This document shows, in pieces, positions 1 to 42,281 of a stretch of DNA of 42,281 nt. The position numbers and the translations under genes are program-made. The notes below the pieces were generated by a model. That model was not told the DNA's origin and made no database searches. It saw only the letters and a list, made by a program, of their open reading frames with translations. Origin of the DNA: Promethearchaeota archaeon (lineage in GTDB: Archaea; Asgardarchaeota; Lokiarchaeia; Sigyniarchaeales; SOKP01); assembly GCA_048938025.1 (NCBI GenBank), contig JBHLMP010000032.1:1-42281 (forward strand), in the 5' to 3' direction. Numbering within the stretch: position 1 is the first letter of the stretch; every line of letters starts with the position of its first letter.

Positions 1-2
1 AT

Positions 3-458
3 GCTACAACAAAAATTGAAAACTTTATGAGAGCTGTATTTAACTATACTCAGGGTGCACTAAGGGATGTTATTGGAAGTATGGCATTAGATGAAATTCT
101 AACGCAACGAGAAAAAATTTCACAAGAAATTAGAAAAGTAGTAGATGAAGAAACAAGAGACTGGGGTATCGAAATCAGTCAAATTAAAATACAACAAATT
201 GAATTACCTCAGACTATGAAACGTGCCATGGCTGTTGAGGCTGAAAAAGAAAGAGAAAAGCGAGCTTCAATAATTGCCTCAGAAGGTGAACTTGAATCTG
301 CGAAAAATATAGCACAAGCAGCGGAAATGTTATCACAAACTCCAGCTGCAATTCAATTAAGAACATTACAGACAATCCTAGATATTTCACATGAACCATC
401 TCAAAAAATCGTGATTTTTATGCCTACTGATATAGGAAACTTACTTAAAAAACTTTAA
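3..458 (+). CDS. SPFH/stomatin (band 7) family protein, 5'-truncated by the window edge
   Basis: Frame is open from base 3. Stomatin-like motifs LRDVIGSMALDEILTQRE, WGIEI, MKRAMAVEAEKEREKRA and PAAIQLRTLQT. Confidence 0.9.
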   Translation, partial: ATTKIENFMRAVFNYTQGALRDVIGSMALDEILTQREKISQEIRKVVDEETRDWGIEISQIKIQQIELPQTMKRAMAVEAEKEREKRASIIASEGELESAKNIAQAAEMLSQTPAAIQLRTLQTILDISHEPSQKIVIFMPTDIGNLLKKL

Positions 459-519
459 AAAAGAAAAGAACCATTGAAAACAACAAGATAATAATATAAT
501 ATTTTTTTACTTTTTAATT

Positions 520-1380
520 ATGAAAAAAACAGTTATAAATTTAATGAAGGCATTTATTCATGAAGCTCAAACAAAAACTAAATATGAGATTTTTGCTAAA
601 ATTGCTCAAAAAGAGGAGCTTCCTTTAATTTTTGTAAATTTAATAGAAATTACAGAGCGTGTAAAAGAACATGCATACTGGATTTTTACTATGTTAGAAC
701 AATTCAAAAAGGAAGAAATAATTGAAAGTATAATAGTGGAAATCGAAAGCCCTATTACTTATGGTACGACTGAAGGAAATTTAGAATCTGCTGTGAAAGA
801 AATAGAGAATATTGGAGTTCCACTATACCAGAATATTATTAGTATTGCTAATAGTGAAAGATATACTGATATAGCATCTAGATTAGAAGAGATTGCTCAA
901 ATCAAAAGAAATTATCTACAACGCTTTAAAACTCTCTTAAAGTTAATCCAAGATAATATAATATTTCAGAAGAATGAAATTATTGTTTGGAAATGTATGG
1001 AATGTGGATATGAAATAATTATAGACGAATTAGATGACGATTTTAGTTGTCCAATTTGTGGTCATCTTAAATTATACTTTAAAAAAGAAATCTTTGATCT
1101 TACTAAACGGGATCTCTTATTAAAAAGAAAAGAAAAAACAATTTGGATTTGCATGGAATGTGGATTCGAAGTAGTATTAGATGAATTACCAGACAATTGG
1201 AAGTGCCCAGCTTGTAAACGTTCTAAAGAGTATTTTAAGCGAAAACCTATTATAGTAAAAGAAGAAAGAATTTCAAAAAGAGAAAAAGCAACTTGGGTAT
1301 GTTTAGAGTGTGGCAATGAAGAAGAAGTAGATTTACCTTATGAATGGAAATGTTCTGTTTGTGGATACCCTAAAAAATAA
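520..1380 (+). CDS. Rubrerythrin-like protein with three C-terminal rubredoxin-like CxxC...CxxC modules
   Basis: N-terminus (KTVINLMKAFIHEAQ...KY...KEHA, TEGNLESA) resembles rubrerythrin. Three WxCxECG...CxxC modules follow. Confidence 0.8.
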   Translation: MKKTVINLMKAFIHEAQTKTKYEIFAKIAQKEELPLIFVNLIEITERVKEHAYWIFTMLEQFKKEEIIESIIVEIESPITYGTTEGNLESAVKEIENIGVPLYQNIISIANSERYTDIASRLEEIAQIKRNYLQRFKTLLKLIQDNIIFQKNEIIVWKCMECGYEIIIDELDDDFSCPICGHLKLYFKKEIFDLTKRDLLLKRKEKTIWICMECGFEVVLDELPDNWKCPACKRSKEYFKRKPIIVKEERISKREKATWVCLECGNEEEVDLPYEWKCSVCGYPKK

Positions 1381-1388
1381 GCCTTTAA

Positions 1389-2216
1389 TTATTTAAGAAA
1401 TTTTACATGAACTATTTTTGCTGTTTTAAATCTTTCTGCTATTTTTATCATTTTTATAATTTTTTTATTCCAATTTGGATTAATTCCAATTTGTGAAAAC
1501 ATAGTATACCAATTAATCACTTTAATTTTATCTGACCATTCTGCCATTTTTTTAACAGGGTCACCAATGCCTATATGCCAAAAAGGAGTTTCTGCTCCTC
1601 TTTTTTTTGCCCTTTTGTGAGCCACTTTAATAGCCAAATTTGATATACAATCAAATACTAATTCTCCATCGAAAAATTTATCGGTTAAAGCTCTAAAGAA
1701 CGCTGAAATCTCACTTTCCTTGAAATAATAAATAAATCCTCCAGCAATTAAGAATAACCCCTTGTTATTATTAAAATCTATTTCATCAAACCAAGAATAA
1801 TCAAGGGCAGACTTTGAAATATATCTACATCCTTTTGGTTCTGGAATGAATTTCCTACGAAATTTAATAACATCAGGTAAATCTAAATCATACCAATTAA
1901 TTTTTCCATTATCTACTCGAAAAAACGTAGTATCTAAACCTGCTCCAATATTTATTATAGTTGCATTTGGATATCTTTCTATATATTTTTTTAGTTCATT
2001 GTCAAAATTTCTTGCTCTAACTAAAAGACCAATTCCTCGCCATTCTCCAAGGTATTCTTGTACTTTTGAAAAATCATAATTCATTCTTTCGATTATTTCA
2101 ATACTTTTTTGATCGTTTAATATTTTAGGATATAACTTACTAAATTTTGCACGGGCCCATAATGGTCCTAACATTGTTTCTTGAACAGATCCTTCAATTA
2201 GTTTTATTTTCTCCAT
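1389..2216 (-). CDS. Class I SAM-dependent methyltransferase, LCM/TcmP-like family
   Basis: VQETMLGPLWARA, IINIGAGLDTTFFRVDNG and WYDLDLPDVI motifs. Confidence 0.85.
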   Translation of the reverse strand: MEKIKLIEGSVQETMLGPLWARAKFSKLYPKILNDQKSIEIIERMNYDFSKVQEYLGEWRGIGLLVRARNFDNELKKYIERYPNATIINIGAGLDTTFFRVDNGKINWYDLDLPDVIKFRRKFIPEPKGCRYISKSALDYSWFDEIDFNNNKGLFLIAGGFIYYFKESEISAFFRALTDKFFDGELVFDCISNLAIKVAHKRAKKRGAETPFWHIGIGDPVKKMAEWSDKIKVINWYTMFSQIGINPNWNKKIIKMIKIAERFKTAKIVHVKFLK

Positions 2217-2246
2217 GATTAATAATCAATTAATTTTAATTTATCA

Positions 2247-3062
2247 TTAACTTTTTGAAAATCCTCCATGATGAAATTCAATACTATAATTAAGCTTCAT
2301 TTTTTCGCAATACTGTTTAATCTTTGCCTCAATGATATCCCAGAGACTGCGATCTTTTTGTATTTCTTTATATTTTGAAATTAAATTTGGATAATTTTCC
2401 TTAATCATTCTTATAATTCTTGGAATATTATGAGGTCTGAAATTCAGATTTTCAAAGCTATACTGATCTGTATAATCTAAAGTCTGTTCAATAATCGCTT
2501 TGAAATCAGTAATTTCTGGAAAAAATGGTGAAATAAAGGTATAAGTTTGGATTCCCGCCTCAGAAATTTCTTTAATAGCTTCTAATCGTTCTGTAGGTTT
2601 AGAAGCCGCTCGTTCGATTGTTCTTGCAAAATCATCATTTAATGTGCTAATTGAAATACCAACTTTGATATTTTTAAATTTCTTAAATAAATCAATATCT
2701 CTGACAACTAATTTTGATTTTGTCAGAATTGAGATTTCAGCGCTAGTTCCAACAAGATTTTCTAATATTTTTCGTGTATTTTGATATTTTTTTTCTAAGG
2801 GTATATATGGATCTGTTACCGAACTTAGCAAAATCCTCTTACCATTATACTTCTGTGGTTTTATTCGATTCATATTAAATTTTTTAACATCTAAAAACTG
2901 TCCCCATTTATCCCCTTTATGACCGGTAAATCTGATCATAAATTCAGCATAACAATAAATACAACCATGTTGGCAACCAATATAAGGATTTATTACAAAA
3001 TCAATTGAAGGTATATTACTTTTAGTTATAATACTTTTAGCTTCTCGATATTCTACTTTCAT
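2247..3062 (-). CDS. Radical SAM protein, SplB (spore photoproduct lyase)-like family
   Basis: INPYIGCQHGCIYCYA (CxxxCxxC), SSVTDPY and ILTKS motifs. Confidence 0.85.
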   Translation of the reverse strand: MKVEYREAKSIITKSNIPSIDFVINPYIGCQHGCIYCYAEFMIRFTGHKGDKWGQFLDVKKFNMNRIKPQKYNGKRILLSSVTDPYIPLEKKYQNTRKILENLVGTSAEISILTKSKLVVRDIDLFKKFKNIKVGISISTLNDDFARTIERAASKPTERLEAIKEISEAGIQTYTFISPFFPEITDFKAIIEQTLDYTDQYSFENLNFRPHNIPRIIRMIKENYPNLISKYKEIQKDRSLWDIIEAKIKQYCEKMKLNYSIEFHHGGFSKS

Positions 3063-3122
3063 TTTTCTGAAATAAGGAAATTTAGGGTACTGCAGATACT
3101 TTTATGTGAAAATTAAGTAAAT

Positions 3123-3451
3123 AGACGCTTGAGATATATACTCGCCCTTCTGTACTGTTTCCGTCACCGGAGAACAGTTGGAGCATCAAACTAAGCGGCC
3201 TACCTAAAGCTCGCTCCAGAGTACTCATAGCTTTCATTTGGCCTTGCACCAAGGTTTTAGCTCGTTTCAACCATTCCTTCTTACAATTTCTTTAGCTTAT
3301 ATCCAAATCATTAATATCTGTATGAAGGCAGTACCGTTTCAGTAGCTAAAATACGGTTCTCACCGTAGTAGTTCTCTACACCTTGCTTGGAGAGTGGGGC
3401 GAGGTTCCTCAGCAGGTTAAACCTACCGTCAGCTCCATATCTCACTCGTCT
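3123..3451 (-). ncRNA. rnpB: RNase P RNA, archaeal type A-like
   Basis: The minus strand has the conserved regions in order: GAGGAACCUCGCCC, GCUACUGAAACG, UGAAACG, GCUUAGUUUGAUG and ACAGAAGGGCGAGUAU. Helices pair by eye: P1 UGAGAUAU/AUAUCUCA, P2 UGGAGC/GCUCCA, P4 CGCCC/GGGCG, P7 CAAGGU/ACCUUG, P9 UACGGU-GAGA-ACCGUA, P10/11 UUUUAGCU/AGCUAAAA, P15 GGCC/GGCC, P16 AAAGCU/AGCUUU. The stretch is GC-richer than its flanks. Ends are approximate. Confidence 0.95.
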
Positions 3452-3513
3452 TTCTTTTAAAAGGAAAAATAAGTATTTAAATTTTTGTCTAGTAATTTAT
3501 CTTTTAAGACTAA

Positions 3514-4515
3514 TCATAGATGAAATTCTGTTCCTATTACACCAATTACATGAGAAGGGTGCCGAAACATTAATCTATTGAACTCAAAGCCAGTACAATG
3601 CATACCACATGTTATTTCTGGGTTTAATTCTTCAATAAATGATACAATCTCTTCAATACTTTCACTATCATCACGTTCTTTATGAAATCCCCCAATTAGC
3701 GCATATATTTTATCTATTCCTGTTATCTTTTGCCCATGCTTTATGATATTAATAATTCCAGTATGACTACATCCAGTAATAATAACCAAGCCTTTATCTT
3801 TAACATTGATATATAATGCAATCTCTTCTCTATAGGTATGTTTTTCATATTCCAATTTATTTTTTGCTAAATAAAGTCCTTTTGGAAGCTCAGTCTCGTT
3901 AAAAATTTGAATTTCTCCACTTAAAATTGTCCCTTCACATAATTTCTCATGTTTAGTAGTTTCAATTATTTTTACATTGTTTTCAATTGCACGATTGTAA
4001 ACAATATTTCTATTAAGTGGCGTTCTTCTGTAATATTTAACTTTTCCTTCTTTTTTTAGGTTCTTTAATGAAGTACCAAAATCTTTAGAAGAAAGCTCTT
4101 CTCCAGATTTGGTATGTACATAATAAGATTTATTAAAGCAGATTGGACTCAAATAAATCTCACATCCTTCTTTCAATTCAGGAATTATAGGTATCAACCC
4201 TCCATAGTGATCTAGATGTCCATGACTAATAATGATTTTTTCAATTTCACTCAATTTTATTTTAAATTGCTTAAAATTATTTATTATTGTTTGCATAAAA
4301 CCTGCTGTATCGAATAAAAAGAAATGGGTTAAATCATCTTCTAATATTTCAATACTCATTGCTAATCCATGTTCTCCTATTGTGGCAAACGAGTCGTGAC
4401 CCGGTTGGATCACCTTTCCTTGAAATTTCTCGCTATCTGTTAAAGTCATACTTGTATTATTAGCTGATATTACTTTTACTACTAAATTCCCACTTTCAAT
4501 ATTTCCAATATTCAT
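3514..4515 (-). CDS. Metallo-beta-lactamase-fold hydrolase (COG1237-like)
   Basis: GEHGL, LFDTAG, SHGHLDHYGG, ITGCSHTG, IGGFH and MHCTG motifs. Confidence 0.85.
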   Translation of the reverse strand: MNIGNIESGNLVVKVISANNTSMTLTDSEKFQGKVIQPGHDSFATIGEHGLAMSIEILEDDLTHFFLFDTAGFMQTIINNFKQFKIKLSEIEKIIISHGHLDHYGGLIPIIPELKEGCEIYLSPICFNKSYYVHTKSGEELSSKDFGTSLKNLKKEGKVKYYRRTPLNRNIVYNRAIENNVKIIETTKHEKLCEGTILSGEIQIFNETELPKGLYLAKNKLEYEKHTYREEIALYINVKDKGLVIITGCSHTGIINIIKHGQKITGIDKIYALIGGFHKERDDSESIEEIVSFIEELNPEITCGMHCTGFEFNRLMFRHPSHVIGVIGTEFHL

Positions 4516-4581
4516 TATTATATCACTATGAAAATTTCTACTATAAAAGAAAAAAATATGAAAATAAAAAAAAGTAATTAT

Positions 4582-6732
4582 TTAAAATTTTATTAATCCA
4601 GCACCAGTATTAAACAATATAAGAAATCCAAGAAATATAGATGCTGTTAATGACATTACAACTAATAGGGTATTTATACTTGGACCAGCAGTATCCTTAA
4701 AAGGATCACCAACAGTATCACCAGTTATAGATGCTTTATGAACATCAGTTCCCTTTCCTCCAAGATTGCCATCTTCAATCCACTTCTTTGCGTTATCCCA
4801 AGAGCCACCAGCATTTGACATAAAGATTGCGAATACAAATCCGCTTAAGATAGCTCCCGCTAAAAAGGCACCTAAAGCAGCAACTCCAAATAATATTCCA
4901 ACACCAATTGGAATGGCAATAGCTATAATACTTGGAAAAATAAGTTCCTTTAATGCGCCTTTAGTTGCTATAGCAATACATCTATTGAAATCTGCAGCTT
5001 CTTCACCGGTTAATATCTTAGGGTTCTCATCAAATTGCCGTCTAATTTCATCAACCATTTTAGCTGCATTTCTTTGTACTGCGAGAACCAGTAAAGCGGA
5101 ATAGAAAGCAGGCACAACTACTCCTATAAATGCTCCGATTAATACATTTACATTAAGTAAATCCATTGCAGCAATAGTACCTGGTTCAATATCATTTGCT
5201 TCAACTGCAAAGGAGAACATTAGAGCAAGTACAGTGAGATTGGCAGCTCCTATTGCAAAACCCTTAGTAATAGCTTTAGCTGTATTTCCAGCAGAATCTA
5301 ATCTATCAGCAGTTCGGATGACATCATCACCTAAATCTCCTTGTTCCGCAATACCTCGAGCATTATCGACAATAGGCCCATATGCATCATTGGAAACAAT
5401 AGTTCCTACAATAGCTAGCATACCTACAGCTGCCATTGCTACTCCAAAAACTCCTCCAAGAAAGTAAGCTATAGCCATTGCAATAACAATGCCAATAGCA
5501 GGAGGAACAACACTAAGTAAACCATAAGAAAATCCACTAAGAATAACTACGGCATCCCCCTCCTGTGCGGATTCTGCAATAGATCTTGTTGGTTTTCTAT
5601 TATCGCTAGTAAAATAATCACTAGTAAATCCGATAACAAGACCACTAAGCAATCCAACTACAACAGAAGCATAAAGTTTCCATAAGAAAAACATCTCATC
5701 CTTATTCAATTCAGATTCAAATATCATAAATAAGGTAAATAATGCAGCAAGACCTCCAAAAACAATTGTAGCTAAATATGTTCCCAAATTTAATAATTTA
5801 CCAGGTTCTTCGCCTTTCATAATTTTAATTAAGTAAATGCAAATCAGAGAAGCTAATAAGCCAACACCGCTTAGAACAACAGGAAATATTACAAAGGTAT
5901 ATCTAGCAGTCTCAGACATCGGTCCCCATATTTGGGAAAATTCTGGAGCTGCAAAAGATAAAGTCGAAGCTAATAACATAGCCGCCACTATTGATGCTAC
6001 ATATGAATCAAAAAGATCGCTTCCCATTCCAGCTATGTCACCTACATTGTCGCCTACATTATCAGCAATAGTAGCTGGATTACGTGGATCATCTTCTGGA
6101 AGGTTATATTCTGCTTTACCTACTAAATCAGCACCTACATCGGCAGTTTTGGTGTATATTCCACCTCCCGCTTTCATAAAAAGGGCAACACTACTGGCAC
6201 CAAAACTGAACCCTAATACTATCATGGGATCTGGAACTATCCAGTATAAAACTGAAAGACCAATTAGAGCTACTCCAACTACCGCAAGACCCATAACTGC
6301 ACCACCGAAAAAAGCAACATCAAAACCTTTTTTGGTGCTTATTGTACACCCTTGTGCAGAACGGGTGTTGGTTTTTACACCTGTCATCATACCTAAATAG
6401 CCAGCCATCATTGATCCAAATGAACCTATGATATAGGCTATCATTTGCTCCCAATTTAAAGCATCAGGAAATAATCTTGTGTAAGTATCACTTTCTTTTA
6501 AAGGAGATGGGAGAAATAGTAAAGCTATTGCTAAAACAACTACAAATATACCTAATACTTTATATTGAACTTTAAGAAAGGTCTTAGCTCCTTTCTCAAT
6601 GTAGCCAGAGACTTCAATCATTCTTTCATTTCCAGGATCTTCCTTCAAGACTAATCTTGCGAAGTATAATGCCATTCCAATTGAGATTACACCAGCAATT
6701 AAAGCAACAATTAAAATTATTGGTACAGCCAT
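4582..6732 (-). CDS. hppA: Membrane-bound ion-translocating pyrophosphatase, probably K+-independent H+-PPase
   Basis: GGGIYTKTADVGADLVGK, EDDPRNPATIADNVGDNVGD and GDTVGDPFKDTAGPS motifs; many TM segments; Lys in GNTAKA. Confidence 0.93.
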   Translation of the reverse strand: MAVPIILIVALIAGVISIGMALYFARLVLKEDPGNERMIEVSGYIEKGAKTFLKVQYKVLGIFVVVLAIALLFLPSPLKESDTYTRLFPDALNWEQMIAYIIGSFGSMMAGYLGMMTGVKTNTRSAQGCTISTKKGFDVAFFGGAVMGLAVVGVALIGLSVLYWIVPDPMIVLGFSFGASSVALFMKAGGGIYTKTADVGADLVGKAEYNLPEDDPRNPATIADNVGDNVGDIAGMGSDLFDSYVASIVAAMLLASTLSFAAPEFSQIWGPMSETARYTFVIFPVVLSGVGLLASLICIYLIKIMKGEEPGKLLNLGTYLATIVFGGLAALFTLFMIFESELNKDEMFFLWKLYASVVVGLLSGLVIGFTSDYFTSDNRKPTRSIAESAQEGDAVVILSGFSYGLLSVVPPAIGIVIAMAIAYFLGGVFGVAMAAVGMLAIVGTIVSNDAYGPIVDNARGIAEQGDLGDDVIRTADRLDSAGNTAKAITKGFAIGAANLTVLALMFSFAVEANDIEPGTIAAMDLLNVNVLIGAFIGVVVPAFYSALLVLAVQRNAAKMVDEIRRQFDENPKILTGEEAADFNRCIAIATKGALKELIFPSIIAIAIPIGVGILFGVAALGAFLAGAILSGFVFAIFMSNAGGSWDNAKKWIEDGNLGGKGTDVHKASITGDTVGDPFKDTAGPSINTLLVVMSLTASIFLGFLILFNTGAGLIKF

Positions 6733-6855
6733 AATTTTTCACTTTTTTATAAATTTTTTAAATCAATTTTTTTAAAATCAATGACATAATAATATCAAAC
6801 AAAATTTCTTAAATCATTAAAATATTTTGAATTTGGGTGAAATTAATTTTCTTAG

Positions 6856-6965
6856 AAAAAGTAAAACATTATAAAGTGAACTGAATGTTTATTAATCATT
6901 CAAAGTAATTAATATTAGACAATAAGGTCGAGATAACACACAATCAATTATATAATTGATCCTAA
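6856..6965 (+). promoter_or_regulatory. Conserved upstream element, copy 1 (TATA-like TTATAAA, 38-bp core, palindrome before ATG)
   Basis: 6884-6921 is identical to 10855-10892. Perfect 18-bp palindrome ATCAATTATATAATTGAT at 6943-6960. Confidence 0.65.
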
Positions 6966-9900
6966 ATGACTTTAAAGGAAAATATAGATTCCCTACTAAA
7001 CAAAGCACTAGATGAAGAAAGAAATTACAATTGGATTGAAGCAGCAGCGTTATATGAAAAAGTTGCTAAGCACTATTTAGATGAAAATCTAGTTGAAAAA
7101 GCTGCTGATTGTTATAAAAGTCTTGGATATAGTCATGCCCGAGGCGCTGATACGGTAGAAACAGCAGAAGATTATTTAAAACAAATAAATTGTGCTATTA
7201 AGGCTTATAGAGATGCAAGCAAGTTCTATAAAGAACTTAGAAATAAATCTGCAGAGCTTGAATGCGAAGCAGAAATATATTTTACAAGTGGATTTCTTGC
7301 AACTTCCGATAGGGAAGGTCAGAAGGCATATCTTGAAGCAATTAAACTTTTTAGGGAATCAAGTGAGATTTATTCTAAAGAAGGTAATAAAGAGAGTTTT
7401 TCGAGATTACTGTGGCATATAGCTTATGCTTCAAACCTACTTATGTCTTATGATATTAGTCAAGAAGAGTATGATCGGATTGCTCAACAAGGAAGTGAAT
7501 CTGCTAAAAAAGCTTGGGAAATCTCAAAACGAATTGGTAATATTCAAATTCTGTCTGATTCATTGTATATAGAACTTATAATTGGTTTCAATTTCTCATC
7601 AGTCAAAGATTTTAAAAAAAATATTAATATTTCGATTGAGGTTACTAAGGAATTCTTAACAAAATGCAACAACGCTATCACAATTATTGGTGACTTAAAT
7701 GATCCTTGGGCGTACAATCTAATTTACGAAGCAATGGGTGTGTGCTATTGCTATTTTGGATACCAATTCGTTGAAGATGAAAGAGAACAAGAGGAATACC
7801 TAAATAAGGGAATAGAATTATTGGAAAAAGGTTTAAATTTTGCCAGAAAAACGAAGAGTAAAATTAATATACTGTTATGTATGTTTTTCTTAGACTATTT
7901 TGCACTTTATAGTGGGAAAATCAATTATCTCCAAAAGAGAATTCTTAATGACATCAAAGACTGTTTAGAATTAGGAAGGATTTATACACATTCTTATAGT
8001 TTTTATCGTTCTATAGGAAATGTAATACCTGCGCTTTATTATACTAATTCTTCACAGAGGAGTTTCTTTACCACCAAACAACGCAAAATCTATGCTGAAA
8101 AAGGGATACACTATGTAAAGGAAGCGATGAGTGCTCCTATTTTCCCTGATATTTTAGCATGGTTATACCAAGGTTTGATATTAGCATATTCTCAACTTAC
8201 TATTCTTGCTGAATCAAAAACAAAACAAGATGAGTATGCCCATATTATGCTTCAAAATGCAATAAAGGCACAAAAATTTGGTTTAAAATATGAAGCAGGA
8301 TTTCCTCAAGCTGGTGGTTATACCAGTCTTTACAAAGCTTATAAAACTCTTGCAGATATTGCTAAAAAGAAAGAAGACAGGATCACCAACCTCAAAAAGG
8401 CAATAGATGCCCAAAAAAGATCAACTGATTATAGTATATTATCTCGGTCTGGGGCTATTACGGAACAAATGAGGCTGGGTCTATTATATGAGGAATTGGG
8501 AATTATAACAGCGGAAAACACTATTTTAAATCAAGCACGGGATATTTTTCTCCACACAATAAAAGAAAGTATCGATAGAAGATACTTTTCTTATGAAGCA
8601 GCAAGTTATCAATACATAGCTCGTATTGAAGATCGATTGGGCAACTATATGCTTTCTGCAGAAAATTATAAGAAAGCTCAGGAAGCATATAGTAAGTCGC
8701 TAAAAATGATAAAATATAAACTACTAAAAAATCGAATCAATGAGAAATTTAATTATGTAAGGGCTTGGAGTTTTATTGAAGAAGCTAAATCATTTCATAT
8801 CCGAGAAAATCACGTACAATCTAAGGAATATTATAAGAAAGCTTACGATATCCTAATAGAATTACCAAGTTATGGGTACGAGGCATCCTATTATTCTGGA
8901 TGGATATCATTAGAAGAAGCAGAACAACTAAGCAAACAAGAAAAACATGAAGTGGCTATAGAAAGCTTTAAAAAAACAGGTGAGATCTTTAAAAAAGCAA
9001 TTGAAATATTAGTGAAATCCTCTCAGCGATTAAGAGAAAAATTTGAAAAAGAAAGAATAAATAAATTTGAAAAAGTAGCTCAAGTACGGGTGAATCATTG
9101 CAAGGCAAGAATAAATCTTGAGGAAGGGAGGATATTAGGAAAAAAAGGTGAACATATTGCAGCAGCAGAAAAATTTGCACTCGCATCTTCTCTATTCAGA
9201 GATATTTGTATTTTATTTAAAATTAAACGAGAACGAGAGGAATTAGAAGCTGTATATTACTTGTGCAGAGCTTGGGAAAATATGGAACTTGCTGAAAATT
9301 ATGAAGATCCTTACCGCTTTTCCGAAGCAGCAAAATTATTTGTTAAAGCCAGTGATCTTTTTACAGATGCTAAATTAAAGTTATTAGCGTCCGGAAATTC
9401 AGCTTTTTGTCAAGCACTTGAATATGGTTGTAAATTTGATGAAAATATTGATATGAACGTTAAAAAAGAATTATACCCAAAAGTCAAGTTAACGCTTAGT
9501 AAAGCCGCTAATTTGTATGAAAAAGGAGGTTTTGAAAGTGGGGCTACCTGGGCTCAAGCAACTTCTATTTATTTTGACGCGGCATGGCACTTAATTAGTG
9601 CCGATGAAGAAACTAGTCTTCAAGAAAAAGGAAAACTATTAGGTATAGGTGCAAGATATCTAAAATCTGCAGTTGAATTATTTGGAAAAGCGGGATATAA
9701 AGAAAAGGAGAAAGAAGTTCAAGATAGGTTGAATAGAGTTGAGAAAGAAGAATCAATTCTTTTTTCTGCTTTAAGCACTATAAAAGAACCCTCAATTTCC
9801 CGAAGCACTATGGGAATATATGCTCCTTCTTGTCCACTTGAGAGTAGTCAATCTCCTAGATTAAGTGAAGCTCGTCAGTTCAGTGATGAAGAAAAACGTG

Positions 9901-10802
9901 TAATGTTTGAAAGGATGGATAGAAAGAAATATCAATTAGTCTACAGAGATCTGATTAAAGAATATGCAATAATTCAGAAAAAGAAGTGTAGAGTTGGTAT
10001 TGCTCAAATAGGAGTATCTGAAACTGGAGACATAATGGAAGAACTATTTGATAAGAACCCTTCAGGACTTCTAACTATAAAGGAGAATAAAATTAAAGAA
10101 ATAATATCTAAAGTTAGAAATATGACTGAAAAGGCACATAAGGAGGGAGTTAATATTTTACTCTTTCCTGAGATGTCTATTGACCTCAATGTTAGTGATT
10201 TATTTAAAGAAATATCAGATATGGCCAAATTGTACAATATGTATATCATTCCTGGAGCATTTCATGATCAAGAAACACATCGTAATATTAGCATGGTTTT
10301 TGGACCAGAAGGAATCGTTTGGGAACAAGAAAAACATATTCCTGCAATTATTAGTTTTGGAAAAGAAAATCGTTTTAAAGAAGGAATAGATGTTAGTAGT
10401 TTACCAAGGAAAACAATCATTTGTAATACAGAGTATGGTAGAATAGCAATTGTTATCTGTCGAGACTTTCTTGACATGGACTTAAGAGTAGAGTTAAAAA
10501 ATTTTGAGCCTCCGATTGATATAATTTTGAACCCTGCTTTTACGCCAGTCACAGCAGATTTTAAAGCTGCACATTTTGATGCACGTCGATCCATTTATGC
10601 TTACTCCTTTTTTGCGAATATTGGCGAATATGGAGAGTCCCTAATCTATACACCGGAAAAAGATAGAACTAAAAGAATTATACCCACAAAAGAAGAAGGG
10701 CTTATTTATAAAGATATAGATCTCTTTAAGCTACGTTCTGAACGTAAAAAGTGGGAAAAGGAACAGGAAAAAGAACGCTTATTTATTCAAAGCACAAGAT
10801 AA
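6966..10802 (+). CDS. Large TPR-like alpha-solenoid protein with C-terminal carbon-nitrogen hydrolase (nitrilase family) domain, paralog 1
   Basis: About 950 aa of helical repeats rich in A/Y/L/E/K (AxxxYxxA patterns). The C-terminus has VGIAQ, LLFPEM (E), QEKHIP (K) and ICRDF (C). Confidence 0.8.
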   Translation: MTLKENIDSLLNKALDEERNYNWIEAAALYEKVAKHYLDENLVEKAADCYKSLGYSHARGADTVETAEDYLKQINCAIKAYRDASKFYKELRNKSAELECEAEIYFTSGFLATSDREGQKAYLEAIKLFRESSEIYSKEGNKESFSRLLWHIAYASNLLMSYDISQEEYDRIAQQGSESAKKAWEISKRIGNIQILSDSLYIELIIGFNFSSVKDFKKNINISIEVTKEFLTKCNNAITIIGDLNDPWAYNLIYEAMGVCYCYFGYQFVEDEREQEEYLNKGIELLEKGLNFARKTKSKINILLCMFFLDYFALYSGKINYLQKRILNDIKDCLELGRIYTHSYSFYRSIGNVIPALYYTNSSQRSFFTTKQRKIYAEKGIHYVKEAMSAPIFPDILAWLYQGLILAYSQLTILAESKTKQDEYAHIMLQNAIKAQKFGLKYEAGFPQAGGYTSLYKAYKTLADIAKKKEDRITNLKKAIDAQKRSTDYSILSRSGAITEQMRLGLLYEELGIITAENTILNQARDIFLHTIKESIDRRYFSYEAASYQYIARIEDRLGNYMLSAENYKKAQEAYSKSLKMIKYKLLKNRINEKFNYVRAWSFIEEAKSFHIRENHVQSKEYYKKAYDILIELPSYGYEASYYSGWISLEEAEQLSKQEKHEVAIESFKKTGEIFKKAIEILVKSSQRLREKFEKERINKFEKVAQVRVNHCKARINLEEGRILGKKGEHIAAAEKFALASSLFRDICILFKIKREREELEAVYYLCRAWENMELAENYEDPYRFSEAAKLFVKASDLFTDAKLKLLASGNSAFCQALEYGCKFDENIDMNVKKELYPKVKLTLSKAANLYEKGGFESGATWAQATSIYFDAAWHLISADEETSLQEKGKLLGIGARYLKSAVELFGKAGYKEKEKEVQDRLNRVEKEESILFSALSTIKEPSISRSTMGIYAPSCPLESSQSPRLSEARQFSDEEKRVMFERMDRKKYQLVYRDLIKEYAIIQKKKCRVGIAQIGVSETGDIMEELFDKNPSGLLTIKENKIKEIISKVRNMTEKAHKEGVNILLFPEMSIDLNVSDLFKEISDMAKLYNMYIIPGAFHDQETHRNISMVFGPEGIVWEQEKHIPAIISFGKENRFKEGIDVSSLPRKTIICNTEYGRIAIVICRDFLDMDLRVELKNFEPPIDIILNPAFTPVTADFKAAHFDARRSIYAYSFFANIGEYGESLIYTPEKDRTKRIIPTKEEGLIYKDIDLFKLRSERKKWEKEQEKERLFIQSTR

Positions 10803-10826
10803 TATTTTCTTTTAACGCTTTTTCAT

Positions 10827-10938
10827 AAAAAGTGAAATGTTATAAATTCAACTAAATGTTTATTAATCATTCAAAGTAATTAATATTAGACAGTTAAGGT
10901 CGAAATAGAACATAAAGCAATTCTTTAATTGATCCTAT
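10827..10938 (+). promoter_or_regulatory. Conserved upstream element, copy 2
   Basis: Colinear with 6856-6965: TTATAAA, identical 38-bp core, TAAGGTCGA, CAATT-N4-AATTG and GATCCTA before the ATG. Confidence 0.65.
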
Positions 10939-13900
10939 ATGACTTTAGAAGAAAGTGAAGAGGATTTATTAGAAAAGGCTCGAGAAGAAGAATTAAATTA
11001 CAATTTCTTGAATGCAGCAAAGCTCTATTATCAAGCAGCAAAATCATATAGTGATAAAAAGAAGGTGGTTAAAGCAAGGGAAATTATTCATGATTTGATT
11101 ATATATTATGGGTATTTGGAGAGTTCGGTCAAAACAGCAGAAGAATATTTGGAATTGATAAATAATTATGTTATACTCTTTGAAGAAGCAGTAATACTTT
11201 GTAAAAAGAATAGATTTGAACTTGAAAAATTGGAATTAGAAGTGATTTCGACCTTTTATAAATGTTCCATAGCAGATTCTATTGAAGAAGCAGAGAGAAT
11301 GGCTAAAAAAGCTTTAGAGCTAAGTTCTAACTTGCTTGAGACATATTCAAAAAACAAAGATAAGCAGGTTCCTCCTAGGATTGTAAACGAGTTAAGAATG
11401 ATTAAGCTGTTCGCATTGTTTAATTATGTAGATTTATGCAATGAGCCAGTAGAATTAAAGGAAAATGTAAAAAAAATCATTGAATTAAGTGGAGAAATTT
11501 GGAAAATTTCAATGGAAAGCAAAAATATGTACGATATTGTATTTTCTTTATACATTGAGTGTGTTTTTATACAAATACTAACTCATATGGAAGATTTTAA
11601 AGGGAAGAAACAATCGATAGAAGCTTTTAAAAATGTTATTTATAAGTGTGAAGAAAGTATTAAGTTTCTTAAACCATATAATAATCCCTTAATTCTTGCC
11701 ATTTTATACCATACCTATGGCTTTATAAACTCTGAGTATGGATATAAACATATCAATGATGAAATAGAGCAGAGAAATTATTTTGATAAAGGAATAAACT
11801 ATCTTGAGATGAGCTTAGATTTAGCAAGAAAAGTTAAAAATAAAATTTTTATTGTTTGGAATCTCTATTTGATAAATGAATATGCCTTTATTAGCGGTAA
11901 ATTTATGTATCTACAAAAAAGAATTATAAACGACATTAAGGAAATTAGGGACGCAGGAATTGTTTTCGCTAAATCAAAGGTCCCTTTATTGCAATCGACC
12001 TCTTTTTATACGAGCTATTTACCAGCGTTCTATTATTCCAATGTTGCTCAATTAAGCTTTTTTACTCCAAATCAAAGAAAATCATATGCAGAAAAAGGGG
12101 TTGAATATGCATTGAGAACTTTAGATTGTATTGTAAGTGATATATTAAAATCATTCTCATTTTTGTCTCTCACCATTAGCTATGCTGTGTTGGCTCGTTT
12201 TGCTGAAGCAAAAGAAGAGCGAGATATAAACATTAAACACATGTTCCATTATGCAAATAAGATTAAAAAGGTAGGTGAAAAATATGGAGGAGGGCAAACT
12301 CAAGCCTTTGCATACAATTCGCTAAATAGAGCTTATAAAACCTTAGCTGATGTTACAGAAAAAAAAGAGCAAAAAATTGAAATGTTGTTAGCTGCAGCTG
12401 ATGCATCTAAAAATTATCTAAAGCATGCTTCAGAGTCTCGTTCAGGTGTTATAGCTGCTCAAATGCGGTTAGCCTTTCTCTATGAAGAGATAGGCATCTT
12501 AACTAAAAATAATGATAGATTGTTGGAGGCAAAAGAGTTATTGCTCGATGCTATTAAAGGAAGTCTTGAGAAAGGTTATTATTCTTACGGAGGTACAACA
12601 TATGAATACATCGCACGCATAGAGGATCGTCTCGGTAACCACACTTCTTCTGCTGAGAATTATATGAAAGCTGAAAAAAATCATTCAAAATCATTGGAAA
12701 GTATTGAATATAGGCCGCTTAGAGAAAGAGTTAGGGAGAAGATACAATATGCTAATGCTTGGAATCTAATTGAAAAGGCTAAGGCATATCATAAAAATGA
12801 AGACCACTTGAAAGCAAAAAAGTATTACGAAGATGCTAGTGAAATCTTGAAAAAAGTTCCTAAATATAATTTTGAGGGATTTTATAATGCGGCTTGGGCA
12901 ATGTTAGAGGAAGCAGAATCATTAAGTAAGCAGGAAAAACGAGAGGAAGCTATAAATCAATATAGAAATACAATAAGAGCTTTCGAAGAAGCCATGCAAA
13001 TTCTAAAGGAAGCTTCAGTAAAAACTACAGAGCAACCAGAAAAGGAACGTATAGAAAAACTTGAGAAAGTAGCAATAGTAAGGATCGATTATTGCTCTGC
13101 TAGGATAAATCTTGAAGAAGCAATAATATTAGGTAAAAAGGGAGAACATTCCACAGCCGCAGAAAAATTCGGGATCGCTGCTTCTGAATTTAGAGGTGTT
13201 TGCACACGATTTAAGTTAGAGAAAGAAAGAAAGGAACTTGAAGCTATTTATTATCTATGTCGAGCGTGGGAAGGTATGGAACTAGCAGAGAAATTTGAAG
13301 AACCAGAGAGATTTGATTATGCTTCAAATTTATTTGGAAAGGCTAGTAATCTTTTTGCTGATACCAAATTAAAGTTATTAGCTTCAGGTAATTCAGCATT
13401 TTGTCAAGCTCTTGGATTAAGTTGTAAATTTGATGAATCAATGGAGATTAATACGAAAATGGATTTATATCCAAAAGTTAAGTTGATGCTAAGTAAAGCA
13501 GCCTCTGCTTATGGTAAAAGTGGATTTGAGAATTTAGCAAATTGGGCTTTAGCTTCCTCAATTTATTTTGATGCTGCTTGGCACTTAATCCAAGCTGATA
13601 AAGAACTAGATATTACTGAAAAAGGAAGGTTATTAGGTATTGGATCGAATTATTTAAAGTCATCTTTAGAATTGTTTAGCAAAGCGGGTTATAAGAATAA
13701 AGCTGTTGAGGTTCAAGACAGATTAAACAGAGTAGAGAAGGAAGAGTCCATTCTTTTTTCTGCTTTAAGTACTATAAAAGAACCGTCAATCTCTCGAAGT
13801 ACAGTTGGTATAGTCGCTCCTTCTTGTCCTATTGAAAGTAGTCAATCTCCTAGATTAGGGGAAGCCCGTCAGTTCACTGAAGAAGAACTTCGAGTTACGA

Positions 13901-14793
13901 TGGAGAGAGAACGTAAAAAATATGAACTTATCTATAAAGATTTGGTTAAAGTATATCCGAAAGTTCAAAAAAGAGAATGTAGAGTTGGTATTGCTCAAAT
14001 AGGAGTTTCTAAGACTGGCAACATTATGAATGAACTTTATGAAATGAAAGCTTCAGGTATTTTAAATCTCAAAGAAGATAAGATTAATAGTGTAAGATTT
14101 AGTGTTAAAAAAATGATTGAAAGAGCACATAACGAGGGAATCAATATCCTTCTATTCCCAGAAATGACAATTGACCTTAATTATGGGCAATGGTTAGAAG
14201 AAATAGCCGATTTAGCCAAATTATACAAAATGTACATAATACCAGGTTCCTTTCATAATCAAGAAACAAAAAGGAACATTTGCATGGTTTTCGGACCCGA
14301 AGGGATTCTCTGGGAACAAGAAAAACATATCCCTGCAATGATTAGTTTTGGAAAAGAAAATCGTTTTAAAGAAGGAATAGATGTTAGTAATTTACCAAGG
14401 AAAACTATTATTTGTAATACTGAATATGGTAGAATTACTATTGCGATTTGTCGAGACTTTCTTGACATGGATTTAAGGGTAGAGTTAAAAAATTTCGAAC
14501 CACCAATTGATATAATTCTAAATCCCGCATTTACACCAGTCACAGCTGATTTTAAAGCAGCTCATTTTGACGCACGTAGGTCTATATATGCATATTGTTT
14601 TTTTGCTAATGTTGGTGAATTTGGAGAATCTCAAATTTATACCCCAGAAAAGGATCGAACGGAGCGAATTGTACCAGCAAAAGAAGAAGGTTTGATTTTC
14701 AAAGATATTGATTTATTCAAGCTACGTTCAGAACGTAAAAAATGGGAGAAAGAGCAAAAAAAAGAACGCTTATTTATTCAAAGCACCAGATGA
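10939..14793 (+). CDS. Large TPR-like alpha-solenoid protein with C-terminal nitrilase-family domain, paralog 2
   Basis: Colinear with 6966-10802 and has the same E-K-C motifs. The last ~163 aa differ at only 14 positions by manual count. Confidence 0.8.
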   Translation: MTLEESEEDLLEKAREEELNYNFLNAAKLYYQAAKSYSDKKKVVKAREIIHDLIIYYGYLESSVKTAEEYLELINNYVILFEEAVILCKKNRFELEKLELEVISTFYKCSIADSIEEAERMAKKALELSSNLLETYSKNKDKQVPPRIVNELRMIKLFALFNYVDLCNEPVELKENVKKIIELSGEIWKISMESKNMYDIVFSLYIECVFIQILTHMEDFKGKKQSIEAFKNVIYKCEESIKFLKPYNNPLILAILYHTYGFINSEYGYKHINDEIEQRNYFDKGINYLEMSLDLARKVKNKIFIVWNLYLINEYAFISGKFMYLQKRIINDIKEIRDAGIVFAKSKVPLLQSTSFYTSYLPAFYYSNVAQLSFFTPNQRKSYAEKGVEYALRTLDCIVSDILKSFSFLSLTISYAVLARFAEAKEERDINIKHMFHYANKIKKVGEKYGGGQTQAFAYNSLNRAYKTLADVTEKKEQKIEMLLAAADASKNYLKHASESRSGVIAAQMRLAFLYEEIGILTKNNDRLLEAKELLLDAIKGSLEKGYYSYGGTTYEYIARIEDRLGNHTSSAENYMKAEKNHSKSLESIEYRPLRERVREKIQYANAWNLIEKAKAYHKNEDHLKAKKYYEDASEILKKVPKYNFEGFYNAAWAMLEEAESLSKQEKREEAINQYRNTIRAFEEAMQILKEASVKTTEQPEKERIEKLEKVAIVRIDYCSARINLEEAIILGKKGEHSTAAEKFGIAASEFRGVCTRFKLEKERKELEAIYYLCRAWEGMELAEKFEEPERFDYASNLFGKASNLFADTKLKLLASGNSAFCQALGLSCKFDESMEINTKMDLYPKVKLMLSKAASAYGKSGFENLANWALASSIYFDAAWHLIQADKELDITEKGRLLGIGSNYLKSSLELFSKAGYKNKAVEVQDRLNRVEKEESILFSALSTIKEPSISRSTVGIVAPSCPIESSQSPRLGEARQFTEEELRVTMERERKKYELIYKDLVKVYPKVQKRECRVGIAQIGVSKTGNIMNELYEMKASGILNLKEDKINSVRFSVKKMIERAHNEGINILLFPEMTIDLNYGQWLEEIADLAKLYKMYIIPGSFHNQETKRNICMVFGPEGILWEQEKHIPAMISFGKENRFKEGIDVSNLPRKTIICNTEYGRITIAICRDFLDMDLRVELKNFEPPIDIILNPAFTPVTADFKAAHFDARRSIYAYCFFANVGEFGESQIYTPEKDRTERIVPAKEEGLIFKDIDLFKLRSERKKWEKEQKKERLFIQSTR

Positions 14794-14941
14794 TAACTTT
14801 TTCTTAAATTTTTTATTTGGTATTAAAATCATAATAGCTTTTTTGATTATTAATAGATAATTTCAAAAGATTATAAAGCTAAATCACTTTTAATCAATTA
14901 TTCAAGAAAATATATATAATAGAGTATAGGTTTGATTATTT

Positions 14942-15865
14942 TTGAGCTTAGAAATTTATCAGATAATTATTCTTATTTCTATTGGGGCACTTGTAGGAAC
15001 TTCCATGAGCTTTATTGGACAAACCGGACAAGGTGTCGTGGTACCTCTGATTTTGATCTTTTCAGGAGATGTATTTTTAGCTATAGCAATAAGTGTTTTA
15101 AATGATTTAATAGCGGCAATTGCTGTGGGCATTAATTATACCAGAAAAAAGCAATTTTATTTCCGTCGGGATATATTAATTTTAATACTAATTGCGGTTA
15201 TTACCGCTTTTCTTGGAGTTTTTATATTAATGATGACTCCTTTAGGTACTGTTTTTGGTTGGGCGATTCCTATATTTATTATTTTTTTAGGATTAGCTAT
15301 TCTTAGAAAGGGTTTTCCTACATCCGAATCACTTCAGAGAACAGTAAATAATATTATTAAGAGGTTTTCAAGGAATAAATCGAATGAAATTAATAATAAA
15401 GAAAGTCAAAACAATTTTAAGGAACCAAATTCTGTTCATAATGAAGAAATACAAGGATTTATTAAACCATATTCGAGATTATTTTATATTTTAGCAATTA
15501 TACTTGGAATTTTTGTAGGTATAAATTCAGGAATGTTTGGTGCTAGTTCAGGGTTCATCATAACATTAGTTTTAATCATCCTTTATGGTTATCCGATAAA
15601 AAAATCTGTAGGAACGGCCTTATTGTTAAGTATTTTCATGTGTTTCTTTACATTTTCAATATACCAAATCTTAGGTTTCACTATTAAAGGTCAATTCTAT
15701 TATAATTGGGAGTTTACTCTCTATCTTGGAATTGGTTCATTAATAACAGGATTTATTGTATCTAATTACGTGCAAAAATTATCTGCTAAAGCAATGGGAA
15801 GGGGAATGGGTGCAACAATGATTTTTTTAGGTACAATATCTTTAATCTTCTATTTCCTTATGTAA
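14942..15865 (+). CDS. TauE/SafE (TSUP) family membrane transporter
   Basis: Two hydrophobic halves with G-x-G-x-x-G motifs (FIGQTGQGVVVP, SGMFGASSG) and KKSVGTAL; TTG start. Confidence 0.75.
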   Translation: MSLEIYQIIILISIGALVGTSMSFIGQTGQGVVVPLILIFSGDVFLAIAISVLNDLIAAIAVGINYTRKKQFYFRRDILILILIAVITAFLGVFILMMTPLGTVFGWAIPIFIIFLGLAILRKGFPTSESLQRTVNNIIKRFSRNKSNEINNKESQNNFKEPNSVHNEEIQGFIKPYSRLFYILAIILGIFVGINSGMFGASSGFIITLVLIILYGYPIKKSVGTALLLSIFMCFFTFSIYQILGFTIKGQFYYNWEFTLYLGIGSLITGFIVSNYVQKLSAKAMGRGMGATMIFLGTISLIFYFLM

Positions 15866-15867
15866 AG

Positions 15868-16752
15868 CTATAATGTACTAAATTCTTCCTTTTTAAAACC
15901 CCATAATTTTATGATTGTTTCTGCTCCATTGATTATATCTTCAATAAACGCTTTAACCGGTAAAATTTCTTTCCGGTGTCCCAATGCCATAGAAGGAGAC
16001 ATAAAATTTTTAACATTATAATGAAAAACTGTATTATAAAAATCTTTATCAAAAATATCTATTTTAAGCCATTTTTCCTTAATATTTAAAGCTACTGGAC
16101 ATTCCTCTGTTATCATTAATGCTGTTCCAAAACAAACTGCATCAGCACCCATAGCTAATGCACTAAGAAACCCTCTTGCATCACCAATTCCACCAGCAGC
16201 AATAATAGGTATTGTAAGTAGCTTTTTAGCCATTGTAATATTTACTAAAGTTGTATTTGAGAGAGGATTTTTAAATCCTGTACCTTCTAAACCAACTAAA
16301 GTAACCGCATCTGCTCCATCTTTTTCTGCCGAAATTGCATGTTTCACTAAAACACATTTATGAAACCATAAAGCTCCCGCTTCATGAACTTTTTTTCCAA
16401 TGAATAAGGCTTTATAACCTGAAGTAGTAAAAATTCTAATATTTTCATTAAGGGCCACTTCTAAGTATTCTAAGTACCGATCTTTTGCATTTTTATCTTC
16501 ATTGGTATCCCTTAATGTATGATGTGGCAGTGAAAGATTGACTCCAAAAGGTTTATCAGTCAGATTTTTCATATTTTGTATATCTTTTTTAAAATCCTCT
16601 AAATTTGGAAAATTTAAAGCCGCTATAATCCCTAAGCCACCTGCATTTGAAAAAGACGATGCAAATTTGGATTTACCCCATCCACCAAAAGCTCCCATAA
16701 TAACAGGATACTTAATTCCCGTTATTTGAGTAATTCTAGTTTTCCAGATCAT
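15868..16752 (-). CDS. Nitronate monooxygenase / FabK-like FMN enzyme
   Basis: KTRITQITGIKYPVI, NAGGLGII, TDKPFGVNL and PIIAAGGIGDARGFLSALAMGADAV motifs. Confidence 0.88.
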   Translation of the reverse strand: MIWKTRITQITGIKYPVIMGAFGGWGKSKFASSFSNAGGLGIIAALNFPNLEDFKKDIQNMKNLTDKPFGVNLSLPHHTLRDTNEDKNAKDRYLEYLEVALNENIRIFTTSGYKALFIGKKVHEAGALWFHKCVLVKHAISAEKDGADAVTLVGLEGTGFKNPLSNTTLVNITMAKKLLTIPIIAAGGIGDARGFLSALAMGADAVCFGTALMITEECPVALNIKEKWLKIDIFDKDFYNTVFHYNVKNFMSPSMALGHRKEILPVKAFIEDIINGAETIIKLWGFKKEEFSTL

Positions 16753-16905
16753 AGTAAAGTTTAGTTAGTTTTCAAAATAAAAAGATAATGAATAAAAAAT
16801 TTGAAACTTTATTCAAAAATTATTTCTTTTTATTATGAAAGAAAAATCTTATTACATTATTCAACTTATTGTTATTAAAAATAAACATATTATGTAATTT
16901 TTTGG

Positions 16906-18027
16906 GTGAAAACAATCACAACTCAAATTAAAAAGGAAGAAGAAATTTCTCTCAAGGATCAAATGAAAAAATTTCTGATAAAAGGTTTTTATGGATTTAA
17001 TACAATCATTTCTTGTGGTTTAGGAAAGCAACTTGGGATTTTTGATTATCTTGATGAAAAAGCAAAGAAATTATCTGAATCTAGCTCAATTAATTCAATA
17101 TCATTTACTCCAGAAGAACTTACTGAAGAACTTAATTTAGATGCGGATTACTTAGATGCTTGGATTCATTTAGCACTTGAATGTGGTATCTTTGAAATTA
17201 ACAATGCAGAACTAAAAATTTTGAAGACTGCACCTCATGTGTACGATTTACTTATTAATCGTAACCATATGTTCTATGTTGGAGATACAGTAAGTCTATA
17301 CTATTACTTTGCTCCATTTCAGGCAATTGTAATAGATTCTTTCAAAACTGGAAAGTCTGTTAACATCGATGAAATACCAGAAGATTTTGTAATGGATGGA
17401 CATAGAATGAGTGCAAGGTTTGGAGTTTTACTTGAGGGATTATTTTCAAAGAGTTTTAAGGATTTTTGTCGAATCCTACGAAAACAAGGCAAGATTCTTG
17501 AAGTTGGATGTGGTTATGGATTTAATCTAAAGAAATGGGCAGAGAAATATAAAAGAGCGCAATTTGTTGGAATAGATATTGATTCTAGGGCAACAGCATT
17601 TGCCAAAAATTTAATAGAACAACAGAATTGGAATGATAGAATTGAAGTTTTCGATATTTCGATTAATGAATATGCAAAAAAAAGCAAGGATAAATATGAT
17701 TTAATATTATTAAACCAAGTTCTCCATGAAATGGACCATGATGAAGAATATAGAAGAAGCGTTTTCAAGGATTTATATTCTTTATTGAAGGATGATGGGT
17801 TTTTACTTGTTGGAGAATCTATGATTCCTGATACTTTTTCTTCACAAAAAGAATTCCAACTTTTTAATATTATGCATAAATTTCTTGAAGTAAAATTTGC
17901 AAAATTCTATAATGAAAAAAGTTTTAAAGAATTTATTGAATCAACGCCATTTAAACAAGCTGAGTTTGTAAAAGAAAGGGGAACCTCTTTCTGGGCGATA
18001 AAAAAAGAAAAAGGAAGCCTAAATTAA
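16906..18027 (+). CDS. Class I SAM-dependent methyltransferase with N-terminal winged-helix-like region
   Basis: GKQLGIFDYL...TPEELTEEL...YLDAW, ILEVGCGYG, FVGIDID and VLHEM motifs. Start is uncertain. Confidence 0.8.
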   Translation: MKTITTQIKKEEEISLKDQMKKFLIKGFYGFNTIISCGLGKQLGIFDYLDEKAKKLSESSSINSISFTPEELTEELNLDADYLDAWIHLALECGIFEINNAELKILKTAPHVYDLLINRNHMFYVGDTVSLYYYFAPFQAIVIDSFKTGKSVNIDEIPEDFVMDGHRMSARFGVLLEGLFSKSFKDFCRILRKQGKILEVGCGYGFNLKKWAEKYKRAQFVGIDIDSRATAFAKNLIEQQNWNDRIEVFDISINEYAKKSKDKYDLILLNQVLHEMDHDEEYRRSVFKDLYSLLKDDGFLLVGESMIPDTFSSQKEFQLFNIMHKFLEVKFAKFYNEKSFKEFIESTPFKQAEFVKERGTSFWAIKKEKGSLN

Positions 18028-18060
18028 AAAAAAATTTGTATTTGAGTATTCATTCATTAT

Positions 18061-18477
18061 CTACTTCTTTTTATTATATTCAGCAGGATTACCACCACCT
18101 TCAAGAAAATCAACGTATTTTTTCAGACTTTCTAAGAGCATATCACCAGCCATACCAAGTATACTCTCTTGTTTTGGGTCTTCGAATTCTGCCCACCCCA
18201 TTACTTCAGTTGAATCTCCTTTTGGAGTAAGAACATATCCCATCTTACTAAAGGGTCCTCCTTCTATTTCCATTGAAATTTTTTTATTTTCATCTCTTTC
18301 GATAACTGTTGAAATAATATCACCTACAGTGGTTTTTACAGAATATTTATCTGGTTCAATTGTAGTTAATTTTTTTACTGTAATATTCCACTTTTCCTCA
18401 AGATTTTCATCATTCAATATATCATAAATTTTCTTTGGAGATGAATTGATTTCTACTTTTCTTTCAAATTTAGCCAA
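18061..18477 (-). CDS. SRPBCC/START-like ligand-binding protein
   Basis: VEINSSPKKIYDIL...W and C-terminal helix LESLKKYVD. A TTG start at 18477 follows the SD-like AAGGTGA. Confidence 0.7.
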   Translation of the reverse strand: MAKFERKVEINSSPKKIYDILNDENLEEKWNITVKKLTTIEPDKYSVKTTVGDIISTVIERDENKKISMEIEGGPFSKMGYVLTPKGDSTEVMGWAEFEDPKQESILGMAGDMLLESLKKYVDFLEGGGNPAEYNKKK

Positions 18478-18626
18478 AAATCTCACCTTTATGAGTTTAG
18501 TATATATTTATGTTGAAATGATATATATATTTATCAGAATAGATAGTTTGTTTTAAATACATTACGAACATTTTTAGTGATTAATCATTGAAAATGAAAT
18601 TTTAAAAACATAAGGTAATCAGAAAA

Positions 18627-19418
18627 ATGAATTATGAAGATATAATATTTGAAAAGAAAAATAGAATTGCTCGAATAACTATAAACCGTCCTGAACGTTA
18701 TAATGCATGTGCATTACGAACTGTCCATGAATTGATTGATGCTTTTAACCGGTGCATGGATAATGAAATTGGTGTTGTAGTTTTTACTGGTATAGGTGAT
18801 AAAGCGTTTTGTACTGGTGGTGATCAAACAACCCGCGAGAAGGGTGGATATACAGGAGAGTTTATATTGCCTTTAGAAGTAGGTTGGCAGCGGGTAACGT
18901 TTTTGATCCGTACATTACCAAAACCAGTCATAGCCAGAGTAAATGGGTATGCAATTGGAGGAGGACATGTATGGCATGTGAATTGTGATATTAGTATTGC
19001 AGCAGAACATGCTCAGTTCGGACAAGCAGGACCACGCGTAGGTTCATTTGATCCTGGATATGGAACTGGAGATTTAATGCGTGCTGTGGGCATAAAACGT
19101 GCAAAAGAGATTTGGTTTCTTTGTCGACGTTATACAGCACAACAAGCTATGGAGATGGGATTAGTTAATTCCGTTGTACCTTATGAAAAATTGGATGAAG
19201 AGGTAGAGCAATGGTGCCAAGAACTATTAGAAAAAAGCCCTACAGCATTGAAGATGCTAAAATATGCTTTTTTAGCTGAAACTGATGGAGTAACTGGCAT
19301 CACTCAATTAGGAGTTGGTGGATTGTCCCTTTATTATGGTACTGAAGAAGCTCTAGAGGGGAAAAATGCATTTATCGAAAAAAGAAAAGCAGACTTTAAT
19401 CAATATCGAAACAAGTGA
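18627..19418 (+). CDS. Crotonase-family MenB/BadI-like enzyme
   Basis: ITINRPERYNA, AFCTGGDQ, GYAIGGGHV, GPRVGSFDPGYG, KRAKEIWFLCRRY and LYYGTEEALEG motifs. Confidence 0.85.
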   Translation: MNYEDIIFEKKNRIARITINRPERYNACALRTVHELIDAFNRCMDNEIGVVVFTGIGDKAFCTGGDQTTREKGGYTGEFILPLEVGWQRVTFLIRTLPKPVIARVNGYAIGGGHVWHVNCDISIAAEHAQFGQAGPRVGSFDPGYGTGDLMRAVGIKRAKEIWFLCRRYTAQQAMEMGLVNSVVPYEKLDEEVEQWCQELLEKSPTALKMLKYAFLAETDGVTGITQLGVGGLSLYYGTEEALEGKNAFIEKRKADFNQYRNK

Positions 19419-19454
19419 AAGTTAATAAAATTAAAACTCAACCTTTTAATTTTT

Positions 19455-20597
19455 TTATTTTAATTCTTCACGGGCAATAATCAAATTCTGAATTTCAGAG
19501 GTCCCACCCCCAATTTGATAAAACTTTGCATCCCTCATATATCTCTCTACAGAATAATTATCAGTGTAGCCATCCCCACCATGAATCTGAACCGCTTCTG
19601 AAGTGATCTCTACTGCTGTTTTACTAGAAAAAGCTTTAGCCATTGAAGCTTCCTTGGTAATATCTCTATTTATTTCCTTTAATTGGGCTGCACTGTAGGT
19701 CAATAACCTTGCTGCACGCAATTTAGTAGCCATTTCAGCAACTTTTAATTTAATGAGTTGAAACTTCGAGATTGGTTTATTAAATTGAATTCTACTTTTT
19801 GCATACTGTTTTGAATCCTCTAGGGCTGCTAAAGAGATTCCATTGCACTCAGAACTTAAAGTCATTCTTTCTATGTTAAACGTATCCATCAAACTTTGAA
19901 AACCACTTCCTTCCTCACCAATAAGATTATCTTTTGAAATTTCAGCGTTTTCAAGTTTAATGATTCCGTTATGCACTCCATTCAATCCCATCAATCCATA
20001 AGGATTTTCTGTTTTTAGTCCGGGAGTATCTTTTTCCACTATAAATACACTTGTTCCATTTCGAGGATTGACATTTTTATTTGTAATACCCCAAATAAAA
20101 TAATAATCTGCGATTCCCGCATTAGTTATAAATCTTTTAGAACCATTTAAAAGATAGATATTTCCTTTTTTTTGCGCTGTAGTTTTAATCCCTGCAACAT
20201 TGGATCCCGCTTCTTCCTCTGTAACACATATACTACATAACTTTTCTCCAGTGGCAATTTTAGTTAAAAAATTCTCTTTTTGAATTTCATTTCCATATTT
20301 ATGGAGGAGATACCCGTCAAGTATGCATGGTGTGCGACTGACTGATACAGCAACGTTCATTCTGGAAATTTCTTCTGTAATCAGACAATGAGCTATTGCT
20401 CCTAACTCTGAACCTCCATACTTTTTTGAAATCAATGGACCAAAAAATCCCTTTTCTCCAATTTTTTTTATTATAGACAATGGTATTTTTTTTGTCTGAT
20501 TAATCTCATCCTTTAATGGTTCTAATTCTTTTAGTAAGAATTGTCTTAACTTTCTTTGTAAAGTATAATGTTTCTCTGAGAAGAAAATATCATCCAT
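19455..20597 (-). CDS. Acyl-CoA dehydrogenase
   Basis: TEEEAGSN, LNGSKRFITN, RIQFNKPISKFQ, QIHGGDGY, VERYMRDAK and IGGGTSEIQ motifs. Confidence 0.93.
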   Translation of the reverse strand: MDDIFFSEKHYTLQRKLRQFLLKELEPLKDEINQTKKIPLSIIKKIGEKGFFGPLISKKYGGSELGAIAHCLITEEISRMNVAVSVSRTPCILDGYLLHKYGNEIQKENFLTKIATGEKLCSICVTEEEAGSNVAGIKTTAQKKGNIYLLNGSKRFITNAGIADYYFIWGITNKNVNPRNGTSVFIVEKDTPGLKTENPYGLMGLNGVHNGIIKLENAEISKDNLIGEEGSGFQSLMDTFNIERMTLSSECNGISLAALEDSKQYAKSRIQFNKPISKFQLIKLKVAEMATKLRAARLLTYSAAQLKEINRDITKEASMAKAFSSKTAVEITSEAVQIHGGDGYTDNYSVERYMRDAKFYQIGGGTSEIQNLIIAREELK

Positions 20598-20869
20598 ATT
20601 ATCATCCTCTATTTGTATTTTAAACTTTTTTAAATAATATTAATAATAGGTTTCAAGTTAAATTTTTTTTATATTTAATAATTTTTAAATCGGAAATATG
20701 TATTATTATAACGAAATAATTAATTTTTAATTATTTTTTAATATAGATAATTCATTAAACTAGTAGTATATTACTAGTTCGGTATGGAATATTTAGGGGA
20801 TTTTTCTACTGAGTAACTTACCTTACTTTTATACAAAAGTATCTAAAACAGTGAATCGGGATTAGAACC

Positions 20870-21376
20870 ATGAGTAATACAAGGGTTAAACATAGTGACT
20901 TGAAACCTAAACAAAAAGATGATAATGTAAATGATAAAGATATTGATTATAGTGGAATAATCAAAAAATATAATGAATTATATAATGAATATCATCATTT
21001 AAGTGAGAAAAATAAGGTATTAAAAGAGCTAATTCTTGAAAAACAAGATAATAATTTTCAGAGTTCTTTAAATGATAAGAAAGACGTAAATTTCCATCCT
21101 AATAGAACAAAAAGGAGTTTCTATATTCAGATTATTTTAGGTCTCTTAGTAATTATATTATCATTAGGATTTCATATTGTATATTTGGGAGTTACAGATT
21201 GCTTATTGTATAATGATGGAAATCCTGATTGCTGGATAAAATCATGGCTAGGAATAGGTATCCATGCGAGTTTTTATATAGATTTATTTCTTTATTCATT
21301 AATTTTTCTCCAATCACTTCTAATTATATTAATAATTCGAAGTAAAATTAGTGAGTTTAAGTTAAAAAAAAGATGA
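20870..21376 (+). CDS. Hypothetical protein: short coiled coil plus two TM helices
   Basis: 168-aa ORF with a heptad-like YNELYNEYHHLSEKNKVLKEL segment and two hydrophobic segments flanking a Cys pair. Confidence 0.6.
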   Translation: MSNTRVKHSDLKPKQKDDNVNDKDIDYSGIIKKYNELYNEYHHLSEKNKVLKELILEKQDNNFQSSLNDKKDVNFHPNRTKRSFYIQIILGLLVIILSLGFHIVYLGVTDCLLYNDGNPDCWIKSWLGIGIHASFYIDLFLYSLIFLQSLLIILIIRSKISEFKLKKR

Positions 21377-21490
21377 AGACGTATAGATAAAGATAACCTT
21401 AAAGCTATTTTAATTATTTACCATTGAATAATTGAAATTTTTAAGCTTACCTAGATATATTTTACTATAATATTTCATATTGTGGTAAAA

Positions 21491-21664
21491 ATGAGTGAAG
21501 ACTTTAAATATTGTGAAAACTGTGGTGAAAATGTTGAAGGCGAAATATTTGCCTGTTATGAATGTGGGAATTCTATATGTGAAATGTGTGCGAATATTTG
21601 TAAAAATTGTGGAGAATACTTATGCGATGGATGCTACCATGACCATAAAAAGAAATGTAATTAA
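21491..21664 (+). CDS. Small Cys-rich metal-binding protein (five CxxC)
   Basis: CENC, CYEC, CEMC, CKNC and CDGCYHDH in 57 aa. ATG at 21491; alternative GTG at 21482. Confidence 0.75.
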   Translation: MSEDFKYCENCGENVEGEIFACYECGNSICEMCANICKNCGEYLCDGCYHDHKKKCN

Positions 21665-22051
21665 ATGAAAGGTACCTATATTTTAGTTATAATTTTATAT
21701 AAAAAATCACGAATTAGAATAGGTTCTTTAGGTTACATTCTATTTAATAAAGGATTTTATTTCTATGTAGGGTCTGCTATGGGCAGAAACCTACTCCTTA
21801 ATAGAGTAAAAAGACATATTCTATCGAATAATAAAAAAATGCATTGGCATATAGATTATTTATTAGCTAATTCAAATTCAATTATAAATCGCTTATACCT
21901 TATTCCATCTACTAAAAGATGGGAATGTACAATTGCTAACGAATTATTGGATATTACTGATGGTTATATTAAAAATTTTGGATCTTCAGATTGCAATTGT
22001 ATAAGTCATTTATTTTATTCTAGGCTTTCTGATACTATAGGAAGGGAATAG
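21665..22051 (+). CDS. GIY-YIG superfamily protein, DUF123 type
   Basis: MKGTYIL, GFYFYVGSAMG, RVKRH, HWHIDYLL, ECTIA and FGSSDCNCISHLF motifs. Confidence 0.88.
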   Translation: MKGTYILVIILYKKSRIRIGSLGYILFNKGFYFYVGSAMGRNLLLNRVKRHILSNNKKMHWHIDYLLANSNSIINRLYLIPSTKRWECTIANELLDITDGYIKNFGSSDCNCISHLFYSRLSDTIGRE

Positions 22052-22550
22052 ACCAATTATCAATTGCTATAATTGAAATAATCAAAACTAATATAACAAA
22101 TATTTCTGGTATGACTCCAAACTTTTTATAGTTCCAATTTGGAAGCCAAAATAGTACTTTTTCTCTGATTTTATCTATAATTCTATGGAAAAAGTTGCTA
22201 TGGTGGTAATCTGTTTTTCCGTTTATATTTCTTCTCTTTTGAATTCGTCTTATTATAACCCAATCCCAAATGTCTGGCAAATTAGCAAATAACATTCCTA
22301 AATAATAAGGAAAGAAAAGAAATATAGCAATATAACCAGAAATACGCACAGTTATATTCCAAGAAACCCAGAATTTATCATCCCAATGTGGTTCAGGAGT
22401 ATGATAGGTAATTTTTGCAAGTGCATCAACTATAAAATGGGATAAAAAAGCAATGAAAATAGTAAGTATTAAGTTTAAGGGAAAAGTAAAAACGATGAAA
22501 CATAAAATTTGAATGAAAACGCCGATTAATACATGAGTGATTAAATTCAT
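22035..22550 (-). CDS. Membrane protein with His/Asp motifs (putative membrane metal-dependent hydrolase)
   Basis: THVLIG, SHFIVDAL and NLPD motifs with several TM helices. ATG at 22550 is preferred. Confidence 0.6.
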   Translation of the reverse strand: MNLITHVLIGVFIQILCFIVFTFPLNLILTIFIAFLSHFIVDALAKITYHTPEPHWDDKFWVSWNITVRISGYIAIFLFFPYYLGMLFANLPDIWDWVIIRRIQKRRNINGKTDYHHSNFFHRIIDKIREKVLFWLPNWNYKKFGVIPEIFVILVLIISIIAIDNWSIPFL

Positions 22551-22693
22551 TGTCCCGTCATCTTCCAAAATTGAAAAGAAGAATTATCATCAATTCAAAT
22601 TATAAAAATTTTTTAAGTTTAAAAATCGTTCTTAATTATTCATAATAAGTTAAATTTAAAAATTATAAGAAAAGATAAAAGTGAGTATTAAAA

Positions 22694-23638
22694 ATGGGAA
22701 ATATGTTACAAGGTAAATCTGCCATAATTACAGGCGCTGGACGTGGTTTAGGGCATGAGGAAGCCTTAGCTATGGCAAAAGAGGGTTGTAATTTGCTTAT
22801 AAACGATTTAGGAGCTGCTTTTGATGGAAGTGGTCAAGAAAGTAAGATTGCAGATGAAGTTGTAGCTGAAGTGCAAAAATTAGGCGTTAAAGCTGTTGCT
22901 AATTATGATACGGTCACTGATTTCAATAAAGCTAAAGCAATGATCGATCAAGCAATATCTGAATTTGGGAAGTTAGATATTCTTGTAAACAACGCGGGTA
23001 TTTTACGGGATAGAATGCTTTTTAATATGACTGAAGCAGAATTTGATGATGTAATTGCTGTACATTTAAAGGGTACTTTTAATATGACACGACACGCAGC
23101 AGCTTATTTTAGGGAAAAGGGTAAAGCAGATGAATCATTAGGGAATTTCGGCAGAATTATAAATACTGCATCAGATGCGGGTTTAACTGGAAATTTAGGG
23201 CAAACCAATTATGGAGCTGCAAAAGCAGGTATTGCTGCTTTTACTATGAATGCTTCAGCTGAATTAAAAAAATATGCTACAGTTAACTGTATCGTTCCTT
23301 TGGCACGTACTCGTTTAACCACAGATGCTACTCCGCAAATGGTTGAAATAATGAATAAACTTGATGAAACCGGACTTGATGTTTTCAATCCCGCTAATGT
23401 AGCACCAATGGTTGTATTCTTAGCATCAGATAACGCTAAAAGAATTAATGGAGAGGTATTTAGAGTCGTAGGTGATCGCATCATGTTGTTCCAAGGATGG
23501 CATACTGTTAATCAAATCAAAAATGATCACAAACCATTTACGTCACAATTGATAGCTGATAGAATTAGAGAATTAATGAAAGGAGCACCCAAAAGAGAAA
23601 ATTTATATGCCCTTTTAGGCGATATGGTTAAAATGTAA
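22694..23638 (+). CDS. SDR oxidoreductase (hydroxyacyl-CoA dehydrogenase/MFE-2-like subgroup)
   Basis: TGAGRGLG, INDLG, NNAGILRD, VHLKG and GQTNYGAAKAG (YxxxK) motifs. Confidence 0.92.
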   Translation: MGNMLQGKSAIITGAGRGLGHEEALAMAKEGCNLLINDLGAAFDGSGQESKIADEVVAEVQKLGVKAVANYDTVTDFNKAKAMIDQAISEFGKLDILVNNAGILRDRMLFNMTEAEFDDVIAVHLKGTFNMTRHAAAYFREKGKADESLGNFGRIINTASDAGLTGNLGQTNYGAAKAGIAAFTMNASAELKKYATVNCIVPLARTRLTTDATPQMVEIMNKLDETGLDVFNPANVAPMVVFLASDNAKRINGEVFRVVGDRIMLFQGWHTVNQIKNDHKPFTSQLIADRIRELMKGAPKRENLYALLGDMVKM

Positions 23639-23674
23639 TAATGTTTTAACCTATTTTTTTTTATTTTTATTTAA

Positions 23675-24569
23675 AAAAAGTGGGTTATACCCGTAAATCA
23701 GAAAAATTTTCATTTCAGTATAAAATAAGATTATGTAATAACATATAGTTTTAGTTATCTAAAATTGCATATACATGTCTAGAAAAATTGATATAGATAT
23801 CGAGCAGTATTATGCAGACAGAGCATATGAATATGATAAGACGTATTTGAGACCTGAACGCCAAAAAGATATTAAAAAGCTTCATAAATTGCTAAAGAAC
23901 CTATTAAGTGGTCATAAAGTACTTGAGGTTGCATGTGGAACAGGTTATTGGACTAAGACAATTGCATCTGTTTCAAAATTTATCATTGCTGTTGATATAA
24001 ATAATAAAGTTCTTCAAATTGCAAAAAACCGTGAGATTCCTTCAGATAAGGTAATTTTTGTTCAAGATGATGTTTATTCATTAAATAAAATTCAGAATAA
24101 TTTTTCTGCTGGTTTTGCTGGTTTTTGGTGGTCGCACGTATTAAAATCTAAATTAAAAAGGTTTATTGCCTTATTTCATTCAAAACTTCAACCAAACGCT
24201 CTTGTTATTTTTATTGATAATCGACATGTGAAAGCAAGCTCTACACCAATAAGCCGAATTGATATTCATGGAAATTCTTACCAAATAAGGAAATTAGAGG
24301 ATGGTCGAGAATATGAAATATTGAAAAATTTTCCTACTAAGCAAGAAATTCGCGAAACTATCGGAAATAAAGTTAAAAATCTCAAGATTAAATTTTTGAC
24401 ATATTTTTGGATGGTATCATATAATATTGAATAATATGTTTCATAAACGGAAATATTTGACATAAAAAAATCTCATATTAAAGCAAAATTAATTCTTAAT
24501 TTACAAAAAAAATAGTTATATCTGATTTTGGGAAAAATTTTTTAAAATTATGGTTATAACCCACTTTTT
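23675..24569. mobile_element. Putative non-autonomous module bounded by inverted repeats, carrying one methyltransferase gene
   Basis: AAAAAGTGGGTTATA (23675-23689) is the perfect reverse complement of 24555-24569, and the similarity extends inward. No transposase is present. Confidence 0.5.
23775..24434 (+). CDS. Class I SAM-dependent methyltransferase
   Basis: YYADRAYEYD, VLEVACGTGYWT, GFWWSHV and YEILKNFP motifs. Confidence 0.88.
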   Translation: MSRKIDIDIEQYYADRAYEYDKTYLRPERQKDIKKLHKLLKNLLSGHKVLEVACGTGYWTKTIASVSKFIIAVDINNKVLQIAKNREIPSDKVIFVQDDVYSLNKIQNNFSAGFAGFWWSHVLKSKLKRFIALFHSKLQPNALVIFIDNRHVKASSTPISRIDIHGNSYQIRKLEDGREYEILKNFPTKQEIRETIGNKVKNLKIKFLTYFWMVSYNIE

Positions 24570-24597
24570 ATATAAAAATATTTTTACTCAATCTTTT

Positions 24598-24876
24598 TCA
24601 TTCGATATTTACAACAATTTCTTTAATAATTTCATAAATTACCTTAATGAATTTATCAAATTCTTTATCTGATAAATCTTTTTCAAAATTTTTTAATAAA
24701 TTTAAAGTATATTCAAGCTTGTTTAATGCATTCCTAAGGTATCGTTGCTCATTTAAAATTTTAGATTCATTTATATGAGATTTTAGAAAAATGATCTCGC
24801 TTAAAAGCAGATTAAATAATTTTTCTCTTCTTGATTGAAAAAAATCAGCATATTTCCATTTTATTACTTTACTCAT
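24598..24876 (-). CDS. Hypothetical helical protein
   Basis: 92-aa ORF filling an otherwise empty interval, ATG start; no motif recognised. Confidence 0.5.
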   Translation of the reverse strand: MSKVIKWKYADFFQSRREKLFNLLLSEIIFLKSHINESKILNEQRYLRNALNKLEYTLNLLKNFEKDLSDKEFDKFIKVIYEIIKEIVVNIE

Positions 24877-24975
24877 TTCTTACAAACACTTCGTTTATTT
24901 TTAAGTAAGAAAAAGTAATGAGATATTAATCTCTTAAAGAGTCCAATTTTTGATTTCTTAAATTCTGCTTAGTAA

Positions 24976-25464
24976 TCAATCTTCAATCAAATCTTTAAAG
25001 AAATCTTCATCAATATGTTTATCTTCTTCTGGTCTTTTTACTTCTTTATACATATATAAGGTACTCATTATTGCTCCCATTATTAAGCCAATAACTACTC
25101 CTGCTATAATAGTGTATATAATAAACCAAAAAAGGGCAAGAATGTTAATCCCTCGTTCTAGTGAATATGCAATCCATTCAAAAACACTAATAAATAAAGT
25201 AGCTAAAACTCCCCCTCCAATTCCAGTTATAACACCAGTTTTTAGAGTTGCTTGTTCTGCTTTCTGATTTTTCAAAGTAAATCTTATACCTATGATTGCT
25301 CCAATGAGAAGTTGAAGATCAGCAAAAAGAATATATCCCGCATAAACATATCTAGTTGAAATATAAATAAAGAAACTTATTAAACTAAAGAGTATGATAC
25401 CTGCTTCAATATTTTTTTCTCTAGCGTTTTTCATTAAATCGGAGATGAAAGGAATATAAATCAC
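24976..25464 (-). CDS. Hypothetical four-TM membrane protein
   Basis: Gly-rich hydrophobic helices and an acidic C-terminal tail. Start is uncertain. Confidence 0.65.
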   Translation of the reverse strand: MIYIPFISDLMKNAREKNIEAGIILFSLISFFIYISTRYVYAGYILFADLQLLIGAIIGIRFTLKNQKAEQATLKTGVITGIGGGVLATLFISVFEWIAYSLERGINILALFWFIIYTIIAGVVIGLIMGAIMSTLYMYKEVKRPEEDKHIDEDFFKDLIED

Positions 25465-25548
25465 TTATTTTTTTTTAATTAGTCCTATATAGAATTTTAA
25501 TAATTAAATAAGAAAATAGTAAGTTAAGAAAGTTATTATTTCATTATA

Positions 25549-26331
25549 TTATTTATTTGCACCCGGTAGATCTTTTCCTTTTGTAATTGCCTTTGATATA
25601 GCTTTCTTAGCTAATGTTGTAGGATCTGCCAAACTTTGAAGCCCTTCAACTGCAGCATCTGCCGCTTGACCAAGTACATCTCCGCTGATTGCACCTCCAC
25701 CAGCAAGTTCCTGTGTAATAACACCAGCAGCTGGAGTTAATGCCACTGAAACAACTGTAGTAACTGCTGCTATCGCCACAATTTTTGCAATCTTCTTAGC
25801 AATTGGGCTGGTATCTCCTTTTGTCGACTTCTCTTCATCCTCGATGGCTTCTAAAGATCGTTTAAGCCCTGTTATTAATCTATTTAAAGCATCTTCCTTT
25901 TTTTCTTTATTTCCTTTATAATATATTCCTTCTTTGTAAGCGTCTTCTAGAAATTTTGTTAAGGATTTGTATTTTTCAACCTTTTTATATCCATTCCAAT
26001 CGACTTCTTTGAAATTTGTTAAAATTATATTACAAGGTTTTCCATTATTAACTTGATAAATATATATTTTTGGCTCCTTTTTATCGCTCAAATATACTGC
26101 TTCATAAATGTAATCTCCAATTTCCTTTTTTTGCCCTATTAAAATTCTGAAATTAATCTTATCTGTCTTACCAATTAAACCCTTTGAAAATTTAGCTAAC
26201 GCCACTTTCCCTTTTTTGGCTTTTTTTTCACTTTCTAAAACAATGTCAGAACGTTTTTCTTTAAAATAATCGCTCAATACATCAAAAGCATCCTTGAAGA
26301 TATTTTTAGCTTTATCGCTTTCTTTACCCAT
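25549..26331 (-). CDS. Hypothetical protein, Lys-rich N-terminus with Ala/Gly-rich hydrophobic C-terminus
   Basis: 260-aa ORF; ATG preceded by the SD-like AAGTGA. Confidence 0.7.
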   Translation of the reverse strand: MGKESDKAKNIFKDAFDVLSDYFKEKRSDIVLESEKKAKKGKVALAKFSKGLIGKTDKINFRILIGQKKEIGDYIYEAVYLSDKKEPKIYIYQVNNGKPCNIILTNFKEVDWNGYKKVEKYKSLTKFLEDAYKEGIYYKGNKEKKEDALNRLITGLKRSLEAIEDEEKSTKGDTSPIAKKIAKIVAIAAVTTVVSVALTPAAGVITQELAGGGAISGDVLGQAADAAVEGLQSLADPTTLAKKAISKAITKGKDLPGANK

Positions 26332-26496
26332 AGCATCACTTCAATGATTAAGATAATTTAATTAAATTTCAACTATAAAAATTAACATAATTAAACTATT
26401 TATATTTATTTTTATCACAATATTTTAAAACTTGTAGATAGGATGTAATCCACTATCCTTTAACCTTCATTTTTTCTTAAGAAAATTTATAATTAG

Positions 26497-27588
26497 TTAG
26501 ATCCATTTTTTTCTTCTAAAGAAAATTATCATAATAAAAGCTAAGAATGTCATTACAGAAATTAATATTGGATAAGCTATTGGAGATTTGAATTCAGGCA
26601 TATAAATAAAATTCATGCCATAAAAACCTGCTAAAAAAGATAATGGAATGAATATTGTCGAAATGATTGTTAAAACTTTCATTATTTCATTCATTTTATT
26701 GCTTACACTTGAAAGATACATATCAAGCATTCCAAAAATTATATCTCGATAATTTTCTAAAAGATCACTAATTCTGAAAATGTGATCATATAGATCTCTA
26801 AAATAGATTTGTAAGTCATCTTTGATTAAATTTGATTGTTCACGTTGCAATTTATTGATTACTTCTCTTATTGGCCATATTGATTTTCTCAACTCAATCA
26901 AAGATCTTTTCAATTGATAAATAAGTTGCAGAATTTCTGGCTCAGGATTTTTTATTAAAACATCCTCAATATTTTCTATATCCTCTCCTACCTTTTCTAA
27001 TACATTAAAATAATTGTCTACTATAATGTCAATTAAAACATAAAATAGATAATCTGCACCCATTAATCGAACCTTTCCTTTTGGAACTTGAATCCTCTCG
27101 TAAATCGGATTAAAAAGGTTAGTATCACGCTCTTGGAATGAAATTACATAATTCTCTCCCAATATTAAACTTATTTGTTCATATTCAAAATTTTCTTTTT
27201 CTTGATTCCAACTCAACTTTTTTAAAACTACAAAAATATAGCTCCCATAATCCTCTAATTTGGGCCTTTGATTTGGGCTTAAAATATCTTCTAGCACAAG
27301 AGGATGTAAATCAAATTGATGACCAATCTCTTCAATAACTTTTATTTGTGCAATACCGTATATGTCAATCCATCTAATGAAAGGCTTTTCAATTTTAGTG
27401 AGATTCATCTGAATATCGTTAAATTGGTCTAAATTAAAAAGATCTTCAGTGTAATCAGTTAATTTAATTTTAGTTTTTTCTTTTACTTTATCTCCAGTAT
27501 AAATTAGAGTTCCTGGAGGAAGACCAACCTTTTTCTTCCCTTTACTTGAAGGAATTGCATTTCTTAGAGGTCTATAAAATTTCCTCAA
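26497..27588 (-). CDS. corA: Magnesium/cobalt transporter CorA
   Basis: GLPPGTLIYTG, LHPLVLEDI, QRPKLEDY, MNEIMKVLTI and YGMNF...MPE motifs. Confidence 0.95.
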   Translation of the reverse strand: MRKFYRPLRNAIPSSKGKKKVGLPPGTLIYTGDKVKEKTKIKLTDYTEDLFNLDQFNDIQMNLTKIEKPFIRWIDIYGIAQIKVIEEIGHQFDLHPLVLEDILSPNQRPKLEDYGSYIFVVLKKLSWNQEKENFEYEQISLILGENYVISFQERDTNLFNPIYERIQVPKGKVRLMGADYLFYVLIDIIVDNYFNVLEKVGEDIENIEDVLIKNPEPEILQLIYQLKRSLIELRKSIWPIREVINKLQREQSNLIKDDLQIYFRDLYDHIFRISDLLENYRDIIFGMLDMYLSSVSNKMNEIMKVLTIISTIFIPLSFLAGFYGMNFIYMPEFKSPIAYPILISVMTFLAFIMIIFFRRKKWI

Positions 27589-27726
27589 ATTGTCTCACTT
27601 AAACTATGGAGCAAATATTAACTAATAATTTAATAAACCAACTTTTAAAATAAAAGTTTTCTTATCTTTTTTTTATATAAAATCTCTATTCTCAATATAA
27701 TAAAAACTTTGGAGATATGTTTTCAT

Positions 27727-28644
27727 ATGAAAAGAATTTATAAAATAGTCATATGGATGTCAGTTATAGGACTTTTTGTATTAATTTATTTTTATTTTGG
27801 CTTTAAGCAATTATTATTGAACCTAATACTTTTAAATTTGGCTGCTTTTGTAGTCAGATCAATATTAAATGATATATTTCATAGTTTGATTAAAAATTTG
27901 CTCATTCGTTATATAGCCATGATAATACTAAACATTATATGGTTAATATTTCCATTTTGGTTGATTTTCATTATTTCACCGATTTTATTTGTAGCAATTA
28001 TATCATTTTTAGTGGTGGCAATATCTTTAACATTTCAAAATATTATTAATAACATTGCAGCAGGAATATTACTCTTATCATCAGAAGGTTTTGAAGCAGG
28101 TGATTTGATTGAAACAAATGGAATTGAAGGTATTGTTAAAGAAGTAACATTAACTAGTTTGAAACTACAAGATTTTGACGGCTCTATCACTTACATTCCC
28201 AACAGAAACGCTTTTAACTCATCAGTAGTTCGCTTTACTCACAAACCTATTGAAAAAGAAAAGAAAATAGTCATTTCGGAAGTAGTAAAAAAATTCGGTA
28301 AATTAATAACTGGAGAAAAAAAAATTACACGTTATATTAAAGTAGTTGAACTTTTAGGTACAGTAGATCCAGAAAATCTTGAAGAATTATTAGTCCCCAT
28401 ATTTGATAAGTATGAACCCATTTTTGGAAGAAGACCATTTTTCTATGCAAATAGTACAGTCAGTGGGATCATTAATCGATTAAGTATTACCATACAAATT
28501 ATCACAGAGAATCCAAAATTAATTTTAACTTATATGGATCCCCTATTGAAAGATATTCTATTTAAAATTTATGAACCAGATATAAATTATGGATGGAACT
28601 CTTCTAATACAAATAATTCAAAAAATAATTTAGAGGTTGATTAA
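27727..28644 (+). CDS. MscS-family mechanosensitive channel
   Basis: TM helices followed by QNIINNIAAGI, FEAGDLIE, GIVKEV and YIPN. ATG at 27727 is preferred over the TTG at 27709. Confidence 0.8.
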   Translation: MKRIYKIVIWMSVIGLFVLIYFYFGFKQLLLNLILLNLAAFVVRSILNDIFHSLIKNLLIRYIAMIILNIIWLIFPFWLIFIISPILFVAIISFLVVAISLTFQNIINNIAAGILLLSSEGFEAGDLIETNGIEGIVKEVTLTSLKLQDFDGSITYIPNRNAFNSSVVRFTHKPIEKEKKIVISEVVKKFGKLITGEKKITRYIKVVELLGTVDPENLEELLVPIFDKYEPIFGRRPFFYANSTVSGIINRLSITIQIITENPKLILTYMDPLLKDILFKIYEPDINYGWNSSNTNNSKNNLEVD

Positions 28645-28646
28645 AA

Positions 28647-29555
28647 ATGGCAATATTTAGTTCAGATTTAGAAGCATTAATATATCTTTTAATTATTATG
28701 GCTGGTTTCTATCTAATAAATAAGTTGTATTCTTCAACATTAGGGAAAAGTAAAAAAATACCGTTGAAGCAAAAAACTATTTTAAATTTTGTTATTAAAA
28801 TTATTTCAGTAGTTACAATAATATTTTTTGTCATTGGAGGGTTTCCTTCAATGACAAAGAAAGAAAACCTAGCATACACGGCAGCACTTACTGGAGCAAT
28901 TAGCACTGCGATTGCATTTGCATCTAGCGGTATATTCGCAAATTTTATTTCAGGGATTGTTATGATGTTAGTAAGACCTTTTGAAGCTGAAGATTTGGTT
29001 AAAATTGAAGGGGATAAAGGAATTGTACGTGAAATTAATTTAACAAAAACGAAATTAGAAACATTTGATAATATTATAATTGAAAAATCTAATAGTCAAA
29101 TTCTTTCTTCAAAAATCGTTAATTACACAATTAAACTTGGCAAAAAGAAGTCTTTTGAAGATTTCAAAAGCAAAATCTTAGCCCCCCAAGATATTGGTTT
29201 TAAAGATATTTATGAAGATATTTCGAATTCTAAAAATGAATTTGAAGATAATTTAAAAAAAGCATACGAATCCTTTTCGACTAAGTACTATCCAAAGTTA
29301 TACAACTATACGTTTAGAATGGCTTTTCCTTATAAAGGATTTCGATTAATCATTAATAAAGTGGCTGAACTATGTGATTTATACAATCAAAAGAATATTT
29401 TTCGAATAAAACCTCAATTTGATATAGTAAATTATAATATAAGTATTATAGTTAAATTTCGGTTATTGACATTTACTCCTCAGAGAATTTTTGATTTTCA
29501 ACCTAAATTTGCAAAAGAGGTTTACGATATAATTTATAAATACAAGGCTATGTAA
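28647..29555 (+). CDS. MscS-family mechanosensitive channel
   Basis: AIAFASSGIFANFISGI, RPFEAEDLVKI, GIVREINL and IVNYT motifs. Confidence 0.82.
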   Translation: MAIFSSDLEALIYLLIIMAGFYLINKLYSSTLGKSKKIPLKQKTILNFVIKIISVVTIIFFVIGGFPSMTKKENLAYTAALTGAISTAIAFASSGIFANFISGIVMMLVRPFEAEDLVKIEGDKGIVREINLTKTKLETFDNIIIEKSNSQILSSKIVNYTIKLGKKKSFEDFKSKILAPQDIGFKDIYEDISNSKNEFEDNLKKAYESFSTKYYPKLYNYTFRMAFPYKGFRLIINKVAELCDLYNQKNIFRIKPQFDIVNYNISIIVKFRLLTFTPQRIFDFQPKFAKEVYDIIYKYKAM

Positions 29556-29769
29556 GACATCTTAGAATTTCTACAATTATATTCTTGTCAATATCTTCTG
29601 CAATTTGACACATTTCGGGTTTAAAACCAGGTGATTGAACATATTTCCAAGGCCAACTTTTTAAAGTTCTCACAACTCCACCACCTCCCTGTTGAAATGT
29701 ATTATTAAATAAATTAGCTAATTGTTGATCATCCCCAGATTTATAATGATGATAAATTATGTTTCCCAT
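29548..29769 (-). pseudogene. Probable N-terminal fragment of a GNAT acetyltransferase
   Basis: YKSGDDQQLANLFNNTF...RT..SWPWKY..SP...IAED...IV resembles the first elements of a GNAT fold. It stops at 73 aa, before any acetyl-CoA motif. Confidence 0.5.
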
Positions 29770-29884
29770 GTGAATCCTTATCTTAACTAATTATAATCTC
29801 AAAACTTTTAATACTTAAATATATTAAATCTAACATATAATTATAGAATTAATTATCTTAATATAATAAAATAAATTGAGTTCG

Positions 29885-30238
29885 ATGAGTGATCAAATAT
29901 CAAATATTTTAGATTCTCTTAAAGCTATAAAAGGAGTTCATGGAGCTGCTATTATAGAGAAATTTGGATTGATTAAAGGCAGTGCTTTACCGGGATGGGT
30001 AGATCCAGAAGCCGTGGCTGCAATGGTCACGCTTATCCTAAAAGCAAGTCAACGTGCTACGAAAGAATTAGAACAAGGATCCTTTAACAGTGCAATAATA
30101 GAATCTGAGAAGGGTAAAATACTTTTTAGTGAAATTAAAGGAAATATTCTTACAATAATTGCGACTGTCGATGCAAAATTAGGTATAATTAATTTAAAAT
30201 TAGCTGCTGCTGCTGAGAAACTAAGCAGTTTAATTTAG
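29885..30238 (+). CDS. Roadblock/LC7 domain protein
   Basis: IKGVHGAAII..FGLIKGSALP, AVAAM, ELEQG...IIESEKGKI and DAKLGII motifs. Alternative TTG start at 29876. Confidence 0.88.
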   Translation: MSDQISNILDSLKAIKGVHGAAIIEKFGLIKGSALPGWVDPEAVAAMVTLILKASQRATKELEQGSFNSAIIESEKGKILFSEIKGNILTIIATVDAKLGIINLKLAAAAEKLSSLI

Positions 30239-30263
30239 TATATAATAAAATTTTTTCTCTTTT

Positions 30264-31727
30264 TTAATCGATAATCCTCAATTCTCTTAAAATTTTGAGC
30301 ATTATCTGTCTTGTTATATTAGGATCCGCTTGCCCTTTGGTTTTTCCCATAACTCTCCCAATTAAAGCTTCTATTGCTTTGGAATTTTGGCGACAATCTT
30401 CTACAATCTTAGGATTTTCATCAATCACTTCTCGGGAAAATTTTTCAAGGATATTCTCTTCTGAAATTCGTTTTTTACCCTTATCCTTAACCATTTTTGA
30501 GATAGAGTTTCCTTTCATCATATCAGCTATGAAAGTTTTTGCGATTTTAGTAGTAATGTTTCCCTTTTTAATATTTGAAATTAAATCTATAACATAACTT
30601 GGTTTTAGTTTAGTTTCATCAATTTTTTTGTTATTTTCATTCAACCAACCAACAATATTATTCATGAGCCAATTGCAATACAATTTATATTCATCAGGAC
30701 CAAATGTTGGGTCTTTATTAACTCCGTTTTCATAAAAATCAGCTACACTTTTATCTAAGATTAGATTTTCAGCGTCAAATTCAGATAACATATATTGTTT
30801 TTGAAGACGTAAAACCCTTTCATACGGCATTTCTGGTAACTTTTCTTTTATTTCATTGATGATTTCCTTGTTTAATACAATAGGAACTAAGTCCTGTTCT
30901 GGAAAATATCTATAATCTTTTTCAAACTCTTTTGTTCTCAAGGGTATAGTAACTCTTCCATCCCAATGTCTTGTTTCTTGCATAATCTCTTTTCCTTTTT
31001 TTATTTCATGTTTTTGCCTTGTTATTTCATACATTAAGGCACTTTCAACTTCTTTAAAACTAGTAATATTTTTCACTTCTGTTCTGGGATGTCCCTTGAT
31101 TGAAATGTTCGCATCTACTCTCAAAGTACCCTCTAAACTTAAATCTGAAATTTCAGTATACTGCACAATCAGTTTAAGCTGATTTAGGAACTCTCTTGCT
31201 TCTGCTGGTGAACTCAGGACTGGTTCTGTTACTATCTCAATTAAAGTAATCCCTGAACGATTATAGTCCACTAAAGTATAGGGTGATATTCTAATATTTC
31301 CCTTATGAACCAATCTTGCCGGATCCTCTTCAAGATGTATTCGATTTAAAAGGATCTCTTTCTTAGAGGAGTTTATTTTTATCATAACTTTCCCACCATC
31401 AGCAAAAGCTTTACCTCCTGCCTTATTATACTGGCTAATCTGGTATCCCTTCGGTAGGTCAACGTAAAAATAATTCTTTCTAAAGAACCAAAATTTAGAA
31501 TTTATTTTGCAGTTTAAAGCTAAAGCTAATCTAGTAGCAAATTCTATAGATTTTTTATTCATTACCGGAAGTGAACCAGGTAATCCGAGACAAATAGGGC
31601 ATACGTGTGTATTCGGTTCTGCACTACGATAATCACTATTACAACTACAGAATAATTTTGTTTTTAAATTTGCAAGTTGAATATGAACTTCTAATCCGAT
31701 AATAACATCTTGAGGAGTATCGTTCAG
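30264..31727 (-). CDS. gatB: Asp/Glu-tRNA amidotransferase subunit B
   Basis: The frame stays open upstream of the ORF-track start and encodes IIGLEVHIQL...TKLFC...CPICLGLPGSLPV. Also RKNYFYVDLPKGYQISQ and DYRYFPEQDL. The start is inferred at CTG 31727. Confidence 0.93.
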   Translation of the reverse strand: MNDTPQDVIIGLEVHIQLANLKTKLFCSCNSDYRSAEPNTHVCPICLGLPGSLPVMNKKSIEFATRLALALNCKINSKFWFFRKNYFYVDLPKGYQISQYNKAGGKAFADGGKVMIKINSSKKEILLNRIHLEEDPARLVHKGNIRISPYTLVDYNRSGITLIEIVTEPVLSSPAEAREFLNQLKLIVQYTEISDLSLEGTLRVDANISIKGHPRTEVKNITSFKEVESALMYEITRQKHEIKKGKEIMQETRHWDGRVTIPLRTKEFEKDYRYFPEQDLVPIVLNKEIINEIKEKLPEMPYERVLRLQKQYMLSEFDAENLILDKSVADFYENGVNKDPTFGPDEYKLYCNWLMNNIVGWLNENNKKIDETKLKPSYVIDLISNIKKGNITTKIAKTFIADMMKGNSISKMVKDKGKKRISEENILEKFSREVIDENPKIVEDCRQNSKAIEALIGRVMGKTKGQADPNITRQIMLKILRELRIID

Positions 31728-31728
31728 T

Positions 31729-33210
31729 TTATTTACCTCTAATTGTTAATGGGGGAATTTTACGATATATATTTAACTCTTGTTCAAGTTTATAACCAAT
31801 ATTTAAAATTGTCTTTTCATCAAAATAATTTCCAATGATTTGAAACCCAATAGGAAGTCCCTTATTATCATAACCGCAAGGAATGGAGAGCCCTGGTAAT
31901 CCTGCGAGATTTACAGGACATGTTAAGACATCCATTAAATACATTTGCAATGGATCATTAACTAATTCTCCTATTTTAAATGCTGTAGTTGGCATTGTTG
32001 GACATACTATCGCATCACACTGTTCAAAAGCGTTTTGGAAATCCTTCTTAATTAGAGTCCTTACTTTCAATGCTTTAATATAAAACATATCGTAATATCC
32101 CGCTGATAATGTATAAGTACCAAGGATAATTCGCCTTCTTACTTCTGATCCAAATCTCTCACCACGTGTTCTACTAAATACTTCATATACATCTCCTTTT
32201 AAATCATCACTCATCTTTCCATATCTTAATCCATCATATCGTTCTAAATTTGAACTAGCCTCGCTCATTGCTATTAAATAATACGTAGGAATTGTATATT
32301 CTAAGTGAGGGAACGAAAGATCCACTACATTTGCTCCTAAGCCCTCTAACTTATTTATCGATTTTTTTACTTTTTCTTTAACATCTTTCTGTAAACCCTC
32401 TCCAAAAAATTCCTTCGGGATACCAAGAGTCTTTTTTTCTATAGATCTATTTAGTTCTTTTGTATATTCATCAATTCCTATATCTACGGTTGTTGAATCT
32501 AAAGGATCATACTTTGCGATTATTTCGAGTATTAATGCTACATCAAATACACATCGCCCTAATGGGCCAATTTGATCTAAGGAGTTTGCATAAGAGACTA
32601 ATCCATATCTGGAGACCCTTCCATAGGTGGGTTTTATACCAACAATTCCACAATATGCGGCAGGACACCTGATACTACCACCAGTATCGCTTCCTAAGGA
32701 AACAGGCGTCTGTCCTGATGCGACACACGTACTAGAACCTCCACTGGAACCTCCCGGAACTCTCTCTAAATCCCATGGGTTATAGGATGGCCCATAACTG
32801 CTATTTTCTGTTGAAGAACCCATTGCAAATTCATCCATATTTGTACGCCCTATAGAAATAGCTCCTTCTCTTTCAATTAAATACTCTATGACCGTTGCAT
32901 TGAAAGGAGGTCGATACCCTTCTAATATCTTAGAACCACATGTGGTAGGACTGTCTTTAATACATATATTATCCTTAACTGCAATTGGTAATCCATAAAC
33001 TTTTCCAGTGGTTTTACCATCCCTTAATTGAGCATCTAATTCTTTAGCTCTTTTTATTGCTTTATCTTTTGATAAATGCACAAAAGAATGTAATAATTCC
33101 TCAGTTTCTTCAATTCTCGCATAAGTGTTTTGGATGATCTCTTGAATTGTAATTTCTTTGTTTTTTATTTTTTTGATTAATTCAAATCCCATAAAATTAT
33201 AGAGTTCCAT
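31729..33210 (-). CDS. gatA: Asp/Glu-tRNA amidotransferase subunit A
   Basis: AVKDNI, TNMDEFAMGSS, PGGSSGGS, GSDTGGSIRCPA, RYDGLRYG and EVRRRIILGT motifs. Confidence 0.96.
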   Translation of the reverse strand: MELYNFMGFELIKKIKNKEITIQEIIQNTYARIEETEELLHSFVHLSKDKAIKRAKELDAQLRDGKTTGKVYGLPIAVKDNICIKDSPTTCGSKILEGYRPPFNATVIEYLIEREGAISIGRTNMDEFAMGSSTENSSYGPSYNPWDLERVPGGSSGGSSTCVASGQTPVSLGSDTGGSIRCPAAYCGIVGIKPTYGRVSRYGLVSYANSLDQIGPLGRCVFDVALILEIIAKYDPLDSTTVDIGIDEYTKELNRSIEKKTLGIPKEFFGEGLQKDVKEKVKKSINKLEGLGANVVDLSFPHLEYTIPTYYLIAMSEASSNLERYDGLRYGKMSDDLKGDVYEVFSRTRGERFGSEVRRRIILGTYTLSAGYYDMFYIKALKVRTLIKKDFQNAFEQCDAIVCPTMPTTAFKIGELVNDPLQMYLMDVLTCPVNLAGLPGLSIPCGYDNKGLPIGFQIIGNYFDEKTILNIGYKLEQELNIYRKIPPLTIRGK

Positions 33211-33324
33211 TTATAACAAACTACACCTCTGAATAAATTAGGATTAGTTTAGCTTAAATAACTTATCTATGATAATTGTATATTTCTAAAAAATATGATA
33301 GATTTCTTCTTTATTAAATTCTTA

Positions 33325-34626
33325 TTAAGGTGCTTTTCTTACCATAGTCCTAGGGAATGGTATGGCATCTTTAATATTTTCCAATCCACAAATCCACATA
33401 ACAACTCGTTCTACACCCACACCATACCCTGAATGAGGAACGCTTCCATACTTTCTTAAATCAAAATACCAATCATAATTGCTTGGATCTTCACCATCTG
33501 CTTTCAATCTGTTTATCATATTTTCAACTAATAGACTTCTTTCAGATCCACCAACTATTTCACAGTATCCCTCAGGGGCTAACATATCAAAACATAATGC
33601 TTCTTTAGGATTTTCTTTACTTGGTGGTTTATAAAAACCCATAATTTCGGTAGGATAGTGTGTAACAACAACAGGAACTTTAAAATGTTCAGCTATTTTT
33701 GCCTCTTCAATAGTTCTTAAGTCCTTACCCCAAGGTACGTTCATATTGTATTTGTTATTTAAGAGATCTATAGCTTCCGCGTATTTAATAGTGGGATATT
33801 CTGCTTTCGCATAATGCTCTATTAATTTAATATCTCTTTCCAATATTTCAAGTTCCTTTCGATTATGTTTCAAAACTTGTTGAACAATAAACCTGATTTC
33901 ATCTTTTGCAACTTCAGTAACTTCTTCTAGTTTCATCCAAGCAACCTCCATTTCAGCCATCCAGAACTCTGCTAAGTGTCTAGAGGTTTTTGATCTTTCT
34001 GCTCGAAATGTTGGGCTCATATTGTAAATCTTTCCTAAAGAAAAGATAGCTGCTTCAGCATATAACTGCCAAGTTTGGCTTAGATAAGTCTTATCTTCAA
34101 AATATTTAACTTCGAATAAAGTAGCTCCACCTTCAGACTGACTTGGTTGGAAAATAGGTGCATCAAATTCATAGTATCCATGACTTCTAAAAAATTCATG
34201 AATTGCGCCAACAATAGTGTGCCTAATTTTTAAAACAGCATTTAATTTCCTTGATCGTAACCATAAATGCCTATTATCATATAAAAGTTCAGGAGACTGG
34301 TGTTCAGTTATTGGAAATGGTTCAGCAATTTGCACAATTTCTAAATCCGATACAGAAACTTCATAACCAGTAGGAGCTCTCTCATCTTTTTTTAACTCTC
34401 CTGAGACTTTTACTGAAGATTCAATAGTTAAATTTTCAGCTTTTTCAAAAATAATTGGATTTTTAGCTTTAGAAATAACACATTGAATAATATCGGATTC
34501 ATCTCTTAAAACAATGAATACAAATTTATTCGATTTCCTTTCTCGATAAACCCAACCTCTTAAATTTACTATAGTAGAACCTTCTTGAATAGCTTCAGCA
34601 ATTGTCGTATATATTGATTCTTTCAT
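33325..34626 (-). CDS. asnS: Asparaginyl-tRNA synthetase (archaeal type)
   Basis: LRGWV, HLWLRS, FRAERSKTSRHLAEFWMAE, EIVGGSER and RKYGSVPHSGYGVGVER. These match AsnRS rather than AspRS patterns. Confidence 0.88.
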   Translation of the reverse strand: MKESIYTTIAEAIQEGSTIVNLRGWVYRERKSNKFVFIVLRDESDIIQCVISKAKNPIIFEKAENLTIESSVKVSGELKKDERAPTGYEVSVSDLEIVQIAEPFPITEHQSPELLYDNRHLWLRSRKLNAVLKIRHTIVGAIHEFFRSHGYYEFDAPIFQPSQSEGGATLFEVKYFEDKTYLSQTWQLYAEAAIFSLGKIYNMSPTFRAERSKTSRHLAEFWMAEMEVAWMKLEEVTEVAKDEIRFIVQQVLKHNRKELEILERDIKLIEHYAKAEYPTIKYAEAIDLLNNKYNMNVPWGKDLRTIEEAKIAEHFKVPVVVTHYPTEIMGFYKPPSKENPKEALCFDMLAPEGYCEIVGGSERSLLVENMINRLKADGEDPSNYDWYFDLRKYGSVPHSGYGVGVERVVMWICGLENIKDAIPFPRTMVRKAP

Positions 34627-34739
34627 AATAATACCAACTTCTGACTAAGTGATATTGCATTATATTTTTAAAGATTATATCTATTCAAATAAGAGATTTC
34701 TAAAAAGTTTGACTGAATTAATAAATATTATAGACTTAA

Positions 34740-35360
34740 TTATAATGGATTTTTTCTTAACATTGACCAATTTATAACATTAGTTCCAGGGATTTGATAT
34801 TTTTTCAATACCTTGAAACCAAAATGTTGATATAGTGCTACATTCTTTTCAATGTTAGTATCGAGATAACATTGTAATTGCTCTTTATCTATCCGAGCAA
34901 GCATAGGTTTAATCAAGCTGCTTGCACATCCTTTCCCTTGAAAATTTGGGTGAACACCCATGATAAAGAAATACCAGTGAAGTGAAGGTACAAGTTCATA
35001 TTGGGTTGAAATTATATAATCATAAATAGAATATATTTTTTCCACTGATTCACTTAAAGCAACTGCTAATCTAAAAGAAAGCCAATTTGCAAATAATCTT
35101 TTCAATCTATCTTTTTGCTCTTCTACTGGATCTATTAATCGCCATAGGGCAATTCCCTCTAAGTTAGGTGATGTAGTATAAACTTTACCATATCTCAAAC
35201 AATATCGAATGGCAAATTTCATTAAATGATAATTTTGCTTAATTATTTTAATAGGGTCTGGGAAGTAGGCAATGTGTAATGGATCGTTTTCAAAAGCTTT
35301 AGCAAGTATTTTAGCTGCGGGTTCAACTTGAATTCTTTTTAACCGAAAGAGATTATTCAT
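34740..35360 (-). CDS. GNAT family N-acetyltransferase
   Basis: LAKAFENDP, HWYFFIMGVHPNFQGKG, CYLDT and NVALYQHFGF motifs. Confidence 0.9.
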   Translation of the reverse strand: MNNLFRLKRIQVEPAAKILAKAFENDPLHIAYFPDPIKIIKQNYHLMKFAIRYCLRYGKVYTTSPNLEGIALWRLIDPVEEQKDRLKRLFANWLSFRLAVALSESVEKIYSIYDYIISTQYELVPSLHWYFFIMGVHPNFQGKGCASSLIKPMLARIDKEQLQCYLDTNIEKNVALYQHFGFKVLKKYQIPGTNVINWSMLRKNPL

Positions 35361-35402
35361 TTTTTATCACAATTAAACTGGGTTTTTATTGATATCTAAA
35401 AT

Positions 35403-36188
35403 CTAATCTTCTTCTTGTTTTTTAAGAAGATATTTTGAAAAGATATTCATATAAAGACATTCTTCTGGTGCCATTTCTGGAGTTGTTTTTGGACTGTCAG
35501 TAAATTCAACATTACTCCCCCTAATTATTACAATTGGAGTCTGCCTATCAGCTTCACTCATAAGAAATTGAGCCGCACTTGTAAGATCATCTGCAATTGC
35601 TCTCATAGTAATCTCTAAGGGTCTACTAAAGAGATCTGGTTGACCACGTAGATCTTCAATTGGTTCAAATCCAGCTGTAGCGATTGCAATACCAATCGTA
35701 CCTTTCCTAAGTGGTTGTACTCGCGAATCAGATATGATAACTCCTAAGTTCTGTAAGTTAAATTCTTTTCTTAGTTCTTTCCAGAAGTCCCAAACTACTT
35801 TATTAAGCTTTTCTGGGAGAAGAACAACACTGTTAGGACCTGCATTAGATTGATCAATTCCGGCATTAGCTATTAAGAATTCATTAACTTTTGCCAATAT
35901 AACATGCCTCATCCCACCCAATATCATTGAGGCTTCTCGAAGGATTAATTCCACATACTTTTCATCCATATCATACTTTTTAGCATAATTTTTTGCTTTC
36001 TCTGATATCGTTTTTACTTCAGATAATTTTACTACTCGTCCTTGAGATGTTGCGATAACTTTTTCAGCAATAACGATTATATCTCCATCCTCTAACAATT
36101 TCCCAGATTTTTTAATATTGGTTATTATAATCTCTAATAGTGGAGAATTCTCTTTAATAAGAGGAAGTTTAATTGAAAACAATTCCAT
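35403..36188 (-). CDS. cofE: Coenzyme F420-0:L-glutamate ligase family protein
   Basis: DGDIIVIAEKVIATSQGR, ANAGIDQSN, GVIISDS, DLRGQPDLFSRPL, AIADDL and PIVIIRG motifs. ATG at 36188. Confidence 0.85.
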   Translation of the reverse strand: MELFSIKLPLIKENSPLLEIIITNIKKSGKLLEDGDIIVIAEKVIATSQGRVVKLSEVKTISEKAKNYAKKYDMDEKYVELILREASMILGGMRHVILAKVNEFLIANAGIDQSNAGPNSVVLLPEKLNKVVWDFWKELRKEFNLQNLGVIISDSRVQPLRKGTIGIAIATAGFEPIEDLRGQPDLFSRPLEITMRAIADDLTSAAQFLMSEADRQTPIVIIRGSNVEFTDSPKTTPEMAPEECLYMNIFSKYLLKKQEED

Positions 36189-36285
36189 AGTGGGTAAAAA
36201 AATTAAACTTATTTTAAATCTATTTTTGTCTTTACAATTACAGAGACAAATTAAAACTTTTTTTGGTTGGTAAACGATAAAGGAA

Positions 36286-36798
36286 TCATTTAAAAGATAT
36301 TTCAAAAATACATTTATTATCCGCATTTGGTCTGTTCTTAATAGATTTTACGTTTATCCTAGGATCAATCTTTTTAAAATAATGAGTGTGAATTCTAATA
36401 CAACCATGGATACATGACACTTTTGCTGGTTTTCCATTTTTAGATAAATAATCATCCAAATCCATTTGAATCATAGAATTCCAATTCGGACAGACTTTAT
36501 ATTCCCATCTTAATGATTTTGGAGTTTGTTCGATATTTTTAGGAACATAACCATTAATTTTACTCACTTCGCTAAGTACTTGTCTTGCTTTTTCAATATT
36601 GTTTCCATCAGGTTCAATCAATTGATATAGTAAATCCACAGCTGGAGGCATTAACGCATCCCACATTTCCATTTCTACTTCAAGGATGCTTTCTGGTCCT
36701 AATTTTTTATATGCATACCAAGACCAACCATTAGAAATATTATAAAGCATTTGGAGCCTTATAATATCGATCATTTTTTCTGGTAATTCTTTTCCCAT
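36286..36798 (-). CDS. Hypothetical protein, V4R/ATC-hydrolase-like Cys pattern
   Basis: Helical N-terminal half, then VCP...SC..GC...KCIFEI. Confidence 0.5.
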   Translation of the reverse strand: MGKELPEKMIDIIRLQMLYNISNGWSWYAYKKLGPESILEVEMEMWDALMPPAVDLLYQLIEPDGNNIEKARQVLSEVSKINGYVPKNIEQTPKSLRWEYKVCPNWNSMIQMDLDDYLSKNGKPAKVSCIHGCIRIHTHYFKKIDPRINVKSIKNRPNADNKCIFEISFK

Positions 36799-36907
36799 AT
36801 ATTATCCCAATTACTATTTTGTTAATATAAGTTCTAATCTTTAAAATACTAATTTTTATTTTGAATTAAACTTATTTGATATACTTTTTTTCTTTTCTTG
36901 ATCGAGA

Positions 36908-37771
36908 ATGAAAAAAATCTATTCAAGACTTTATGATTTCTTAGAAATTGGAGATGATTTTCCTACTGCTATAATGGGAGTTTTAAATTTAAGTCCAGAA
37001 TCGTTTTACAAAGGTTCAGTTTATTCTGATGCTAAGTCTTTAGAGGAGGCAACCTTAGAAATGATAACGAACGGTGCAAAAATGCTTGATTTAGGGGCTC
37101 GGTCTACTGCTCCTTGGTCAGAAAAAATTACAATCGAAGAAGAGGTTAATCGGTTAACCCCTGCCATGGAATTAGTTTGTAAAATAATTCCTGAAGATAT
37201 AATAATATCAGTTGATACGCAATATAGTAATGTTGCTCAAATTGCTTATGATATCTCTCTTAAATCAAAAAGAAAAATAATAATCAACGATGTAAGCTGT
37301 TTAAAAACGGATCCATCTTTACAAGAATTCATTATTGAGAATAATCTTCCTGTAATTTTGATGGCTTCGAAAAAAATTCCTGGAGATTTATGTACCATTG
37401 AAGAAATAATTAAGGAATTTGAAAAAACTATAAAAAAACTTAAAAACAATGGATTTGATGAAAATAATATTGTATTAGATCCTGGAATTGGAAAATGGAT
37501 TGAAAAGAAAGTATATACATATGATCTACGAATAATTGGAAATTTGAATAGGCTTAGAATCCTTAACAAACCAATTTTAGTAGCAATTTCAAGGAAATCT
37601 TTTATTGGAACAACATTAAATATTCCTGATCCTGAAAATCGATTAAATGGAACTCTTTCTTCAACTGCAATTGCAGTGTTTAATGGGGTACATATCGTTC
37701 GAACCCATGATGTAAATAACCAACTTCTAGAAATCGTAAAAATAGCTGAAGAAGTTAGGAAAAATAAATAA
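36908..37771 (+). CDS. folP: Dihydropteroate synthase
   Basis: IMGVLNLSPESF, DLGARSTAP, ISVDT, INDVS, LDPGIG, SRKSFIG and IVRTHDV motifs. Confidence 0.92.
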   Translation: MKKIYSRLYDFLEIGDDFPTAIMGVLNLSPESFYKGSVYSDAKSLEEATLEMITNGAKMLDLGARSTAPWSEKITIEEEVNRLTPAMELVCKIIPEDIIISVDTQYSNVAQIAYDISLKSKRKIIINDVSCLKTDPSLQEFIIENNLPVILMASKKIPGDLCTIEEIIKEFEKTIKKLKNNGFDENNIVLDPGIGKWIEKKVYTYDLRIIGNLNRLRILNKPILVAISRKSFIGTTLNIPDPENRLNGTLSSTAIAVFNGVHIVRTHDVNNQLLEIVKIAEEVRKNK

Positions 37772-37984
37772 TAATCAACAATTTTAACAAACTTCCATAA
37801 TCAATTCTCATTATTTAAGTAGTTATGATTTTAGGAATTAAAAATTAAATGCAAGAGTGGAGCTAAAATTTGAAAAGAGATAGCTTAATTTTTTCCATCT
37901 TGTGGTGGATCTTTTAGTGTAAGCTCTCATTAAGATTTATAAGAGAAGTTAAAGTTTAAATTATTTTGAGCAATTAGCTATAGG

Positions 37985-38018
37985 ATTTTTGAAAGATAAC
38001 GTCATTTTTGAAAGATAA
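37985..38018. repeat. 15-bp direct repeat ATTTTTGAAAGATAA x2 (19-bp period)
   Basis: Identical copies at 37985-37999 and 38004-38018 in the folP-gyrB intergenic region. Confidence 0.7.
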
Positions 38019-38232
38019 TGCTCCAGACTTTTCATTTTTTCAATTTATCTTAAAGTTAAATATTTCCCTCAGAAGCGCGTGATCTCTAAGAACTAGAGCT
38101 GAATTAAATATTTCTTAATCTTTAAAACTAATATTTTGAATAAACGTCAAGATTTTGGACCGAATTTTTATTTTATCCGACGAAAAACTGTGCTTATATT
38201 TAAATTTTAGTAATACTATATATTATATGTAA

Positions 38233-40341
<2,109 letters not shown>

Positions 40342-40377
40342 AACTACTTATTTAAAAATATAGAAAAGGGGTCATAA

Positions 40378-42281
40378 TTGACTTCAGAACAGATTGAAGA
40401 AATTTTATTAAAAGAAGAAATGAAAAGCAGCTATATCGATTATGCTATGTCAGTTGTAGTCGGTAGAGCAATTCCAGATGTGAGAGATGGATTAAAAGTT
40501 GTACACAGAAGAATTTTATACGCTATGACAACCAACAATTGGAATTATACCGGTCCCACAGTAAAATGTGCTAAGATTGTGGGCGAGACTTTAGGAAATT
40601 ATCACCCACACGGTGATTTGGCAGTATACAATGCATTAGTTAGAATGGGACAGGACTTTTCATTAAGATATCCTTTGATTCATCCACAGGGGAATTTTGG
40701 ATCTATAGATGGAGATCCACCTGCCGCGTATAGATATACTGAAGCAAAATTATCACTAATATCAAATGAACTGATTGAAGATATAGATAAAGAAACTGTA
40801 GAGTTTCAACCTAATTTTGATAATAGTACTTCTGAACCCGTATATCTACCTGCAAAACTTCCTAATATTTTATTAAATGGCACTAAAGGAATTGCAGTCG
40901 GAATGGCAACATCTATGCCCCCACATAATTTAACAGAAATATGTAATGGAATTATTGCAGCTATAGATGATCCTGAAATATCTATAGAAGAATTAATGGA
41001 AATCATTAAAGGTCCTGATTTTCCAACAGGCGGTATTATTACTGATACAAATGGTATCTACAATGCATATACTACTGGCAATGGAACGATAAATATTAGT
41101 GGAAAGGTTGAGAGTGAAATAAAAGGAAAGAAAACTAGTTTAATTATTACTGAAATTCCATACTTAGTTAATAAAACAGATTTGATTGAATCTATTGCTA
41201 AATTAATCAAAGATGGAGTTCTTAAAGATATTAGAGATTTGCGTGATGAATCCGATAGAGCAGGTATGCGCATTGTATTAGATTTATCCAGAAATGCTCA
41301 ACCAGTTATAATAAAAAATGTTCTCTTTAAAAGAACTAGGCTTTTAACAACATTTAACACAACCAATTTAGTTTTAATTAATGAGGGAAAACAACCAAAA
41401 ATTCTCAATTTAAAGGAGATAATTAATGAATATATTGAACATCGTTTAATTATCATTAATAAAAGAACCGAATATCTTCTTAAGAAGGCAAAGGATCGAC
41501 TTCATAGAGTTGAAGGGCTTTTAATCGCATTAAATGATATCGATAATGTTGTTAATCTAATAAAAAATTCGAAAGATACAAATGAAGCAAAGAATAAGTT
41601 AAAAGTAGCTTATGAGCTGAGTGATATTCAAGTTCAATCCATATTAAGCATGCCTTTATCACGATTAACAAATTTGGAACAAAAAAAGTTAGTTGATGAA
41701 CAAAAATCATTACAATTGAGTATTAAGGAATATAATAAAATTCTGAAAGATAAGAAGGTTCGTTTGGGCATGATTAAAAGCGATTTACTTGATTTAATCA
41801 AAAAATATGGAGATGAAAGAAAAACAGAAATTAAAATGGTTGAACAAGAAGAAGTAAAAGAAATTGAGAAGAAAGATTTAATTAAAAAAGAAACTACCAT
41901 TGTGATTTTCACAAATAATCAATATATCAAAAGAATTTCTTTGGAAGAATACCAAGCTCAAAGACGTGGTGGCCGTGGGAAAAAAGGTATGACTGTACGC
42001 GAAGAGGATTTTATTACAGATTTATTTGTTTGTACAACTCATGACACAATTTTGATATTTACATCGAAAGGAAGAGTATATTCAATTATCTGTTATGATA
42101 TACCATTACAAAAACGAACTGCTAGAGGAAAACCAATAATAAATTTCGTTTCTCTGCAAACAGGGGAAAATATATCAGCTATGATACCAATTAATAACTT
42201 CAATACTAATGAAATGCTTATTATGACTACAAAAAAAGGTATTATTAAAAAAACTCCTTTAAAATTATTCTCAAAATTTAA
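40378..42281 (+). CDS. gyrA: DNA gyrase subunit A, 3'-truncated by the window edge (absent from the ORF track)
   Basis: TTG at 40378 gives [40 protein letters not shown]. Also [20 protein letters not shown] and the GyrA-box QRRGGRG at 41959-41979. Confidence 0.96.

Follow-up and report, generated by a model that had tools for sequence, protein, structure and literature searches.

Two tandem paralogs joining a predicted TPR-like solenoid to a divergent nitrilase module in a Promethearchaeota archaeon

The window analysed here, that is, the whole stretch of 42,281 nucleotides of contig JBHLMP010000032.1 from a Promethearchaeota archaeon, carries two adjacent genes, called A and B below, each of which encodes a long N-terminal solenoid, a short linker and a C-terminal nitrilase module, and each of which is preceded by a similar upstream element (Table 1).

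Table 1. Positions in the window of genes A and B, their parts, their catalytic codons and the elements upstream of them
Feature	Position	Strand	Description
Upstream element of A	6876..6965	+	motif TGTTTATTAATCAT at 6886-6899, 80 nt before ATG
Gene A	6966..10802	+	1278 aa; solenoid, linker and nitrilase module; stop-free translation
A solenoid	6966..9755	+	residues 1-930; TPR/SNAP-like alpha-superhelix, 37 helices (predicted)
A linker	9756..9917	+	residues 931-984; conserved, Pro/Ser-rich; LFSALSTIKEPSISRSTMGIYAPSCPLESSQSPRLSEARQF...; site of tail exchange
A nitrilase module	9918..10799	+	residues 985-1278; nitrilase-superfamily (C-N hydrolase)
A catalytic codons	E1069 10170-10172; K1123 10332-10334; C1165 10458-10460	+	
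Upstream element of B	10850..10937	+	common motif at 10857-10870, 82 nt before ATG
Gene B	10939..14793	+	1284 aa; architecture as gene A; stop-free translation
B parts	solenoid 10939-13749; linker 13750-13908; nitrilase module 13909-14790	+	
B catalytic codons	E1075 14161; K1129 14323; C1171 14449	+	

Aligned end to end with BLASTP, A and B are identical at 716 of 1290 positions (56%, E = 0), a similarity that by this alignment is far beyond chance. The identity is 33.6% over residues 1-400, 56.2% over residues 401-930, 81.5% over the linker (931-984) and 78.6% over residues 985-1278, reaching 91.4% (149/163) over the final 163 residues. This bears out the first-pass annotation, which had described two adjacent, colinear paralogs of about 1280 aa with a variable N-terminus and a conserved C-terminus, and which had counted by hand an identity of about 91% over the last 163 residues or so. 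Since the synonymous sites between A and B are saturated (pS 0.53-0.89), the duplication is old, and both genes have conserved orthologs of their own, those of B being 87%, 81% and 72% identical to it. No NTPase family was found by Pfam in A or B and no Walker-A pattern in A, with the one loose Walker-A match in B (AASAYGKS at 854, inside a solenoid helix and absent from A) to be read as an unconserved chance match. Neither protein has a signal peptide or a transmembrane segment, the N-termini being hydrophilic and the highest 19-aa Kyte-Doolittle hydropathy being 1.45 in A and 1.55 in B. Thus the Pfam, Walker-A and hydropathy scans agree with the earlier statement that a P-loop/STAND NTPase, a signal peptide and transmembrane segments are lacking.

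In the AlphaFold2 model of residues 1-975 of A (mean pLDDT 91.6, pTM 0.86), there are 37 helices and no strands, with the helices pairing in hairpins of about 50 residues per pair, as expected from the TPR-type repeat solenoid proposed at first pass. The corresponding Pfam scores lie below the cut-offs (TPR_12, 19.7 bits for A and 29.9 bits for B against 30.1; SNAP, 18.4 against 25), and the region, as modelled, is a TPR-like alpha-solenoid that may or may not be canonical TPR. Its top Foldseek matches are the TPR scaffolds Ctr9, Ski3 and IFT-A (E 7e-10 to 1e-8, TM 0.18-0.35), the others including TTC7, APC/C subunits and a CRL2 substrate receptor. The linker is modelled with low confidence (pLDDT 41-68), is rich in Ser/Thr-Pro and keeps P942, P954 and E959 in at least 90% of 96 solenoid relatives.

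The nitrilase module barely exceeds the Pfam cut-off of 23.2 bits for CN_hydrolase (PF00795), with 25.4 bits for A and 24.2 bits for B (E about 1e-5), while variants from the same genome score 33.4 and 32.1 bits. Its AlphaFold2 model (pLDDT 76.3, pTM 0.78) matches mouse Nit2 with Z of 23.3 and an rmsd of 3.6 Å over 239 aligned residues in the VIA comparison, where 214 chains reach Z of 8 or more, and with E of 1.7e-14 in Foldseek. By its predicted structure, the C-terminal domain of A and B is a divergent member of the nitrilase superfamily with the alpha-beta-beta-alpha sandwich fold. The intact Glu-Lys-Cys triad that had been read from LLFPEM (at residue 1065 in A and 1071 in B), QEKHIP (1121 and 1127) and ICRDF (1164 and 1170) is confirmed, being invariant in all 50 aligned nitrilase modules. 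Another Glu that is invariant (E1139 in A) is a candidate for the fourth residue of the catalytic centre. At the C-terminal end of the module ...FIQSTR is invariant, with IQST kept in 50 of 50 modules.

Among the PADLOC models at E of 0.01 or below, A and B matched RTasNitrilase only, with E of 1e-16 and 6.4e-13, respectively, which is stronger than the Pfam CN_hydrolase match and supports the kinship with defence nitrilases suggested earlier. Members of the family match RTasNitrilase, RT_UG5-nitrilase, Drt1a and CARF_nitrilase with E of 1e-5 to 1e-16 (related modules giving 7e-13 to 2e-13 for RT_UG5-nitrilase and 1e-5 for Drt1a), as compared with just 1e-5 to 1e-8 for the generic CN_hydrolase; the matched models are the only nitrilase models seen matched in the PADLOC library, and the specificity of the match is thus only partly established.

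Calculated against an unsaturated ortholog, omega is 0.33-0.41 over the N-terminal 300 residues versus 0.07-0.19 over residues 400-796, a gradient also seen when paralogs are compared, and the first 400 residues or so are the fastest-evolving part of A. Of the "diversifying solenoid" of the first pass, it is thus the fast N-terminal third that stands, and not the diversification: no 100-residue window reaches an omega of 1, so that positive selection is not demonstrated, and on these rates the fast evolution of the N-terminus is either relaxed or partly adaptive.

The stretches before A and B are about 88% identical, though the synonymous sites of the genes are saturated. In the element of A, the palindrome ATCAATTATATAATTGAT adjoins TGATCC, a possible ribosome-binding site, and the 14-nt motif is probably the TATA/BRE region. 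The sequence TGTWTATTAATCAT occurs 5 times in the 3.52 Mb of the window's own genome, where about 1.2 occurrences are expected, and all five copies lie 71-82 nt upstream of nitrilase-module genes; in five congeneric genomes, six of the seven motif occurrences are upstream of solenoid or TPR family genes, the reversed control giving 0. Neither a significant RNA fold (z -0.59) nor an Rfam match was found for the element of A. From the T-rich stretches 3' of the A stop, A and B may be transcribed separately, and the paralogs may be co-regulated via the shared, putative promoter element.

The solenoid of A is 77% identical to that of P0033, a protein with a TIR_2 tail (E 4.7e-14) that covers 76% of the length of A at this identity, versus only 48% to the solenoid of B, and P0034, with a roadblock-like tail, is 75% identical to A. 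Both the TIR and the roadblock-like variants part from A directly past ...SPRL.EA.Q in the linker. In a census of 114 tails from 149 representatives, the tail was a beta-sandwich in 70 and a beta-sandwich with a KaiC-like domain in 12, an alpha/beta domain of about 140-155 aa in 10 (in two clusters), a nitrilase in 7 (one of them cut short), TIR in 6, a Zn-ribbon in 3, Metallophos in 2, AAA in 2, a guanylate/adenylate cyclase in 1 and DUF835 in 1. Some of the beta-sandwich tails carry about 100 aa more that have no Pfam match and look like a winged-helix DNA-binding part. In a solenoid tree of 37 hand-chosen rows, tails of the TIR, roadblock-like, Zn-ribbon and metallophosphoesterase classes fall in between the nitrilase ones, with the well-supported branches forcing at least four changes for TIR, at least three for roadblock-like and at least two for Zn-ribbon tails. 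The first-pass idea of a fixed effector hence fails at the level of the family, where closely related solenoids bear these different tails. For the solenoid and the TIR, Metallophos, Zn-ribbon and beta-sandwich variants, PADLOC gave no match in 7 of 7 proteins (E of 0.001 or below).

As recovered here, the family of A and B is large, archaeal and expanded in some Asgard lineages. The 19 genomes of one genus (18 congeners and G000) range from no match to 15 each, and two congeners with a completeness of 95-97% have none; matches occur in 0 of 12 genomes of families f2-f4 of the same order and in 96 of 301 genomes phylum-wide. The window's own genome has six full-length solenoid-nitrilase genes and six variant or truncated ones, and tandem arrays comprise up to five genes (in G016). 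The Pfam scan of the context covered 32 window ORFs, 36 neighbours of paralogs in the same genome and, for the arrays in two other genomes, 38 neighbours. A and B, six other family loci of the genome and the arrays are all flanked by housekeeping or metabolic genes, including H+-PPase, TauE, methyltransferases, ACAD/ETF, gyrase and GatAB; neither a mobile-element context nor a defence island, the latter being a check asked for at first pass, was seen. The arrays occupy a syntenic chromosomal spot (TauE/methyltransferase), while elsewhere the neighbours differ between loci, and no fixed metabolic operon is present across the loci compared. Of the traits named at first pass as speaking against a receptor system, the single copy, the uniform conservation and the one metabolic context are mostly absent, but the spot of the arrays does look metabolic. 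The only conflict-like neighbours were a MazE/AbrB-like domain protein between copies on contig C82 and a protein of metallo-beta-lactamase fold with weak PADLOC matches (E of 1e-4 or weaker).

A and B are, then, old single-chain paralogs with a solenoid of about 930 residues, a linker of about 50 residues and an exchangeable C-terminal output module. We tentatively favour, as coming close to probable and falling a little short of it, the reading that an NTPase-less, ligand-gated solenoid governs a nitrilase effector whose activity depends on oligomerisation, probably in biological conflict. The solenoid would be the sensing or regulatory part, with a protein or peptide ligand bound by its fast-evolving N-terminal third. 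Ligand binding, or the freeing of the conserved linker, would alter the molecular association, and the nitrilase heads would then assemble into a dimer or tetramer, the form that enzymes of the nitrilase superfamily need for activity. The active enzyme would cleave a C-N bond in an essential metabolite or protein, its output would be growth arrest in defence against viruses or other mobile elements, and the paralogs would have different recognition specificities. For the conflict role we count the effector swapping, the portability of the nitrilase module (which also follows Pkinase, Arf/Ras GTPase, SR-beta-like GTPase and MalT-type TPR N-termini), the defence-nitrilase kinship, the patchy repertoire, the conservation gradient and the shared cis element; against it we count the lack of a defence island, the syntenic spot, the lack of PADLOC matches of the solenoid and its variants, omega below 1 and the fact that no relatives were found in viral contigs or plasmids. 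Moreover, ancient paralogs with conserved orthologs would also fit stable cellular functions.

The main rival is that the proteins serve non-immune signalling inside the cell in normal physiology, the solenoid being a scaffold or receiver in an archaeal signalling network of small GTPases, roadblock/longin-like partners and kinases. As the regulated output, the nitrilase would produce or degrade a small-molecule signal, or else modify a protein. This would suit the fusions of the nitrilase module to Pkinase, Arf/Ras GTPase and SR-beta-like GTPase. One variant gene of the same genome (C13_6103-8718) joins a roadblock-like domain, a P-loop small GTPase, the last third of the solenoid and the nitrilase, and it adjoins a Ras-family GTPase and an LRR protein. 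Distant solenoid relatives have KaiC-like, AAA, cyclase and DUF835 tails, some with N-terminal HTH-type additions. Many of the partner domains (kinase, small GTPase, roadblock-like, KaiC, cyclase, DUF835) are signalling parts and not typical toxins, and the housekeeping, syntenic flanks, omega below 1 and the shared promoter motif, which suggests a regulon, point the same way. We nevertheless consider this rival somewhat unlikely, as tails such as TIR, the calcineurin-like phosphoesterase and the DRT/CARF-type nitrilase are what one typically meets in conflict systems, the copy number varies strongly with several near-complete congeners having no copy, and the effectors were exchanged repeatedly on one solenoid lineage.

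It may also be imagined, by analogy with the N-terminal amidases of the nitrilase superfamily, that the solenoid binds client proteins which the nitrilase head would deamidate or cleave at an amide bond, with the Zn-ribbon/RING-like and other tails being alternative protein-modifying heads. This proteostatic role would be in line with the usual binding of peptides or proteins by TPR superhelices, with the protein-complex scaffolds that the solenoid best matches in structure and with the conserved, Ser/Thr-Pro-rich linker; but the C1_4/IBR/RING-like matches of the Zn-ribbon tails (E 0.014 to 6.9) are weak and none is significant, no protein amidase stood out in its similarity to the module, with all nitrilase branches scoring alike against it (Z about 21-23, VIA), and the TIR and phosphoesterase tails and the patchy distribution would be left unexplained, making this role improbable. 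Still more improbable is an ordinary metabolic amidase or nitrilase whose large extra domain would serve structurally, in localisation or stability, and whose paralogs would differ in their small-molecule substrates, for while the database names ("predicted amidohydrolase", "carbon-nitrogen hydrolase family protein"), the metabolic neighbours and the strongly conserved catalytic centre would suit it, no part is better conserved than the nitrilase (78-90% identity between paralogs with N-termini 22-38% identical), which is opposite to substrate diversification, non-hydrolase heads occur on the same solenoid, the neighbours vary between loci except at the TauE/methyltransferase spot and several near-complete congeners lack the family.

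Returning to the ligand-gated solenoid with a conflict role, we regard a bolder form of it as conceivable and rather more doubtful: a previously unrecognised family of innate-immune receptors in Asgard archaea that do without an NTPase and have regulatory cousins in Bathyarchaeia, in which the variable N-terminal third of the giant solenoid would recognise invader-derived proteins and switch on interchangeable suicide or signalling heads (DRT-type nitrilase, TIR, phosphoesterase, Zn-ribbon). If it is true, the paralog arrays would be a specificity repertoire under a common promoter-level regulon, and an ATPase-free design of solenoid and TIR or enzyme, working like SARM1 or NLR-type sensors, would exist in the archaea most closely related to eukaryotes.

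The architecture of a solenoid with an exchangeable head was not found described in the literature searched, in keeping with the first-pass view that it is no described system, and we compare it with the closest known systems. In structure the solenoid best matches the eukaryotic giant TPR scaffolds Ctr9, Ski3, IFT-A subunits and TTC7 (Foldseek E 7e-10 to 2e-5), a likeness that is generic for TPR superhelices because TM is 0.18-0.37 with rmsd above 15 Å, and, unlike A and B, these scaffolds have no enzyme head. In DRT1/UG5 (DRT11) and the stand-alone RTasNitrilase group, as in A and B, a C-terminal nitrilase of divergent type is the output head of a very large single polypeptide with alpha-helical repeats (PMC13275509). 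The DRT1 nitrilase is the effector and needs tetramer assembly, conserved C-terminal residues closing the active site of the neighbouring subunit (PMC13275509), and defence by DRT11 needs both the RT and the nitrilase catalytic domains (PMC13436386). Like the DRT nitrilases, A and B have an intact catalytic centre and a conserved extreme C-terminus. Unlike them, they have a regulator that is a solenoid of about 930 residues and no reverse transcriptase within or beside them (no RT family by Pfam in A, B or 20 scanned neighbouring ORFs), the PADLOC matches cover the nitrilase part of the models only, and the DRT1 chain 9yfd is a weak match (E 0.055-0.21, sequence against solved chains). Moreover, the DRT systems act in defence, whereas a defence role of A and B is putative.

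The CARF-nitrilases, ancillary effectors of type III CRISPR, likewise fuse a sensor domain to a nitrilase output, and P0137, a family member with the same nitrilase module, matches the PADLOC model CARF_m7--CARF_nitrilase (E 2.6e-14); by contrast, A and B have no CARF domain and no CRISPR context. The Avs/STAND (NLR-like) receptors, whose traits are in part taken here from general background, share with the family a long TPR-like arm, exchangeable effectors (TIR, hydrolases) and a multi-copy, patchy, single-gene occurrence. Unlike these receptors, A and B have no STAND NTPase or P-loop module, carry the effector C-terminal to the repeats and gave no match to any PADLOC Avs model. Finally, in SARM1 an alpha-solenoid keeps an enzymatic TIR head inhibited as long as no ligand is bound. 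A and B have no known sequence or specific structural relationship to SARM1 and no SAM oligomerisation domain, and their control by a ligand is putative; by analogy, the two would nevertheless share the design of an NTPase-less solenoid with an enzyme head that depends on assembly, and the family of A and B has TIR-tailed members of its own.

The two genes under study, A and B (see the table), lie on a contig that is part of a 3.52-Mb, 88-contig assembly, with a G+C content of ~29% both in the window (2-kb profile) and genome-wide. The alignment of the two proteins spans both ends, with 716 of 1290 positions identical. As the first-pass annotation had described, the N-terminus aligns patchily (33.6% identity over residues 1–400), the middle part is moderately conserved (56.2% over residues 401–930) and the last 163 residues, put near 91% by hand count, are identical at 149 positions (91.4%). 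The E-K-C triad, called intact there, is found in both proteins within LLFPEM, QEKHIP and ICRDF, corresponding to E1069/K1123/C1165 in A and E1075/K1129/C1171 in B. Moreover, Pfam yields no NTPase family in A or B and the 19-residue hydropathy mean peaks at 1.45 (A) and 1.55 (B), in agreement with the reported absence of a P-loop/STAND NTPase, a signal peptide and a transmembrane segment. Saturation of synonymous sites in the A–B comparison (pS 0.53–0.89) shows that the duplication is old; A has orthologs elsewhere that are 66–83% identical among the matches listed, and B has orthologs of its own, which are 87, 81 and 72% identical.

Coordinates of A, B and the associated features (window positions, or locus, contig or genome handles of the analysis)
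Feature	Location	Strand	Remarks
ORF A	window 6966–10802	+	1278 aa, uninterrupted
ORF B	window 10939–14793	+	1284 aa, uninterrupted
Linker of A	window 9756–9917	+	residues 931–984; pLDDT 41–68
Linker of B	window 13750–13908	+	
14-nt motif at A	window 6886–6899		
14-nt motif at B	window 10857–10870		
14-nt motif, other sites in the genome	C12:41912; C33:113042; C51:11349		
Palindrome before A	window 6943–6960		18 nt, perfect
Part of the conserved gene block after B	window 14942–15865 and 16906–18027		
Two tandem MscS-like channel genes	window 27709–29552		
Stand-alone Roadblock/LC7 gene	window 29876–30235	+	Pfam E 2.5e-11
871-aa chimera	L010:6103–8718 (contig C13)	+	roadblock-like, P-loop small GTPase, last solenoid third, nitrilase
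Ras-family GTPase gene	L010:5406–5966		
LRR protein gene	L010:2229–3491		
Tandem solenoid-Zn-ribbon genes	L009:11506–14721 and L009:14857–16860 (contig C82)	-	
Full-length matches with one in-frame stop	G018:C2:27801–30692; G006:C1:1551725–1554625; G300:C10:23728–26838		TGA; TAA; TAA

In the AlphaFold2 model, residues 985–1278 of A adopt the nitrilase-superfamily fold (pLDDT 76, pTM 0.78; Foldseek match E 1.7e-14), with mouse Nit2 being the best fold match (VIA Z 23.3, rmsd 3.6 Å, 239 residues) and the remaining branches of the superfamily giving VIA Z of about 21 each. The sequence distance to the solved nitrilases is large (best E 1.6e-4). The module scores barely over the Pfam cut-off, and the PADLOC model RTasNitrilase matches it far better than the Pfam model does (E 1e-16 for A and 6e-13 for B); the modules of the relatives match the PADLOC models RT_UG5-nitrilase, Drt1a and CARF_nitrilase too. 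An alignment of 50 sequences shows no variation at the triad, at one more Glu (E1139 of A) or at the terminal residues IQST. By fold, triad and Pfam score, A and B belong to the nitrilase superfamily. A specific kinship with the solved DRT1 was considered and rejected: the match is weak (E 0.21 with a single sequence and 0.055 with a profile), Nit2 gives a better one, and the PDB fold library used, which runs to April 2026, may lack the DRT1 entry. NCBIfam gives no meaningful family, with a match to Lnt (E 0.0036) lying far under its cut-off. In the ESM Atlas, the nitrilase part falls closest to clusters of hypothetical bacterial proteins, ~300–350 aa long (cosine 0.95–0.96), and every score for the solenoid is ≤0.84; these matches serve as leads only.

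Residues 1–975 of A, modelled by AlphaFold2 from an alignment of 96 rows, form 37 helices without any strand (mean pLDDT 91.6 and pTM 0.86 for the solenoid). The top PDB matches are the giant TPR scaffolds Ctr9, Ski3, IFT-A subunits, separase and TTC7, with E from 7e-10 to 1e-4 and yet with low TM, 0.14–0.37, implying a generic resemblance to TPR superhelices. Since, in addition, TPR_12 and SNAP score under their Pfam cut-offs, we call this part a TPR-like alpha-solenoid. It is followed by the linker, which is 81.5% identical between A and B despite the low model confidence, and in which P942, P954 and E959 keep a conservation of at least 90% down to relatives of only 20–25% identity. Note also that the linker, rich in Ser/Thr-Pro, is predicted to be disordered and yet is among the best-conserved parts across the family; it might serve as a hinge, be phosphorylated or cleaved, or act on the groove of the solenoid as a pseudo-ligand.

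A word-indexed protein search gives 725 proteins at E ≤0.001. Among the matches listed (120 of the 725, on which the descriptions of the close homologs rest), the lengths are nearly always 1260–1298 aa, the named source organisms are all Asgard (Promethearchaeota/Loki, Thor, Hermod, Hod or Odin) and the database names are only 'predicted amidohydrolase / TPR repeat protein'. With the solenoid alone, exhaustive HMMER finds 542 representatives (50% clustering) at E ≤1e-3 and 279 at ≤1e-30. Two relatives illustrate what can follow the solenoid: P0033, 77% identical over 76% of A, ends in TIR_2 (E 4.7e-14), and P0034, 75% identical to A, ends in an alpha/beta domain of ~150 residues, with the split of both from A coming directly after the conserved linker. 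Tails were taken from 149 of the 542 representatives, 114 of which reach the solenoid end with a tail of at least 40 residues. The commonest tail is a beta-sandwich with weak DUF11 likeness (70 of 114), in some cases extended by ~100 residues that have no Pfam match and that look, from their sequence, like a winged-helix DNA-binding part; a further 12 combine the beta-sandwich with a KaiC-like ATPase. The nitrilase accounts for seven tails (six clustered and one cut short), TIR for six (five and one with an extra insert), and two clusters of ~140–155 residues without a Pfam family for six and four. The rest comprise Zn-ribbon (three), calcineurin-like phosphoesterase (two), AAA ATPase (two), adenylate/guanylate cyclase (one) and DUF835 (one). 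The nitrilase module in turn gives 435 matches in proteins of up to 701 aa, many of them ended by contig edges, where it is preceded by other N-termini such as a protein kinase, an Arf/Ras-type GTPase, an SR-beta-like GTPase or a MalT-type TPR.

The solenoid tree (FastTree, residues 1–930, 37 rows chosen by us; the program warns that the distant rows may be affected by long-branch artefacts) intersperses these tails. A nitrilase-tailed paralog of the present genome pairs with a TIR-tailed protein as its sister (support 100), TIR and roadblock-like variants are nested in the A clade (98–100), a roadblock-like variant is sister to the B clade (100) and one phosphoesterase variant has a nitrilase one as its sister (99). 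The well-supported branches force at least four tail changes for TIR, at least three for the roadblock-like domain and at least two for the Zn-ribbon. The proposal of a fixed effector therefore fails at the level of the family, and the head, not the solenoid, is the exchangeable part. Besides, a distant relative, P0290, is present in a Bathyarchaeota MAG (contig MTLR01000202.1, locus L036), with 30% identity to A over the matched stretches, the best being query 469–956, and with a tail of a beta-sandwich plus ~100 residues that resemble the winged-helix part and have no Pfam match. The solenoid is thus not confined to Asgard archaea. The tail of P0290 is of the commonest class among the representatives, and this relative suggests that the solenoid originated as a regulatory platform outside them.

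The companion proposal, that the solenoid is diversifying, is not demonstrated. Over 29 A-orthologs, the mean identity to A per 100 residues is 62, 62, 57, 72, 79, 86, 77, 87, 83, 84, 65, 86 and 88%, so that the fast parts are the N-terminal ~300–400 residues and the stretch 1001–1100, described as linker tail plus module start. Against an ortholog with unsaturated dS (0.36–0.65; locus L017 was left out of the comparison), omega is 0.33, 0.36, 0.41 and 0.32 in the first four 100-residue windows and 0.19, 0.07, 0.17 and 0.09 in the next four, and it is below 1 in all windows against orthologs. At the N-terminus, either constraint is relaxed or constraint and adaptation act together, which falls short of demonstrating diversifying selection. 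Positive selection was also sought by comparing A with B, which is uninformative owing to the saturated synonymous sites.

In the present genome there are six full-length solenoid-nitrilase genes (pairwise 47–56% identical), two solenoid-Zn-ribbon genes (one ended by a contig edge), two additional copies ended by contig edges, and two nitrilase-module genes carrying other N-termini, of 871 and 825 aa. The 825-aa protein consists of classical TPR repeats and the nitrilase. The 871-aa chimera bears GEDGVGKTT in its GTPase part, its N-terminal domain and the tail that ends P0034 are homologous (46% identity over 41 aa, E 1e-8), and its gene adjoins those of a Ras-family GTPase and an LRR protein. 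In the tandem solenoid-Zn-ribbon pair, the proteins end in a coiled-coil and a Cys-rich Zn-ribbon (C-x2-C...C-x2-C...C-x2-C) in place of the nitrilase, all zinc-finger matches of these tails in Pfam being non-significant; next to the pair is the gene of a 296-aa MazE/AbrB-like domain protein.

A match at E ≤1e-10 is present in 17 of 31 related genomes, with 0 to 15 matches per genome. The congeners have one in 16 of 18 cases, the two without being 95% and 97% complete, and the families f2–f4 of the same order have none at this threshold in 12 genomes. Tandem runs are seen, with five genes in succession in genome G016. The open frames of 42 full-length solenoid matches are of 1274–1298 aa in 34 cases and of 1067–1127 aa in eight, at least one of the eight being ended by a contig edge. 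A profile search over the phylum, which scored two candidates per genome and so gives presence rather than copy number, finds a match in 96 of 301 genomes, with the strong ones concentrated in three families (f1, 41/68; f11, 9/76; f26, 8/21). Three full-length matches contain a single in-frame stop and may be pseudogenes or sequencing errors. No relatives were found on plasmids by tblastn, nor on viral contigs with the whole-protein query or the nitrilase-alignment query.

A defence-island context, which the first-pass annotation proposed to check, is not what the window shows. The other genes are housekeeping, including H+-pyrophosphatase, TauE, nitronate monooxygenase-like, methyltransferases, enoyl-CoA hydratase, acyl-CoA dehydrogenase, CorA, MscS, GatA/B, AspRS, F420 ligase and gyrase A/B. 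The neighbours of the other copies in this genome have no gene in common, save TauE next to the copy on contig C6. The arrays in genomes G016 and G006 (loci L037–L040) adjoin one block, TauE, Methyltransf_12, Methyltransf_11, ACT, ACAD, ETF and Pyr_redox, which also precedes the C6 copy (L012) and part of which (TauE, Methyltransf_12 and ACAD) follows B. The arrays therefore occupy a syntenic chromosomal spot, in which no integrases, transposases or known defence genes were seen; the repeated block may reflect synteny or segmental duplication. Contigs C6 and C82 are probably continuous at their ends, which would give a single array of about five genes resembling the one in G016. As a separate observation, a stand-alone Roadblock/LC7 gene lies 15 kb downstream of A and B, adjoining the two MscS-like channel genes.

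The ~110 nt preceding A and those preceding B have kept about 88–90% identity despite the saturation of synonymous sites in the coding sequences; both stretches contain the 14-nt motif TGTWTATTAATCAT. It occurs five times in the 3.52-Mb genome, as against ~1.2 expected from composition, and all five sites are 71–82 nt upstream of nitrilase-module genes, namely A, B, the copies on C12 and C33 and the TPR-nitrilase gene on C51. The copies on C6 and C82 have a different upstream sequence, common to both. In five congeneric genomes the motif occurs seven times and the reversed control not at all; solenoid genes follow five of the seven sites at a distance of 60–80 nt, a sixth site lies ahead of the gene of a 629-aa MalT-type TPR protein and the seventh is away from family genes. 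We read the motif as a probable promoter or operator specific to the family; the genes behind it would then be co-regulated, and it could be used to identify their regulator and the condition that induces them. Immediately ahead of the start codon of A is also a palindrome, ATCAATTATATAATTGAT, overlapping a possible ribosome-binding site TGATCC; upstream of B its arms CAATT...AATTG are kept and the centre is different. A regulatory RNA in the 5' leaders was rejected, with fold z-scores of −0.59 and −0.54 being no better than shuffled, and Rfam gives no match at E ≤1 in 6700–11000; the conserved stretch is more likely a DNA-level element. Bacterial-type scans of 6700–15000, uninformative for an archaeon, give 43 promoter-like sites versus 38.2 ± 4.7 shuffled and 2 terminator-like sites versus 3.3.

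Taken together, the modular architecture, the intact catalytic centre and the swapping of heads and sensors are established here, as are the variable repertoire, the conservation gradient and the shared upstream motif. As for the mechanism, we infer that the variable N-terminal third of the solenoid would sense a ligand, that the solenoid would gate the assembly of the nitrilase heads, and that the output would be growth arrest or a signal. That the family serves biological conflict we hold tentatively, at somewhat short of an even chance. Three things speak for this reading: the kinds of heads (TIR, phosphoesterase and nitrilase of the DRT/CARF type), the fact that they were exchanged repeatedly, and a repertoire that is patchy and forms arrays. 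Against it stand the housekeeping and syntenic surroundings, the age and conservation of the paralogs, omega below 1 and the many partner domains of the signalling type. The rival, that the proteins serve non-immune signalling, we consider less likely.

If the proteins of the family are ligand-gated effector switches, the switches form a large family (725 close homologs, 542 representatives, up to 15 matches per genome), and a simple rule is suggested by which one protein can sense without an NTPase. Near-identical solenoids bear TIR, phosphoesterase or nitrilase heads and so provide a natural series for studying how a solenoid controls an enzyme, and the question of what a defence-type nitrilase hydrolyses can be put in a second setting, one independent of RT. 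The placement of the family in Asgard archaea bears on which repeat-plus-effector designs, immune or signalling, predate eukaryotes. The family is of interest for how large and modular it is and for its occurrence in the archaeal relatives of eukaryotes.

The first-pass annotation did not recognise this architecture as a described system; likewise, no account of a solenoid-nitrilase or solenoid-TIR family in Asgard archaea was found in the full-text literature outside subscription journals and supplementary tables, which could hold one, for instance among lists of Asgard orthologous groups. In the main survey of Asgard defence systems (PMC11291487), the words nitrilase, TPR, tetratricopeptide and DRT occur 0 times. 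In DRT1, the nitrilase is reported to be the effector and to need tetramer assembly, the active site is closed by conserved C-terminal residues of the neighbouring subunit, and the substrate is left open (PMC13275509). For DRT11, abortive-infection-like defence is reported to require both the RT and the nitrilase catalytic domains (PMC13436386). A and B lack a reverse transcriptase and so do not belong to the DRT systems; lacking an NTPase, they are not STAND/Avs receptors either. They would work most like single-chain proteins that join a repeat sensor to an effector, and their NTPase-less solenoid-enzyme logic may be seen as reminiscent of SARM1.
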